From: Calditrichia bacterium
GTDB taxonomy: Bacteria > Calditrichota > Calditrichia > JAJRVZ01
Direction of reading: 5' to 3'
Assembly: GCA_963777955.1 (NCBI GenBank)
Contig: CAVZSQ010000003.1
Span: 32,001 to 96,000 of the forward strand
Length of the DNA: 64,000 bases
Shown: piece after piece, positions 1 to 64,000 of the stretch
Numbering within the stretch: position 1 is the first letter of the stretch
Layout: each line of letters begins with the position of its first letter
Program-made: the position numbers and the translations under genes
The notes under the pieces: model-generated
What the model saw: only the letters and a program-made list of their open reading frames with translations
What the model was told of the DNA's origin: nothing
The model's database searches: none

Positions 1-2
1 AA

Positions 3-125
3 GAAATGAAGACAGGAACTCACCGTGTAAATTTTGACGGTGGTTCATTTCCCAGTGGCATTTATTTTTATTCTCTTAAAACAAAAAATGTAGAAATATC
101 AAAAAAAATGATATTGCTCCGTTAG
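3..125 (+). CDS. 3' end of a secreted protein with a T9SS/Por-type C-terminal sorting domain (partial, runs off the window)
   Basis: Manual translation EMKTGTHRVNFDGGSFPSGIYFYSLKTKNVEISKKMILLR* carries the SGxYFY...KKM.L.R terminal pattern. Confidence 0.85.
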   Translation, partial: EMKTGTHRVNFDGGSFPSGIYFYSLKTKNVEISKKMILLR

Positions 126-276
126 AATTTATCTATATTATTTTGCTGATAGAGATAACCTGCCGGTCGATCTGGTGTTAAACGAATCGGCGGATCATTT
201 TCACTGATCAGCAGGACAAGTCCCAGGTGCATGTACGCAACTGACAGTTTGCGGTAAGGCATGAAAGGAGTGCATT

Positions 277-1120
277 ATGCGGGTAAGAAGTTTGATTATT
301 TATGTTGTAATGTTCTTTTTGCTTAGTTTTTGATTTCATGTACGGGTCAAGAATTCCCGTGCTGGTACCACTGATAATTTCGCCGATGAGGCATGAACAC
401 TCAAGTATTCTATAACCTATGATGAAATATTTAAGGACACAGGACATGCCAGATTATTACACAGTACAGGATTTTGATTTGACCGATTCGCTTCCTGTTT
501 GTGCACCCCATTGCAGCCTATGGACTTTATCAATATGATCTGGTTTCAAAAGAATTAAGAGAATTGGTGCATTATGGTGCCGGGGATTGGATTGCCCACG
601 ATTCTAACTATGTCTTTTATGAGATGTCAAGTTATGCTATTTACAGATATAATCTTGTTGAGGATACAACCGACTTGAGATTCGATCTGACCGCTTTGGA
701 TTATACGAATATTAATGGACTTGATGTTTATCAACATATTTTATATGCTTTAATGCATTCCCGGGAGCCCGGAAGTCAATATTTAGCCCTGTTCAGCCTG
801 GACGGCATCTTGCTTGATACTATTCCCTACCCGCGATTTACGAGTTACATGACCATACATAACGATATTGTTTATGCTCTTCCCTGGAATACATCTAATA
901 CTTTAAGTTGCTTCACTTAAACACAAAATCCTTTTTGACAGACCAGTCTTTTCCCATTGAAGATGGGAATGGAATAAGAATATTTGAGGATAAATTATAT
1001 TATGCTACCAATTATCAACCGCGTTATATCAGCTATCATGCCGATACCCGAATAGCAGCGGAATTCAAGTCCCACCACACCTGGTATTTTTGTTCACCGG
1101 CAATATTAAAGAACATGTAA
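277..1120 (+). CDS. Hypothetical exported protein (beta-propeller-like), broken by several frameshifts
   Basis: AAGGAG then ATG at 277 (MRVRSLIIYVVMFFLLSF, hydrophobic); overlapping ORF pieces 501-920 and 908-1120 contain repeated YxYDL-type strands. Confidence 0.45.
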
Positions 1121-1133
1121 GGGAGGTCTGAGT

Positions 1134-1622
1134 ATGAAAAATATTATAGTCATTCTGATAATGATGGGTATTTTTGTTGCATTCATATCATGTAATAACA
1201 AAAGTGCACCGTTGAATATGGATATGGAAAAACAATTAGTAGAAAAAGCAATCCACAGTTGCATTGGTTGGGCCAAAAATAAGGATATAAATTTGCTGTA
1301 TAGCATCATCGCCAATGATTCTGTTTATATTGAAGTAAGTCCCAGTGACCATATTACGTATGGGTTTCAGAATTTTAAAAATAATGAGAAGTTCTGGCTG
1401 AGTCCTGATTTCAAAGCGATCCGCTATGAAATAAAGGATTTGAAAATAAACTTTTCACAGTCGGGTACCGTTGCCTGGTTCTTTGCCCGGCTTGATGATA
1501 TCAACGAATGGAAAGGACAACCTGCCAGTTGGGAGAATACCCGCTGGACCGGCGTGCTGGAAAGGCGAAATAACTGTTGGGTGATGGTACAAATGCACTT
1601 TTCATTCGCCTCACCTCAATAG
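1134..1622 (+). CDS. SnoaL/NTF2-like lipoprotein
   Basis: Lipobox-like FISC; C-terminal RWTGVLERRNNCWVMVQMHFS typical of SnoaL-like domains; GGAGG RBS. Confidence 0.8.
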   Translation: MKNIIVILIMMGIFVAFISCNNKSAPLNMDMEKQLVEKAIHSCIGWAKNKDINLLYSIIANDSVYIEVSPSDHITYGFQNFKNNEKFWLSPDFKAIRYEIKDLKINFSQSGTVAWFFARLDDINEWKGQPASWENTRWTGVLERRNNCWVMVQMHFSFASPQ

Positions 1623-1639
1623 TGGTGTTCAGTATTATT

Positions 1640-1668
1640 TTGACACAACTGGTCGGGTTATTTATATT
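1640..1668 (+). promoter_or_regulatory. Sigma70-type promoter
   Basis: TTGACA-17 nt-TATATT upstream of the 1695 ORF. Confidence 0.55.
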
Positions 1669-1694
1669 CTTCAGGTGCTAAGCCAGGGGGGTGA

Positions 1695-2900
1695 ATGGGA
1701 AATCCGCTAAATTCAGTAACTTCGCAGGCATGTTCATACCCGGTTCTCCGAAATAATCCCGGCCATAGCAGTATTGCTCTTCATTATATTATAGGGTTCA
1801 TTCTCTGTTCAATGCTTCCGGCTCTATTCGCTCAGACGGATAATTCGGATACTTTGAATTGGGAAGATAAAAGACTGGAATGGTCTGATTTTCAGGGTGT
1901 ACCTGTAGATTATTCGCCTCTTCATTCCGAACTGCACTCTACTATTGGATACTCCGGGCAAACCTGTTTTATCGAAGATACCAGGGTCACCACTTTAATT
2001 TCTTATTGCACGATGAATCGCAGTACCTCCTGGGTTAAAGCAGGATCCCGGGATGACCAATACCTGATTTATAACCAGATTCAGTTTGACCTGGGGGAAC
2101 TATACTCCCGAAAATTGCAAAATCAATTATTCTTATTGCTGAATGAAAAAATTGACAGGCAGGTACAGGCTTTTGGTTTACTTTTGGAAATAAATCTTGA
2201 TTGCCAGCAGAGAATCGATCAGCTCATTGAGCAAACAAATTATGGTAATGATTCCGCAGCGGTTAAATTATGGGCTGAAATGATTGCCAAGGAATTAGAG
2301 CAAACACCCCGGCAAAAAATACCGGAATTTAAAAACAAAAAATTTGCAGTGGGGGGTTCATTCGCTCTGGGCGGGGGTATCCTGACTCCTGCATTAAACA
2401 AATATTTCTCGAACAATTTTAATTTAGTCTATGGTTTTGATCTCGGTTACCGGAGTTTGATATTTAATTTACGGGCGACTCTCGGATTTAATTCAGTAAA
2501 AAAAGAATTTGAATATAAAAATAAACTATGGCCCGAGAAAATATCGACAGGATTGGTTAGCGCTGACCTGGCCCTGGGTTATCCACTGATTGATACTAAA
2601 AAATCAAGAATCACGCCTTTTGCCGGCATTAGTTACCTGGAGTTCTACGTGCCTGGCAATCAGAAAAAATATGAAGATCATCGAATGAGTAACTTCGCCT
2701 ATAGTCTGGGTTTAAATTATGATTATAAAACCAGCACCACTATCAACCTCATGGGTAGCTCTAATGAAAAAACCGATTGGTTTATCAGAACCAGTGTGTA
2801 TATTTCAGTAGTGAATTTTAATAATCAATTCAAAGGTGCCTTGATTAATTTCACGGTGGGTTTTGGCGGTTTTGTCAGATTTATAAGGATTAAGCAATGA
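1695..2900 (+). CDS. Exported protein: DUF922-like N-terminal domain plus C-terminal outer-membrane beta-barrel-like domain
   Basis: LNWEDKRLEWSDFQGVP and FDLGELYSRKL motifs; alternating amphipathic strands in the C-terminal half; start codon uncertain. Confidence 0.6.
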   Translation: MGNPLNSVTSQACSYPVLRNNPGHSSIALHYIIGFILCSMLPALFAQTDNSDTLNWEDKRLEWSDFQGVPVDYSPLHSELHSTIGYSGQTCFIEDTRVTTLISYCTMNRSTSWVKAGSRDDQYLIYNQIQFDLGELYSRKLQNQLFLLLNEKIDRQVQAFGLLLEINLDCQQRIDQLIEQTNYGNDSAAVKLWAEMIAKELEQTPRQKIPEFKNKKFAVGGSFALGGGILTPALNKYFSNNFNLVYGFDLGYRSLIFNLRATLGFNSVKKEFEYKNKLWPEKISTGLVSADLALGYPLIDTKKSRITPFAGISYLEFYVPGNQKKYEDHRMSNFAYSLGLNYDYKTSTTINLMGSSNEKTDWFIRTSVYISVVNFNNQFKGALINFTVGFGGFVRFIRIKQ

Positions 2901-3367
2901 ATAAAGTCATCGTACCTGTTGTTGTTTTTTCTTTTTTAACAACGTCCTGCTCAAATAATATATATATTAAAAGAGATCAGATACCGCCGGTGTATAAAAA
3001 TAAAATTAATAAATATTGGTATCCCGGTACCGGGATGATAATTTTATCAGACGGTAGAATAAATGAGGCCTGTCAGGTACATCTTGATCAAGATTCAGTG
3101 ATTTTTAAAATTATCGATGACACATTGTTCTCAAGAATCGCCCTCAATGATGTGAAAATTATTAAATTCAGTAATCACACCACCGGAACTATCTTAGGAT
3201 TGCCTTTTGGAGCCGCCGTAGGTTATGGGTTGGCCAAGATCAATGAAGATCATGATCCTAACAGAGCAAGATTAAATCGGGAAGGCTGTGCACTTGTAGG
3301 AGCATTAATTGGTGCTTTATTTAGCGGGATCCATGGTGTAGTTTGGAACTATGTATTTGTTGACTAA
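2897..3367 (+). CDS. Hypothetical lipoprotein with C-terminal glycine-rich hydrophobic segments
   Basis: Lipobox TTSC; ATGA overlap with the upstream gene. Confidence 0.65.
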   Translation: MNKVIVPVVVFSFLTTSCSNNIYIKRDQIPPVYKNKINKYWYPGTGMIILSDGRINEACQVHLDQDSVIFKIIDDTLFSRIALNDVKIIKFSNHTTGTILGLPFGAAVGYGLAKINEDHDPNRARLNREGCALVGALIGALFSGIHGVVWNYVFVD

Positions 3368-3411
3368 TTTCATGAGATATTATAAAATACAATAATATGA
3401 AAGGAGGTGCT

Positions 3412-3930
3412 ATGAAAGGTATAAAAGTATTTACGGGAATTATTATAATTCTTGTCATGGTACTTCGTGGCGCTGCCCAGGAATTTGCAGTTCCGCAGAA
3501 TTACAAACTGGAAAAACCGGAAGACTATGCCAAATATGAAGCTGATGTTCTGAAATGTATCGATTATCTGGAAAGCATCCCCCTCGATGATGAATCTGCC
3601 AGGACAATTGCGGCAAACGCCTTTCTTTTAAAATGGATGCAGGGAAGTCCCAATGTGACAATAGAATTGAATGCTTACATAGTTGAACTTTGCGACAAAA
3701 ATAAAGAATTTATTATGCTGTTCATGGGCGGTTGGACCCGTTATGCCTTACAAAATCCGGACTCGGTAAATAGTTTAAATGGAAATATGGCCGGACTGGA
3801 AAGCATAATTAATGTGTATAAACAGGGCCAGGGTGTGAGCCGGGATAAAAAAGTAGAAAAAATCATTAAATTGCAGGAAGAAGGAGAACTAGAAGACTGG
3901 GTAAAAGATCAAATAAAGAAAAATAATTAG
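3412..3930 (+). CDS. Conserved-looking hypothetical exported protein
   Basis: AAGGAGG before ATG 3412; signal peptide ending GAA-Q. Confidence 0.7.
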   Translation: MKGIKVFTGIIIILVMVLRGAAQEFAVPQNYKLEKPEDYAKYEADVLKCIDYLESIPLDDESARTIAANAFLLKWMQGSPNVTIELNAYIVELCDKNKEFIMLFMGGWTRYALQNPDSVNSLNGNMAGLESIINVYKQGQGVSRDKKVEKIIKLQEEGELEDWVKDQIKKNN

Positions 3931-4166
3931 AAAACCGATCCAGCCCTGACTGTGGTGTCAGGACAGATATCTCTCCCCAACAGTTTTGCCCTTAAAGGTA
4001 TGAATTTATACTAAATTTTACCCCCCGGATGCGGGTTAATTTTACTGATTTAAATTACATCAATTGTTTAATTTCGGCTACTTTTTAGCCGACTATGATA
4101 TATAGTTATTAATTGAAATTAATCTAATTTGTAATTGTGTAATTGGTAATTTACGGGGAGAAGTGC

Positions 4167-7100
4167 ATGTCTGTTAAACACAGAAATATTTTTTCAATAG
4201 CAACTGCCTTTATTTTTTCACTGGCCACAACTATTTGTCTGCAGGCGCAAGACAGAAATATAAAATTTGAACACCTCTATGAAGGTCTGTCGCAGAGCAG
4301 CGTGCGCTGTATCCTCAAAGACAGCAAGGGGTATATGTGGTTTGGGACATACTACGGTCTGAATAAATATGATGCTTACGGTTTTAAAATCTATAAAAAT
4401 GATCAAAGGGATCCCGGATCCCTGAGCGGCAACAGAATCTCCTGTATCTATGAAGATCGCGAAGGAATTCTCTGGGTGGGCACTTATCTGGAAGGGCTCA
4501 ATGTCTATAATCGCGAGTTGGATTCATTCATTCATTACCGCAACAATCCGGCTGACAGCACCAGCCTGAGCAGCGATTTTGTCCGTACTATCTTCGAAGA
4601 CAGTAAAGGCAATTTATGGATCGGTACCTTGTACGGTGGATTAAATCTGTTCGAACGGTCCAGTAAAACCTTTAAGCACCTGCGCCAGACAAGATCAACA
4701 GAAAAAAACTCCCTGCAAAATAATGATATATTTTCGATCATTGAAGACCGCGACGGGAAATTATGGATCGGAACAAACGGCGGAGGTCTGCATTTATTTG
4801 ATCCGCAAACAAAGAAATTTACCTATTTCAAATATACCAATGACAATCCGGTAAATCTGAATGCACATAATTTCGGCAAAATTTTAAAAGAAGATAAGAG
4901 TGGCAGCAACATCTGGATCGGAACCAGCGGTGAAGGGATCTGGTCGTTCAATAAAGGAACGCGGACTTTTAAAAATTATACACGTGGCAAGGGTAAAACG
5001 GGATTGAACCATCAGATCATCACCGATCTGTACCAGGATGAAAATGGGAAACTGTGGATAGCCACCGACGGCGGCGGAATAAATATCCTGGATCCGCTAA
5101 AGGAAACATATTCCTATATGCAGAACGATCCCGATGATAAATCCAGTATCAGCAATAACCAGGTGTACACTATTTACCGCGACGATCAGGATATCGTCTG
5201 GATCGGAAATTATAACGGCGCCATTAATATTTTTAACCGGAGTCTGAGCAAGTTTGCTTTGTATACCCAGAGTAACCGCAATAAAAACAGTCTCAGTTTT
5301 AAATCGGTGCTGATCGTTCTGCGAAGATTACCAGGGGAAAATATGGATAGGAACGGATGGCGGGGGGCTGAATCTTTTCGACCGGGAAAGAAACCTGTTC
5401 AGGCATTTTATGCATGATGATAAAAATCCTAAAAGCATCGGCGGAAATGCCGTCACCAGGGTATACGAGGATAAAAGGAAAAATCTGTGGATCGGGACCT
5501 ATGCGGCCGGACTGATCCTGTACGACCGCAACAAAAACCGGTTTATCAGTCATTTAAATAATCCGGGTGATAACCGTACCATTAACAGTAACAATGTCTT
5601 TGCTATTCTGGAAGACAGCCGTAATAATCTGTGGATCGGGACCCTGGACGGGGGATTGAATCTTTTTGACCGGGATAAAAACACTTTCCGGCATTATATG
5701 CATGATGAAAAGGATGCCGGCAGCATCAGTCATAATGCGGCCATGGTGATCTATGAGGATAGGCAGGGCAATCTGTGGATCGGAACGGAAGGGGGCGGGT
5801 TAAATAATTTCAACCGGGATACCGGAAAATTCACCCGTTATATGCAGGATGCGGATAAACCGGGTACAATTCCCAATAATGAAGTAAAAGCAATTTTTGA
5901 GGATTCACAGGGTAATCTGTGGATTGGTACGGTGGGCGGGGGGTTATGTTTATTCGACAGGTCGACTGGTGATTTCAAGGCGATAACCACCGAAAATGGC
6001 CTGCCCAGCAATGCCATTCTGGCTATCATGGAAGATAATCAGCAAAATTTATGGCTGAGCACTAATAGCGGTCTGTGTAAATTTAACCCGCAGAAGAATA
6101 CTTTCCGCAGTTATGATATCAGTGACGGTCTGCAAAGCAACGAGTTTAACTACTCTGCTTTCCTTAAAAGTAAAAGCGGGGAATTATATTTTGGCGGACT
6201 GAACGGTTTCAATGTTTTTAATCCGGATGAGATTTCGGATAATGCCCACATTCCACCCGTATTCATCACCGATTTTCTGATCTTTAATAAACCGCAGAAT
6301 CTGGTCTGCGAGGGTTCACCGCTGGAAAAGCATATCACGGAAACCTGCCAGCTCGCATTGATCTTACAAGCAGTCTGTGTTTTCTTTTGAATTTGCCGCA
6401 CTTAATTTCACTTCGTCCAACAAGAACCAGTATGCCTATAAACTGGAAGGGTTTGAGGATAACTGGAATTATATCGGTAACCGCAGAACGGCTACCTATA
6501 CTAATATCAATCCCGGGGAATATGTCTTCCGGGTAAAAGCCTCCAATAATGATCGCATCTGGAATGAAACGGGCACTTATATTGCCATAAAAATAACACC
6601 CCCCTTCTGGCAAACTTGGTGGTTCCGCACGTTGTCGCTGCTGGCCATCCTGGGTCTGGCCTACAGTATCTACAGAATCCGGATCAGGTCGATTAAGTTA
6701 CAGAAAGAAAATCTGGAACAACAGGTTAAGGAACGCACCCAGGAATTGAACGAACGTAACAGCGAGTTAAACCAGGCCAAAAAAGAAACCGATGATATAT
6801 TGCATAATGTCAAAGACGGATTATTTTTGCTGGATGAAAAATGCCGCATTGAGTCTCAGTATTCTGCCGCCCTGGAAAAAATATTCGCTGAAAGCAATCT
6901 GGGCCGGAAATCGTTCCTCAAATACCTGGAGAATAAAATCGGCCAGGATATCATAGACAGTACCGCCAATTATCTGGATTTACTGTTCAGCAAAAAAATT
7001 GACGAACATATGCTGTCCGAACTGAATCCGTTGGGACAGATTGAATTGCATTTTGAAAACGGAAAAATAAACGAATCGACTTCCAAATTTCTTACTTTTG

Positions 7101-8176
7101 ATTTCCGGCGGATAGTGGAAAAGGAAAAGACCGTCAGGATCATTGCCTCGGTCAATGATATTACCGAGAAGATTACGCTGGAGAAAGACCTGGAGGAGAC
7201 CAAGGAAGCCAGCAAGCGGAAAATGGATCTGCTGCTCAGTATCCTTAATGTGGAACCGGTCATGCTGGAGGAATTCGTCAAGAGTTCGCAGGATGAAATT
7301 GACCGCGTGGGCGATGTGATCCAGGAACTGGAGCAGAAAGAAACCGCCATTGAACTGCTTGAATCGGTTTATCGTTCCGTGCACACGATTAAAGGTAATG
7401 CCAGCATGCTGGAACTGGATTTGATGGCCGACCGGGCTCATCAGGTCGAAGATATTATCTCCGATCTGCGCAAAAAGGATCAACTCAAATTTAAAGATAT
7501 CAAATCACTCCTGAGTGAAATAGACTCCATCCATTCGATTCATCAGGAAGTGAAAGATCTGATCGAACAGATCAGCAAGATTCATGAACAGTTCAGGCCA
7601 AAGCGACGGCACGAACATAATATGCTGATTAACTCGCTCAATAAACTGATTACCAACCTGGGCGATGAATATCAGAAAAAAGTCAAATTAGTCACCCAGA
7701 ATTTTAAGAGCGATCTGATTCCATATGAGCAGCGCCTGATTTTAAGGGATGTGCTGGTGCAACTGGTCAGGAATGCGATGTATCATGGACTGGAAACTTC
7801 AGGGGAAAGGCATGAAGCGGGTAAGAAAGAGACCGGCACCATCAAGATTCTCAGCATCGATAAAAAAGACCGGATCAGGATTCAGTTTGAGGATGACGGC
7901 CGCGGATTGCAATTCGATAAATTGCGGGAAAAAGCCAAAGAAAGCGGAAAATGGAGTGAAAATGAAATCAACGGCTGGAATAACCAGCAATTAGCCGAAT
8001 TGATTTATCTTCCCGGAATCACCACGGTAGATACTGCGAATATGACCGCCGGCCGGGGCTTCGGCATGGATATCGTCAGACAGAAAATAAAACGTCTCGG
8101 CGGGGAGATCAAGATCGATACCAGGAAAGGAAAATACTGCAAATTTATAATAGAACTGCCGAAGAAGGCGGCATGA
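4167..8176 (+). CDS. Membrane sensor kinase: beta-propeller (Reg_prop) repeats + Y_Y_Y + TM + PAS-like + Hpt + CheA-type HATPase; about 1335 aa after removing two +1 frameshifts (~5313, ~6361)
   Basis: Repeated EDxxGxLWIGTxGGGLN motifs; YAYKLEGFE...YTNINPGEYVFRVKASNND; PPFWQTWWF TM; HTIKGNA; LVRNAMYHGLE; DDGRG; GRGFGMD. Confidence 0.85.
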
Positions 8177-8186
8177 TCAAGGTACA

Positions 8187-8242
8187 AGAGACAAAGAGAC
8201 AAAGAGACAAAGAGACAAAGAGACAGAGAGACAAAGAGACAA
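8187..8242 (+). repeat. Tandem 8-mer (AGAGACAA) x7
   Basis: Read directly; one unit is AGAGACAG; begins just after the kinase stop codon. Confidence 0.95.
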
Positions 8243-8390
8243 AGATAAGATTAAAGATGTAAGAGTTAAGAATCAAGAGGGGTTGGAGTGTTGATGCTGA
8301 AGGTATCAGATGTTTTTAACCTTCCGTGATTCTTCATTAAAATGCGACTATGCAGGGGTTGAACAGTCCGTTACAACACAATTTTTGTTC

Positions 8391-8440
8391 TGTCATCCCG
8401 GACTTGTCGAAGATCTGGCGCCAGACAGAATCCGGGATCT
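8391..8440. repeat. REP-like palindromic element with an inner palindromic insert
   Basis: GTCATCCCGGACTTG...ATCCGGGATC outer stem enclosing TCTGGCGCCAGA. Confidence 0.6.
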
Positions 8441-8561
8441 TTCATGATCTAAACTTCACTACATTCTGCAAAATAAATTTCCTCTTGCCTGATTGTTTAT
8501 TTAATCTTAAGATCCATCCATATTTCCAGATCATCTTAATTATAATACTACAGGAGTAAAA

Positions 8562-8990
8562 ATGAATCCCAATATAAAAAAATACCTGTCGTACGTTATA
8601 GCCATAATAGTTGGGGTGGTGGTATATCAGCTGGTATATCATTTTTTGTTCAAGCCGCCTTCATTCGAAACTCAATTAATGAAAGTCGCGGCAGAACTGA
8701 ATAAGAACTGCCCGTTTATGGTCGACAGCAATACACGTCTTGATAATGCGGTAGGTGGTCCGGGCAAAAATTTTGTATATAATTATACACTCATCAATCA
8801 TGCAGCAGCGGATCTTAATATTGTGGAATTGAAGCAAAATATGATTCCGTTTTTGACGAATTATATTAAAACCAGTGAAGATATGCAGACTTTCCGTAAT
8901 GAAAAAGTCACATTAAAATATAATTATAAAGATAAGTTCGGTGCATTTTTGTTTTCGATAACCATCGGTCCGGGCGACTATGCCGGATAA
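8562..8990 (+). CDS. Hypothetical membrane-anchored protein
   Basis: CAGGAG RBS; N-terminal TM helix; CPFMVDSNTRLD motif. Confidence 0.75.
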   Translation: MNPNIKKYLSYVIAIIVGVVVYQLVYHFLFKPPSFETQLMKVAAELNKNCPFMVDSNTRLDNAVGGPGKNFVYNYTLINHAAADLNIVELKQNMIPFLTNYIKTSEDMQTFRNEKVTLKYNYKDKFGAFLFSITIGPGDYAG

Positions 8991-9174
8991 ATAAAGAACA
9001 CCAATCAAGTAAATTGGAGGCAACGCGAATGTGATCTGGATCAAAATATTTTGATCTTGTCAAAAATATCTATATATTTTTATGAGAATCCAAGATGGGG
9101 AATTTCGTGCTGGACAATCAACTAAAATAATTATAAAGGGTGCATTTAAACGCATATTTAATGAAGGAGGAAGT

Positions 9175-9840
9175 ATGAAAAAATTAATGTTATTATTCGT
9201 GGTGCTGCTGCTTTGCCTCGGGGTGGGTTGTTCCAGCTGGAGCAATACCGCCAAGGGCGGAACGTTCGGAACAGTAGGCGGTGCAGTGGCCGGAGCGGCC
9301 ATCGGCAACGCTGCCGGTAACACAGTTCTGGGTGCAATCATCGGTGCGGCCGTGGGCGGCGCAGCAGGTGCTTATATCGGACACGTTATGGATAAACAGG
9401 CCGAGGAAATCGAAAATGATATCGCCGGCGCTAAAGTAGAACGCGTGGGCGAAGGCATCCGCATCACTTTTGATTCGGGTATCCTCTTTGACGTGGACAA
9501 GTCCGAGCTCAAAGCGGTCAGTCAGCAAAATATAACTAAACTGGCTGAAACGCTACGCAAATATGAAGATACTAACATTCTGATTGAAGGTCATACCGAT
9601 GCTACCGGGACAGAGGATTACAATCTCGAACTTTCGCGGAAGAGAGCACAGTCCGTGGCCAATTATCTGGCCTCGCTCAACGTGAGTGCAACCCGTTTTA
9701 CAATTATGGGCTATGGCGAAGTCCAGCCCATCGCTACCAATGACACGGAAGATGGGCGTGCGGCCAACCGGCGCGTCGAAATCGGCATCATGGCCAATGA
9801 TAAACTGAAAAAAGTTGCAGAAGAAAAAGCACAAGGCTGA
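9175..9840 (+). CDS. OmpA-family lipoprotein with glycine zipper (YiaD-like)
   Basis: AGGAGG RBS; lipobox GVGC; GGAVAGAAIG zipper; GHTDATG, LSRKRAQSV and NRRVEI motifs. Confidence 0.93.
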   Translation: MKKLMLLFVVLLLCLGVGCSSWSNTAKGGTFGTVGGAVAGAAIGNAAGNTVLGAIIGAAVGGAAGAYIGHVMDKQAEEIENDIAGAKVERVGEGIRITFDSGILFDVDKSELKAVSQQNITKLAETLRKYEDTNILIEGHTDATGTEDYNLELSRKRAQSVANYLASLNVSATRFTIMGYGEVQPIATNDTEDGRAANRRVEIGIMANDKLKKVAEEKAQG

Positions 9841-9881
9841 CAGGGAACTTCTGATTAATGTAATTCTTTCATTAAAAAAAT

Positions 9882-9928
9882 AAATATGACCTTATCGAAA
9901 ATCTGATTGTGCGATAAGGTCATATTTT
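9882..9928 (+). terminator. Intrinsic terminator hairpin
   Basis: AAATATGACCTTATCG...CGATAAGGTCATATTT inverted repeat after the ompA-like gene. Confidence 0.75.
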
Positions 9929-9990
9929 GATTAAAACAACGTAAAGTATATTTCGGTTTGACTTTAATAATTTAAAATCAGGGAAAGTAT

Positions 9991-10833
9991 ATGCTGTGGA
10001 AAGGCAGAAGGGAAAGTTCAAACGTTGAAGACCGCCGGGGTAACACAGCCAGAAATGTAGTAGGCGGCGGAATCGGAACCATTATTGTGGTACTGGCTAT
10101 TTACCTGCTGGGAGGTGATCCGTCACAAATCCTGGATAATGCCCAATTGGGTACGGTGGAAGGCACATCGACCTATCAGCCCACGGCCGAAGAGACTGAA
10201 CTGGCTAAATTTGTAGCGGTGGTGCTGGCCGAAACGGAAGATGTCTGGACCGAGGTATTCCGTAAACAGGGATCGGAGTATACTCATCCCAAACTCGTTC
10301 TTTATTCCGGCAGCGTGGAATCTGCCTGCGGTTATTCCGGCGCCGCCACCGGTCCGTTTTATTGTCCGGGTGATTACAAAGTGTATATTGATTTAAGTTT
10401 TTTTGAAGAATTAAAACAACAGTTCAAGGCACCGGGTGATTTTGCCATGGCCTATGTGATTGCCCATGAAGTAGGGCATCACGTGCAAACCCTGACGGGG
10501 ATCAATGAAAAGGTGATGTCGCTCCGTTCCCAACTCAATGAGGAAGAATTCAATAAATACCTGGTTCGTCTGGAATTACAGGCAGATTATCTGGCCGGAG
10601 TATGGGCGCATCATGTCAAACGGATGAATATCCTTGAGGAAGGGGACCTGGACGAAGCACTGAATGCCGCCAGCGCCGTGGGGGATGACCGCATTCAACG
10701 CAGTACCCAGGGCTATGTGGTGCCGGAGAGTTTTACGCATGGGACCTCAGCCCAGCGCAAGGGTTGGTTCAATAAAGGCTTCACTACCGGTGACTTAAGC
10801 CAGTGGGATACATTTAATGCCGATGTTTTGTGA
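9991..10833 (+). CDS. Neutral zinc metallopeptidase (YpfJ-like Zn_peptidase family)
   Basis: GRRESSNVEDRR N-terminus; GPFYCP; HEVGHHVQ; ELQAD; FTHGTS. Confidence 0.92.
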   Translation: MLWKGRRESSNVEDRRGNTARNVVGGGIGTIIVVLAIYLLGGDPSQILDNAQLGTVEGTSTYQPTAEETELAKFVAVVLAETEDVWTEVFRKQGSEYTHPKLVLYSGSVESACGYSGAATGPFYCPGDYKVYIDLSFFEELKQQFKAPGDFAMAYVIAHEVGHHVQTLTGINEKVMSLRSQLNEEEFNKYLVRLELQADYLAGVWAHHVKRMNILEEGDLDEALNAASAVGDDRIQRSTQGYVVPESFTHGTSAQRKGWFNKGFTTGDLSQWDTFNADVL

Positions 10834-10875
10834 TCCCGTTAAACGTTTTCCGCAATACCAAAAAAGGAGATCATT

Positions 10876-11022
10876 ATGGTAATGAAAAGAACGACACACC
10901 GCAGTAAAACCGGAACGAAATTGTACGCAGTTCGCGACAGCAAGGGCCGTTTCAAAGACATCCAGACCTACAAAAAAGCACACAGCATGGATATAAAACG
11001 GAAAGGTAAAAAAGAGAAATAA
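10876..11022 (+). CDS. Small basic protein, 48 aa (absent from the ORF track)
   Basis: AAAGGAGA RBS; MVMKRTTHRSKTGTKLYAVRDSKGRFKDIQTYKKAHSMDIKRKGKKEK*. Confidence 0.75.
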   Translation: MVMKRTTHRSKTGTKLYAVRDSKGRFKDIQTYKKAHSMDIKRKGKKEK

Positions 11023-11134
11023 ATTTGAAATTGCTTTTCTGAAAATTATTCCGAATAATCATCAATCTGTTTCAATTGAATTAGCTGGTGAACAATTCCT
11101 GAAGGTTTTAAACACCGGCTAATTTATTTTATAA

Positions 11135-11798
11135 TTGGTATTAGCGGCTCTCCAGATTGGAATATTTTTCCCTGGAGAAAACAAGTGCGATTGCCTTATG
11201 CATGTTTGGGAGACAATAATTACTGCATTTCTGATGGCATTGCTGCCGGCGTTATTTTTCTTCCTGATGGAACGATTTTCAAACAAACGGGCCAGGAAAA
11301 TATCGGCTGATACGATCTTAATGACTTATTCAGCCAAGTTTATCGGGTTGATTCTGGTTTTACTCCTGGCAATTCCGATTATGTTCTTATGGTTGATGGT
11401 GTTCCGGTTGGAAATCCCAACGGGAAGAGAAAAAGTGATGTTTGTTTTATTCGAACTGATATTTATTATTCCCGCGTTGTATATAATGCTGCTTTTTATT
11501 AAGGAAAAAATAAAAGTTTCTCCGGCAGGTCTGGAAGCTGAACTACCCGTTCAAAAAGAATATTATAATGAGTTGGAATGAAATAGCTCATGTCACCTTC
11601 AGTAAAATAACTTCTGCGCTAGTTATAACCGATCATCGTAGTCAAAAACTGAGGATATCGATCTATTTAAACGGCTATAAAGAATTCATAAAAATTGTAG
11701 CAAGCCATGTTCCGTATGAAATTCACAATAATTCAATTTTTACAGCAATTGAACAACAGGAAGTATTTGAGTTGATAAAGGGGAGAAAGAATAGTTGA
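11135..11798 (+). CDS. Membrane protein with a C-terminal PH-like segment, frameshifted near 11550; start uncertain
   Basis: Three hydrophobic helices in 11135-11581, continuing as SWNEIAHV... in 11568-11798. Confidence 0.55.
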
Positions 11799-12244
11799 AG
11801 AATATTGCCCGGGAAATTTCAAAAATCGTGAATCAGAGTGCCGTTATATTACCCCGCCTGAACGACACTCAGGTTATGCTTAAAGCGAAACCGGGCAAAT
11901 GGTCCAAGAAAGAAATTCTCGGTCATCTGATCGATTCGGCGGCCAATAATCACCAGCGTTTTGTGCGGGCCGGTTATGGTGCCGCCCTGGCCTTCCCGCC
12001 GTACGACCAGAATGAATGGGTGCGCATCCAGCGCTATCATGAAGCAGATTGGCAGAGTCTGGTGGAATTGTGGACAGCCTATAACCGTCATTTGTGCAAT
12101 ATCCTCGAGCGCTTGCCGGCCGGGGTGTTATCTGAGCCCTGTGATATCGGTAAGGAGGAACCTGCACCGCTGGAGTTCGTTATAAACGATTATCTGCGCC
12201 ATCTGAAGCATCATCTGAACCAGATACTGGAGAAAGAACTTTAG
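11795..12244 (+). CDS. DinB-family protein
   Basis: KWSKKEILGHLIDSAANNHQRF and DYLRHLKHHL motifs. Confidence 0.9.
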   Translation: MKNIAREISKIVNQSAVILPRLNDTQVMLKAKPGKWSKKEILGHLIDSAANNHQRFVRAGYGAALAFPPYDQNEWVRIQRYHEADWQSLVELWTAYNRHLCNILERLPAGVLSEPCDIGKEEPAPLEFVINDYLRHLKHHLNQILEKEL

Positions 12245-12283
12245 ATTCGGGAGGTGTTGAACAGGAGTGCGGTATATAATAAA

Positions 12284-12325
12284 TGGTAATTAGTAATTGG
12301 TAATTAGTAACTGGTAGTTGGTAAT
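12284..12325 (+). repeat. Tandem heptamer T(G/A)GTAAT x6 (imperfect)
   Basis: tggtaat tagtaat tggtaat tagtaac tggtagt tggtaat. Confidence 0.9.
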
Positions 12326-12422
12326 TTAATCCAGCAGTAATGTGTGTACTGATTCTTGAGTGGAAACTTCTTAGGTATTCAGCGTTAGATCATCAATAAG
12401 ACGATTAGAGCGCATAAAATTT

Positions 12423-12918
12423 ATGGGATTTATCAGAATTACTATTTTGGCCATTGCGCTGGTAATATATCTATATTCATGTCATCCCTTAAAAAACCAG
12501 GGGGTAGAAGCTGATTATTTGCCCGATCTGAAAATTCAGGAGGTGCGATCTGTTTTCATCCGCCCGGAGATAGTTCCCCCAAAGAACGGGCCGAAAATGT
12601 CAATAGTCTATCCGGTAACTGATCTTGAATTTTTTATTGTGATCAAAAATATTGGTAACGCTGATTGGGATAACGACCTGTGCATCTATTACAACCTTGA
12701 TGCCGGCTGGAAAAAGGGTGTGATCAGGATTGCAGAACTGGAAATTCCCTATGCTCTCCATGCTGAAGCATCGTTCAGGTTAAAAATTATAGAACGCCGG
12801 CCAAGTACTGCAACCATAATTATCAATCCAGCCGAGACTGATTCTACTAGAAGGGTGTATATTTGTGAAAGAAGCATTTTATAATAATAACATTTACCAG
12901 ATTAATTTTGATAATTAG
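12423..12918 (+). CDS. Lipoprotein with CARDB-like Ig fold; C-terminal frameshift
   Basis: Lipobox LYSC; PDL and IKNIGN motifs; alternative frame gives ...EEAFYNNNIYQINFDN*. Confidence 0.55.
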
Positions 12919-12978
12919 TTTAAATGATATTCTTAAAGAAATTCATACCCTGAAAATTGTTTGCCGTAATTTATTTTT

Positions 12979-13487
12979 TTAATAGACCGCACCTATATAT
13001 TGATCAGGTGCCCTTAAAAGATATACTTCATGCTGATATATAATTCTTACAACCGCATCGACAATTAGCCCTACTTCCCAATCACAATTAGTACCCACGA
13101 CCATGGCGACTTGATTTTGCTGGCCTGCAGATAACGGAGCAGGCTTGTCGAAGTATGATTTCCAGATAGCGGATTCATGAATCAAATAAATGGCATCACT
13201 GGAAATATTCGCAGAAATAGTGCGGAATCTGTCGCTTCGATATAGGCACAGGCGATGAATAGATATTTATTATCGGTTGTGGGCATGGGCATTAAATTAT
13301 AATACAGATTACAGTGTAAGAAGAATTTTCTGCCGGCGAGATCAATTGTATCCGGAGCAGCCAAAAGTTTGTTTAAGGGTATGTAGGGTGCAGCCGGCTC
13401 ATACGGTAAGACACCTTCAGAGCATGAGAATATATTACCAAGAATTATAATCGACACCAAACCAATTACGTTCCTGAACCTAGGCAT
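12979..13487 (-). CDS. Hypothetical lipoprotein, frameshifted
   Basis: Lipobox IFSC; ORF pieces 13182-13487 and 12979-13185 abut. Confidence 0.55.
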
Positions 13488-13614
13488 TCTCTATATCCTT
13501 CATGATAAGAATAGACTCAATACACAAACACGTTTAAAAATATTACTTTGATTTTGGTATTACGCTAATGTTTAGCACCGAGCCGGAGATTCCAATCAAT
13601 CAATTTTCAAAATA

Positions 13615-14322
13615 TCAATTTCTTTTTTCTTCTGATTCTACGATGTCTTTGTCCACAACCTTGCTGTTCTGGTCCTGATTATACTGGCGATGATATTTTC
13701 CGAACGGCATTGATTTTAAAGCCTGAATATTTACATTTTTTGCCTGGGGGACATAATCGGTGGCGGCAGTCTTGATCGCAGTGGAGGCAACCAGAACTAA
13801 TAGTCCGGCCAGACCACCTGAATTGCCGGAATCACCGGAGGTATCTACGGTGATTGTCCGTTTGTTTTTCCATAAGGTTTCACCAGTTTTTGTAGATACC
13901 AGTTTAAAATCAATTGTAACTGTCACGTTCCCGCCAATGACATAATAGGATGTATTCCATTCGATAATCCTGGTAAATAAAACGGCGTCTGTCCCGAAAT
14001 AATTCAGGAATTTATCCAGCGGCATATTTTCCATACTTCCTATTTCATAAAGGCCCTGTTCCTGCAATATTTGATTTATCACTTCGATTGGAAATATATA
14101 AAATCCAGTCTCGGCCAGAGGTTCAGCAATAGTGGTGGTATAATAGTCTGTTGCTTCGGCGGCGGTGCTTTCATTGAGGGGTGGCAAAACAAGAATTGTG
14201 ACGGGTGATTCCTTGTACATATTCGGGAAAGCCTCCAATTTTGATAACTTGGGAGTACAGGAGATAAGGCTCACAGAAATAATAATGATATAAATAAAAA
14301 GAACTTTTACCATAGGTCGCAT
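13615..14322 (-). CDS. DUF799/GNA1162-family lipoprotein
   Basis: Lipobox LISC; ILVLPPLNES; EPLAETGFYIFP; GTDAVLF; LW motif. Confidence 0.85.
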   Translation of the reverse strand: MRPMVKVLFIYIIIISVSLISCTPKLSKLEAFPNMYKESPVTILVLPPLNESTAAEATDYYTTTIAEPLAETGFYIFPIEVINQILQEQGLYEIGSMENMPLDKFLNYFGTDAVLFTRIIEWNTSYYVIGGNVTVTIDFKLVSTKTGETLWKNKRTITVDTSGDSGNSGGLAGLLVLVASTAIKTAATDYVPQAKNVNIQALKSMPFGKYHRQYNQDQNSKVVDKDIVESEEKRN

Positions 14323-14324
14323 AA

Positions 14325-14676
14325 TTACTCCTGTGATTTTTTAATTTGACTGATTAATCTCTCGACAAATGGTTTGGATTCAGGATAATGCTCAACCTCC
14401 AGTTCAAAGTATTTCAATCCTTCGTCGATACCTCCCTGTTGAACAAGGATATACCCATATTCACAATACAAGCCTGGAGGAACTTTTTTATGCTTTCTTT
14501 CTGCATTCGTGAATATTTCTTCCAAAGTCTCCCGGTGTTTTAATCTGCTTTCATCCCCCGGTTCTTTTTTTAGTTTATACAGGGAGGATGAATAATTGCC
14601 CCAATAGTATATATTAGTAGCCTGGATTGCACCCGGAAATAAAAATGAATAATAATATCAACAAAGTATTTTTCAT
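14325..14676 (-). CDS. DUF4810-family lipoprotein (one +1 frameshift near 14615)
   Basis: MKNTLLILLFIFISGC, then YYWGNY..., VPPGLYCEYG and E..HYPES. Confidence 0.8.
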
Positions 14677-14990
14677 TGAATTTTTATCTCCTTGGTTTCA
14701 CTACTGCCGATATAAAATTTTTCATCGATGAGTAAGGTTTCATTTCTATATACTTTAATCCGGTGATTTCCAGGAGTTATTTTGTACAAGTACAGATCAG
14801 AAAATTTATTTTCATTATTTTGGGGTGTAAAAGCATTCCCTTCATCCACAACAACGGATATGTTTATAAGATCGCCTTTAAAACTTAAAAAACTTTCCGT
14901 TTGGATCTGACTGGTTTGTCCAATGTGCCCGTAATTCCCACAGGAAAAAACCAGCAAGCTGCCTAGCAGCAAAATAAATCTTAACATCAT
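14673..14990 (-). CDS. Hypothetical small lipoprotein (PEGA-like)
   Basis: Lipobox VFSC; ITPGNHRIKV motif; lies inside the operon. Confidence 0.7.
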   Translation of the reverse strand: MMLRFILLLGSLLVFSCGNYGHIGQTSQIQTESFLSFKGDLINISVVVDEGNAFTPQNNENKFSDLYLYKITPGNHRIKVYRNETLLIDEKFYIGSSETKEIKIQ

Positions 14991-14997
14991 TCCTCCC

Positions 14998-15951
14998 TTA
15001 CTTTACTTCTTGTACGAACAAATTGCTAAAATCGGTGGTCAGTATTTCTCCTTCAATAATTGTACAAAGTGCTATTTCATTTTGTTGGTTATCCCCTGCT
15101 AATGAAACCACTTTAATTTTAGCAATATTTTTACCCGGTAACTCAATCAGCATATTTGACTGTGGATTAATTACTTTTTTTCCTCTTTCCACAACAACAA
15201 AAACATCACCAACCATGATACCCTGAGATTTGCCGCCGGATATTAAATAGGTGCCATTATCATAATCTAAAAGGTACGATTTCCACGGTTTATCAAGCAG
15301 ATTGGAAACCAGGTTGCTTACCATTTTCGAAATGGCTACAGAAATAGCCTGATCGTTAAGCGCGGAGTTATAACCGGCATTACTACCCACACCGAGCACT
15401 GTGGCATCTTCAGAACTGGCTTCACCTTCACCTTCTTCTGAATAGGTTATTTGACCCGTTGATATATCCACCAGACGCAGGTATACTTTGGCCCGGGCGG
15501 TCTGTTTTTTAGAACGGGAGAATATGCCAACATCGCTGGTTGTATTTCTACCAAATTCTGAAACAGATCCAACAATTAAATAATCCGCTGGAATATTCAG
15601 CTTTTGAAGATTACCAAATTCAAGTTCTTTATTTATAAACTCGAGATCAGCGCGCTCTAATAATATGAATTTATCAGTCGAGGTTAATTTTGATGATAAA
15701 ATATCCATAGCTTGTTTGGCGATCGGATCATTTTCTTTATCGTAAAAAATGCCTTTGCCATAAACGGTTTCATTTGAAAAACGGGCGATAGCGACTTTTC
15801 TTTTTAGAAATCGGGTGGATTCAGATTCCTGGTTTATTGTTTTACTAATTACAGGCTTTTGATCTACAGTCTCTACTTTAGTAAGGCTTTTATGACAGCC
15901 TGCAAGAATAAACAAACTACCTATCATAAAAAGTACGTATCTCAAGGGCAT
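14998..15951 (-). CDS. CsgG/HfaB-family lipoprotein with a C-terminal extension
   Basis: Lipobox LAGC; KRKVAIARFSNET; FILLERADL; ADYLIVGSVSEFG; GGAGG RBS. Confidence 0.85.
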   Translation of the reverse strand: MPLRYVLFMIGSLFILAGCHKSLTKVETVDQKPVISKTINQESESTRFLKRKVAIARFSNETVYGKGIFYDKENDPIAKQAMDILSSKLTSTDKFILLERADLEFINKELEFGNLQKLNIPADYLIVGSVSEFGRNTTSDVGIFSRSKKQTARAKVYLRLVDISTGQITYSEEGEGEASSEDATVLGVGSNAGYNSALNDQAISVAISKMVSNLVSNLLDKPWKSYLLDYDNGTYLISGGKSQGIMVGDVFVVVERGKKVINPQSNMLIELPGKNIAKIKVVSLAGDNQQNEIALCTIIEGEILTTDFSNLFVQEVK

Positions 15952-16296
15952 TTGAACCTCCTTATCTAAATCATAATTATAAATTTTTGTGGTATTTCAC
16001 GTTTTATAAATAGTCCGCTCAGTAAGAGTCAAAATTTAAAATAGACTTTGTTTCTCGATTTAGCCAGTAATTACAGACAAAGCTAATAGAATATACCCTA
16101 ACTAACTAAAATCCACTCTATTAACAATTAGCGGAAAGAAGATACATGATTATCAATTTGATCCAGTATATAAATGCAAGTTCAAAATACTAACACTCTA
16201 AATATAATTAAAGGATTACCTGAATCAAATAAAAATATTCGATCCTTTGGTATCAATCAGATAAAAAATAACCTGGATTGACTCTCCTTGTCCGCG

Positions 16297-16447
16297 ACCG
16301 CCGTACACATCCAGTGCATAAGTGTCCAACAAAAACTGCAATTTTTATATGAATTGCTGACCGAGATATTGAATTGATTGTCGATGCGGAGGGCTTGGAT
16401 AACCGGAAAGTGTATCTTATGAATAAATTGTGGGGACTTCAGTCCAT
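16297..16447 (-). pseudogene. trpF: Degenerate internal fragment of trpF
   Basis: Aligns by eye to 19934-20085; translates SPQFIHKIHFPVIQALRIDNQFNISVSNSYKNCSF/LDTYALDVYGG versus TrpF SPQYIQEIHYPVIKAFRVDNQFDFSVINAYKNCNFLLDTYSADVYGG. Confidence 0.85.
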
Positions 16448-16456
16448 AGGCAATCA

Positions 16457-16483
16457 GCCCTGGCCATATTTAATGGCCAGGGC
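16457..16483 (-). terminator. Hairpin downstream of the BON gene
   Basis: GCCCTGGCCAT-attta-ATGGCCAGGGC inverted repeat. Confidence 0.6.
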
Positions 16484-16570
16484 GGTGTTACTGCTTAATG
16501 ATGTTCCCGTGTGAATTTATCAGGGAACATTTTCTGACTGGCGGGCAAATCAATCCTGCCTGTCCTCATA

Positions 16571-17311
16571 TTACTTGCTGTTAACTTTGATATTATTAAC
16601 TACTTTCATAGCGTCGGTGTTGAATTCAGCCAAGACTCCTGCCCAGCCTCTGAGTGATTCACTGTCCAGGTTCCCTTCCAGTGTGATATCCGGACCTTTG
16701 ACCACGATGTGGACGGGTGGATACGGCATATAAGCGTAATTTTCAAACATGGGATCGTTGTAAATTGCACGCGCTGCCTCGAAGCGGATATTATCGGGCC
16801 CCTGGTCAAACTGAATTTGATTATCTATTTTTTGAACATTTTTGATCTTTTCGACAATGGTCTGAATTTGCCTGGCTGTCCAGGGCAAATGCCCTGATCC
16901 CTTTAGCGTGATAGTGCCATTATTTGCTTCAACGGTGACCCAGTCAAAAATTGAGTAAAAAACATACCCGTTAATCCGGTCCTGAACTATCTTCGCCAGT
17001 ACGGAATCAGCGACACTGGAAAATTTCACCTTCAGCTCGTTGAGCACGGCATAGCTAGACTCCACATTTTTGACCTCCCGTTCAGCACGCTTCCAGGCGT
17101 TTATAGTAGGCACTTCGCCTTTCAGAGTGACAACTTTGCCGGCAACGGATACCTGAATATTGTTGTTGGCCAGCAGTCCTTTCTGAGCCAGCTGATGCTC
17201 GATCAGGGCTTGCGGTGTCGCTTCGGCCTTTTTCACCTCTTGTGAAACTGCCAGCATCTGAAAAGCAAATACCAGAAAAATTGAAGGGATGATGACAAGT
17301 CTCGATTTCAT
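16571..17311 (-). CDS. Multi-BON-domain periplasmic protein
   Basis: Signal peptide; three repeats of V.L.G...V.N.L.V (VVTLKGEV, TITLKGS, ITLEG); AAGGAG RBS. Confidence 0.85.
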   Translation of the reverse strand: MKSRLVIIPSIFLVFAFQMLAVSQEVKKAEATPQALIEHQLAQKGLLANNNIQVSVAGKVVTLKGEVPTINAWKRAEREVKNVESSYAVLNELKVKFSSVADSVLAKIVQDRINGYVFYSIFDWVTVEANNGTITLKGSGHLPWTARQIQTIVEKIKNVQKIDNQIQFDQGPDNIRFEAARAIYNDPMFENYAYMPYPPVHIVVKGPDITLEGNLDSESLRGWAGVLAEFNTDAMKVVNNIKVNSK

Positions 17312-17540
17312 GGCTCTTCTCCTTCTTTATAACTATTGCAATTATACCAGCCATTACATCCTTTTGTTCCAATTTTCCACTTCCCCCCCCCGTCTCTCCC
17401 AACAGATCAGAATCCACCTCCGTCAATGGGCGGATCCCTGTGTGACGCCAGGCACGCACCTGCCAATCAATTTCTTCCTAAAACGGCTTCTATAACCTTT
17501 TTTACCTCTTAACCTATTTACCTTTTGTCCTTTCCCTCTA

Positions 17541-17611
17541 CCTGACGGTAGATCTTCGACCGGTCTGCCTAGCGGCAGATCTCCGACCTGTCTGCGCCAG
17601 GTCTCCGACCT
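17541..17611. repeat. Three imperfect short repeats (AGATCTCCGACCTGTCTGC-like)
   Basis: agatcttcgaccggtctgc / agatctccgacctgtctgc / aggtctccgacct. Confidence 0.7.
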
Positions 17612-17634
17612 TCTCCCCACAGGCCTTACTCAAC

Positions 17635-18405
17635 TCAGAGATTAACTGTAATGCCTGGAGTATAATCGTGAGGTGTTGATCCCTGCCCCAGCGCACGGAT
17701 CACGGCACTGCCCACGATCACACCATCACAATACGGCGCAAATCGCCGTACATCCGCCGCTCCAAAAATACCGAAACCGATCAGCATCTTGTTCTTGCTG
17801 AGCAATCGATAAGTGCGCTGAATATCTACGAGTGTTTGTGAATTGAATTGATTCTGCATACCGGTGGTGCCGGTGATACTGACACAGTAGACAAAACCCG
17901 AACTGCGGTTGTCGATAGCCCGGATGCGCTCCTTGCCCGAAGTCGGCGTGGTTAATAAGATAATATCCAGATCTTCGGGTCGGCGTCCCCAGAAAGTGTC
18001 ATATTCCTCTAATGGTATATCCGGGATGATCAGACCGTTTATGCCGCTGTTGTAACTATCATCGATGAATTTTTTCAGACCGTAGCGATAAACAGTATTG
18101 GCATAGCCCATCAGGATCAGCGGTTTTTCGGTTTTGGAACGTATTTGTCCGGCATATTTGAAAATCTGCGACAGGTTGATTCCCGCCTCCAGCATTTTCT
18201 GCGAGGCCTGCTGGATAATCGGCCCGTCGGCAATGGGATCGCTGAAGGGGATGCCGATCTCCAGCATATCTGCCCCACGGTCCAAGACATCCACCGCCAG
18301 CGATGTGAAATCCGCCGGCAGTGGATATCCGGCTGGGAGAAAGACAGAAAGGGCTTTGCGCTGTTGTTGATTTATCAGTTCGATATACGATTTAATTTTG
18401 GACAT
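17635..18405 (-). CDS. trpA: Tryptophan synthase alpha chain (probable frameshift near the C-terminus)
   Basis: [38 protein letters not shown] at 18405 preceded by CAGGA. Confidence 0.93.
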
Positions 18406-19685
18406 TAGTCTTAATCCTGTATTAGTAATTGGTAATTGGTAATTGGTAATTTGGTTATTGGAATTTGGATTTTGGAATTTGTTATGATCAATATGCTGCA
18501 TGATGGTATTTAGATCTTTGTCTCCTCTGCCACTAATATTAACCACAACGATTTGATGGCGGGAAGTTTCGGGCATCAACTTGTCCAGATAGGCCAAGGC
18601 ATGGGCTGTTTCCAGGGCCGGCAGGATACCTTCATAGCGAGCCAGTTTCAGGGTTGCGGCCATGGCCTGTTCATCGGTGACGGCTGCATAGCGGACTCTT
18701 TTGATATCCTTGAGCAGGGAGTGCTCAGGTCCCACCCCGGGATAATCCAGTCCGGCCGAGATGGAATGGACCGCGAGCTACCTGTCCTTCTTTTGATTGC
18801 AGCAGATAACTTTTCATCCCCTGAAAAATACCGGGTGTGCCTTTGAGCAAAGTCGAACAGTGGCGTCCGGTGCGAAGTCCTGCTCCTGCCGCCTCCACCC
18901 CGATCAGATTAACTTTCCGGTCCTTGATGAAAGGGTAGAAAATACCTATGGCATTCGATCCGCCACCGACACAGGCTACAATATAATCCGGCAGGCGGTC
19001 CGCTCCCGCAGGACTGCCTGATCTGAATCCGGGTCTCCCGGCCGATTACCGACTGAAAGTTGCGCACAATCAAGGGGTAGGGATGCGGTCCCACCACCGA
19101 ACCAATGAGATAGTAAGTGTCGCGCACATTGGTTACCCAGTCGCGGATGGCCTCGTTGGTGGCATCTTTCAATGTACGGGTACCGGACTTGACCGGCCGT
19201 ACTTCGGCCCCCAGGATCTGCATGCGAAAGACGTTCGGTTTCTGGCGTTCAATATCCACTTCACCCATATAGACCACGCATTGCAGATCGAGATTGGCAC
19301 AGACTGTGGCCACGGCCACTCCGTGCTGGCCGGCTCCGGTTTCAGCGATGATCCGCTTTTTACCGATGCGTTTGGCCAGCAGGATCTGTCCCAGAGCATT
19401 ATTAAGTTTGTGGGCACCGGTGTGACACAGGTCCTCCCGCTTTAAATAGATCCGGGCCCGGCCATAATATCCGGTCAGGCGTTTAGCGTAGGTTAAAGGT
19501 GTGGGACGGCCGTTATAGGTTTTCTGTAAATACTCCAGTTCCTGGTGAAAACCCGGATCCTTGCTGGCGGTGTGATATGTTTTTTCCAGATCAGCCAGGG
19601 CCGAGATTAATGTTTCAGGTACATATTTTCCGCCAAAGTCACCGAATTTCCCACGGACATCCGGCCAGCGATAAGCAGGTTTCAT
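18406..19685 (-). CDS. trpB: Tryptophan synthase beta chain (frameshifts around 18740-19010)
   Basis: [63 protein letters not shown]. Confidence 0.93.
18423..18480 (+). repeat. Tandem heptamer TGGTAAT / TGGAATT array at the trpB-trpA junction
   Basis: About 8 imperfect units read directly. Confidence 0.9.
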
Positions 19686-19707
19686 AAATTCACCCAATTA
19701 GTTATGA

Positions 19708-20331
19708 TCAATATTCTCTTGTGCGCAATTTTTCAATCTGTTTAAAGAATGCTTTTAATTTTTCCGGATCTTTCTTGCCGGGTGTACTTTCCACCGCTGA
19801 GGACAGATCCACTCCGGCAGGTTTTACTTTTTGAAACACCTGTTGAATATTGGCAGCCGATATACCTCCGGCCAGCAGGCAGGTTGGACGCAGCCCGGCC
19901 GGGATGCAATTCCAGTTAAAACTTTCGCCAGACCCGCCGTACACATCCGCTGAATAAGTATCCAGTAAGAAATTGCAGTTTTTATATGCATTGATGACCG
20001 AGAAATCGAATTGATTGTCAACACGGAAGGCTTTGATAACCGGGTAATGTATCTCCTGAATATATTGCGGTGACTCATCGCCATGCAGTTGGGCCCCATG
20101 CAAACGGCAGGTGCGGATAATCTGATTAACCGTTTCGGCCTGTTCATTAACAAAGACACCGATCTTGAGCAGCAGCGGCGAAACCTGATTGACGATCTCT
20201 TCAACCTGCTCCGGAGGCACATAGCGTTTGCTGCCGGGGTAAAAAATAAAACCGATGGCGTCGACCCCCAGGCTCTGGCATAATAAGGCATCAGCTAAAT
20301 TGGTAATCCCGCATATTTTAATTCTCATCAT
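19708..20331 (-). CDS. trpF: Phosphoribosylanthranilate isomerase
   Basis: IKICGIT; QLHGDE; GGSGESFNW; LAGGI; VDLSSAVE. Confidence 0.95.
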   Translation of the reverse strand: MMRIKICGITNLADALLCQSLGVDAIGFIFYPGSKRYVPPEQVEEIVNQVSPLLLKIGVFVNEQAETVNQIIRTCRLHGAQLHGDESPQYIQEIHYPVIKAFRVDNQFDFSVINAYKNCNFLLDTYSADVYGGSGESFNWNCIPAGLRPTCLLAGGISAANIQQVFQKVKPAGVDLSSAVESTPGKKDPEKLKAFFKQIEKLRTREY

Positions 20332-21113
20332 TGCACCATTGTTTAAGTTCATGAAGGGCTGCACCCGGATCAGCGGCACGCAGCAAATGCCCACCGACCA
20401 GTATAGCCTGAATACCCGCCTGTTTTATATTTTCTATCTGTGATTTTTCCCGGATACCGCTTTCGGCTACTGTGACAATTTCAGCAGGTAAAAATTTTTT
20501 GATACGAATCGCCGTCTGCGGATCTACGCTTAAATCATTCAGGTTACGATTATTGATTCCGATCAAGCGGTTTTGTTGCAGATCAATTTTCTCAAGTTGT
20601 TCCTCACTGTGCAATTCGAGCAAGACATCCAGATTGACAGTTGAGGCGGCCTGGGTTAACTCAGCAATCTGGTTGGCGGATAAAATTTCTGCGATCAGCA
20701 GGATAGCATCGGCTCCGGCGGCACATGCCTCGTAAATCTGATATTCATCAAGAATAAAATCTTTGCGCAGTAAGGGGATCCGGCAGAAAGCGGCAATCCG
20801 GCGTAAATATTCTATATCGCCCTGAAAAAATTTACGATCGGTCAGTACCGATATGGCTGTGGCCTGGTTCGTTTCATAACTGCGGGCGATTTTTTCCGGA
20901 TCGAAATCGGTGCGGATCACACCGGCCGCCGGACTGGCCTTTTTAACTTCAGCGATTACGGCCAACTGCCTGGACCGGCGCAGTGCCTGGATTAGACTTC
21001 TGGTCGGCCGGTTAAAAAATCCGGCATCACGGAAATCCTCGCGGTGGTAGCGAAGATGCAGTTGCCGGATCTCTTCGTTTTTTACCTCGGACGATCTGAT
21101 CCAGAATATTCAT
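20318..21113 (-). CDS. trpC: Indole-3-glycerol phosphate synthase (+1 frameshift near 21090)
   Basis: MNILDQIV start overlapping the trpD stop; IAEVKKASP; LRKDFI; GINNRNL; VAESGI. Confidence 0.93.
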
Positions 21114-22111
21114 GCAAAATCCTTCAACTGGTTTAATTTTTTCAGTGCGGCTCCGCACAGAATAGCCTCCTCTGCTGCGGCCAGGCAATTTTTAATAGAC
21201 GGATCATACCCGGCTATCCACAGGGCCATAGCGGCATTGGCGGCAGTGACCTGAAAAACGGCATTTTTTTTCTTTTTTGCAAACAACTTCAACAGGATAT
21301 CCGCGTTCTGCTCAGGGGAATTCCCGCATATGTGCTGCGGGTCGACCGGAGCATAGCCAAAAGTAGAATGATCGATCTGGTAATGTTTAATCTGTCCATC
21401 ATATTCAAATATGTCTGTGGGTTGTGTCAGGGTGATTTCATCAAATTGATCGGCGGTACAGACAAAACACACCTTTTCCATATTCAGCATGTGTGCTGCC
21501 TGGGCCATGATATTTGCCGTATGACAATTGTATGTACCGATCATCTGGCGTTTTGTACCGGCCGGATTGGTTAATGGACCCAGTATATTGAAAATAGTTT
21601 TCATACCCAGTTCACGGCGTACCGGTGCTACATTTTTCATGGCCGGGTGATAATCAGGGGCGAAAAGAAAAGTAATGCCGATTTCATCCAGGGCGGCCTG
21701 GGCACGTTCAGGGGGCAGATTGATATTGATACCCAGGGCTTTCATCAAATCGGCGCTGCCGCATTTACTGGAAACGGAACGGTTGCCATGCTTGGCTACC
21801 GGTACTCCTGCGGCAGCGATCACAAAAGCCACGGTAGTGGATATATTAAATGTGCCTGAATTATCTCCGCCGGTTCCGCAGACATCAATAATCCTGTCCC
21901 GGCGGCTGGTAATTTTTATACTGCGTTCGCGCATGGCCTGAGCCGAGCCGGCAACTTCCTCTGCAGTTTCGCCTTTAATTTTTAAAGCGATCAACCAGGC
22001 GGCAATTTCGGCCTGGTTGGCCGAACCATCCATGATATGACCCATACTGTTCATCGATTCTTCAAAGGTAAGATTCTGACCGCCAATTATCTTTTCCAGA
22101 TTTTCTTTCAT
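21110..22111 (-). CDS. trpD: Anthranilate phosphoribosyltransferase
   Basis: DVCGTGGD; TFNIST; KHGNRSVSSKCGSAD; FNILGPLTNP. Confidence 0.96.
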   Translation of the reverse strand: MKENLEKIIGGQNLTFEESMNSMGHIMDGSANQAEIAAWLIALKIKGETAEEVAGSAQAMRERSIKITSRRDRIIDVCGTGGDNSGTFNISTTVAFVIAAAGVPVAKHGNRSVSSKCGSADLMKALGININLPPERAQAALDEIGITFLFAPDYHPAMKNVAPVRRELGMKTIFNILGPLTNPAGTKRQMIGTYNCHTANIMAQAAHMLNMEKVCFVCTADQFDEITLTQPTDIFEYDGQIKHYQIDHSTFGYAPVDPQHICGNSPEQNADILLKLFAKKKKNAVFQVTAANAAMALWIAGYDPSIKNCLAAAEEAILCGAALKKLNQLKDFA

Positions 22112-22677
22112 ATGACCTCCAGCCAGTTTTGAATTATTTTGCTCCCTTCCGGGGTTAAAAAAGACTCAGGATGAAATTGAATCCCTTCCACGGCGTATTG
22201 TTTATGCCGTACTCCCATAATGATGCCATCCTCGGTTTCGGCGCTTATTTCCAGTTTAGTGCTGAGCGTACTGCGTTCGATAGCGAGTGAATGGTAGCGG
22301 GTAGCCTGGAAATTCTGCCGGATATTTTTAAAGATAGTTTTGCCGTCATGACGGATCAGCGAGGTTTTGCCATGCATCAGGTGTGGTGCCCGGATTACCC
22401 TGGAACCATAAGTAATGGCGATACTCTGATGTCCCAGACAGACTCCCAGAATAGGAACATCCCGGCCCATGTCTTCAATTACCTTCAGGCAAATATTGGA
22501 ATCCTCCGGACGTCCGGGACCGGGGGAAATAAGGATGCGCTCCGGTTGCAGACAGCGGATTTCACTGAGGGTGATGCGGTCGTTTCGGCATACGGTAATA
22601 TCCGCTGAAAAACGACCGACCAATTGCACCAGGTTAAAAGTAAATGAATCGTAGTTATCGATCACCAGGATCTTCAT
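22108..22677 (-). CDS. trpG: Anthranilate synthase component II (glutamine amidotransferase)
   Basis: IDNYDSFTFNL; SPGPGRP; GVCLGHQ; QFHPES. Confidence 0.95.
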   Translation of the reverse strand: MKILVIDNYDSFTFNLVQLVGRFSADITVCRNDRITLSEIRCLQPERILISPGPGRPEDSNICLKVIEDMGRDVPILGVCLGHQSIAITYGSRVIRAPHLMHGKTSLIRHDGKTIFKNIRQNFQATRYHSLAIERSTLSTKLEISAETEDGIIMGVRHKQYAVEGIQFHPESFLTPEGSKIIQNWLEVI

Positions 22678-24133
22678 CAATCTCCTCTGCATATTTCAGC
22701 GCATTTACCAGTACGGCTGATTTATTTTCGATTTCTTTAATCTCCAGGTGCGGCTGGCTGTCAGCCACTATCCCGGCGCCCGCCTGCCAGTAAACGGAAT
22801 CAGGCCTGGCAAACAGGGTGCGGATGGCGATGCACATATCCAGGTTCCCGCTGAAATCGATGTAGCCCACGGCACCTCCGTATACATTGCGGCTGCAGTG
22901 CTCATATTGATCGATCAGTTGTATGGCGCGGATCTTAGGGGCACCGGTGAGTGTTCCGGCCGGAAAGCCGGCCATTAATGCATCGATGCAATCCTGGTCA
23001 TCACGTAATTCCCCTTCCACCCTGGAAACAATATGCATGACATGTGAATACCTTTGAATTTTCATTTCCTCACTGAGACGGATAGAATCAAATTTGCAGA
23101 TCCGGCCCAGATCATTGCGGGCCAGGTCCACCAGCATGACATGCTCGGCACGTTCCTTGGGATCGGAGAGTAAATCGGCTTCGAGTTGGCGGTCTTCGCT
23201 TTCGTCGCGCCCGCGGCGACGGGTTCCGGCAATGGGTAAAATGGTAACCTGGCGGTTGCTGACTTTTACCAAATCTTCCGGAGAAGTGCCGATAATGGTA
23301 AGATCAGCGGCAAATTCCATATAGTACATATATGGCGAAGGATTAATAATACGCAGGGCCCGGTAGACATTCAGCAGATCACCATGATACGTCGCGTTAA
23401 AACGCCGGGATAAAACGATCTGGAATATATCCCCGGCCCGGATATGTTCCTTGGCCTGTTCGATTGTGGCGGCAAAGTCTGTATCCGGTTCCCGGTCAGT
23501 CGTGGTTTGAAAACGGAAATCCGATTGATGGGTTACCGGTCTGGCCAGTTCGCGATGCAATTGTTGTAAATCAGATCGGGCTGATTCATAAGCCCTGGCC
23601 AGATCAGGCTGTTCAGCGGTAAATACATTTTTGATCAGGATCAGCTGATGTTTGTAATGATCAAAGGCCACCACGGTGGTGTAAACGGCAAAGATCGCAT
23701 CGGGAGTATCAATCTCCTGCCGGCGCTTAAAATTTATCACATCTTCGATCAGGGCAATATTTTCATAACCCAGGTATCCTACTATACCGCCGGTGAATTC
23801 GGGCAATTCTTCGACCGGCGGCCGGCTGAAAGCGGCAACCTCCTGCTTGAGATAGGCGAACAGATTGCCGTGCAGCTGTTCCTGCCGGTCACCCTGGATA
23901 ATCCGGATTTCCTGCTCACGGTTACTGATAATTTTTATCGGGTCCCGGCCCACAAATGAATAGCGGGCCAGCCGGCCGATGCCTTCAACGGATTCCAGCA
24001 GAAAACAGTAATTATTTTTCTGGCGCAGTTTAAGATATGCCAGCACCGGGGTTAACAGATCCGCAGTGATCTTTTCGTAGACCGGGACCACACTGTATTT
24101 TTTGGCAAGTTTTTTGAAATTTTCAAAATCCAT
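22655..24133 (-). CDS. trpE: Anthranilate synthase component I
   Basis: LLES; NPSPYMY; IAGTRRRG; EHVMLVDLARND; FPAGTLTGAPK. Confidence 0.96.
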   Translation of the reverse strand: MDFENFKKLAKKYSVVPVYEKITADLLTPVLAYLKLRQKNNYCFLLESVEGIGRLARYSFVGRDPIKIISNREQEIRIIQGDRQEQLHGNLFAYLKQEVAAFSRPPVEELPEFTGGIVGYLGYENIALIEDVINFKRRQEIDTPDAIFAVYTTVVAFDHYKHQLILIKNVFTAEQPDLARAYESARSDLQQLHRELARPVTHQSDFRFQTTTDREPDTDFAATIEQAKEHIRAGDIFQIVLSRRFNATYHGDLLNVYRALRIINPSPYMYYMEFAADLTIIGTSPEDLVKVSNRQVTILPIAGTRRRGRDESEDRQLEADLLSDPKERAEHVMLVDLARNDLGRICKFDSIRLSEEMKIQRYSHVMHIVSRVEGELRDDQDCIDALMAGFPAGTLTGAPKIRAIQLIDQYEHCSRNVYGGAVGYIDFSGNLDMCIAIRTLFARPDSVYWQAGAGIVADSQPHLEIKEIENKSAVLVNALKYAEEIDEDPGDR

Positions 24134-24145
24134 TCATTTTTCTCC

Positions 24146-24182
24146 AAAAAAAAACCCTTCTCTGTGAATTACGGAGAAGGGT
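24146..24182 (-). terminator. trp attenuator terminator
   Basis: Minus strand reads ACCCTTCTC-loop-GAGAAGGGT running into a 9-T tract, between the leader peptide and trpE. Confidence 0.88.
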
Positions 24183-24208
24183 CTTTGTATCGATTATGCT
24201 TCTTTTAT

Positions 24209-24301
24209 TCACCCGAGCCAATGTGGAAACATCGAGATCCACCATCCCCACTTATGGTTTTGCCAGTTGAGCAGTATGAATTTTCTATCAAAATTCTTCA
24301 T
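24209..24301 (-). CDS. trpL: trp operon leader peptide (30 aa, 5 Trp)
   Basis: MKNFDRKFILLNWQNHKWGWWISMFPHWLG* immediately upstream of the terminator and trpE. Confidence 0.85.
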   Translation of the reverse strand: MKNFDRKFILLNWQNHKWGWWISMFPHWLG

Positions 24302-24310
24302 AATTATTCA

Positions 24311-24340
24311 AATATATAGTAACAGACTCTATAATGTCAA
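24311..24340 (-). promoter_or_regulatory. Sigma70-type promoter of the trp operon
   Basis: TTGACA-18 nt-TATATT on the minus strand, about 10 nt before the leader ATG. Confidence 0.6.
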
Positions 24341-24364
24341 GGATAGAAGCTGATATTTTTATGA

Positions 24365-26491
24365 TTATATTAATTCAATTTCCTGTTTTAGCCGGATAGC
24401 GGCGGAGGATGAGCCGATATGAATGACAAATTTCCCCTCTTCGGCGAACCATTCTTTTGTTTGCGGATTCCAGAAAGCGAAATCCCTGCGGTCAAGTTTT
24501 ATTGTTACTACCTCGCTTTGTCCGGGAGCCAGGCTCACCTTTTTAAATCCTTTCAGTTCTTTGACAGGCCGGGGGACGGAGGATTCAAGATCCTGAATAT
24601 ATAACTGGGTGGTTTCCATTCCAGTCAATTTTCCCGAATTCCTGACCGTAAAAGTTACAGTGACGGTATCGTCTTCGGTAAACCTGGCTTTGGACAAGTG
24701 CAGATCGCTGTATTCAAAAGTGGTATAAGACAGACCATAGCCGAATGGGTAGAGCGGTGCAATGTTCTTATGCTCATACCAGCGGTATCCGACGAAGATC
24801 CCTTCCTTATAATTGACATCGTAGACCGCATGGGCTTTTTCTTCTTCTCTATTCCAATCGCTGTAAAGTTTTTCGTTCTCAGGCAGGTAACCATACCCTG
24901 GTGAATCTTTAAATTCCCGTTCAATGGTTATGGGCAATTTCCCGGACGGATTTGTTTTCCCGGCTATAATTTCCGCCAGAGCCTGGTTACCCGTCTGACC
25001 GCCATACCAGGCGTAGATGATGGCCCTGGCCTGCTCAGACCAGCCGGTCATCCTGACACCGCTTCCGGATGTGACGATGACCACTGTGTTAGGATTGTTA
25101 TTGACACATTCCGTTACTTTTTTCTCCTGTTCGGCCGGTAATTCAAACGGCTGGTCCCAGCCTTCGCTGTCACGTGTACCGATATTGCACAGCACTACCG
25201 TGGCAGACCTGATCTGTCCGGGATCGGGGTCCTTTATATACTCGATCCGTTCAGCAAATTCTTTTCTCAATTCATCGAGCAGCAAGCGGTGATTATACCC
25301 CTCCACCATAGCCGAGCCGCCGCCCCTGGCCAATTCTTCGACAAAATCTCCGGTTAATAAAATCGATTCAACATTGTTACCGAGGGGCAGAATATTATTT
25401 TCGTTTTTTAAAAGTACGATTCCTTCCCGGGCAGTCTGTAAAGCAATCAATTCATGATTTTCAAACGTATCATAATACGCAGGTTCCTTTTTTCTTTCAC
25501 CCAATCTCATGGCGAAGTAGGTTCTTAAGATACTCCTGGTCATGCGGTCGATATCTTTGACCTGTACCTTACCTTCATTTATAAGTTGCCCGGCATTTTG
25601 CAAAGCGATGGCCAGCGGCATTTCCAGGTCCTGGCCGGAGGCAGCAAGTTTTTCACCGTCATCTACCGACCACCAGTCGGTCAGCACCAGCCATTTAAAT
25701 CCCAGTTGTCCTCTTAACAGATCATTGATAACTGCTTTGCTCTGGCCGCACCATTCTCCGTTCAATAAATTATACGACGTCATCACTGCTTTGGCGCCGG
25801 CATCGATGCCAGCCTTGAAAGCGGGCAGATAGATTTCATGCAAGGTTCGCTGGTCAACAACCGAATTACTTTTTCTTCTGAAAAAATCAGTATTGTTGGC
25901 GACGAAGTGCTTCAAGGTTGCGATTGTTCCCGTACTTTGTACTCCTTTTACGTATTCAGCAACCAGCCGGGATTTAAGCACAGGATCTTCGCCAAAATAT
26001 TCAAAATTCCGGCCACATTGGGCATGCCGGTAATTATTAATCCCTGGTCCCAACAGGATGCCGATACCGCCGGCACGGCACTCTTCACCAATGGCTTCAG
26101 CATAACGGTATGATAATTCGGGATTCCAGGTAGCGGCCAATAAAATTGGGCAGGGGAAAGCCGTAGACTTTTCCAACCGGTATTCGGACAAGTCCACATC
26201 CCTGAATTTATCCCTGATATGCACACCCTGGGTGGCATCGACCATATATACTTCAGGCAGGTTTAATCTGGGCAGCGGCCGGATAAAAAAATCACGGTCT
26301 CCGCCGATAAAAGCGATTTTCTCATCCAGGGTCATTAGTTTCCAGACTGAGTCCGCCTTTTGATCGGCTTGTTCGTAACTGAGCGGTGCAAAATTGGTTT
26401 TCATGTCACTGACGGATTTAGTTTCTATCTGGTTGCAACTGATAACCATGAATATGAGTGGTACAAAGAAAATAATGAAATTTTTAAACAT
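24365..26491 (-). CDS. GH3 beta-glucosidase (lipoprotein, C-terminal Fn3-like domain)
   Basis: GRNFEYFGEDP; KHF; MTSYN; TDW nucleophile; NPSGKLP; GIFVGYRWY; PFGYGLSYT. Confidence 0.93.
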   Translation of the reverse strand: MFKNFIIFFVPLIFMVISCNQIETKSVSDMKTNFAPLSYEQADQKADSVWKLMTLDEKIAFIGGDRDFFIRPLPRLNLPEVYMVDATQGVHIRDKFRDVDLSEYRLEKSTAFPCPILLAATWNPELSYRYAEAIGEECRAGGIGILLGPGINNYRHAQCGRNFEYFGEDPVLKSRLVAEYVKGVQSTGTIATLKHFVANNTDFFRRKSNSVVDQRTLHEIYLPAFKAGIDAGAKAVMTSYNLLNGEWCGQSKAVINDLLRGQLGFKWLVLTDWWSVDDGEKLAASGQDLEMPLAIALQNAGQLINEGKVQVKDIDRMTRSILRTYFAMRLGERKKEPAYYDTFENHELIALQTAREGIVLLKNENNILPLGNNVESILLTGDFVEELARGGGSAMVEGYNHRLLLDELRKEFAERIEYIKDPDPGQIRSATVVLCNIGTRDSEGWDQPFELPAEQEKKVTECVNNNPNTVVIVTSGSGVRMTGWSEQARAIIYAWYGGQTGNQALAEIIAGKTNPSGKLPITIEREFKDSPGYGYLPENEKLYSDWNREEEKAHAVYDVNYKEGIFVGYRWYEHKNIAPLYPFGYGLSYTTFEYSDLHLSKARFTEDDTVTVTFTVRNSGKLTGMETTQLYIQDLESSVPRPVKELKGFKKVSLAPGQSEVVTIKLDRRDFAFWNPQTKEWFAEEGKFVIHIGSSSAAIRLKQEIELI

Positions 26492-26530
26492 ATCTTCTCC
26501 GCATTAAATGAAGTGGATATGTAATATATT

Positions 26531-27517
26531 TTATATTCCAACTTTTTCATAACGTTCAATCATTTCATCCAGCAGCTGATTCAGCTTATGATCGATCACC
26601 CGCCGGGATGGATCTCCGTCGTACCAGCGGATAATTTCTGCAGCACCGCGGGTAAAAGGTATTGTCGCCGTAAAATCGGGTACTAATTGCTTGATTTTAG
26701 TATTGTCAAATATCATACTGTGAGTTTTATCTCCCAGGAGACTTGCCCCCCATTCCGGATCAAACCTGGCAATTATTTCCGAGGGGATGTGCACGATCTG
26801 CGCGCTGGTTCCGGCTGCCCGGGCTACAATTTCAAAAATCTGATTCCAGGTTAATAACTCGTCTGAGGTTATATGAAAAGCCTGACCTACCGCCTGTTTT
26901 TTGCCTAATAAACCGATGAAACCCCTGGCAAAATCACGATGGTGAGTAAGGACCCATAAGGAACTACCGTCGCCATGAACGATCACTTTTTTACCCTGGC
27001 GCATACGGTTCACGATAGTATATCCTCCATGCATGGGCAACAGGGTACAATCATAAGTATGAGAAGGCCTGACTATGGTAACCGGGAACTGCTCTTCACT
27101 ATAGGCCCGCATTAGCCGTTCTTCGCAGGCGATTTTAGCCTGTGAATATTTCCAGAAGGGATTGCCGAGTGGTGTCGATTCGGTTACCGGCAGACTCTGC
27201 GGCGGAGTTTGATAAGCAGAAGCGGAACTGATAAAAATATATTGGGCGGTGCGATCACGGAACAGCTTCAAATCCCGTTCAATATGCTCGGGTGTAAAGT
27301 TTATCCAGTTTACCACTGAATCGAATGATTCATGGCCAAGGCTCTTTTGAACTGCTGCGACATCGCGGATATCGGCAGGTAATAACTCAGCCTCCCTGGG
27401 AACGGGCCTGCTGGTTTGACCGCGATTCAACAAATAAAGTCTGATACCGCGTTCCACAGCCAGTTGAGAACAAGCCGAACTGATGATACCTGTACCACCG
27501 ATGAATAGAACTTTCAC
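26531..27517 (-). CDS. NAD-dependent epimerase/dehydratase (extended SDR)
   Basis: GGTGIIS; FISSASAY; YSQAK; IVRPSHTY. Confidence 0.9.
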   Translation of the reverse strand: MKVLFIGGTGIISSACSQLAVERGIRLYLLNRGQTSRPVPREAELLPADIRDVAAVQKSLGHESFDSVVNWINFTPEHIERDLKLFRDRTAQYIFISSASAYQTPPQSLPVTESTPLGNPFWKYSQAKIACEERLMRAYSEEQFPVTIVRPSHTYDCTLLPMHGGYTIVNRMRQGKKVIVHGDGSSLWVLTHHRDFARGFIGLLGKKQAVGQAFHITSDELLTWNQIFEIVARAAGTSAQIVHIPSEIIARFDPEWGASLLGDKTHSMIFDNTKIKQLVPDFTATIPFTRGAAEIIRWYDGDPSRRVIDHKLNQLLDEMIERYEKVGI

Positions 27518-27824
27518 GTTTATCTTCTTCCCCCGGATAGATTCATCTATGTTTTGACAATCTTTATATAAAATAGAGAAGCTTCAAACAAAAGGCAATT
27601 TCTTAAAATCGCTTTCATGATGACGATACTTCGAGCTATTATCAACAAATTGAATATTTATACATGAGTTTTTATAAAAATACTTGTTTTGTAAAATAAA
27701 ATTATTTAGACTAAGCACCAATTTTCACATATTAAAAAAAGATGACGTTAGGCTTTTACTGACGGTACTAATAGTCTTAGCACATATATATATAAAACTA
27801 ATGTTTATTTAAGGAGAAAAATGT

Positions 27825-29129
27825 ATGCCCGAGAAAAAAAGTAAGACAGCTAAACCTGTCAGTCAGGCGGTTGAGAAACAAAAATCTTATAATGCTTTTG
27901 AAGTAGCCAAAAAGCATTTTGATACGGCGGCTAAATTTCTTGATCTGGATCATAATATTCAGCAACAGATGCGGTTGCCGGAGAGAGAATTGACCGTCAA
28001 TTTTCCGGTAAAAATGCGGGATGGTGATTTCAAGATGTTTACCGGTTACCGTGTCCAGCACAATACCGCGCGCGGACCGGCTAAAGGGGGTATCCGTTAC
28101 CACCCGGATGTGACACTGGATGAAGTGCGCGCTCTGGCAAGTTGGATGACCTGGAAATGCGCGGTGGTTAATATCCCCTATGGCGGTGCCAAGGGCGGGG
28201 TAATCTGTAACCCAAAAGAAATGATTAAGCCGGAACTTGAACATATGACCCGGCGCTATACCACTGAAATTGCCCATATCATCGGACCGCATCGTGATAT
28301 TCCGGCTCCGGATGTGTATACCGATAAGCAGACCATGGCCTGGATGATGGATACCTATACTATGGCCAGAGGAATCAGCAGTCCTGGTGTTGTGACCGGC
28401 AAGCCTCTGGCGCTGGGCGGTTCTGAAGGCCGGGAAGAAGCGACTGCCCGGGGTTGTGTTTACGTAATAAAAAAAGCATCACAGCAATTAAATCTGGATT
28501 TAAGAAACGCCAAGGTGGCGGTGCAGGGATTCGGAAACGCCGGTTCGATTGCCGCCCGGCTTTTGCACGATGAATATGATTGCCGGATTATCGCCATATC
28601 CGATTCCAAGGGTGCCATCCTGAATGAAAATGGTCTTGATCCCCACCGGGTTATTGAATTCAAACAGAAAACCGGGTCGGTGGTTAATTTCTCAAATTCG
28701 CAGTCCATTCCCCATGATGATATTCTGACCCTGAATTGCGATATCCTGGTACCGGCAGCTCTGGAAAATTCCATAACCAAAGAACTGGCCCACAAGGTGA
28801 AAGCCAAGATCATTGCCGAAGCGGCCAATGGCCCGACGGTTCCGGAAGCCGATGACATTCTCACCAGGAATGGAAAATTCATTCTGCCGGATATTTTAGC
28901 TAATGCCGGCGGCGTGACTGTTTCCTATTTTGAATGGGTCCAGAATAATTGTGGTTATTTCTGGAAGCTCGATCAGGTCAATTCCAATCTTAAAGAGATA
29001 ATGGAAAATTCTTTCGAAAATGTATTGAATATCTCGCGCAAACACAAAGTGAACATGCGCTGTGCTGCCTACATTCTGGCTATCAGGCGGGTCCACGAAG
29101 CTATTCAGTACCGGGGAATATATCCATAA
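27825..29129 (+). CDS. gdhA: Glutamate dehydrogenase (Glu/Leu/Phe/Val dehydrogenase family)
   Basis: GPAKGGIRYHP; GGAKGG; DIPAPD; VVTGKP; QGFGNAG; EAANGP; NAGGVTVSYFEW. Confidence 0.93.
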   Translation: MPEKKSKTAKPVSQAVEKQKSYNAFEVAKKHFDTAAKFLDLDHNIQQQMRLPERELTVNFPVKMRDGDFKMFTGYRVQHNTARGPAKGGIRYHPDVTLDEVRALASWMTWKCAVVNIPYGGAKGGVICNPKEMIKPELEHMTRRYTTEIAHIIGPHRDIPAPDVYTDKQTMAWMMDTYTMARGISSPGVVTGKPLALGGSEGREEATARGCVYVIKKASQQLNLDLRNAKVAVQGFGNAGSIAARLLHDEYDCRIIAISDSKGAILNENGLDPHRVIEFKQKTGSVVNFSNSQSIPHDDILTLNCDILVPAALENSITKELAHKVKAKIIAEAANGPTVPEADDILTRNGKFILPDILANAGGVTVSYFEWVQNNCGYFWKLDQVNSNLKEIMENSFENVLNISRKHKVNMRCAAYILAIRRVHEAIQYRGIYP

Positions 29130-29188
29130 GCAGTAGGGCAGGGATAAGGTGAACGGCCAGACCGGTCACTGCTTTTTAAATCTGCTGT

Positions 29189-29239
29189 AAACCGGAGCAA
29201 GATCGACTAACCCCCAGGTGATTTTGCTCCGGTTTTTTT
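29189..29239 (+). terminator. Intrinsic terminator after gdhA
   Basis: AAACCGGAGCAA...TTGCTCCGGTTT followed by a T-tract. Confidence 0.75.
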
Positions 29240-29350
29240 ATAGTTGCTGTCTGCAGTACTCCTTGATTGTTCCTCATAGTTTTGCTTAATAGTCCGAATA
29301 TTATATGTAGAAGATTTTCTATTTCTATTGGTCAATTGCCGGGGGAGAAA

Positions 29351-32300
29351 ATGAGATCTGTCTTTATGAGAAATCATTTAATAATCAGCATTTTGATTCT
29401 ATGTTTTATTTCAGTGGATCATAGCCAGGCGGCCAGGAATTATAAACCGGAAATTGCGGATCCGTTGTTTGAATCATGGCGCTGGCAGCATTATGCTTAC
29501 CTTAGTGGAAAAGGTATTCGTTGTTTTACCGAAGACAAAGAGCATAATACCTGGTTTGGCGTGGATAAAGGGGTGATCAGGTATAACGGTTTTACCTGGA
29601 TAACCTATACACCGCAGGATGGACTATTAGGCGCTCCGGTTGAGTGTTTATATACAGCCAATGACGGCAGCATCTATGCCGGTACTGCTGAGGGCTTGAG
29701 CAGATTTCAGGATGGTAACTGGAAGACTGTGTTCCCTTTGTCGGGAGATAGTCTGTTCCATGTCACTTGCATAAAACAACTTTCTGATGGCAGTATGGCC
29801 ATCGGTACCGATAGAGGTTTATTGCACCTGAAAGACGGCCGCTGCACTCTTTTTGGCACGCAACAAACTATAACTAATATGAGTAAGGTTTTAACTGAAA
29901 TCGGATACTGCCAGGTACCTGAGGCGGCGGCGTTTAATAATACACTTAAAGTATACGATCTGTTTCAGGATAACCAGGATAGAATCTGGTTATCCATGGG
30001 TGATGATATGGATGAAGCGGGAAAAATTTTACAATTTTCGCTGCCGGTTGAAAATCTTCCGGTTTTAAAGTCTTATACTATTTTTGCCAGGGAAACGGGA
30101 TATAAACTGGGTTCGAGAATGCATTTTTTGCAATCGTTGGATAAAAAAATATGGATCATCAGCGAGGACTTCGATATTGGTGTATATGCTTATGACCAGC
30201 AAGGCTGGACCTACGTGCAGTTAAGTGCGCAATTCGGGGGTGATGATCTGCACACCAGTATTATTTCAAGCGGAGACGGAACCGTTTGGATCGGCGGTCT
30301 GGCGAAATTATATGCTTATAAGCAAAATAAATGGTATATGTATAAGGCACCTGATGTTTCTTTACCCATTTCCCGCCTGTTGTTGCTGGAATCCAGCGAT
30401 GGGCATTTATGGATCGCCGGCAAACAAAATGAGGTATATAAAATCGACTATGCCGGTACGTCCTGGATGACCTGCCGGAATCTGAATTTCCAATGTGAAA
30501 CCATAGATGAAACACGCTGGTTTCTTTCGGTCGATGATCGGGTCGTCCGGCAGCAGGGAACTGCCTGGACATCCTACGGGCAGGAAGATGGCCTGATGCA
30601 GTATCCAGTTTGTATCATAGTAACTTCTAAAGGACAGACTATGGGCAGCCGGTAGTCAGGGTGAAGTGGCAGCGACTGCTTACTTTGAAAATGAAAAATG
30701 GCACCGGCAACTTCACCCGGATCTGTCCTGGGGTGTAGATTACCGGGCAGTTTTTGAATCTTTGGATGGTTCCATCTGGTTTGGTTGCGCAGTAGATATC
30801 CACAAAGAAAAAGGACAAAAAGCCGGAGCCCTGCGTTTGAAAAATCCCACCAGCGATATAAAGGAATGGATCCACTATACTTCTGCTGATGGTATTGACC
30901 AGGAGAACGCCTACGGCCTGGCGCAATCTCCTGATGGTCAGATATGGATGGGTGGGTCATCGTTATTCCGTTTCGATGGTGAAAAATGGCACCGTCAAGC
31001 CGAACCGCAACAGTTAGCAGAACGAGTTGATATCGTCCACAGCCGGTTCAGAAGCAAACTGTGGATTGGTTCCCGTTTTTATGGCATTTTTTCGTTTGAC
31101 GGGCAGGAATGGCAACAATATAAAATTGAAGATGGACTACTCAGTAACACGATAATCAGCATCTATGCGCAAACTGACAGCAACGTCTGGGTGGCCACCG
31201 ACAGGGATATCTGCCGCTTCGACGGGCGCAACTGGACTACCGATCTGTTCCCGGATGTTCTGACCTTCACCCGTGAGGGTGGTTCGCTGCAGATGTCAAA
31301 GGATGGCGCCCTGTGGATAAATATTTCTCTGCGCGAATGGAAGCGCCGGGCTTTAAAAAGTGTGACTTTAACTGCTGAGGCGCTGAATAAATTTTTTACC
31401 GTCAAGTATAAGCCGGATATGCGGCCGCCCGAAACGGATATTAAGATTTTTACAGCGGAAGTCGACCAGTCGGGGAATACGCTGATCAGTTGGATCGGTC
31501 ATGATGCCTGGGATGTTACAGCCCAGGAGGAGTTGACTTATTCTTACCGGCTGAATAATGATGATTGGAGTCCGTTCCAGGCCGAGACCCATCACACCTT
31601 TACCGCCTTGAAATCGGGTGCGTACCGGTTCGAGGTGAGAGCGCGCGATAAGGATTTCAATGTGGATCCCACGGCGGCGATGGTGGAGTTTAAGGTTATG
31701 CTGCCGGTCTATTTAAGAGCGTGGTTCATTGTCTTGATGGCCGTCTTGCTCAGCATCATCGGATATCTGACCACGCGCCTGATCCAGAGAAATGTCAATC
31801 TGAACAGGGCAAATTTTAAACTGCAAGTCGCGAAGAAAGAGACCGATGATATTCTGCATAATGTCGAAGAAGGTTTATTTTTACTGGATCCGGCCTATAC
31901 CATCGGTTCGCAATATTCGACGATTCTGGAATCAATTTTTAATCAAAAAGCATTGGCGCAGATCAACTTCGTCGAATTGCTGCGGAACAAAATTACCGGC
32001 TCTGAACATGAAACCGTCAAACATTTCCTTGGCGTTATTTTCACCCAGGATATCGATCCGGAATTACTGGATGACCTGAATCCCCTGTCGGAAATCAAAT
32101 TGGATTTCGGAGATTATAAGGAACCTATATATTTATCATTTAAGTTCAGGAGGGTGGATGCTGATCCGGCCGCAGCCAAAGAACTTATTGTGACGGTGCG
32201 GGACATCAGCGAGCAGGTTGTGCTGGAACAAAAATTGCGGGCATCCGAAGAGGAATCGCAACGGCAAATGGATTGGCTGTTATGTATTCTGCACGTTGAA

Positions 32301-33221
32301 CCGTCTTTGCTGCAGGAATTTATCTCGACAGCCCAGCAGGAAATTGATCATATAGCGGTCACTCTGGAGCGGGGTAGAAAATCAGCAAGTATAAATTTTA
32401 CGGAGCTGTTAACCCAGGTATACCGCTCCATGCATCTGTTAAAAGGTAATGCCAGCCTGCTGGCCATCAAGTTTTTTGCCGATCAGGCTCATCAGTTTGA
32501 ATCCAAAATATCGGAATTACAGCAAAACCAGAAACTGAAAAACGAAGATCTGATACCGCTTAAAGACGAACTGGAAAAGATCAAGATAATGCTGAACGAG
32601 GTGAATAAATTAATCGATAAAATCAGCCAGATTCATAACTACATGCGGCCCAAACGCGAGCATGAACTTAAGATGCTGATGCAGTCGTTAAATAACCTGG
32701 TTTTAAGATCAGTTCATGAAACGGGCAAGAAAATACATCTCAATACGGATAAATTTGAAGGGAATATCATCCCCCATCAGTATAAATTGCTGTTGAAGGA
32801 GATCCTGATCCAACTGATTCGTAATTCCATTGCTCATGGCATCGAAGATCCTGAAGAACGGTTGCGGCTGAACAAGCCGGAGGCAGGAACCATTGAAATA
32901 TCTACTGTAAAAAGGGATGATCAATTCTGCCTGATTGTCCGTGATGATGGCCGTGGAATACAGCTGGACAAATTAAAACAGGCTGTACAAAAATCAGGCA
33001 AATGGACCGAAACAGAAATAAACAACTGGAGTGATAAAGAGATCGCTCAAACCATTTTTCTTTCAGGCGTAACAACATCCGCTCAGGCAGATATGTTGTC
33101 GGGCCGCGGGATCGGGCTGGATGCCATTAAGGAAAAGATTGAGAAACACCAGGGGAAAATCGAACTGGATTATGAAACAGGAAAATATTGTAAATTTGAA
33201 GTGTGTTTGAAATTAAACTAG
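29351..33221 (+). CDS. Second beta-propeller + Y_Y_Y + TM + PAS-like + Hpt + CheA-type HATPase sensor kinase (about 1289 aa; +1 frameshift near 30638)
   Basis: DGL/WFG propeller repeats; YSYRLN...LKSGAYRFEVRARD; HLLKGNA; LIRNSIAHGIE; DDGRG; GRGIGLD. Confidence 0.85.
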
Positions 33222-33251
33222 AATAACCCTTTCCCGGCCAGCTCATTTTTT

Positions 33252-33280
33252 TTGACAATTATCCAAATGTTTATTATACT
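33252..33280 (+). promoter_or_regulatory. Sigma70-type promoter of the symporter-GH5-GH94 operon
   Basis: TTGACA-17 nt-TATACT. Confidence 0.75.
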
Positions 33281-33359
33281 TCTCGGCACCGTCTCAAATT
33301 AAAATACAGATTAATACAGGTCTTCGACACTTTCCAATGGAATTATGAGGGAGTAATTC

Positions 33360-35183
33360 ATGAAACTGGGTTTAATCGATATTGGCATTATTTTCTGTTA
33401 TCTGATTATTACGATTATCATCGGCATTATGCTAACCCGCAAGGCCTCCAAGGGTCTTGATTCCTATTTTCTGGCTGATAAAGGATTACCTTACTGGATT
33501 CTGGGCGTATCAAATGCCTCGGGTATGTTTGATATTACCGGCACCATGTGGCTGGTTTATCTGACTTTTGTATACGGACTTAAAGGTATCTGGATCCCCT
33601 GGTTATGGCCGGTATTCAATCAAATTTTTCTAATGGTTTATATGTCCAAATGGATGCGGCGCTCGAATGTGCTCACAGGGGCTGAGTGGATCAACACCCG
33701 TTTTGGTCTGGGTAAGGGGGCCGTTCTGGCTCATATCAGTGTGGTGGTATTTGCCCTGGTGAGTGTAATCGGATTTATAGCCTACGATTTTGCCGGTATA
33801 GGTAAATTTGCAGCACTGTTTCTACCCTGGGAGATATCACCGGATACTTATGCTATGATCCTGATGCTGGTCACAGCGGTTTATGTCGTGGCCGGGGGTA
33901 TGTACAGTGTGGTGGTAACCGAAATACTGCAATTTGTGGTAATGACAGTGTCCTGTGTCGGTGTGGCGATAGTGGCGATGTCTGAAACCACAACTGCACA
34001 AATCGCGGCAGCAGTGCCAGCCGGCTGGAAGGATGTTTTTTTTGGCTGGCATCTCAACCTGGACTGGTCCGGTTTAATCCAGGCAGTCAATACAAAAATT
34101 GGCGAGGACGGTTATAACCTGTTCACGATATTTTTTATGCTGATCCTGTTCAAAGGTATCCTGGTCAGCATGGCCGGCCCGGCACCGAATTACGACATGC
34201 AGCGCGTGCTGGCTACCCGGAATTCAAAAGATGCCTCAAAAATGAGTTGGTTTGTCTCAATCTGTTTATTCCCCACCCGCTACCTGATGATCACCGGATT
34301 TGCCGTAATGGCCCTGGTGTTCTACAGTTCCCAGTTGAATGCCATGGGCAGCGGCCTGGATTTCGAACAGATTCTCCCGTACACTCTTTCTAATTTCATA
34401 CCGGTCGGATTGCTGGGACTGGTTCTGGCCGGACTGCTGGCTGCTTTTATGTCTACTTTCGCCGCCACGGTTAATGCCGCTCCGGCCTATGTGGTAAATG
34501 ATATTTATAAACGATATATTAATCCGAACGCTCAGAAACGTACCCTGATCATAATGAGTTATTTCGTTTCTTTTGCCTTCGTGATCATAGGAATTTTCTT
34601 CGGTTTGCACGCCAGGGATATCAACGAGGTCACGCAGTGGATCGTTTCTGCGCTGTGGGGCGGATATACCGCGGCCAATATCCTGAAATGGTACTGGTGG
34701 CGGTTTAACGGCTACGGCTACTTCTGGGGCATGGCTACCGGTATTGCTTCCGCGCTGATCCTGTCAAAATTCCCGTTCCTTTATGTCTGGATATTCCCCG
34801 GGATTGTCAAAAACCTGTATGCCTTATATTCATTCCCGGTGATCCTGGTACTTTCAACACTGGGCTGCCTGCTGGGCACCTTCCTCTCCAAGCCGGAAGA
34901 GGATGATATCCTGATAAAATTTTACAGGCAGGTAAGACCGTGGGGATTTTGGAAACCAATCCATGCCAAAGTTTTACAACAGGAACCCGGCTTCAAGACG
35001 GATGCCAATTTCAAGTTAGACATGTTTAATGTCATTGTCGGTATTATCTGGCAGACTTCGCTGATCGTAATTCCTGTATATATTGTGCTGCGTGAAGGAT
35101 TACCGTTTGTGGAAGCTATGGTCATCCTGGTGATCACGACGCTGATTCTGAAGAAAACCTGGTGGAATAAACTGAGCGAATGA
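33360..35183 (+). CDS. Sodium:solute symporter family sugar transporter
   Basis: YFLA...PYW; many TM helices; YDMQRVLA; LAAFMST; FYRQVRPWGFW. Confidence 0.92.
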   Translation: MKLGLIDIGIIFCYLIITIIIGIMLTRKASKGLDSYFLADKGLPYWILGVSNASGMFDITGTMWLVYLTFVYGLKGIWIPWLWPVFNQIFLMVYMSKWMRRSNVLTGAEWINTRFGLGKGAVLAHISVVVFALVSVIGFIAYDFAGIGKFAALFLPWEISPDTYAMILMLVTAVYVVAGGMYSVVVTEILQFVVMTVSCVGVAIVAMSETTTAQIAAAVPAGWKDVFFGWHLNLDWSGLIQAVNTKIGEDGYNLFTIFFMLILFKGILVSMAGPAPNYDMQRVLATRNSKDASKMSWFVSICLFPTRYLMITGFAVMALVFYSSQLNAMGSGLDFEQILPYTLSNFIPVGLLGLVLAGLLAAFMSTFAATVNAAPAYVVNDIYKRYINPNAQKRTLIIMSYFVSFAFVIIGIFFGLHARDINEVTQWIVSALWGGYTAANILKWYWWRFNGYGYFWGMATGIASALILSKFPFLYVWIFPGIVKNLYALYSFPVILVLSTLGCLLGTFLSKPEEDDILIKFYRQVRPWGFWKPIHAKVLQQEPGFKTDANFKLDMFNVIVGIIWQTSLIVIPVYIVLREGLPFVEAMVILVITTLILKKTWWNKLSE

Positions 35184-36235
35184 AGTCTGTGAAGTATCTA
35201 GTCTGTAAAAAGATCCTGTGCTTAACTACATTATTAAGCCTGGCTACCGCGCTGCTCATCATATTTTCCTGTTCCAGGACACCGGATCAGCATAAGCAGG
35301 CCACTCAGGATAAAAAAGTCGTCGAAAAATTCGGACAACTGCAGGTTGTTGGAAATCAGATTGTCGATCAGCAGGGTAATCCGGTCATGTTACGCGGCAT
35401 GAGTTTGTTCTGGAGTCAATGGATGGGGCAATATTATAATTATGATTGCATCAAATGGCTGCGTGATGATTGGAAATGTACGGTCGTACGCGCCCCTGTG
35501 GGTATAGGCAAAGACGGCTATCTGGAAAATCCCGGGCAGGAAATGAAAAAAATCCGTACGGTCATTGAAGCCTGCCTGGACCTTGGTATATATGTAATCG
35601 TGGACTGGCATGATCATTATGCGCCTGATCATCGCCGGGAAGCGACTATTTTTTTTGAGACGATAGCCTCAGCATATGGCCAGGCGCCCAATATCATATA
35701 TGAAATCTATAATGAACCCGAAAAGGTATCATGGCTTGATGTGGTGAAACCATATGCCGATAGCGTCATACAGAAAATCCGGGCCATTGATGCTGATAAT
35801 CTGATCCTGGTGGGAACCCCGTTCTGGTCCCAGGATGTTGATGTGGCTTCCCTTAATCCGGTTCAGTTTAAAAATATAGCCTATACTCTGCATTATTATG
35901 CCACCACCCACCGGCAACCCATCAGGGCTAAAGCAAGTGTAGCTTTGAATAATGGTGCGGCACTTTTTGTCAGTGAATTCGGTACCTGCGAACATACCGG
36001 TAGCGGAGTGATTGACCGGCAGGAGCTGGCAGCCTGGTTCGCTTTTATGGAGCAGCATAAGATCAGTTGGTGCAACTGGTCGATCGCCGACAAAAATGAA
36101 ACTTCAGCCGCCCTGAAAAGCGGAGCCAATGCTGATGGTGGCTGGCCGGATAGCGAGCTGAGCGAATCCGGTATGCTGATCAGGGATAAAATACGAACAG
36201 GAAATCAAACCGTTTTTTCTGCGTCAGGCAATTAA
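35180..36235 (+). CDS. GH5 (subfamily 2-like) endo-beta-1,4-glucanase, lipoprotein
   Basis: GQLQV; LRGMS; IVDWH; YEIYNEP (acid/base); VSEFG (nucleophile); SWCNW; lipobox IFSC. Confidence 0.92.
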   Translation: MKSVKYLVCKKILCLTTLLSLATALLIIFSCSRTPDQHKQATQDKKVVEKFGQLQVVGNQIVDQQGNPVMLRGMSLFWSQWMGQYYNYDCIKWLRDDWKCTVVRAPVGIGKDGYLENPGQEMKKIRTVIEACLDLGIYVIVDWHDHYAPDHRREATIFFETIASAYGQAPNIIYEIYNEPEKVSWLDVVKPYADSVIQKIRAIDADNLILVGTPFWSQDVDVASLNPVQFKNIAYTLHYYATTHRQPIRAKASVALNNGAALFVSEFGTCEHTGSGVIDRQELAAWFAFMEQHKISWCNWSIADKNETSAALKSGANADGGWPDSELSESGMLIRDKIRTGNQTVFSASGN

Positions 36236-36288
36236 AACCTCAGGCAAAAAAATCTAATCGAAAAGAAAAAAAGTAATAGGGTGATTTT

Positions 36289-38727
36289 ATGAAATATGGA
36301 TATTTTGATGATGAGCAAAAAGAATATGTAATTACCCGTCCGGATACGCCGCTGCCCTGGATCAATTATCTGGGGACTGAAGAATTTTATGGCCTGATTT
36401 CCAATACAGCCGGCGGATATTGTTTTTATCAGGATTCCCGCATGCGCCGCTTAACCCGTTACCGCTACAACAATATTCCCATGGACAGCAATGGCAGGTA
36501 TCTGTATATCAAGGACGGTGATTCAATCTGGAATCCGATGTGGAAACCGATGCGCGTGGCTCTGGACCGCTACGAATGCCGGCATGGTCTGGGCTATACC
36601 CGTATAACCGGACAGAAGAATGAACTGGAGGTTTCTATATTATACTTTATTCCGCTGGAATCCAGGAATGAAATCTGGCAGGTGCAGTTGCGAAATCTTT
36701 CGAAATCTGTGAAAAAGATCAGATTGTGGAGTTTTATCGAATGGTGCCTGTGGGAAGCATATGATGATATGACTAATTTCCAGAGAAATTATTCCACTGG
36801 ACAGGTGGAGATAGAAAATGGCACTATCTTCCATATAACCGAATACCGGGAACGCCGGAATCATTATGCTTATTTTACCTGCAGTGAAAAACTGTCGGGA
36901 TTCGACAGCAGTCGCGATGCTTTTGTGGGTGTACACCAGGGTCTGGATGCACCCCAGGCTGTTTTACAGGGCAGTTGCCGGAACAGTATAGCCTATGGCT
37001 GGCTACCCCTGGCTGTCCAACAAGTCGATTTCAACCTTGAGCCTGGTGCAGCGACGCAACTCAATTTTTTGTTGGGCTATGCTGAAAATCCGGCGGATAA
37101 AAAATTTCTGGATAACGGGAAAATCAGGAAAGATGAATTTGAATCTGTAAAAAAGAAATATCTGAAAACTGCCGCCGTACAGGAATCTTTTGCTGCTCAT
37201 AAAAAATATTGGGATAATTTATTATCAACCTTTCAGGTTCACACCCCGGATATCATTATCAATCGCATGGCAAATATCTGGAATCAGTATCAATGCAAGA
37301 TCACATTTAATATGTCGCGTTCGACTTCATTATATGAATCCGGCATAGGACGGGGTATGGGTTACCGTGACAGCAATCAGGATATACTCGGATTTGTACA
37401 TATGATTCCGTCGCGGGCCCGCCAGCGTCTATTGGACCTGGCCGCCACGCAACTGGCCGATGGTACATGTTTTCATCAGTACCAGCCGCTCACTAAAAAA
37501 GGTAATGCGGATATCGGGGGCGGATTTAATGATGATCCCTTATGGTTGATCCTGGCTGTGGCGGCATATATCAAGGAAACGGGTGATGAAAGTATCCTGA
37601 ATGAAAAAACCGGTTTTGCCGATGCCCAGAATTCCCAGGCGACTTTGTTAGATCATCTGTACCTGTCGTTACAATATACCCTGGATCACCGTGGACCGCA
37701 TGGTTTACCGTTAATCGGGCATGCCGACTGGAACGATTGCCTTAATCTGAATTGTTTCTCCACCACGCCGGGGGAGAGTTTTCAATTGGCCGGACATATT
37801 GAAAATGATAAAGTTGCTGAATCAGTCATGATTGCCGGTTTATTCTGCAATGCCTGCGCGGAGATGGCCGGTATCCTGCGGCATATTGACAAAACCAAAC
37901 AAGCCCAGGAATATATTAAACATGCAGACGATATGCGCCAGACTATTTATAAACATGGTTGGGATGGCGAGTGGTTTTTGCGCGCTTATGATTCATACAG
38001 CAAAAAACTTGGATCGAAAGAAAACAAGGAGGGTAAGATTTTTATCGAAAGCCAGGGCTGGTGCATTATGGGGGCAGCCGGGCTGGAAAATGGCTATGCC
38101 CTGAAAGCGTTGGACAGTGTGCATAAGCATCTGGCCACGGCAAACGGTATAATTTTACAACAGCCGGCTTTTCACAGTTATCATGTTCACCTGGGCGAAG
38201 TCAGTTCTTATCCGCCCGGTTACAAAGAAAATGCCGGTATCTTCACGCATAACAATACCTGGATCCAGATTGCCGAAACCATTGCCGGCAGGGGGGACCG
38301 GGCCATGGAATATTACATGAGTATTTGTCCGCCGACCAAGGAAGAACAAATTGATATTTACCGTTCAGAGCCGTACGTCTACAGTCAGATGACTGCCGGT
38401 CCGGATGCGCCGACACCGGGTGAAGGGAAAAACTCCTGGCTGAGCGGTACGGCTGCCTGGTCTTTTGTCGTACTTTCCCAGTATATTCTGGGCATCTGCC
38501 CCGATTTTGACGGATTGATCGTCAATCCCTGTATACCCACTTCATGGCAAAAATGCACGGTAGTACGAAAATTCAGAGGCAGTACTTACAGGATAACGAT
38601 CAATAATCCAGCGCGGGTTAGCAAGGGTGTAAAGAATATGAAGGTGGATGGAAAAGCCTTCGGCGGCAATAAGGTACCGGTTTTTAAAGATCAAAAAGAA
38701 CATTCGGTCGAAGTTGAACTCGGTTAG
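36289..38727 (+). CDS. GH94 cellobiose phosphorylase
   Basis: TPLPWINYLG; ESGIGRGMGYRDSNQD; ADWNDCLNLNCFS; YPPGYKENAGIF; KNSWLSGTAAW. Confidence 0.9.
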   Translation: MKYGYFDDEQKEYVITRPDTPLPWINYLGTEEFYGLISNTAGGYCFYQDSRMRRLTRYRYNNIPMDSNGRYLYIKDGDSIWNPMWKPMRVALDRYECRHGLGYTRITGQKNELEVSILYFIPLESRNEIWQVQLRNLSKSVKKIRLWSFIEWCLWEAYDDMTNFQRNYSTGQVEIENGTIFHITEYRERRNHYAYFTCSEKLSGFDSSRDAFVGVHQGLDAPQAVLQGSCRNSIAYGWLPLAVQQVDFNLEPGAATQLNFLLGYAENPADKKFLDNGKIRKDEFESVKKKYLKTAAVQESFAAHKKYWDNLLSTFQVHTPDIIINRMANIWNQYQCKITFNMSRSTSLYESGIGRGMGYRDSNQDILGFVHMIPSRARQRLLDLAATQLADGTCFHQYQPLTKKGNADIGGGFNDDPLWLILAVAAYIKETGDESILNEKTGFADAQNSQATLLDHLYLSLQYTLDHRGPHGLPLIGHADWNDCLNLNCFSTTPGESFQLAGHIENDKVAESVMIAGLFCNACAEMAGILRHIDKTKQAQEYIKHADDMRQTIYKHGWDGEWFLRAYDSYSKKLGSKENKEGKIFIESQGWCIMGAAGLENGYALKALDSVHKHLATANGIILQQPAFHSYHVHLGEVSSYPPGYKENAGIFTHNNTWIQIAETIAGRGDRAMEYYMSICPPTKEEQIDIYRSEPYVYSQMTAGPDAPTPGEGKNSWLSGTAAWSFVVLSQYILGICPDFDGLIVNPCIPTSWQKCTVVRKFRGSTYRITINNPARVSKGVKNMKVDGKAFGGNKVPVFKDQKEHSVEVELG

Positions 38728-40636
38728 ATGAAGAATATAAAAAAGAAGAAAACTACCGCGACCAAACCATCGCCGGTTTTATCCCAGCAGAAAAAACTGA
38801 TTTTCTGGATTATAACTGTTTCCATACCGGTATTGCTGCTGCTGCTGCTGGAAGCATTTTTGCAGATTTTTAATTATGGCGGCGATTTAGATCTATTTAT
38901 TGAGGGTCCGCCCGGTTATGAAAATTACCTGCGTTGTAATCCCAATGTAGCCCGCCGTTATTTTTTTGTACAAACTGATCTGCCTACACCGCCCAAACAA
39001 TTATTCCTGAAACAGAAACCGGCCGACGGGTATCGTATATTCGTCCTGGGGGAATCTTCGGCGGCAGGATTCCCTTATAGTACCAATGTTTCTTTCCCTA
39101 ACGTTTTACAACGCGGCCTGGCCAATACTTTTCCAGGAAAGAATATTGAGGTTGTCAATATAGCCATGTCGGCAATCAACAGTTATGCCCTGTTGGATCT
39201 GCTGGATGAGATTTTTGAGCAATCCCCCGATGCGCTGTGTATCTATACCGGTCATAATGAATATTATGGCGCGCTGGGAGTGGGATCGGTTCAATCGATA
39301 GGTAATTGGCCATGGTTAATCCGGACTTTTCTCGATTTTCAATCCATTAAAACTGTACTGTTGCTGCGGGATTGTATCGGCTGGTTCAAAATAAAATTCA
39401 GCAAAATATTTTTTAAAGGGAGTGAGATTGATCCCTCGGCTACATTGATGGAGAGAATCGTAACGGAACAGACCATTCCTTTAGGTAGCCCGCTGTACGA
39501 GGCCGGTAAACGGCAGTTCGAGCAGAATATGGAAACGATTATTAAAAAGGCAGCGGACCGTGACGTAGCGGTGCTAATAAGTGAGTTAATCAGTAATCTG
39601 CGCGACCAGGAACCATTTGTTTCGGTGGAGGATAAAGAAGGTCGCTCAGCCATGTCTTTGTTCAAACAAGCCCGCCAGTTCGAATCAGCTAATGAATTTA
39701 ATAAAGCTAAAACATATTATGCACAGGCCAGGGATCTGGATGCACTGCGTTTTCGTGCTCCCGCAGAATTTAATATAATCATCCGAAAACTGGTTGATAA
39801 GTATGCTCAGGTCTTAGTCCCCGCCGTTTCATATTTTGAAAAGTCCTCTCCTAATGGATTGATCGGTAATACACTTATCCTGGAGCATGTCCATCCCAAC
39901 AAAGCCGGTTATTTTTTATTGGCCCGGGCTTTTTATGAAACCATGCAGCAGCAGCGGATGATCGGGACGGACTGGGCGTATGATGGTCTGGCGCAGGAAT
40001 GGGACCAGGGTATAACCGGTCTGGATAGTGTCTATGCGCAGTTGGTCATCCGGCAATTAAAATCAGGCTGGCCTTTCCAGCCCAAGTCTTTGCCTAATCG
40101 TTTCCTGAAGACGTTCCAGCCCGGGAACCGTCTGGAAGAGATATCTTTTCGCGTTTTACATAGTAAAAATTTCAGCCTGGAATCTGCTCATATGGAATTG
40201 GGTAAATTGTATGAAAAAGAGAATCAGTTGGATCAGGCCCTGGCCGAGTTTCAGGCGCTGATAACATCTATTCCTTATGAAGTCGATTTTTATCAGCAGG
40301 CGGGACTGGTGCTGATTGCCAAAAAAGAGTATCTAAAAGCTTCGCAACTTTTACAGCAATCTTTACTATACCGCGATAATAAATTTGCCAATAAATGGAT
40401 TGGACAAATCGCTTTTATGCAGGGGGATTATGAGGAAGCTTATTACCTATTTACTGAAAGCCGATTTGCAGGATATTCAGGTGTTGTTTAATTTAAGCCG
40501 TGTTTATTATGCCATGGATCAATGGGAAAATGGCGATACATATTATGGGCGTCTAAAAAATCTGGCTCCCCGTTCCGAGTATGCGACATACTTAACCAAA
40601 TTACGTATGGCGATCCAATCGAAACGCGGTTTATAA
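38728..40636 (+). CDS. Membrane-anchored SGNH/GDSL-like protein with TPR repeats (+1 frameshift near 40440)
   Basis: N-terminal TM; LGESSAAG; YTGHNEYYG; EHVHPN; TPR-like C-terminus continuing in 40385-40636. Confidence 0.8.
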
Positions 40637-40687
40637 ATGTATAATTACACAGAATAATGTATAATTAAACAGAAAAATGTATAATCT
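40636..40687 (+). repeat. Three direct repeats with a 20-bp period (AATGTATAATTA[C/A]ACAGAA)
   Basis: Units start at 40636, 40656 and 40676 (third is partial). Confidence 0.9.
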
Positions 40688-40758
40688 TATCCGGATTTTT
40701 TAGGATTTTTCAGGTTTTTATATTGTTGTCCTGGCCGGTAAAAAAGGTAAGAAAGTAC

Positions 40759-40787
40759 TTGACATAAAGACTAATTATATTTAGAAT
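40759..40787 (+). promoter_or_regulatory. Sigma70-type promoter of the TonB-receptor operon
   Basis: TTGACA-17 nt-TAGAAT. Confidence 0.75.
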
Positions 40788-40985
40788 TACATCGATTCCA
40801 GATAGTTCAATTTAAGTCGTTTTAAAGATGCTAATTAAGGATGCAAGGAGAGCAAAAAGTCATCCTTGTAAAGTGCATAGTATACACTCAAATTATCACT
40901 TGTACCCGAAATATGCATGTGTGGATTGAAAACCAGCAGCGATCATAAGAAGCAAGCATATAATATTTAATGAAGGAGAGACCCT

Positions 40986-43900
40986 ATGTCGGTGGGTAAA
41001 TACCGGATTTTAATAGTATCTATCTTGTGTTCCATGTTGTTTATAAAAATTCTGGTCGCCGGAACGACAGGTAAGATTGCCGGCCGGATTATGGAAAAAG
41101 ATTCGGGTAATCCCTTACCCGGAGTTAATGTCGTGGTCAAAGGAACTTATCTGGGTGCAGCCACGGATGTGGACGGTTATTATGCCATTCTTTCTGTTCC
41201 GCCCGGCATACAGAGTGTGGAAGCGAGCATGATTGGTTATGCAACCGTAACAGTAAACGAAGTGCGGGTGCAGATCGATCAAACTGCTCCGGTCAATATC
41301 GAAATGGTTTCGGAAGTAATCGAAGCAGCGAGTGTGGTCATCATCGCCGATAGAAACCTGGTAAAACCGGATGTCTCCACCAGCGTTTCAGCAGTACGAC
41401 CCGAGGAAATAGAAGCATTACCGGTAACCAATATTAATGATGTAGTAAGCCTGCAAGCCGGTGTTGAAAAGGGATTGGTTGTCAGGGGCGGTGGTGCGGA
41501 TGAACTGCTGTTTCAGGTGGATGGTGTCACTTTCCGCGATCCCAGAAATAATCAGCCTATCTCGGCTATTCCTTTGACTTCCATTCAGGAATTGTCCATT
41601 GAACGTGGAGGCTTTAATGCTGAATACGGACAGGTACGTTCCGGTATAGTCAACACGGTTCAGAAGGAAGGGGATGTTGCCAGCTATGCAGGTATGATGA
41701 CTGCGCGATATAGTCCTCCGCAGCAGAAGCATTTCGGCATATCTGTTTTCGATCCTAATTCCATGTGGAACCGGCCTTATCTGGATCCGGCTGTATGCTG
41801 GGTCGGTACCGCCAATGGATCATGGGACGAATATACCCAGCGGCAGTATCCGCAATTTGACGGCTGGGATGCAATTTCCAAGGGTTTGTTGGAAGATGAC
41901 GATCCCAACAATGATCTTTCCCCCGCTGCCTGTAAGCGTTACTACGAATGGACCCATCGCAGGCGGCCGATAACCGATGAACCTGATTATGATCTTGATG
42001 GAAGTTTTAGCGGACCTGTACCTTTTATCGGTAAGAAGCTGGGAAATTTGCGTTTTCTGGCCAGTTACCGGGTTGAAAGAGAGATGCTGCTGATTCCGCT
42101 CAGCCGGGCTGATTATAAGGATTATGTTTTTTCATTTAAAATAAATTCCGATATCAGCAGCAAAATGAAACTGATGATTACTTCGACAATGGGTAAATCG
42201 TATAATGTACCCATTAATCAGAATGATCAGCAATTCTGGAATCTTACTTTTGGTATAAATGGCACCAATGTCTGGAATCCTACAGATTTTATGCGGACTC
42301 CGCTGCAAATTGCAGCTGTTACCAATGAGCAACGACCCTCGAGAATTTTTTCCAATTCCTGGTATAGTCAGTCGGAAGTCAGTCATTTCACCTTTGCGGC
42401 CAAACTTACTAACTTTTTAAGTGCTTCGACCTACTACGAAGCAAGTTTTGAACATGTTTCCCGTGACTATCTGACCGGTCCTGTCCGGAACCGTGATCTG
42501 ACCAGGCGTTATGAAATCACCCCGGGTTATTTTGTGGATGAAGCTCCTTATGGCTATGATCCAAATCCGGATGCCGACCTTGCGGGAATGTTCTTCGGCG
42601 GTCACAGTTCCACTGCCCGTGATTCCAGTGATATTCAATCTTATGTTCTTAAAGGAGATCTGACCAGTCAGCTCAACAAGCAACATCTGGTTAAAACCGG
42701 AATTGAGTTTTCCTATTATAATCTCAATCTGGATTATGGCTTGCTTAATGTATATTTTGGCGATGTGAACTGGGTAAAAGAGAAGTGGAATCCTTACCGC
42801 CTGTCGATGTATGCCCAGGACAAGATCGAGGCTCTGGGCTTTATCGCCAATATAGGTGTAAGATTGGATCTGAGTAATCCGAATACGGACTGGGTGAATG
42901 TGGATCCTTTCAATAAAGGCTACTATTCAACCAGTTATAGTACGGATTCCACCTATGCCAGAGAAAAAGCCAAGGTCGATGTCGCCTTCAGTCCGCGGCT
43001 GGGTATATCGCATCCCATTACTGAGAATTCAAAGTTGTATTTTAATTATGGCCATTTTAAGGAATTGCCCGCTTATGAAGAAATTTTCCGGTTAGGCCGG
43101 GGCTCAGCGGGTAGTATGCGCAATAATGGCGATCCCAATTTAGAGCAGGCCAGGACTATCTCCTATGAATTGGGCTATGATCATGTCATAGCTACTGACT
43201 ATCTGATCCAGCTGGCTGCTTTTTATCATGATATCACCAGTCAGCAGGGTTTTACCCAGTATCTGAGTGACAGAAAGGGTATCGGTTATTTTGCCGCTAA
43301 TAATAACAATTACCGGGATATCCGCGGATTCGAACTTACCCTCAGAAAAAATTACGGTACCTGGATACGTGGATTTGCTAATTATACTTATATGAATGTG
43401 ACTCAGGGAGCTTTTGGCAAGCAAACCATTGATGAAGATCCCTATCGGCAGCGATTGATTGATCAGAACACCCCATTATTATATCAGCAAAAACCTGTAC
43501 CGCAACCCCGGGCCAATGCAAGTTTAATGTTTTTAACCCCGACGGAATTTGGACCGGAATTACTGGGTATCAAACCGGCAGCCGATTGGTCGCTGAATAT
43601 ACTGGCGCAGTGGCAAGCCGGTGCCTGGTTTACCTATCAGAAATATGTGATTGCCGAAGAGGTCAACAACGTGCAGACAACCGATATCTTCAATTTTGAT
43701 CTGCGCTTGAATAAATCTTTCGATTTTAAAGCATTAAGTGTGACCCTGTTCATGCAGGTAGAAAATGCTTTCAATTTCAAAAGAATGTCCGGGGAGAGTT
43801 TTTATAATACTTTCGATTTCCAGTACTATATGGAATCGCTGCATCTGCCGGAGAATCGTGCTTATGATAATATTCCCGGTGATGACCGGGCCGGTGATTA

Positions 43901-44180
43901 TCGCAAACCCGGCGTGGCCTATCAACCAATCGAACAGAGTGGAAACGTAAATGGCATACCTGCTGCTAATATCAGATATGGTGTGATTTATTATGACGGG
44001 CCGACTAAAAAATACATGTATTTTCCGGAGGGCGCCACTATCCCTGTTGAAGTAGAAAAAGGCCGGATGCAAAAGATTCTGGATGATAAAGCCTATATCG
44101 ATATGCCCAACAACACTTCCTTTACGTTTCTGAATCCCAGACAGTTTTTCTATGGGATTACGTTAACCTTTAAATTATAA
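40986..44180 (+). CDS. TonB-dependent receptor with an N-terminal carboxypeptidase-regulatory-like domain
   Basis: GTTGKIAG...LPGVNV...GAATDVDG; plug VRGG...VDG; GGFNAEYG; FSPRLGISHP; NPRQFFYG C-terminal strand. Confidence 0.9.
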   Translation: MSVGKYRILIVSILCSMLFIKILVAGTTGKIAGRIMEKDSGNPLPGVNVVVKGTYLGAATDVDGYYAILSVPPGIQSVEASMIGYATVTVNEVRVQIDQTAPVNIEMVSEVIEAASVVIIADRNLVKPDVSTSVSAVRPEEIEALPVTNINDVVSLQAGVEKGLVVRGGGADELLFQVDGVTFRDPRNNQPISAIPLTSIQELSIERGGFNAEYGQVRSGIVNTVQKEGDVASYAGMMTARYSPPQQKHFGISVFDPNSMWNRPYLDPAVCWVGTANGSWDEYTQRQYPQFDGWDAISKGLLEDDDPNNDLSPAACKRYYEWTHRRRPITDEPDYDLDGSFSGPVPFIGKKLGNLRFLASYRVEREMLLIPLSRADYKDYVFSFKINSDISSKMKLMITSTMGKSYNVPINQNDQQFWNLTFGINGTNVWNPTDFMRTPLQIAAVTNEQRPSRIFSNSWYSQSEVSHFTFAAKLTNFLSASTYYEASFEHVSRDYLTGPVRNRDLTRRYEITPGYFVDEAPYGYDPNPDADLAGMFFGGHSSTARDSSDIQSYVLKGDLTSQLNKQHLVKTGIEFSYYNLNLDYGLLNVYFGDVNWVKEKWNPYRLSMYAQDKIEALGFIANIGVRLDLSNPNTDWVNVDPFNKGYYSTSYSTDSTYAREKAKVDVAFSPRLGISHPITENSKLYFNYGHFKELPAYEEIFRLGRGSAGSMRNNGDPNLEQARTISYELGYDHVIATDYLIQLAAFYHDITSQQGFTQYLSDRKGIGYFAANNNNYRDIRGFELTLRKNYGTWIRGFANYTYMNVTQGAFGKQTIDEDPYRQRLIDQNTPLLYQQKPVPQPRANASLMFLTPTEFGPELLGIKPAADWSLNILAQWQAGAWFTYQKYVIAEEVNNVQTTDIFNFDLRLNKSFDFKALSVTLFMQVENAFNFKRMSGESFYNTFDFQYYMESLHLPENRAYDNIPGDDRAGDYRKPGVAYQPIEQSGNVNGIPAANIRYGVIYYDGPTKKYMYFPEGATIPVEVEKGRMQKILDDKAYIDMPNNTSFTFLNPRQFFYGITLTFKL

Positions 44181-44214
44181 ATAGAATATTCTGATAATAC
44201 GAGGTATTAGTCAC

Positions 44215-46387
44215 ATGGTTAAAAGATATTGGTCAAGAGCGATTATCATCATCATAATGTTGTATGCAGCCGGTATCGATGATTCCCAGTGTTTATATGC
44301 CCAGGTTACCGGCCCGCAGGAGGTCAGATGGATCTGGGTGGGTTCCTTACGGCACTGGTTTTCCAGTGGTGGCGCTGAAATTGAATACGGCCGGCGCAGC
44401 AGAGCATTTCTGAAGCACCGATCAGATCGATGGATTAATGTGGCCGGCGCAGTATAGTAACCAGGATGTCAATTGCGGTAAAAGTTTATGGATCGGCACC
44501 ACAAATTTTGCTGATCCCATCGATGGACGGACTTTCCCCTGCAAGGTTGTCAAAGCCGGCCGGCCATTTATGTACATCAATACCGAAATATTCCCTGCGG
44601 AGTTTGCCCTGATTGCCCGGTCTGAACGTCCTGCAGTGCTGGTTGACCAGATGAGTTCTTCGGATCTTGATTATAATGATGAGGTTGATCAGATTGATCC
44701 GAATCTGGAAGCCGACCGTATGATTTACAATACTATTAATACTACAGTCGGAGTGACGGTTACCAGAAAAGTGCGGGCTTTCAGCCAGCAGTACCATGAT
44801 AATTATTTTATTTACGAATATGTTTTTAAAAATACGGGTATAATTGATAATACAGGAGTACAGAAATTATCCGCTGACCTGACCGGTGTTATTTTTCACT
44901 TCCAGTACCGTTATGCCTTTGCCGGGGAATCCTACCGGGGCGGCTGGTCGCCTTCCGGTGTGAGTTGGGGAAGAAATGCTATCAATGATGTAGTGGGACA
45001 GGATGCCGCCCATACTCTGCCGCCGCCCAACGATTTCCGTGCAATCTTTGCTTACTACGGGCCAACGCCCAGTGCAACAAGTGTAGCCGCTGATATTGGC
45101 TTACCCAATCGTCAATCGGGCTATATAATGGCCGGTACAAAATTTGCCGGAGTCATTGTACTGCATGCCGATGCTTCACCCCAGGATCATAGCGACGATC
45201 CGGCTCAACCTGCTACAACTCAATTTATGGGTTCCGACCAGGATGGGCAGTCAGTCAATCAATACGATGCTTCGTTAATGGAAGAGTCGTATAGTTTCAT
45301 GTCGGCAGGTCATCCGTCGCAAACTCATGCCGACCGGATCGGCAAAGATGCGAACGGCTGGCCGAGCGGCATTGCCGATATTCCGGTAGGGTTGACTGAT
45401 CCGGGCGGTTATTCCTCCGCAATGGGATTCGGTCCTTATACCATGGCCATCGGTGATAGCATCAGAATTGTGCTGGCTGAGGCGATTGAGGGACTGGATA
45501 AAGATCGTTTATTGAATAAAGAGATAAGCAGAAAGTGGTTTACCAAAACCCCGCCCTATGTTCTGCCTGATCAAAGCACTACTACCGATGCTGATATCTA
45601 CAAAAACACCTGGGTATTTAAAGGTAAAGACTGGTTATTTGAATCTTTTCGCAGGGCCAGAGCGAATTATAACAGCGGATACCAGATCGCCCGGCCGCCG
45701 GATCCTCCCCAACAGTTCACCATTAATTCCAGCGGCAATAAAATATCTCTGACCTGGTCTAATAATGCCGAAGCGGAAGCGACTTTTGCCGGGTATCAGA
45801 TATTCCGTGCCGAAGGCAGACCGGATACGACTTACGATCTGATCTTTTCCTGCGACAAAAACAACGTCGTGAATAATTTTGACGACAGAACCGCCCGCCG
45901 GGGATTTACTTACTATTACTATATACAAACCAAAGATGACGGTTCGACCAATACTGATGCTGCCCTGAATCCCGTCGGTCCGCTGGTCAGCAGCAGATTT
46001 TACACGCAAACCAATCGCGAAGCCTATTTAACCCGCCCTGCCGGTACCAGCCTCAGCGATATACGGGTAGTGCCCAATCCCTATAATATCAGCATGAAAG
46101 ATCTGCAATTTGGACAGGATATTCCTGACCGGCTCGCTTTTTATGGCCTGCCCCCATTTTGCAGGATAAAAATCTATACGGAAACCGGAGATCTGATTGA
46201 AACGATCGATCATACCAACGGCAGTGGCGATGACTACTGGCACTCTTTGACTTCATCCAACCAGCTGGTGGTCAGTGGTTTATATATAGCATATTTTGAA
46301 GTTACTAAAGATACCTACAACGAGCAGGGTAAATTAATTTTCAAGAAGGGTGATAATATTTTCCGAAAATTTATAATAATTCGATGA
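44215..46387 (+). CDS. Large exported partner protein with an Fn3-like region and a CTD-like C-terminus (about 723 aa; +1 frameshift near 44415)
   Basis: Signal peptide; GFGPY; LTW...GYQIFR...YYYY; VVPNPY...LP...IYTETG...SGLYI...KFIIIR*. Confidence 0.8.
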
Positions 46388-46408
46388 TAAAAGCAGTGGG
46401 AGAACGAA

Positions 46409-47158
46409 ATGTGTTATAAAGGGAAGAATAACTATCTTTACGCCTGGAAGTTAGTACTGGCAAGTCTGTTTCTGTTAACGGTGATAGGATGTGATAGTTT
46501 ACTGCCTGAAAAATTACAGGAAAAAGAATACGAAGCAGCTGAACTTGATCAAAATGCCTGTTACTGGCTTTCACTTCCGGATACTCTCTATGACTCGCTG
46601 GCATATAGAGTGCAGGCCCGTACCTTGCAAAGTTGTCTGACCGGAGCGGATACAATGTGGCTGGATTCGGCGGATAATAAGATCATATATGCCAATTTCA
46701 ACCACCTGACCGACAGTCTGAAAACGCTGGAGCGCAATTCCTTATTATTGATTGGTTACCCGGCTGACCAGGATACAGTTTATACTGTCCTGAATGTCAC
46801 CGCCGGACAAGCAGCCTCCACAAATTTATACCTGAGTTTAGAATATTATTACGATACTGAAAATGAAACAAATACCACCAATGTGAATGAATATGTTACG
46901 ATTGAACTGTTGAAACAGGACACTACCCGGGTCAGTTCAGCCATTGATCTGCAAGGCGAGACCCTGTCGGGGTGCAGCAAGGAAGTTATTATCGCCCAGG
47001 ATGAACGGATTATACCCGTAATTAGAGGGCGCTACAAATTTCAACTGGCCGAGGGTGTGTATGTTGTCCGTTATATTTTAACCAATCCAGTGAATATAGC
47101 GCCTTTTCTCAAAGGTACAAACAGGCGGAATTATTTTTTTAAAGTTGTTATATTATAA
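46409..47158 (+). CDS. Hypothetical lipoprotein
   Basis: Lipobox VIGC; GGAG RBS; co-oriented within the operon. Confidence 0.75.
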   Translation: MCYKGKNNYLYAWKLVLASLFLLTVIGCDSLLPEKLQEKEYEAAELDQNACYWLSLPDTLYDSLAYRVQARTLQSCLTGADTMWLDSADNKIIYANFNHLTDSLKTLERNSLLLIGYPADQDTVYTVLNVTAGQAASTNLYLSLEYYYDTENETNTTNVNEYVTIELLKQDTTRVSSAIDLQGETLSGCSKEVIIAQDERIIPVIRGRYKFQLAEGVYVVRYILTNPVNIAPFLKGTNRRNYFFKVVIL

Positions 47159-47197
47159 TTGTGCTAAAAATGAAATTCCAAAAGGAGAATATATAAA

Positions 47198-48220
47198 GTG
47201 AAACGATTAACAATAACCTGCTGGACAGCAATATTAATAATCGGATTGCTTACATCTCTATCCTATGGTCAGGAAAAGTGGGCGCAAACCGGTTTTAACT
47301 TTCTCAATGTATCATCCGATGCCAGGGCAGCGGCGATGGGTGATGCAGTTAATTCTATTTCCGGATATTCGGGTGCACTATTTCATAATCCTGCTACGAT
47401 GGCGGAAATGCCCACATTATTCACTGCCGATTTCAGTATAAATTCATGGATAGCGGATATTAAGTATTTAGAACTGAGTTTGATTGTCGCTCCCTATTCC
47501 GGAGATTATGGTGTGGTCGGTATCAGTTTGCAATCGGTGGACTACGGTGATGTTCTCGGTACTATGGTCTGGAATAATAGTCAGGGTTATGTCGATACCG
47601 AAGTACTGAATCCTGCCGCGCTAGCTATCGGCATCGGTTATGCTAAAATGCTGTCGGATCGTTTCGGAGTTGGCGGGCAGATTCGCCTGGCCTATCAGGC
47701 TCTGGGTAAAAGTATTGTCCCATCCGCATCCGGCAACAGTTTATTAACCAAAAGAAATGTTGCCGACGCAATAGCCTATGATTTCGGTACCATTTTCAAA
47801 ACTGGTGTCAAAAGTCTGGCCTTCGGCATGTCGGTGCGTAATTTTTCCCAGGAAGTAAAGTACGAGGAAGAAGGATTCCAGCTGCCCCTGCTGTTTACTT
47901 TAGGGATATCGGCAAATTTGTTTGATTTCATGGAAGTAGGCGGACCAGAACAGGTTCTGCTGCTCTCGCTTGATGCCACCCATCCCCGTTCCCATCCGGA
48001 GCAGATAAAAATGGGAATGGAATATCAGTTAATGAAAGTCCTGGCCTTAAGGGGCGGATATATTACCAGTAATTCTGAAGACGGTGTGACTTTTGGTCTG
48101 GGAGTGACTTCGGCCGGTCTGGGTATGACTTCGCTGGGTAGTTTTAAAGTTGATTATTCGTATACACCGTTCGGCGTGTTTGATAATGTCCAACGGTTCA
48201 CCGTATCTTTATCACTGTAA
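47198..48220 (+). CDS. PorV/PorQ-family outer-membrane beta-barrel protein
   Basis: AQTGFNFL...ARAAAMG...FHNPA; AYDFG; GMSVRNF; LRGGY; VDYSY; RFTVSL. Confidence 0.85.
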   Translation: MKRLTITCWTAILIIGLLTSLSYGQEKWAQTGFNFLNVSSDARAAAMGDAVNSISGYSGALFHNPATMAEMPTLFTADFSINSWIADIKYLELSLIVAPYSGDYGVVGISLQSVDYGDVLGTMVWNNSQGYVDTEVLNPAALAIGIGYAKMLSDRFGVGGQIRLAYQALGKSIVPSASGNSLLTKRNVADAIAYDFGTIFKTGVKSLAFGMSVRNFSQEVKYEEEGFQLPLLFTLGISANLFDFMEVGGPEQVLLLSLDATHPRSHPEQIKMGMEYQLMKVLALRGGYITSNSEDGVTFGLGVTSAGLGMTSLGSFKVDYSYTPFGVFDNVQRFTVSLSL

Positions 48221-48240
48221 ACTTATAGAGTGGCGAGAAT

Positions 48241-49503
48241 ATGAAAAATAAAAAATCAGTTTACTGCCTTCTGGGCCTGGCTGTGTTCATCTTAGGAATG
48301 GTCAGCGCCTGTAATGTCTTTAATGAACCTGATGCGATTTACAATCCCACCACGACGGTGGATCCGGCTATAACCGGTGTAACTCCGGCGGGAGGGGCCA
48401 TGGCCGGGGTCAGGAAAATTACCATCAGTGGTGAAAATTTTGTAACCAATCTTGATTCGATTGATGTTTATTTCGGCTCGCAAGCGGCGATAATAGACAG
48501 TGCCACTATTACTTCGACCCAATTGGTGGTTAATCGTCCGCTTAATTACGGACAGTCGCTTGAGGTCAAGGTTGTAATTCCGTCACGGATGGGAATCGCC
48601 AAGAGTTTTAATTATAACCTGGAGCAACCGATAGAGACCTGGGGTAATTTCAGCACAATTGCCCGTGAATTCTATACCATGGAAATTGATAACCAGGATA
48701 GATTATGGATCAGCGCACGGAGATATATTTACACAGTATCGTCTGACGGGCTGTATGTCACGTTGTATAAAAATGATAAAATGGGTTTAGGTTCTAAATA
48801 TTCTGAATTTACCGATATGCGTTACGGAGGGGGAGGATACCTGTATTTTGTTCTGGGAAATCAGAAGGATATTTACCGTATTAATACGACCAGCTGTTCA
48901 TGTGAGAACGATTCACTCCCTCCGGAAGTATATTGTACCCTTCCGGGCAATATATCTAAAATGGATTTTAACGATAACGGTAATATTTATACAGGTAAGA
49001 ATACAGGTTTATACCTGGTGGATGCGGCAAAAAATATAACTGCCACTGGCCTGTACAGCGGCTTTACCCTTGTGGATATACATATATATGACGATTATGT
49101 GTACGTGGCAGATGCGACCCGTGTTTATAAAAGTGCTATCCAGGGCGATGGCAGCCTGGCTGGCCAGGAACTGCTGGTTGATCTAACCGTATTGCCTGAA
49201 GATATATATGAGGTGAGTACATGTAAAATTTTATCATTTAGTATTGATATTAATGGTAAAATTTACTTATGTTTAGATAATCATCCGCAATATTCGGTAT
49301 TTTGTCTTGAAGATGATGGGACAGTTACTCCATTTTATATTGATAATATCTTACCGCAGGGAGTTGAACAATTGATCTGGGGTAATTCCAGGTATTTATT
49401 CTTAAACAGAGGTATGGGCGTATCGGTCGATTCACTGCGCGGTGTTCACCGGATGGGTATGATGAATGACGGCGCCCCCTATCTGGGCCGGGATTTACCT
49501 TAA
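48241..49503 (+). CDS. Lipoprotein with an IPT/TIG domain and a beta-propeller
   Basis: Lipobox VSAC; PAITGVTP...ITISGENF...VYFG. Confidence 0.8.
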   Translation: MKNKKSVYCLLGLAVFILGMVSACNVFNEPDAIYNPTTTVDPAITGVTPAGGAMAGVRKITISGENFVTNLDSIDVYFGSQAAIIDSATITSTQLVVNRPLNYGQSLEVKVVIPSRMGIAKSFNYNLEQPIETWGNFSTIAREFYTMEIDNQDRLWISARRYIYTVSSDGLYVTLYKNDKMGLGSKYSEFTDMRYGGGGYLYFVLGNQKDIYRINTTSCSCENDSLPPEVYCTLPGNISKMDFNDNGNIYTGKNTGLYLVDAAKNITATGLYSGFTLVDIHIYDDYVYVADATRVYKSAIQGDGSLAGQELLVDLTVLPEDIYEVSTCKILSFSIDINGKIYLCLDNHPQYSVFCLEDDGTVTPFYIDNILPQGVEQLIWGNSRYLFLNRGMGVSVDSLRGVHRMGMMNDGAPYLGRDLP

Positions 49504-49671
49504 TAATGATACTAACATTAAATCAGGACAAACACTTAAATTTATTTAATAATTAAAAAAGCCGGTACAACAAAAAATAATCTTAGAATGAGATTAGAAA
49601 GGAGGATGCTGGGGAGAAAGAATGTATTGTTTTTTTTGGCTAAACGGAATTAACTATACAAGGAGAAAAGA

Positions 49672-51320
49672 ATGAAGAAGCTTTTTACGATTTTTGCACT
49701 GCTTGTGCTTGCTTTCTGTTTCACGGCAACATTGTATGCCGGGAATAAAACAATGGATGGTGATGTTCTGCAAGTACGCAAAGTCTGCCGAACCACCGGC
49801 CATTGATGGTGAAATGGATGATATCTGGTGCAATGTAACCGCAATGCCTCTGACTAAGTTCGAGGGTGTGCCCAGAGATTCAATCATGGATTTTGATGAT
49901 CATTCCGCTACCGTTCGTGTCATGTGGGATGATGCGGCAATTTATTTTCTGATAACTGCTATGGATGATTCCTCCTGGGCTCTGGATGCCTCATCCGCCT
50001 GGTTGAATGATGCCGTGGAAATGTTCTTTGACGGTGGGAATGAAGACGCTGCTTCCTATGACGCCAATGACATTCAATGGCGCTGGGTCCGTGATGAAAC
50101 TCCCGAGAATAATCCAATCGGCGATGGCCCGGGAACTTATGCTTGGGCAGATCATAACGGCAGTTATGTGTTTGAGCTGCATGATTGCTCAGGATCAACT
50201 GTTGAAGAATAGCGCCGAGATATTTTCTCTGGTTGGCGATACTGAAATCGGCTGGGAAGTTTCCAATGCCGATCGTGAAAGTCTCGAGGGAACCCGTCAG
50301 GATGTACTGCATTGGTGGACCGATAATGCCTTTACCTGGCAACAACCGGCCTCTTTCGGTACTGCCTTATTGACCGAGGTACCAGTGGGCACAGTTCTGC
50401 TTGCCAAACACGCCGATGTACCACCGGCTATTGATGGTGAAATGTCAGAAGGCGAATGGAGTCAAGCCGAGGAAATAGCCCTGACCAAGTTTGAAGGTGT
50501 CCTGGATGCTTATCCTCCGGATTCCACACTGGTCAACTGGAAAGATCATACCTCATCCTTCTGGATCTTGTGGGATGAAAGTGCTCTGTATGTCTGCTTG
50601 AAAGCATATGATGATTCCTCCTGGGCTCTGGATGCCTCATCCGCCTGGTTGAATGATGCCATCGAAATGTTCTTTGACGGTGGGAATGAAGACGCTGCTT
50701 CCTATGACGCCAATGACATTCAATGGCGCTGGGTCCGTGATGAAACTCCCGAGAACAATCCTATCGGTGATGGCCCGGGTACCTATGCTTGGGTAGATAT
50801 AGAAGGTGGTTATATATTTGAGCTGATGATTGCTCAGGATCAACTGTTGAAGAACAGCGTTCAGATATTTACTCTCGCTGAAGACACGGAAATCGGTTAT
50901 GAAATTTCCAATGCCGATCGTGAAAGTCTCGAGGGAACCCGCCAGGATGTACGTCATTGGTGGACCGATAATGCCTTTACCTGGCAGCAACCTGCCTCGT
51001 TCGGTACGGTACTTTTGTCGCCATCCACTGCAGTCAGACCCGGCGACCAGGTAGTTAACGGCTATAAACTCGAGCAAAATTACCCGAATCCTTTTAACCC
51101 CACGACTGAAATAGCTTATACTCTGCCGAAAACTGAAAAGGTAAAGGTAGTTGTTTATAACCTGTTAGGTGATCAGGTAGCACAGCTGGTGAATACCACC
51201 CAGCATGCCGGACCGCATACGGTTACTTTTAATGCAGCAAATCTGGCCAGTGGCGTCTACTTCTATCAATTAGAAGCCGGAAGCATCAATCTGGTGAAAA
51301 AGATGATGTTCATTAAATAG
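49672..51320 (+). CDS. Secreted non-catalytic protein: two CBM9-like (DOMON-like) sugar-binding domains plus a T9SS type-A CTD (about 548 aa; +1 frameshifts near 49757 and at 50180)
   Basis: AGGAG then MKKLFTIF signal peptide; two copies of PPAIDG...W...WD...DAxEMFFD; LEQNYPNPFNP...ASGVYFY...KKMMFIK*. Confidence 0.85.
49964..51007 (+). repeat. Near-identical intragenic direct repeat (49964-50362 versus 50610-51007)
   Basis: Long identical runs, e.g. gatgattcctcctgggctctggatgcctcatccgcctggttgaatgatgcc, in both copies. Confidence 0.92.
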
Positions 51321-51348
51321 TCACCAGTTTTTATTGTTTTTGTTGTTT

Positions 51349-51387
51349 AAAACGTCTGTGTCTTAATTGACACAGACGTTTTTTTTT
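51349..51387 (+). terminator. Intrinsic terminator of the TonB operon
   Basis: AAAACGTCTGTGTC-ttaatt-GACACAGACGTTTT followed by a T-tract. Confidence 0.88.
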
Positions 51388-51476
51388 AATCTGCAGCTGT
51401 GTATATTTATAGATCATAGTATCACAATCGCCAAATGCCGTGATAATAAATCATATAGAATTATAAGGAGTTGATC

Positions 51477-54400
51477 ATGAAAGGATACAGAAATTATTTC
51501 TTCAATATTCTAATCTTGACCTTTATTATCACCCTGCCGGCATTTGCCGTAAATCTTAACCTGCTGAGCAATTCTAGTTTTGAGAAAAAATCATTGGAAA
51601 ATTGGACGGACTTTGATTCCAGCCGGTTTGAAATTTCCACGGTTGGTTTCCATTCCGGTAAACAGGCTCTGCTCTTTCACCCCCTGAAAGATGGGGCGGG
51701 AGTCGGTACTAATGTCGAGACGATCCTGAAGCCCGGATATAAGTATAGTTTTAGCGGCTGGTTCCGCAACCTGGAGGCAGGCTGGGGACAAATTGATGTG
51801 CTGGTCTTATACCGGCAGCAAGACTCAGTCAGGCAAATAGCAATTGGCCGGGCAGATTGTAATAAAGCGGACTGGACCAACATAACGGACGAGTTTTTAA
51901 TACCCGGGGAGGCAGAACAGGGCGGACTGCAGCTGGTGACTAAAACGGCCTGGGGACAAATAGCCTTTATCGTTGATGATCTGGAACTCCGACCGGCATT
52001 ACAAATTCAGTTTATCCGCCCTGCGGCGACAAGTGATGCTGACCTGTTGTTTCAACTTGGTGTACAAAGCCAGGCCCGCGCAAAACTAACAGCCGCGGTA
52101 GATATTTTCAACCAGCAGGATCAGTTACTGGAACATTTCACCCAGGCTCTGGGGGTCCCTGTTCATAAACCTTTAGCACCCGGATTTTACCGTATTGCTG
52201 CCGTGGTTTCAGATTCAGATAATCGTATTTTCAGGGATGAACGTATCTGCTATTTCGGAAATTTAGGAATCTTAACCGCTAACCTTGACGAGCAGATAAA
52301 TATAATTTTGTCATCCCGGGATTCAGAGCGCTATCATGGCTGGTTGCGTTATCTGCAATACCGGGTTTCAACCTACAAGCAGCAGGAGGGTGAAACAGCC
52401 GATCACACCCTGCAGGAACTTTTCCGACTGAACCGCTGGGTACAGGATATACGTACGAATCCTGGTATACTGAATACCCTGAGCGGTGTTCAGGAATGGG
52501 CTTACTTATCACGGGTAGATGAATCGGGGCAGCCCTTTAAACTGGCCATACCTGCCGGCTATGATTCCCAAAAAACCTACCCGCTGGTAGTGGTTATGCA
52601 CGGTTATGGCGGCAATCACCTGGAGTATTCCGGCGGTGTAAAGAGTAACCCTGATTATTTTGAACTCCATGTGTTAGGAAGAGCCCGGGGTGGCGGGTAC
52701 GTGGATCTATCGGAAGCCGATGTACTGGCAGCAGTGGAGTATGTGCAAAAAAACTGGAGTATAGATAAACAGCGGATCCATCTGACCGGTGCCAGCATGG
52801 GCGGCGGCGGTACTTTTCGTTTAGCATCGCGATATCCTGATAAGTGGGCCTCCGGGCGACCGGTATGCGGCTATGGATCAGAATTGCCGATACTCAATGC
52901 CGGTCATGTACCGATCTATTCCACTCATAGCCAGGATGATCCAAGTGTGCCGGTACTGGGTTCCAGGGCACCGCTACAAAAATTGATACAGGCCGGTGGA
53001 CAGGTCATTATAGATGAAACCAACGGATTACAGCATGCGGCCTGGAATTATAGCGAAGGTAATAACCGCGCTCTGCAGTGGATGTACGATCAGGTTTTAC
53101 CGGAATTCCGGGATGTTAAGCAAATTGAATATACTGCAGTCGATGGTCAGGCCTGCGGAGCGTACTGGCTTAAAGTTGCGGAATGGGGTGACCTTCCCGG
53201 TCCGGCATATTTCAAAGCAACAGCAGGCGTTCGTAACCAGTTGTATCTTAAACTGGAAAATATAAAAAGGTTACAGGTAGATATCACGAATTCTCCATTA
53301 AATCCAGAACAGGATTTGAAAATATCGGTTAATGGAAGTATACCTTTCAGGTTAACAGCTCCTCTGGCTGATACGGTATTTATCGCGAATGAAAATGGAA
53401 AATGGTCAGCTTTTGCGGAAAAACCTGTTCAGCCGGGAGTTGTTTTGCGCACGGCCGGTGGAGTGCATAATCTTTATCACAACGAACCGTTATTGATTGT
53501 TTATGGTACAAGTGGCGATGCGCAGACACAAAATCTGCTGGCCCGGGCCGCCGGCGCTGCCAGTAAAAGTCCCGGCCCGATGTGGGTGGGGGATCAGGGC
53601 GATATTAAAGAAGGCGTGCCCAATCATCAGTTACTGTACGGTCATTTAAAAATAAAAGCCGATACCCAGGTTACCCCGGCGGATTTAAAAAAATATAATC
53701 TGTTGCTGATCGGAACAGCGGAACAAAACAAAATCGTACAGCAAATGCAAAAGCAGTTACCGCTGCAATTCGGAAATGAAATCATCTGCTCAGACGGTGT
53801 TCGTCTGCCCGGGACTAACAGCATTATGGGATTGTATTATTATAATCCGCTGGCTGCAGATAAACTTATATATTGGGTGGCTGCGGATAATCCGGTTGAT
53901 TACAAACCGTATAATCTGCTGCTGCAACTTCAAAACGATAATCCGTGCGGAACGGATCTGCTGGTGGTGCGGGATAGTCCGTCCATGCTTATCAAGGTTC
54001 GCTCTTTTGACAGTCATTGGAATTGGAGTAATGCTTATATAAATTCCGCCAAAGTTGCCGCGGATGAAAATACCCTCGGGGATGTTTTTCGCCGGATTGC
54101 CGAATCTGTCAGGCAAGCCAGCGGATCCGATTTTTCCTTACAACAGATCCAGACTTCACCGGATTTTCAGGCCGGAGTACCCGGACTGACACAGTGGTCC
54201 GATTTCGCTGCGCTTTTTACAACGACACCGATAGCCATCGTGCAGATAAAAGAAAACCGTCTGCTAGCTTATCAGCAGGCTTCTATCCGAACGGGGATTA
54301 AACCTGCGTTTTTATCCGCTGGTGGACCGGAATATCGTACCTGACCGCACATACCAGGTTTCCTTGCCGGCATCGTACTATGAGATTCAGCAGCTGATCA

Positions 54401-54480
54401 ACCTTCAGCAATATGTTCCTGATTTCTTTAAGATCACGGACATGACCGTATTTGAAGCAATGCGGCAAATGTTATTTTAA
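51477..54480 (+). CDS. Exported CBM4/9-like domain plus alpha/beta-hydrolase (esterase/peptidase-like) multidomain protein (+1 frameshift near 54280)
   Basis: NLLSNSSFE; YPLVVVMHG; GASMGG nucleophile elbow; DDPSVP; GLQH; alternative frame continues to the TAA at 54478-54480. Confidence 0.8.
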
Positions 54481-54537
54481 TTCTATTATGGGTGATGCTG
54501 GTCAAATAGTCATTGTTTTTAATGATTTTTGCTACAG

Positions 54538-54574
54538 AAAACGTCTGTAATTTAATTGACACAGACGTTTTTTT
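54538..54574 (+). terminator. Intrinsic terminator, near-copy of 51349-51387
   Basis: AAAACGTCTGT-aatttaattgac-ACAGACGTTTT followed by a T-tract. Confidence 0.8.
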
Positions 54575-54773
54575 ACTTTAAGCAATGAGTCTTTTAAAGG
54601 GCCAAATTAGCTATATTAGTCGCGTTACCCCTCACCCCAACGGCTGTTATAAGATCAAGACTGAAGATTATGACTTTAGCCTCACTATCCTCATATTTAT
54701 TAAAACCTTGCCGATTATATAGAAAAACGATTTTCAGATGCAGAGGATCAATTCTATAGGAATACTTTCATCC

Positions 54774-57700
54774 ATGGGGGAAATAAAAATACAACTGCGG
54801 CTAAAACTGCCTCTGCTGCTGCTGATTACTTTTATTCCATTCTGTAGACCTATCCGCCCAGAATATTACTTTTGAACACATATCGGCCCAGGAGGGCTTA
54901 TCCCAGGTTTCAGTAACCTGTATAAGTCAGGATCATGTCGGATTTCTATGGTTGGGCACCTATGATGGTTTGAACCGTTACGACGGATACAATTTTAAAG
55001 TCTTCAAGAAAGAGCCAAAGAATCCCAACAGTTTGAGTCATAACTTTGTTAAAAGCCTTCTGGTGGACAGGGAGGGGACCTTGTGGGTAGGTACGACGGG
55101 AGGGGGTTTAAATCGTTATGATGCTCAAACCGAACAATTCATTCACTATGGGCATGATCCTGCGAACTCCACCAGTCTCAGTCATGATGATATTCAGATT
55201 ATCCATGAAGATGCTGCCGGTACGATGTGGATCGGAACCTGGGGAGGGGGCTTAAACAAAGTAGTTAAAAATCGGAATCAGGATGAAAATAACGGCGTCA
55301 GTGAAGGCGTGGTTTTTGTGCACTATCGTCATGATCCGCAAGATCCGCAAAGTCTGATCAGTGATAAAATCGCCGCCATTCAGGAAGATCAGGATGGAAT
55401 ATTGTGGATTGGTACACGTGTTGGTATCAGCCTGTTCGATCCCAGGACCGCTCAGGTTATCCGCAGTTACCAGCATGATCCCCGCAATCCGCATAGTCTG
55501 AGCAATGATAATGTTTCGGCATTAAGCAAGGACCGGGCTGGCAATATGTGGATCGGGACCTGGGGCGGGGGACTGAATAAATTTGATCCGCTGGATAAAC
55601 AGTTTTATCACTATAACCACGATCCGAAAGATCCTAAAAGCATCAATTACGATACGATCATGAAACTGCTTACCGACCGGGCGGGGAATCTATGGATCGG
55701 GACCTGGGGCGGGGGTGTAAATAAACTTGCCTGGAAAGATAGATCTGTTTCCGGTACTGCCGGACACGAAAAATTCATTCGCTATCAACTGCGGCCAGAT
55801 GATTCACAAAGCCTCAGCGGTAATTCCGTGTATGATATCTTCGAAGACGTTTCCGGTGTCTTCTGGATCGGTGTTGAATCTAAAGGATTAAATAAATACG
55901 ATCCGGAGCTTTTGAAATTTGCTCATTGTCTGTCTGATCCTGAAGTTTCAAACCGGTTGACCGACAAGATAGTATATGCGATATATAAAGATCAGCAGAA
56001 TGTGCTTTGGATCGGAACCAGGATCGGCGGATTAAATGTTTTTAATCTGAATAACAAGGAGTATCTGAATTTTGTATATGACCCCGCTGATCCCTGGAGC
56101 ATCAGCAATAATGCTGTTCGTACAGTTTTTGAAGACAGGGCAGGAAACCTGTGGCTTGGTACTGAAGCGGGATTGAATCAATATAACCGGACCACCAAAA
56201 AATTTCATCGTTATTATACTAATCCGGCGGATCCAAGTGCAACTAACGTTTATACGATTCATGAAGATCCCGAAGGGTATCTGTGGATAGGCACCTGGGG
56301 CGGTGGTCTTTCCAGATTTGATCCCCTTACTGAAACATTTACTACCTACCGGCACGATCCTGATGATCCCAGCAGTATAAGCGATAATATCATCTGGTGT
56401 ATTGTCCAGGACAGTTACGGGCGAATGTGGATAGGAACGGATAAAGGGGGATTAAACAGATACGATAAAAAGAATAATAAATTTTTTCATTACATTCATG
56501 ATCCGAATAATCCCAATAGTCTCAGTGATAATAAAATCCTGTCTATGTTATGTGCAGCGGACGGTGATCTCTGGCTGGGTACCACCACTGGTCTGAATCA
56601 ATTAATGTTCGGTGATGATCCTGAAGCCCCGCCTAATTTTAAAATTTATTTAGATTCGGACGGGCTGTTCAGTAATACAATTCAATCTATAGTCCAGGAT
56701 GAAAAAGGGGATCTATGGATAAGCAACGGAGATTATCTCAGCGTCTTGAATTTGAAGACTCATGAAATTAAAGGTTTTAATTCATATGATAAACTGAAGG
56801 TGGGCGAACTTTGCGTTAATGCTGCTTATAAAGACAGAAAAAACGGAAAAATTTACCTTGGGGGTGTTAACGGTTTTACGGTTTTTCATCCGGACAGTAT
56901 TCTGAGTAACTTGATCATACCGTCGGTTGTCATTACCGATTTTAGAATCTTCAATAAATCGGTACCGATTGCCAGAAAGACCAATGGTCATCTGGTTTTG
57001 CAAAAATCTATAACCGAATCAAAGAGCATTGAGCTGCCATATGATTTTAATGTGTTTTCGATCGAATTTTCGGCCTTGCATTTTAATTCACCTAAAAATA
57101 ATAAATATGCCTATAAATTGGAAAAGTTTGAAAAAGACTGGAATTATGTCAGTTCCCGTCAAAGAACAGACTACCTATACAAATCTGGATCCCGGTCAAT
57201 ACACTTTTCGGGTCAAGGCCTCGAATAACGATGGATTATGGAATAATGAAGGGCGTTCATTGGAAATTATTATCAGGTCCCCTTACTGGCAGACCTGGTG
57301 GTTCAGGGTAATAGTCCTGCTGGCATTATTTTCATTCATATACCTGGCTTACCAGTTCAGAACCCGGCAGATGCGCAAGCGGAACAGGGAATTAGCCGGT
57401 ATCAACATCAGATTAAGTCAGGAAATTGAGGATCGGCAAAGGGCCGAGAAGAAAATACAGAGAATGAATATGGAGTTGGAACAGCGCGTGCGGGAACGCA
57501 CCACCGAACTGGAGGTATCTAACCGTGAACTGGAATCGTTTGCCTATTCGGTTTCACACGATTTACGTGCACCGCTGAGGGGTATACAAGGTTTCAGTCA
57601 TGCCATTCTGGAAGACTATAAAGAGAAATTGGGTCCGCAGGGCAAGGATTATCTGCGACGTATCAACGAAGCGACCGGTAACATGTCTCAACTTATCGAT

Positions 57701-58177
57701 GATCTGCTGAAACTATCGCGGATAACCCGGGGCAGCATAACCAAAGAGCGGATTGATCTGAGCAGGATTGCGGAAAATATAATTAACCGGTATAAACAGG
57801 AGGAACCGCAGCGGAAAGTCAAATTTGTCATAGCGGAAGGATTAAGTGCCGACGGCGATGCGAATTTGCTGAGGGTGGCGCTGGAGAATCTGTTGCACAA
57901 TGCCTGGAAGTTTACTTCAAAAAAAGAAAATACAAAGATCGAGTTTGGTCAGGAACAAGGCCAGGACGGGGTTATCTTTTTTATCAGAGATAATGGTATT
58001 GGTTTTGATATGAAATACAGGTCAAAACTTTTTGAGCCCTTTCAGCGGTTGCAGACGGAATATCTGGGTATGGGTATCGGCTTAGCCACGGTTGAACGGA
58101 TCATTAACCGTCACGGCGGACGCATCTGGGCTGAGGGCAAGGTAGATGAAGGTGCGGTTTTTTATTTTAGTTTATAA
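54774..58177 (+). CDS. Beta-propeller/Y_Y_Y sensor histidine kinase, class I HisKA + HATPase (frameshifts near 54835 and 57168)
   Basis: FEHISAQEGLSQ; WIGTWGGG repeats; YTNLDPGQYTFRVKASNND; SVSHDLRAP; NAWKF; DNGIGF; GIGLA. Confidence 0.87.
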
Positions 58178-58185
58178 GGTCTAGA

Positions 58186-61100
58186 GTGGGTATTGGTATA
58201 ATGAAGGTCGGAGTTAACCAGCGGATAGTTTACAGGATAAACGGGCCGATTATGCTCAGCCTGATGTTTCTGTTAATATTTTCAGGTATTTCAGCAGGCC
58301 TTACCGCGGGTGAAGAAAATAAGTCATCTGATTCAAGAATCTCGGCCCTGTTTTATAAGCAATTGCATCAATATGAATTTGAACATATAACTGCCGAGGA
58401 TGGACTTTCGCACAACAGCGTCAATACGATTCTGCAGGACCGGGAAGGGTACATGTGGTTTGGTACCTATGGCGGTTTGAACCGCTATGACGGATATAAC
58501 TTTGCCATTTATCAACAGGATCCAACAGATTCGTTGAGCATCAGCAACAGGGCTGTATCAGTAATTCTTGAAGACAGCCGGGGTGATCTCTGGGTCGGTA
58601 CGGTAGGGGGTGGATTGAATAAATTCAACCGTAAATACGAAAATTTCACCCGCTATAAAGATGAGCTGGATCTAACCGGTTCTAATTTAAACCTGCTGGT
58701 CAGCAGTATTTGTGAAGATGATTCGGGGATGCTCTGGGTCTCGACTTATGACGGGCTTAATGTTTTTGATTCCAGAAAGGATAAATATGTACGGCTTTAT
58801 CGCCGGGATTCTCAGGATAGTCTCAGCATAGGTAACAGTTATGTCGGCAATGTTTTTAAAGACAGGTTTGGATCTATCTATATCGGTACCAATAACGATC
58901 AGGGGAATTCAGGTTTGTCACGGTATAACCGGCTGCAGGATAATTTTATTCAATATGCCAATGTAGCTAAGGCCGGATATATTATAACCATTTTCGAAGA
59001 CAGCGAGGGTAATTTCTGGCTGGGCAGTCAAAATGATGGATTAACCAAAGTAAATTTCAATACTAATGAAATGGTCAATTATCGTCATCGTTCAGGTGAT
59101 CCGACAAGTCTGAGCCATAATTATGTCAGGTGTTTGTATGAAGACGATTATGGAAATCTATGGATAGGTACTTACGGAGGGGGGATCAATATTTTAAACA
59201 GGAAAGATGGAAGTATTGTACACCTGCTTCATGAAGATGATAATCCCAAGAGTCTGAGTAACAATTTTGTACAATGTATCTATGAGGATAAATCGGGCAT
59301 ATTGTGGATCGGTACGGATGGTGGAGGAATAAATAAAATCGATTTGCAGAGAAAGAAATTTGTGATGTTTCAAAATATGCCCGGTAAACCACAGCAAAAA
59401 CTTAATCAGATCCGATCGCTGAAAGTGGATGGTCGGGGGATTTGGTGGATTAGTTCCTATGGCTCAGGTTTGATTCGTTATGATCCTCGCAGCGGGGATT
59501 ACAAACTGTTCAGCCATGATCCTGCCGATCCGGGCAGCATCTCCTCCAATTTAATCAGCTGTTTATACATCGATAAGAAAAACGAAATATGGATCGGTAC
59601 CAACGGTGACGGTCTGATACAGTTTAGTCCGCTAAATGATAAATTTGTCGTTTATAAAAATTATAATAACGATCCGGCCGGAATTATCAGGAATAATTAT
59701 GTGAATTGCATTTATGAGGACCGGCAGGGGAATTTATGGATCGGCTCCTGGAATGGTTTAACCAAATGGAGGGCGGAGGCGAGACAAAATACGGCGGTTA
59801 AACCGATTCACTATTTACCAAGTTTATCCGATTCAGCCAGCATAAGTTCTGAAATTGTTATAGCTATTTTCGAAGACAGGGCCGGTACTATGTGGATTGG
59901 CACAAAAGGGGGTGGTTTAAATCAAATCATTCCGGGGGATACACTTGATCGATTTATTCATTATAAGAATGATCCGTCAAATCCAAATAGTATAAGCCAT
60001 GATGAGGTCTTTTTTATCTATGAGGATAAGGAAGCCAATATATGGATCGGTACTAATGGCGGCGGATTGAATAAATTTGACCGTGAAAGCAAAATTTTTA
60101 CTTCTTACAAATTCAAAGAACGGATAGAATTAAATGTACATTTGAGTATTCTGGAGGATAATCAGGGTAATTTATGGATTGGTACCGAAGGATTATTAAA
60201 ATTTTCTCCGTTGACGGAAAAATTCTGGCATTTTGATTACCGTGATGGTCTGATAAAAAACTTATACTCGCAGGATGCCTGTTGCAAGGTAGCAGATGGT
60301 GATTTGATTTTTTGCGGATTAGACGGAATTACCGTTTTTAATCCGGAGGAAATCAGCAATAATACCTACCGTCCTAAAAAAACCGTAATAACAGATTTCC
60401 GGTTATATAATAAATCCATAGCCATAGGGCAACAGCTGGCTGGTGCTGTAATTTTAAAAAATAGTATTTCGGAAACAGCAGAAATTGAACTTTCTTACCG
60501 GGATGAAGTATTTACCCTGGAATTTTCCGCGCTTCATTTCGCTGATCCCAGGAAAAATTTATATGCCTATAAAATGGACGGTTTTGATAAAGACTGGGTC
60601 TATACCGATGCCCAACGACGATATGCCACTTACACCAGTTTGAGTCCGGCCACATATTTTTTCCAGGTGAAAGGTTCGAATAATGACGGCTTATGGGATG
60701 AAGAGGGTACTACGCTGAAAATTATCATCCGGCCGCCCTTCTGGCAGGCCTGGTGGTTTAGATTTTTACTGTTCATATTCGTTTCGTCCCTGATTCTTTT
60801 AATTTACAGGATCAGAACCTATCAGATCATGAAACGAAACCGTGAACTGGCAGAGATTAATATTAAGTTGAATAAGGAAATCGCGGAAAAGCATCGCGCC
60901 GAGAAAAAGATTCAGAAAATGAATGAAGAACTGGAACAACGAGTCAAAGACCGCACCGCTGAACTGCAGATTTCCAATCAGGAATTGGAAGCCTTTGCCT
61001 ATTCAGTTTCGCACGACCTGCGTGCACCAATCCGCGCTATCGATGGTTTTACCCGCCTGCTGGAAGATGATTATAAAAACCGCTTTAATGATGACGGGAT

Positions 61101-61662
61101 TCGGTTGTTAGGCATAGTGCGCAGTGAAGCCGGACGGATGGGGCAATTGATCGATGCCCTATTAAGGTTTTCGCGAATGAGCCGGCAACCCCTGAAAAAG
61201 TTCAGGATCGATATGACCAATCTGGCCCGCGAGGTATTCAGTCAGGTTAGTCTGGAAACACAGAATCACAAGATTAAATTTGATTTGTCTCCCTTACCTG
61301 ATGTTGAAGCCGATGGAGTTTTGATGCGCCAGTTGTGGATCAATCTTTTTGATAATGCTTTCAAGTTTACCAGGTTGCGTAAACAGGCCAAACTGGAGGT
61401 AAGCGGTTCAATACAGGGTGGAGAAGTATTGTATGTTGTTGCCGATAATGGCATTGGTTTTGATATGAAATACATCAATAAATTATTTGGTGTCTTTCAG
61501 CGTTTGCATACACAGGAACAATTTGAAGGGACAGGGGTGGGATTAGCGCTGGTACAGCGTATTATACACCGGCATGGCGGACGTATCTGGGCAGAAAGCG
61601 CAGTGGACCAGGGAGCCAAATTTTTCTTTACTCTGCCTTATCGGAAGGAGACATTTGAATGA
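58186..61662 (+). CDS. Beta-propeller/Y_Y_Y sensor histidine kinase, class I
   Basis: Intact 1158-aa ORF; propeller repeats; PPFWQAWWF; SVSHDLRAP; NAFKF; FEGTGVGLA; exact start uncertain. Confidence 0.92.
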   Translation: MGIGIMKVGVNQRIVYRINGPIMLSLMFLLIFSGISAGLTAGEENKSSDSRISALFYKQLHQYEFEHITAEDGLSHNSVNTILQDREGYMWFGTYGGLNRYDGYNFAIYQQDPTDSLSISNRAVSVILEDSRGDLWVGTVGGGLNKFNRKYENFTRYKDELDLTGSNLNLLVSSICEDDSGMLWVSTYDGLNVFDSRKDKYVRLYRRDSQDSLSIGNSYVGNVFKDRFGSIYIGTNNDQGNSGLSRYNRLQDNFIQYANVAKAGYIITIFEDSEGNFWLGSQNDGLTKVNFNTNEMVNYRHRSGDPTSLSHNYVRCLYEDDYGNLWIGTYGGGINILNRKDGSIVHLLHEDDNPKSLSNNFVQCIYEDKSGILWIGTDGGGINKIDLQRKKFVMFQNMPGKPQQKLNQIRSLKVDGRGIWWISSYGSGLIRYDPRSGDYKLFSHDPADPGSISSNLISCLYIDKKNEIWIGTNGDGLIQFSPLNDKFVVYKNYNNDPAGIIRNNYVNCIYEDRQGNLWIGSWNGLTKWRAEARQNTAVKPIHYLPSLSDSASISSEIVIAIFEDRAGTMWIGTKGGGLNQIIPGDTLDRFIHYKNDPSNPNSISHDEVFFIYEDKEANIWIGTNGGGLNKFDRESKIFTSYKFKERIELNVHLSILEDNQGNLWIGTEGLLKFSPLTEKFWHFDYRDGLIKNLYSQDACCKVADGDLIFCGLDGITVFNPEEISNNTYRPKKTVITDFRLYNKSIAIGQQLAGAVILKNSISETAEIELSYRDEVFTLEFSALHFADPRKNLYAYKMDGFDKDWVYTDAQRRYATYTSLSPATYFFQVKGSNNDGLWDEEGTTLKIIIRPPFWQAWWFRFLLFIFVSSLILLIYRIRTYQIMKRNRELAEINIKLNKEIAEKHRAEKKIQKMNEELEQRVKDRTAELQISNQELEAFAYSVSHDLRAPIRAIDGFTRLLEDDYKNRFNDDGIRLLGIVRSEAGRMGQLIDALLRFSRMSRQPLKKFRIDMTNLAREVFSQVSLETQNHKIKFDLSPLPDVEADGVLMRQLWINLFDNAFKFTRLRKQAKLEVSGSIQGGEVLYVVADNGIGFDMKYINKLFGVFQRLHTQEQFEGTGVGLALVQRIIHRHGGRIWAESAVDQGAKFFFTLPYRKETFE

Positions 61663-62147
61663 GAAAGATTATACGGAAGCAGAAAGAAATCCGGATAATC
61701 GATATTTTAATGATTGAAGATAATCCCTATGATGCTGAATTAACCCAGCTGGCCTTTAAAAAATATCATCTGGCTGATCGGATGGCCTGGGTGAAAGATG
61801 GTGCGGCGGCATTGGAGTTCATTTTTGGATCGGCCACAGACAATGCGGAGCCTGTCGGCTTAATGCCGTCGCTGATCCTGCTTGATTTAAAATTACCCAA
61901 GGTAGACGGACATGAGGTCTTATGCCGGTTAAAAGAGGATCCCCGTACACGCGCTATACCGATTGTGATATTGACTTCTTCACGGGAGGAATCTGATATT
62001 ATCGATGCCTATAAGTCAGGTGTAAACAGTTATATTGTCAAACCGGTGGACTTTGAGAAATTTAATATGGCAGTACAACAGGTAGGCCTGTATTGGTTAT
62101 TACTCAATCAGCTGCCTGAAAAAACTTCCCGCCTGAATGAGGTATAA
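61659..62147 (+). CDS. Single-domain response regulator (Rcp1-like)
   Basis: IEDNPYD; ILLDLKLPKVDG; LTSS; NSYIVKPVDF. Confidence 0.92.
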   Translation: MRKIIRKQKEIRIIDILMIEDNPYDAELTQLAFKKYHLADRMAWVKDGAAALEFIFGSATDNAEPVGLMPSLILLDLKLPKVDGHEVLCRLKEDPRTRAIPIVILTSSREESDIIDAYKSGVNSYIVKPVDFEKFNMAVQQVGLYWLLLNQLPEKTSRLNEV

Positions 62148-62150
62148 ACA

Positions 62151-63746
62151 ATGACCACGCTGAACACAGCACAGTCCGGAGCTTCAGGGAAAAAGCTGGA
62201 GGTTTTGATCATCGAAGATTCGGTAATCGATGCAGAGTTAATGGTTCATGAATTAACCCGTTGCGGTTATGATGTTTCATGGTGTCGTGTGGATTCGGCA
62301 GCCGCGCTGCAATCTGTTTTAATGAACCGCACCTGGGATGTCGTGCTGTCGGATTATGTCTTACCCTCTTTCAGTGGCCTGGAGGCCTTGAATATTATCA
62401 AAACCAGCGGTCTTGATCTGCCTTTTATCCTGATTTCCGGCACTATCGGTGAAGAAATTGCGGTTGAAGCCATGCATAGTGGCGCCGATGATTATCTGCT
62501 TAAAGATCGTCTGGCCCGGTTGGGTCCCGCAGTTGAACGGCAATTACGCGAGGTGGAATCCAGGCAGGCCCGCAGACGTGCAGAAGAGGAAAATGAAAAT
62601 TTATTGGCTCAACTTTTACAGGCACAAAAGATGGAAGCCGTAGGACGTCTGGCCGGTGGAGTCGCACACGATTTTAACAACAATCTGAGTATTATCATCG
62701 GTTATGTTGAATTAGCCCGGAATAAACTGAGCCGTAACGATCCTCTCCTGTTTGATCTTGAAGAAATACTCAAAGCGGCCCGGCGCTCGGCAGAGCTTAC
62801 ACGGCATTTGCTGGCATTTTCCCGGCGGCAAATTATAGAACCAAAAGTTATCGACCTTAATAAAATTATCGGTGATAGTAAAAAGATGATTAGTCGCCTG
62901 TTAGGCGAGGACATCGAATGTAACTTTATTCCGCAAGAGGATCTCTGGCTGGTCAGGATAGATCCGGCTCAGGTTGATCAAATCATGACTAACCTGGCGA
63001 TCAATGCCCGTGATGCCATGCCCGCTGGTGGTAAACTCACCATCAGGACGGATAATTTAACTTACGCTGAAAGTATCTACCGGAAGCAAAAAGGATTTAC
63101 GCCGGGTGACTATGTACGATTGACTATCAGTGATACCGGTTGTGGTATGGAGAAAGATGTGCTGGAGCATATCTTTGAACCGTTTTTTACAACCAAAGAT
63201 CCCGGCAAAGGTACCGGTCTTGGACTTTCCACGGTTTATGGTATTGTCAAACAGAACAACGGATTTATTGATGTCCATAGCGAATCAGATGCCGGCACTA
63301 CGTTCAACATCTATCTGTCGCGAAATCAGGGCCCGCTTGAAAAAGCAGAGGAAAAAGAAATCAGTATGCCGGTCAGTGGCAGCGAAACGGTTTTGCTGGT
63401 AGAAGACGAAGAACAAATACTGGCCATCGGAGAAATTTTTCTAAAAAGGCATGGTTATAAGGTTCTGACGGCCAATCATCCTGACCAAGCGCTTAAAGTC
63501 TGTGAAAAATACCCGGAGCAGATTCACCTGCTGATTACCGACGTGGTCATGCCGGCCATGAACGGCCAGGAATTGAAGGACAGGATTGAAAAAATGAGAC
63601 CAGGAATTAAAGTGCTTTTTATGTCCGGATATATGGCGGATACCATGATGTATCGGCACCTGCATGACCACGGCGAAGCCTTCATTCAAAAACCTTTTAT
63701 GATGAATGATTTTATCAAAAAAGTAAAAGATGTTCTTGAACAATAA
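62151..63746 (+). CDS. Cytoplasmic hybrid kinase REC-HisKA-HATPase-REC
   Basis: IEDS...[25 protein letters not shown]...[15 protein letters not shown]...KPF. Confidence 0.92.
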
Positions 63747-63756
63747 ATGACTTTAA

Positions 63757-63999
63757 TCAGACCGCCGGCAGGATTATCTCGAACTCACAAAATTTATCCT
63801 TGTTAAACGAAACACGGATTTCACCCTGATGTTCCTGAATGCGGTGTCTGACCCCATCCATACCTACACCCCGGCCGGCGACCATATCGACTTTGTCGGA
63901 AGTAGTGATGCCTGAGGCGAAGATCAATTCAGCTATTTGCTGATCATTCCAGTTATTAATTTCTTCGTCCTGCCATTTTCCGCTTTGAATGGCTTTTTG
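63757..63999 (-). CDS. C-terminus of a third CheA-like kinase paralogue (partial; not in the ORF track)
   Basis: QKAIQSGKWQDEEINNWNDQQIAELIFASGITTSDKVDMVAGRGVGMDGVRHRIQEHQGEIRVSFNKDKFCEFEIILPAV*. Confidence 0.88.
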   Translation of the reverse strand, partial: QKAIQSGKWQDEEINNWNDQQIAELIFASGITTSDKVDMVAGRGVGMDGVRHRIQEHQGEIRVSFNKDKFCEFEIILPAV

Positions 64000-64000
64000 T

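Follow-up and report, generated by a model that had tools for sequence, protein, structure and literature searches.

A class III histidine kinase with a predicted periplasmic beta-propeller sensor, encoded by a putatively intact Calditrichia gene

We analysed a window of 64,000 nucleotides from a Calditrichia genome (G000), and we are confident that one gene in it, whose features are collected in Table 1, encodes a class III histidine kinase with a Reg_prop–Y_Y_Y sensor. On balance, the sequence favours the reading that this is one class III membrane sensor kinase, in which a periplasmic oligosaccharide would signal through the protein's own Hpt histidine to a free-standing CheY from another part of the genome. 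The design of the kinase is one already described, since class III accommodates a sensor followed by Hpt and a CheA-like ATPase, with neither P3 nor CheW. The preliminary description had taken it for an undescribed design built on a 'class II' (CheA-like) kinase, and both points have to be revised: the layout fits class III, so the kinase part belongs to a family already characterised, and in a tree against CheA, which that description had proposed, the ATPase falls outside the CheA group.

The domain order given earlier was borne out by Pfam, hydropathy and position. Signal peptide, Reg_prop repeats, Y_Y_Y domain, transmembrane helix, Hpt, ATPase, the motifs and the terminal stop (codon 8174–8176, directly after the ATPase) all lie where they had been placed, and the Y_Y_Y, Hpt and HATPase_c scores are all over the Pfam cut-off. 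In an AlphaFold model of the 500 C-terminal residues, made from an alignment of 106 rows (mean pLDDT 90, pTM 0.56), the order is long helix, five-strand PAS-type fold, linker helix, four-helix Hpt bundle and ATPase; the PAS-like region described before is thus a predicted PAS-type fold, though one without a Pfam match, and no helical hairpin lies between Hpt and ATPase in this model. The Hpt His is kept in 104 of the 106 aligned rows, and the N box and G1 Asp in all 106. Pfam on the three frames at E ≤ 0.1 gave no HisKA, H-kinase_dim, CheW or Response_reg match, which upholds the earlier claim that CheW, HisKA and receiver domains are lacking, and the histidine domain is an Hpt rather than a HisKA. 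These blanks are meaningful because the same library does give H-kinase_dim, CheW and receiver matches for the genome's true CheA, on contig C13. The window holds no MCP or cheW gene, also as described; the genome's only MCP match and two CheW matches are on another contig. Some further matches were set aside: PorZ, with NCBIfam scores of 91 and 98 where 260 is required, has the propeller alone in common, and Ntox33, LRRK2, BBS7 and similar Pfam rows were read as propeller cross-matches.

Table 1. Features of the gene and of its two paralogues in the window
Feature	Position	Strand	Basis or remark
Whole gene	4167–8176	+	class III histidine kinase with Reg_prop–Y_Y_Y sensor; 1335 aa after removal of two extra bases
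Signal-peptide-like N-terminus (end approximate)	4167–4247	+	hydropathy peak, residues 7–26
Beta-propeller region, first segment	4248–5312	+	Reg_prop E 3.4e-46, 6 stretches
Extra base, +1 shift no. 1	5313	+	missing in congener G001 and one related SRA contig
Beta-propeller region, second segment, and start of Y_Y_Y region	5314–6359	+	Reg_prop E 1.8e-41, 6 stretches
Extra base, +1 shift no. 2	6360–6361	+	missing in G001 and in a 271-base contig with 3 other differences
Y_Y_Y domain	6404–6595	+	Pfam E 4.5e-17
Single transmembrane helix	6623–6685	+	hydropathy
Long signalling helix, coiled-coil type	6677–6808	+	model helix 2–45
PAS-fold domain, predicted	6809–7159	+	structure model; no Pfam match
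Hpt four-helix bundle	7256–7591	+	Pfam Hpt E 3.1e-9; His codon 7382–7384 = His1072
Motif YRSVHTIKGNA	7370–7402	+	
CheA-type ATPase; N, G1 and G2 boxes intact, protein ends here	7604–8161	+	HATPase_c E 7.1e-13
Motif LVRNAMYHG	7763–7789	+	
Motif DDGRG	7892–7906	+	
Motif GRGFGMD	8051–8071	+	
Second propeller–Y_Y_Y class III kinase	29267–33221	+	one frame break near 30640
Third propeller class III kinase, C-terminal end	63760–64000	-	intact 1352-codon frame G000:C3:95760–99815

Class III kinases, in work by Wuichet and Zhulin in 2010 and Adebali et al. in 2017, are said to be sensor-bearing Hpt-ATPase proteins without a dimerisation domain, reportedly partnered by CheX and one receiver, in many cases also by a short soluble chemoreceptor, and found in every case together with pilT. 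Set beside this definition, the present protein has its sensor N-terminal to Hpt, which is directly followed by the CheA-type ATPase, and leaves no place for a CheW domain, at most 46 residues following the core in 111 homologues (among the best 120 of 2225 matches). CheX and a single-domain receiver are found beside paralogues on contig C15 and not beside this gene. The accessory soluble chemoreceptor is missing from the operon, the only MCP match of the genome being in the Che cluster on C13, and pilT was not found in G000; because pilT is a genomic correlate outside the protein definition, its absence lowers the chance of a pilus modulator and not that of the kinase class.

By sequence, the closest type of the ATPase is CheA P4 (E 8.5e-38), its predicted fold gives target TM values of 0.79–0.90 against isolated CheA P4 chains, and the best NCBIfam models are those of CheA, with scores well under the cut-off (158 of 950 and 102 of 793 needed). 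The spacing is another matter: from His to N box there are 129 aa here and 127–129 aa in all 15 Calditrichia rows scored, against 310–638 in four CheAs, whereas most proteobacterial rows have 162–197 and 5 of 23 have 102–137. With 127–129 aa there is no space for P2/P3, which points to a compact unit of Hpt and ATPase, in contrast to CheA with its tethered P1. According to a passage of PMC10782961, all surveyed CheAs have P1, P3, P4 and P5 and carry no sensor, so this kinase is not a CheA. Thus, of the earlier proposal that a receptor and a CheA kinase share one polypeptide and bypass MCP and CheW, the single polypeptide without CheW or P3 stands, and its build does not suggest a place in an MCP/CheW array, but the assignment to CheA does not.

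A 59-row ATPase tree resolved a Calditrichia group (77/96), a CheA group (92/95) and a group of proteobacterial kinases with those of Cellvibrionaceae (96/98); in the free tree CheA joined weakly with the proteobacterial class III group (88/77). The class III reference members in it were picked by architecture and operon, not from the list of the defining paper, and the root is unsure because Calditrichia rows served to build the ATPase profile and the alignment of the class I outgroup is poor. In a test on 27 of the 59 rows, one clade of all class III rows is not rejected (AU p 0.57), although the free trees do not contain it, and one clade of Calditrichia and Cellvibrionaceae ATPases is 22 log units worse and likewise not rejected (p 0.063). 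Because the Calditrichia ATPases form a separate group and CheA joins the proteobacterial class III kinases in the best free tree, 'class III' may be a grade.

The homologue search covered proteins of 1058–3020 aa. Among the best 120 of 2225 matches the whole kinase core is present in 111, one of which has a ROK input, so that the combination of Reg_prop, Y_Y_Y, Hpt and HATPase_c, for which the preliminary description had proposed a search, is intact in 110; three partial proteins and six class I kinases make up the remainder, and HisKA, CheW, H-kinase_dim and receiver occur in none of the first 114 rows. Where named, the close group among the matches listed is Calditrichia, and the distant group (24–32% identity) is Pseudomonadota, including Marinagarivorans and Thalassocella (Cellvibrionaceae). 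The same core is found with 4HB, HAMP, GAF, PAS or 7TMR inputs in Burkholderiales and SAR324, and Atlas look-alike clusters from Spirochaetota, Bdellovibrionota and Myxococcota serve as leads only. A scan of genome contigs with full-length P0084 returned mostly propeller-only matches, with the whole protein at 2 of 78 loci. Short chemoreceptors do stand in the operon at the Burkholderia and Thalassocella loci: Burkholderia YI23, Ideonella and Ralstonia have the same core with a short chemoreceptor-type gene and a hypothetical gene, followed in two of the three by a receiver, and a single Thalassocella locus combines a receiver, a short MCP and a CheX-domain protein with two propeller kinases. 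A full-text literature search found no paper on Reg_prop-Hpt-CheA-type kinases, class III chemosensory kinases or Calditrichota chemotaxis kinases; the two defining class III papers and their supplements lay outside that search and may list the architecture. The propeller input, the conserved pseudokinase described below and the expansion in pilus-less genomes may be new.

In a tree of 33 sensor segments, a single clade of the 18 class III sensors was rejected (AU p 0.007), and the sensor of the orthologue pairs with a class I sensor (95), a pairing that is favoured because the class I rows P0115–P0120 were found with this gene as the query. Judging from these segments, the propeller sensor was probably joined to this kinase type more than once, and the module was swapped between classes several times; such repeated swapping suggests one transmission route, via the membrane helix and coiled coil. 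Passages of PMC3243724 report that in Bacteroides the family controls polysaccharide loci and that ITC showed oligosaccharide binding by four of its sensors. By analogy with these relatives oligosaccharide sensing is plausible, and we lean slightly towards a glycan as the ligand. The neighbours of the gene encode SnoaL, OmpA, a zinc peptidase and further proteins without a family; no carbohydrate family is among them, and no response regulator adjoins the gene. Because neither stands beside it, both partner and ligand rest on the paralogues.

G000 has nine genes with this kinase core, four with a propeller input, one each with GAF, PAS, REC and ROK-GAF inputs, and one input-less; the His and ATP motifs are kept in seven of the nine, and the ROK-GAF copy has no His. 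The preliminary description was silent on the second and third kinases of this type in the window, of which the second lies directly upstream of genes for a sodium:solute symporter, GH5, GH94 and a TonB-dependent receptor. On C15 a single run encodes CheY, a propeller kinase, the ROK-GAF kinase, another CheY, CheX and the input-less copy. Of 28 loci fetched from 26 genomes and picked for this adjacency, 23 contain CheX, and these include 18 with a propeller kinase and 22 with an input-less copy behind CheX. All 19 full-length input-less copies have His in place of the G1 Asp and have lost the G2 box, and five keep the Hpt His. The G1 Asp binds adenine in CheA; because it is replaced by His, the input-less copies are likely to be pseudokinases, kept across the class.

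We consider the C15 CheY proteins the probable partners of this orphan kinase, and we name the pseudokinase as target only tentatively. In the mechanism that we propose, ligand binding would shift a putative sensor dimer, as in the dimer mechanism of Bacteroides hybrid sensors, and the signal would pass through the membrane helix, coiled coil and PAS domain, as in class I kinases with the same sensor. The ATPase would then phosphorylate the predicted His1072, one of the two C15 CheYs would take up the phosphate and CheX would remove it, and up to seven active kinases of this type might pool into one signal. Having no DNA-binding domain, CheY would act by protein contact, presumably on a function other than twitching or swimming, for which the best guess is the co-encoded pseudokinase as an adaptor. 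Candidate outputs are also an MglA/MglB-type operon, which G000 has as well, and the conventional Che cluster on C13, which encodes ParA, a receiver, CheW, MCP and a multi-Hpt CheA-REC.

It is less probable, and on the whole unlikely, that the kinase signals to some other receiver, for example the single-domain regulator at 61659–62147 or the hybrid kinase at 62151–63746, and so controls the transcription of sugar-use genes. The gene is an orphan in a genome with 50 receiver-domain matches, ten of them short; the third paralogue ends 14 bases from this hybrid kinase, near two class I propeller kinases, and control of polysaccharide loci is what the passages of PMC3243724 report for the family in Bacteroides. 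However, a propeller kinase stands beside CheY and CheX in 18 of the 28 loci picked for adjacency, and the regulator in the window follows class I kinases and is on the strand opposite to the third paralogue. A side input to the C13 cluster would have an existing target with two receiver domains, but it is improbable, as a CheY and CheX of their own accompany the class III kinases and that cluster contains no class III gene.

In the assembly the gene is split into three consecutive open frames with a +1 shift between neighbours, beginning with the ATG at 4167, which a GGGGAG site precedes. Alignment to an intact 1335-aa database protein (11 members, 91–93% identical) reduced the two +1 frameshifts of the preliminary description to the single extra bases of Table 1: the protein runs end to end with the three frames, neither gap nor overlap intervening, and on it (93% identical) the frames correspond to residues 1–382, 383–731 and 732–1335. 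In four public runs each break is spanned by one contig; both contigs are of low depth, and both lack the base. No public run held half of the gene's sampled words, and no RNA run was listed among the carriers of these words. Elsewhere in the assembly trpB and pyruvate phosphate dikinase are also interrupted by frame breaks, and comparison with G001 reveals several insertions of one base in genes. Hence both extra bases are most likely assembly errors, and a single intact gene is, in our judgement, very probable. A true pseudogene with two real insertions in this strain would explain why both shifts are present in the assembled sequence, and the sampled-word search reached no run of this genome; but trpB, pyruvate phosphate dikinase and further genes are split in the same way, both bases are missing in related contigs and the catalytic motifs are all intact, and we give this explanation very little weight. 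Both breaks fall at GATC, and a motif-linked error or programmed event was considered and dropped because breaks elsewhere in the assembly lie in different contexts. We also discarded a split into a propeller gene and a kinase gene, since one frame holds the Y_Y_Y domain, membrane helix and kinase, and no break occurs in the orthologues.

The proposed function of class III kinases, pilus control, is said to rest on co-occurrence with pilT. In G000, which is 91.8% complete, there was no pilT-family match, no T2SSE match over cut-off, and no PilC/T2SSF or flagellin match, while the controls were positive. An assembly gap does not account for this, since the genes that flank the pilus locus in the relative G003 adjoin in G000, ∼65 bases apart with no N between, and in G001, ∼70 apart; a flank gene of this site was not found in G002, G004, G006 and G008. 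A PilM_2 match in G000, at E 1e-7 in a frame of 411 codons, probably reflects a different actin-fold protein, the PilM-position genes of three relatives having no match in G000, and the gliding marker GldM had no match in G000 or, equally, in the controls. Flagellar and pilus genes are present in Caldithrix abyssi, according to a part of PMC5317091, and a pilT-family match over cut-off occurs in 46 of 61 genomes of the class. A pilus-type ATPase match better than E 1e-5, PilC and flagellin are all missing in nine of the 61 (G000 and 8 of 60 relatives). All nine have class III matches, eight of them four or more, whereas of the other 52 genomes 29 have any and one has four or more. This copy-number signal is a pattern and not a statistical result, because the matches do not count genes one for one, completeness is below 80% for two of the nine genomes, and about two lineages account for all nine, with seven genomes in the window's family and two in another. 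Pilus-less genomes with several class III kinases run against the reported pilT link. Since this genome lacks the pili proposed as the class III target, the kinase likely drives an output other than pili. A summary in PMC6501615 reports that class III kinases co-occur with pilT and that they are found independently of chemotaxis. A regulator left over from lost type IV pili agrees with the first of these statements and with the 46 genomes above, but pilus-less genomes hold more of these kinases, not fewer, and seven of the nine G000 copies keep the His and ATP motifs, which makes it the most improbable of the explanations.

A wider picture, which we put forward as a speculation, is an array-free chemosensory network in Calditrichia. 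In it, the MCP-CheW-CheA array would give way to as many as about ten receptor-kinases, with inputs of the propeller, ROK, GAF, PAS or REC type, whose signals would meet at a CheY/CheX pair and a conserved class III pseudokinase. The kinases would have expanded in lineages that lost pili as well as flagella, and the network would inform a non-motility process, for which the MglA/MglB-type module is one candidate, about sugar availability. If true, it would overturn the pilus hypothesis for class III kinases. These genomes combine many class III kinases and no pili with a sensor family that has tractable ligands and with defined candidate partners, and one and the same type of sensor serves class I as well as class III kinases. 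Two questions thereby become testable with purified proteins: how transmembrane signalling works without a dimerisation domain, and what class III systems control.

Compared with CheA, the kinase has a P4-type ATPase by sequence and fold and a CheA-type P1 histidine motif, but it lacks the P3 and P5/CheW domains found in all CheAs of the survey passage in PMC10782961, and carries a sensor where those have none. With class III kinases it shares the sensor, Hpt and CheA-type ATPase without dimerisation or CheW domain, the CheX and single-domain receiver, and the PAS-like region, with 24–27% identity over 455–472 residues to the Cellvibrionaceae-type members listed. It differs from them in its propeller–Y_Y_Y input, separate ATPase group and short fixed spacing, in a pseudokinase where proteobacterial operons have the short soluble chemoreceptor, and in a genome with nine copies and without pilT. 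The Bacteroides hybrid two-component sensors and the class I Reg_prop–Y_Y_Y–HisKA kinases, of which this window has two versions, have the same periplasmic module and membrane topology; unlike the Bacteroides sensors, the present protein has no HisKA, receiver or AraC domain and lies outside any polysaccharide locus. The one-component regulator BguR, as described in part of bioRxiv 10.64898/2026.01.10.698779, has no phosphorylation domains and activates transcription, unlike this kinase, but there too a sensor of the hybrid two-component type is reused with another output.

Several class III copies have lost catalytic motifs. The input-less pseudokinase behind CheX has His in place of the G1 Asp and lacks the G2 box in all 19 full-length copies, and N-termini resembling that of the ROK-GAF copy are also found on class III cores in the congener G001 and in the relatives G006 and G051. 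The G006 gene with a complete propeller is, as judged from its motifs, a predicted sensor pseudokinase. On the Ideonella plasmid NZ_CP088082.1 (L098:9954-12740), genes annotated as belonging to a diversity-generating retroelement, avd and reverse transcriptases, adjoin a class III kinase operon.

The trpB frameshift was taken as a mark of an assembly rich in one-base errors. Frame breaks also split the multi-Hpt CheA-REC of the Che cluster on contig C13 and the first of the two tandem class I kinases, whose gene group converges on the third class III gene. When public runs were aligned to the gene at 4167-8176, many unrelated contigs stacked up on the repeat that follows it.

The C13 cluster is the only Che cluster in this genome (G000). 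On the same contig, the roadblock protein and small GTPase of a further operon are MglB/MglA-like, and this operon belongs to a genome with neither pili nor flagellin; G001, like G000, has an empty site where G003 carries the type IV pilus locus. Some Calditrichia have, besides the canonical PilT-like family, a second and longer one with frames of ~410-455 codons (families f2 and f6).

Coordinates of features in the window and in fetched loci
Feature	Position	Remark
Purine-rich short tandem repeat	window 8180-8245	units like AGAGACAA; directly behind stop codon of gene 4167-8176
trp operon	window 17635-24133	trpB split by frameshift
Second propeller class III kinase	window 29267-33221 (+)	divergent propeller; one frame break
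TonB-dependent receptor, then several genes	window 40986-48220	these genes give no Pfam hit at E 1e-5
Two tandem class I Reg_prop-Y_Y_Y-HisKA kinases, single-domain receiver, REC-HisKA-REC hybrid	window 54952-63746	
Empty site of type IV pilus locus	G000:C15:179229-179295	locus present in relative G003
Input-less PAS-Hpt-ATPase pseudokinase	L106:5535-6974 = G000:C15:300535-301974	conserved; behind CheX
ROK-GAF fused to class III core	L106:8032-10941 = G000:C15:303032-305941	Hpt His lost
PAS kinase, receiver, DUF4388, HAMP protein, roadblock, small GTPase	L107:10387-15500 (G000:C13)	operon
ParA, receiver protein, CheW, one MCP, multi-Hpt CheA-REC	L108:6255-15853 (G000:C13)	Che cluster
Complete propeller sensor on class III core	L013:13475-17434 (G006)	no Hpt His or G2 box

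For ligand testing, the best candidate is the second propeller kinase of the window, which heads a locus with a solute symporter, GH5, GH94, a TonB-dependent receptor and a CBM9 protein. The other locus with a TonB-dependent receptor is reminiscent of the glycan uptake loci that are not of Bacteroides type.

Follow-up and report, generated by a model that had tools for sequence, protein, structure and literature searches.

Among the closest described counterparts of the locus presented here are the SusC/SusD (RagA/RagB) pairs and utilisomes of Bacteroidota PULs. As far as the consulted parts of PMC13450635 describe them, the likeness lies in a TonB-dependent receptor with an N-terminal extension and a conserved partner gene directly after it, in accessory surface lipoproteins, CAZymes and an inner-membrane transporter, and in numerous paralogues of the locus within each genome, in both glycan and peptidase contexts. 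In the locus described here, by contrast, the receptor lies below the SusC cut-off, SusD matches are absent, the partner, rather than being a lipoprotein, is a modelled beta-supersandwich with a secretion tail, and a barrel gene belongs to the core (receptor, partner and barrel are together termed the triad below).

Other relevant precedents pair a secreted protein with an outer-membrane barrel. In the attachment complex of Porphyromonas gingivalis, the tail of PorZ is retained, and the anchor of the protein is PorQ, which belongs to the barrel family of the triad (PMC10947112, consulted in part), but that is one housekeeping pair, whereas the triad pair is multiplied 13 times, is tied to receptors and has a partner whose body is not that of PorZ. 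Type B cargo uses cognate barrels that are encoded directly downstream and that also serve as its anchors (PMC12618676 and PMC9143113, both consulted in part). The triad shares with this type B CTD/PorP/SprF system the arrangement of one downstream barrel gene per cargo and the inferred recognition and anchoring, and differs from it in a barrel of the PorV/PorQ family and a tail without a TIGR04131 match; the known type B cargoes, as presented in the same parts of these sources, are adhesins with no receptor link.

A six-gene unit in a Calditrichia genome

The window, the whole 64,000-nucleotide stretch that was analysed (contig CAVZSQ010000003.1), comes from a member of the Calditrichia and not of the Bacteroidota. 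The six genes that the first-pass annotation had grouped as one unit are all present on the plus strand where it had put them, in the order TonB-dependent receptor, 723-aa partner, lipoprotein, PorV-family barrel, IPT-propeller lipoprotein and tandem CBM9 protein (Table 1). Its description of a promoter-to-terminator unit holds to the extent that a promoter-like site (the best among 40 found, vs 30.6 expected by chance) and a terminator-like hairpin (the longest of 17 found, vs 12.9 expected by chance) flank the genes; a single transcript is putative, and the CBM9 gene is preceded by a 168-nt AT-rich gap. The absence of a recognisable hydrolase is correct inside the unit but not beyond it: GH5 and GH94 genes stand immediately upstream, likewise on the plus strand, and, with an SGNH protein and a symporter, provide a PUL-type context.

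Table 1. Features of the six-gene unit and the genes upstream of it (positions are those of the window)
Feature	Position	Strand	Remarks
Sodium:solute symporter	33360..35183	+	travels with closest orthologous loci
GH5 glycoside hydrolase (Pfam Cellulase)	35180..36235	+	lipoprotein-like signal
GH94, cellobiose-phosphorylase type	36289..38727	+	scored in bits to PDB entries (see text)
SGNH/GDSL-TPR protein	38728..40491	+	travels with closest orthologous loci
20-nt tandem repeat, 2.5 copies	40635..40685		upstream of promoter-like site; possible putative operator
Sigma70-type promoter-like site	40759..40787	+	11/12 matches, consensus match only
TonB-dependent receptor, 1064 aa	40986..44180	+	CarboxypepD-like domain, plug, TonB barrel
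Partner protein, ~723 aa	44215..46387	+	ATG 44215; frameshift ~44415
Partner variant C-terminal tail	46055..46384	+	PNP motif to KFIIIR
Accessory lipoprotein, 249 aa	46409..47158	+	invariant Cys28; predicted beta-sandwich
PorV/PorQ-family barrel, 340 aa	47198..48220	+	NF033709 179.7 bits, cut-off 90; triad-specific group
Lipoprotein, 420 aa	48241..49503	+	IPT/TIG domain plus beta-propeller
Tandem CBM9-like protein, ~548 aa	49672..51320	+	ATG 49672; two CBM9 matches, canonical type A tail
Intrinsic terminator-like hairpin	51349..51382	+	14 pairs plus T run

A frameshift interrupts the partner reading frame (in tblastn, the alignment to the 724-aa homolog P0002 shifts frame at ~44410), and the CBM9 gene contains frameshifts at ~49784 and ~50180. 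When compared with DNA runs from related strains (sequenced at low depth, and not the source strain), one base is absent at 44415 and at 49784 in contigs of 2/4 runs each, and at 50180 in 1/4 runs, with a second run that covers 50180 not showing the difference there. Because the related-strain contigs differ by one base at the breaks, the three frameshifts are probably assembly errors; that the genes are true pseudogenes was rejected on the evidence of these contigs and of intact homologues.

Receptor, partner, tail and barrel

Against the SusC/RagA model TIGR04056 the receptor scores 61.2 bits, with a cut-off of 368, and the match is confined to residues 30-153. No gene of the unit matches a SusD family, as the first-pass annotation had expected, and searches with PF07980, PF14322, PF12771 and PF12741, whose controls were positive, found no SusD in the genome (91.8% complete). 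Membership of the SusC/SusD class was rejected on these grounds. The SusD fold is a helical, TPR-type fold; the models of the partner and of the small lipoprotein are both beta-rich and resemble other, non-SusD folds, although lists of similar folds cannot exclude a family. Strict mutual exclusion of triad and SusD was also rejected: 23/66 tail-bearing genomes of a Bacteroidota sample have SusD as well, so that the triad is an alternative to SusD rather than its strict replacement.

The partner is comprised of a signal peptide without a lipobox, a beta-supersandwich, an FN3-like domain and a variant secretion tail. Its fold, taken from a model of P0002 (77% identical, pLDDT 91.2), places the N-terminal part closest to the N-terminal, non-catalytic domain that GH94/GH15/GH65 enzymes carry (Z 18.6, rmsd 3.9, 275 aligned). 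The likeness extends over the N-terminal 460 residues (5nz7, 1lf6 and 2cqs, Z 17.5-18.6), but at only 8-10% identity, and in place of the catalytic barrel of those enzymes the partner has FN3 and the tail. A PDB sequence search with the partner returned nothing beyond a weak FN3 match. The same N-terminal part also occurs in fusion proteins with type A tails, joined to GH5, beta-helix or BNR domains, and can therefore be found outside the triad form.

The partner tail alone has no Pfam or NCBIfam match, and none of the CTD models recognises it, even at E 1. Across 18 members of the tail class, weak matches are obtained to the PorZ model in 17, to type A in 16 (TIGR04183, best E 2.6e-07), to PorU in 14 and to type B in only one (TIGR04131, E 0.069). 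A model of the class separates held-out variant tails (74-142 bits) from non-members (47 bits or less). Every variant tail in the genome (13/13) is encoded within 3 kb of a barrel gene, each at a receptor-bearing locus; the genome has 148 type A tail matches, and of ordinary type A tails only 1/129 lies beside a barrel gene, on the opposite strand. The variant tails form a separate class that is found, in this genome, only beside barrels.

The barrel scores 76.7 bits against the housekeeping PorV model NF033710 (cut-off 250) and 78.6 bits against the PorQ model NF033711 (cut-off 220). A separate class, with NF033709 scores of ~300 bits, is present as a single copy in 19/20 relatives; in this genome it is probably represented by the split gene at C22:793521 (226 + 81 bits). 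In a tree, 21 triad barrels fall on one side of a branch and 9 other paralogues on the other, with support of 93/95, which is below the starred level, and with outside sequences that are long branches. Scores, the single-copy class elsewhere and the tree led to rejection of the barrel as the sole, housekeeping PorV. The earlier proposal of a locus-specific PorV paralogue is accordingly right in that this is not the housekeeping copy, but not in its uniqueness to the locus, the triad design occurring 13 times in the genome. In triads the cargo gene is indeed followed by a cognate barrel gene; type B/PorP membership was nonetheless rejected, as the barrel matches only PorV/PorQ-type models and the tail lacks TIGR04131. 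Covariation between tail and barrel over 146 pairs (~96 effective) is 5.05, vs 4.91 ± 0.09 (maximum 5.07) in within-clade shuffles, a null result in an analysis whose intra-chain control is dominated by relatedness.

Of the accessory proteins, the small lipoprotein occurs in 27/80 related loci; its model resembles PPC/collagen-binding domains (Z 8.7, rmsd 2.6, 109 aligned), and a PDB sequence search with it gave no match. The idea that SGBP-like lipoproteins had been replaced along with SusD fails, in view of an IPT-propeller lipoprotein in 66/80 related loci. The CBM9 protein has a type A tail (TIGR04183, 42.8 bits, cut-off 23, across the two frameshifts). It had been thought to be exported by the barrel of the unit; since type A tails do not go together with barrel paralogues, it more likely leaves by way of the housekeeping PorV.

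Recurrence of the triad and readings of its function

The receptor-partner-barrel triad recurs in many little-studied bacterial lineages. Neighbourhoods were counted in the best 80 of 542 confirmed stretches from GTDB: where upstream room exists the receptor is present in 71/71 loci and adjacent in 70/71, and where downstream room exists the barrel is present in 68/69 and within 3 kb in 67/69, which bears out the suspected conservation. In a second set of loci, found with a distant paralogue, the barrel is adjacent in 71/72, and the receptor is present in all 44 loci with room and adjoins the partner in 43. Triads account for 13 of at least 23 receptors in this Calditrichia genome, of which they are the main receptor architecture; another receptor of the same clade (C23:27452) has neither partner nor barrel of its own. 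A literature search, mainly of open-access papers, found no published description of the triad, and PMC13543919 makes no mention of PorV, T9SS, KSB1 or Ignavibacter. PUL prediction relies on SusC/SusD pairs, and genomes with 13 triads and no SusD therefore escape it. The triad may mark loci of glycan and peptide uptake in lineages from sediments, wetlands and hot springs, and it points to a class of secretion tail missed by current models and to PorV paralogues as private anchors.

For secretion, the genome has one SprA locus, in pieces (C13, 142-148 kb), two PorU-like Peptidase C25 genes and TonB. A count of core T9SS genes, as had been advised, returned the one SprA, but GldL, GldM and GldN are not detectable in the genome, where divergent homologues are possible. 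GldL and GldN are likewise not found in two single-contig relatives and are present in 2/2 control genomes. Among 58 genomes SprA occurs in 57 and GldM above its cut-off in none; the GldM search was positive as a control in 29/121 genomes of the Bacteroidota sample. Gliding genes are described as missing from Caldithrix (PMC5317091, consulted in part). In Flavobacterium export needs the GldLM motor and substrate release needs energy, according to the consulted part of PMC10994853. Heavy use of type IX tails without detectable GldL/M/N raises the testable question of how SprA is energised. In the Bacteroidota sample, tails at E<=1e-30 occur in 51/92 genomes without GldM and in 0/29 with it, an anticorrelation that is confounded by lineage.

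The favoured reading, which draws on gene content and sequence and which we hold at about even strength, is that the unit forms the outer-membrane core of a likely cellodextrin locus, in which the partner would be exported through the type IX translocon, tethered at the surface by the barrel, and serve the receptor as a capture subunit in place of SusD. Weighing against it are the null covariation result, the lack of any CTD-model match for the tail of this unit, the limited tree support, the co-occurrence of triad and SusD in some genomes, the clade receptor without partner or barrel, the fusions outside the triad form, the enzymes among supersandwich folds, and the undetected GldLM motor on which export in Flavobacterium depends. 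The partner tail is very probably a type IX signal. By analogy with PorZ and PorQ, it would probably be read by the adjacent barrel and left uncleaved. That the partner, once tethered, touches the receptor and holds substrate above the receptor mouth is given an even chance, and the two lipoproteins are likely accessory surface binders. A wider proposal, put forward tentatively and with slightly less than even confidence, is that the triad represents a second, widespread way of capturing nutrients at the outer membrane, in which these receptors are a clade with a type IX cargo, and not a lipoprotein, as lid. The tail of this lid, of a third class, would stay uncleaved and be bound by a private PorV-like barrel, so that three proteins form one complex; Calditrichota, KSB1, Ignavibacteria and neighbours would rely on it as their chief means of uptake, with a type IX translocon that lacks the known motor.

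Most TonB receptors outside Bacteroidota work without a lid, and the partner might sit on its own barrel as a surface enzyme or free glycan binder, beside a lidless receptor, with the genes kept together by co-regulation. The supersandwich matches a GH174 fucanase (Z 13.7), a PL26 lyase (Z 13.2) and mutarotase-like proteins (Z ~13), and the fusions to GH5 and other cargo and the orphan receptor of the same clade are also in keeping with this account. It is nevertheless unlikely: in the N-terminal part of 86 aligned representatives the only acidic or His positions conserved at >=90% are D167 (0.90) and D473 (0.99), with no catalytic cluster (a weak test); homologous partners are found in both glycan and peptidase contexts, which one enzyme activity hardly fits; and the adjacency of partner and receptor given above is tighter than that of any enzyme gene in the loci. 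Partial correlations over 45 loci, which are related and non-independent, are highest for receptor and barrel (0.45, vs 0.11 for tail and barrel) and for the partner N-domain and the IPT lipoprotein (0.48). These values, and the presence of that lipoprotein in 66/80 loci of the subfamily, would suit direct binding of the barrel to the receptor, with the partner as a scaffold for lipoproteins and enzymes and substrate bound by the IPT-propeller lipoprotein. Such an arrangement is quite unlikely, given that the IPT lipoprotein is found at only 4/13 triads of the genome, and the partner at all 13.

The tethered-lid reading has also to be weighed against a transient role for the barrel, as a dedicated shuttle that collects the partner at SprA; a PorU-like sortase would then cleave the tail and the partner be released or linked to glycolipid. 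PorV does shuttle type A cargo (PMC12618676, consulted in part) and the two C25 genes could supply the sortase, but a shuttle could serve several triads, yet each triad has its own barrel, and the tail class is most like the tails of PorZ and PorU, which stay uncleaved; this is considered very unlikely. Most improbable of all is that TonB energy reaches export through the receptor, which would pull barrel-bound cargo off SprA in a type IX system without the GldLM motor, with import secondary. The energy cost of substrate release cited above (PMC10994853), the distribution of SprA and GldM, and the restriction of tails at E<=1e-30 to GldM-less genomes of the Bacteroidota sample would agree with it; against it stand the housekeeping PorV and 148 type A tail matches that have no adjacent receptor, the lineage confounding, and the fact that triads follow substrate-specific enzyme clusters.

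Substrate context

The GH94 protein scores 1123 bits to cellobiose phosphorylase 3qde vs 451 to chitobiose phosphorylase 1v7v. In the 17 closest loci the CBM9 protein is present in all 17 and GH94 at >1200 bits in 7, and in locus L201 the genes of the unit and its upstream neighbours are arranged as a single run in one direction, with GH5 and GH94 at its end. Distant triad loci have GH20/ROK in place of GH94, and the substrate context tracks the triad clade. Since cellobiose phosphorylase, GH5 and the symporter adjoin the unit upstream and accompany its closest orthologues, the likely substrate of the locus, as predicted from gene content, is cellodextrin. In the favoured reading GH5 would, with good probability, cut cello-oligosaccharide, which the receptor and symporter would bring into the cell for phosphorolysis by GH94.

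An intact orthologous locus is found in the genus Melioribacter (5/5 genomes), which includes a cellulose degrader available in culture; the consulted part of PMC3534657 leaves open how this organism takes up its substrate. That part also describes a starch "sus operon"; a second triad paralogue of Melioribacter adjoins GH31 and GH2.

Distribution and relation to known systems

The triad, comprised of a TonB-dependent receptor, a partner protein with a variant secretion tail and a PorV/PorQ-family barrel, is real and widespread. The partner family yielded 985 matches at E 1e-10 and 2512 clusters at 50% identity, a count that takes in FN3-only or tail-only matches. Conservation of the arrangement, on which the first-pass annotation depended, was borne out by the GTDB locus survey: in the best 80 of 542 stretches, drawn from Ignavibacteria, Melioribacteraceae, KSB1, Calditrichia, Neomarinimicrobiota, Kryptoniota, WOR-3 and others, the receptor was present at 71 of 71 loci with upstream room and the barrel at 68 of 69 with downstream room. 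Accessory families at these best 80 loci were the IPT lipoprotein (66/80), the small lipoprotein (27/80) and the CBM9 protein (22/80). A second survey, queried with a distant paralogue that profile comparison relates to the partner (probability 99.95), found the tail at 76 of 79 metagenome loci, with the barrel adjoining in 71/72 and a receptor present in 44/44 with room. Among 121 Bacteroidota genomes, counted for tail presence alone, 66 carry the variant tail and 23 of these also SusD; at E 1e-30 the tail occurs in 51 of the 92 that lack GldM and in none of the 29 that have it, a pattern confounded by lineage.

The triad would work like a SusC/SusD core combined with an anchor in the manner of PorQ-PorZ, yet belongs to neither system. 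No description was found in the openly accessible literature, and the triad is apparently an undescribed variant. In the accessible part of PMC3534657 an M. roseus operon is named SusC/D/E. Within Melioribacter-genus genomes no SusD match was found with PF07980 (G023, G024, G026) or with PF12771 and PF12741 (those three, G248 and G249); the published label, as it stands in that part of the paper, may cover another architecture.

The six-gene unit and its proteins

All six genes sit on the plus strand where the first-pass annotation had placed them. The partner attains its approximately 723 residues only via a frame change, and the CBM9 gene crosses two. Because related-strain contigs are one base shorter at each point and unbroken homologues of 715-740 aa are common, the breaks are probably assembly errors; some flanking genes of the GH3 and sensor-kinase regions are likewise broken into overlapping ORFs, which fits frequent frameshifts in the assembly. 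A promoter-like site and a hairpin top their respective lists, the sizes of which are near chance, and a single transcript is plausible.

Coordinates of features in the window (plain numbers) and elsewhere in the genome
Feature	Coordinates	Strand	Remark
20-nt tandem repeat	40635-40685		2.5 copies, ~75 nt upstream of promoter-like site; possible regulator site
Partner ORF	ATG 44215	+	frame change near 44410; one base fewer at 44415 in related-strain contigs
CBM9 gene	ATG 49672	+	one base fewer at 49784 and 50180 in related-strain contigs
957-aa exported protein	51471-54344		CBM4/9 domain and alpha/beta-hydrolase region, directly past terminator; relative at just 1/80 loci
GH3 gene; several sensor kinases carrying regulator propellers	24365-26491; 29267-33221; 54952-63746	- (first interval)	flanking the locus
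Orphan triad-clade receptor	L004:3452-6745 (G000:C23:27452-30745)		without partner or barrel; flanked by GH31 and GH13 genes
Locus near SprA	L015 (G000:C13:134565-148123)		491-aa protein with CTD-like tail, then two PorV-family genes
PorU-like gene with own barrel	C22:766649-771318		
Receptor-free tail and barrel pairs	C14; C24; C13:487 kb		C-terminal extension on some of the barrels

The partner bears a signal peptide without a lipobox. A model of its homologue P0002 (77% identical; pLDDT 91.2, pTM 0.85) contains a beta-supersandwich resembling the N-terminal domain of GH94/GH15/GH65 (Z 18.6, rmsd 3.9, 275 aligned), accompanied by FN3-type matches and the tail. As a class the tail gives weak matches to the PorZ, type A and PorU models and hardly any to type B; that of the window partner matches none of the four. 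Modelling gives the 249-aa lipoprotein a small beta-sandwich fold (Z 8.7), and the 420-aa lipoprotein comprises IPT and a beta-propeller. Elsewhere, supersandwich and FN3 occur in fusions with GH5, beta-helix, dockerin or BNR propeller domains (P0087, P0133, P0144-P0148, P0203, P0215 and others), most such proteins having an ordinary type A tail; the two domains could serve as a transferable module for docking or binding.

Triads, barrels and secretion genes of the genome

The genome that contains the window at C3:32001-96000 (G000; 4.24 Mb, 91.8% complete) has 38 matches to the PorV-family profile NF033709 at about 27 places, 18 above cut-off; 13 places belong to triads, against at least 23 receptors in total. 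A profile from 12 of the partner tails recovered the thirteenth (frameshifted, 54.5 bits) and zero orphans, other proteins scoring at most 44, and leave-one-out scores were 74-142 vs at most 47 for non-members. Among the 129 ordinary type A tails a single one lies within 1 kb of a barrel, which is encoded on the opposite strand. A tree was built from 30 barrels: 10 from the triads of G000, 11 from other loci and 9 non-triad paralogues, the three frameshifted triad barrels being omitted. One branch (support 93/95, unstarred) separates the 21 triad barrels from the others. A distinct class, scoring about 300 bits and present in one copy in 19 of 20 relatives, probably represents the housekeeping PorV; the window barrel, at 179 bits, is distinct from it, as the first-pass annotation required. 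Paralogous triads neighbour GH31/GH2/GH12, GH16/GH30, GH130 with an ABC transporter, GH53/GH2, or M14, M20 and M28 peptidases. A complete triad lies 4.5 kb upstream of the orphan receptor, which may make use of the partner encoded there.

The expected lack of SusD held: with positive controls, profile searches of G000 found no match to any of four SusD families, nor any GldM, GldL or GldN. Its secretion parts are one SprA, two PorU-like genes and TonB, and type A tails are matched 148 times. SprA occurs in 57 of 58 relatives and triad carriers, GldM above cut-off in none, and SusD in 19, full length in one of those 19 only. G000 and its relatives have SprA, PorU-like genes and many PorV paralogues as parts of a type IX system with no detectable GldL/GldM/GldN.

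Candidate mechanism and substrate

The mechanism proposed takes its template from PorQ-PorZ, type B barrels and SusC/SusD. In the accessible parts of the sources, PorZ retains its tail, which is of neither type, and has PorQ as its anchor (PMC10947112), the gene directly downstream of a type B cargo encodes its cognate barrel, which also sets the final location of the cargo (PMC12618676; PMC9143113), and SusD is a lipoprotein lid atop SusC (PMC13450635). By analogy, the partner would pass outward via SprA, would remain held on its own barrel and would act there as the capture subunit of the receptor; we give this reading, the contacts of which are putative, an even chance.

Several results count against it. 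One is a covariation test on tail and barrel, which gave no signal. A second is the orphan receptor, and it is possible, if rather unlikely, that the partner is instead a tethered enzyme or binder next to a lidless receptor. Another is the weak tail-barrel correlation when other genes are held constant: partial identity correlations at 45 complete loci among L023-L102, which relatedness may explain, were 0.11 for tail and barrel, 0.45 for receptor and barrel, and 0.48 for partner N-domain and IPT lipoprotein. A scaffold role for the partner is doubtful, and a barrel serving as a transient shuttle somewhat more so. Lastly, the known motor was not detected in G000, yet substrate release takes energy in Flavobacterium (accessible text of PMC10994853); export driven by TonB appears very improbable.

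Gene context makes cellodextrin the likeliest substrate. The GH94 upstream of the unit is of the cellobiose-phosphorylase type, and GH5, symporter and SGNH protein genes adjoin. The 17 loci nearest by partner sequence all have the CBM9 protein, and in seven of them a GH94 scores above 1200 bits; loci farther away in sequence have GH20 and ROK, three with GH94 at about 490 bits. GH5 lies within 10 kb at only 1/80 loci. One homologue joins the N-terminal part of the partner to GH5, and a Melioribacter-genus locus (L201) carries receptor, partner, barrel, IPT, CBM9, SGNH, symporter, GH5 and GH94 in one run.
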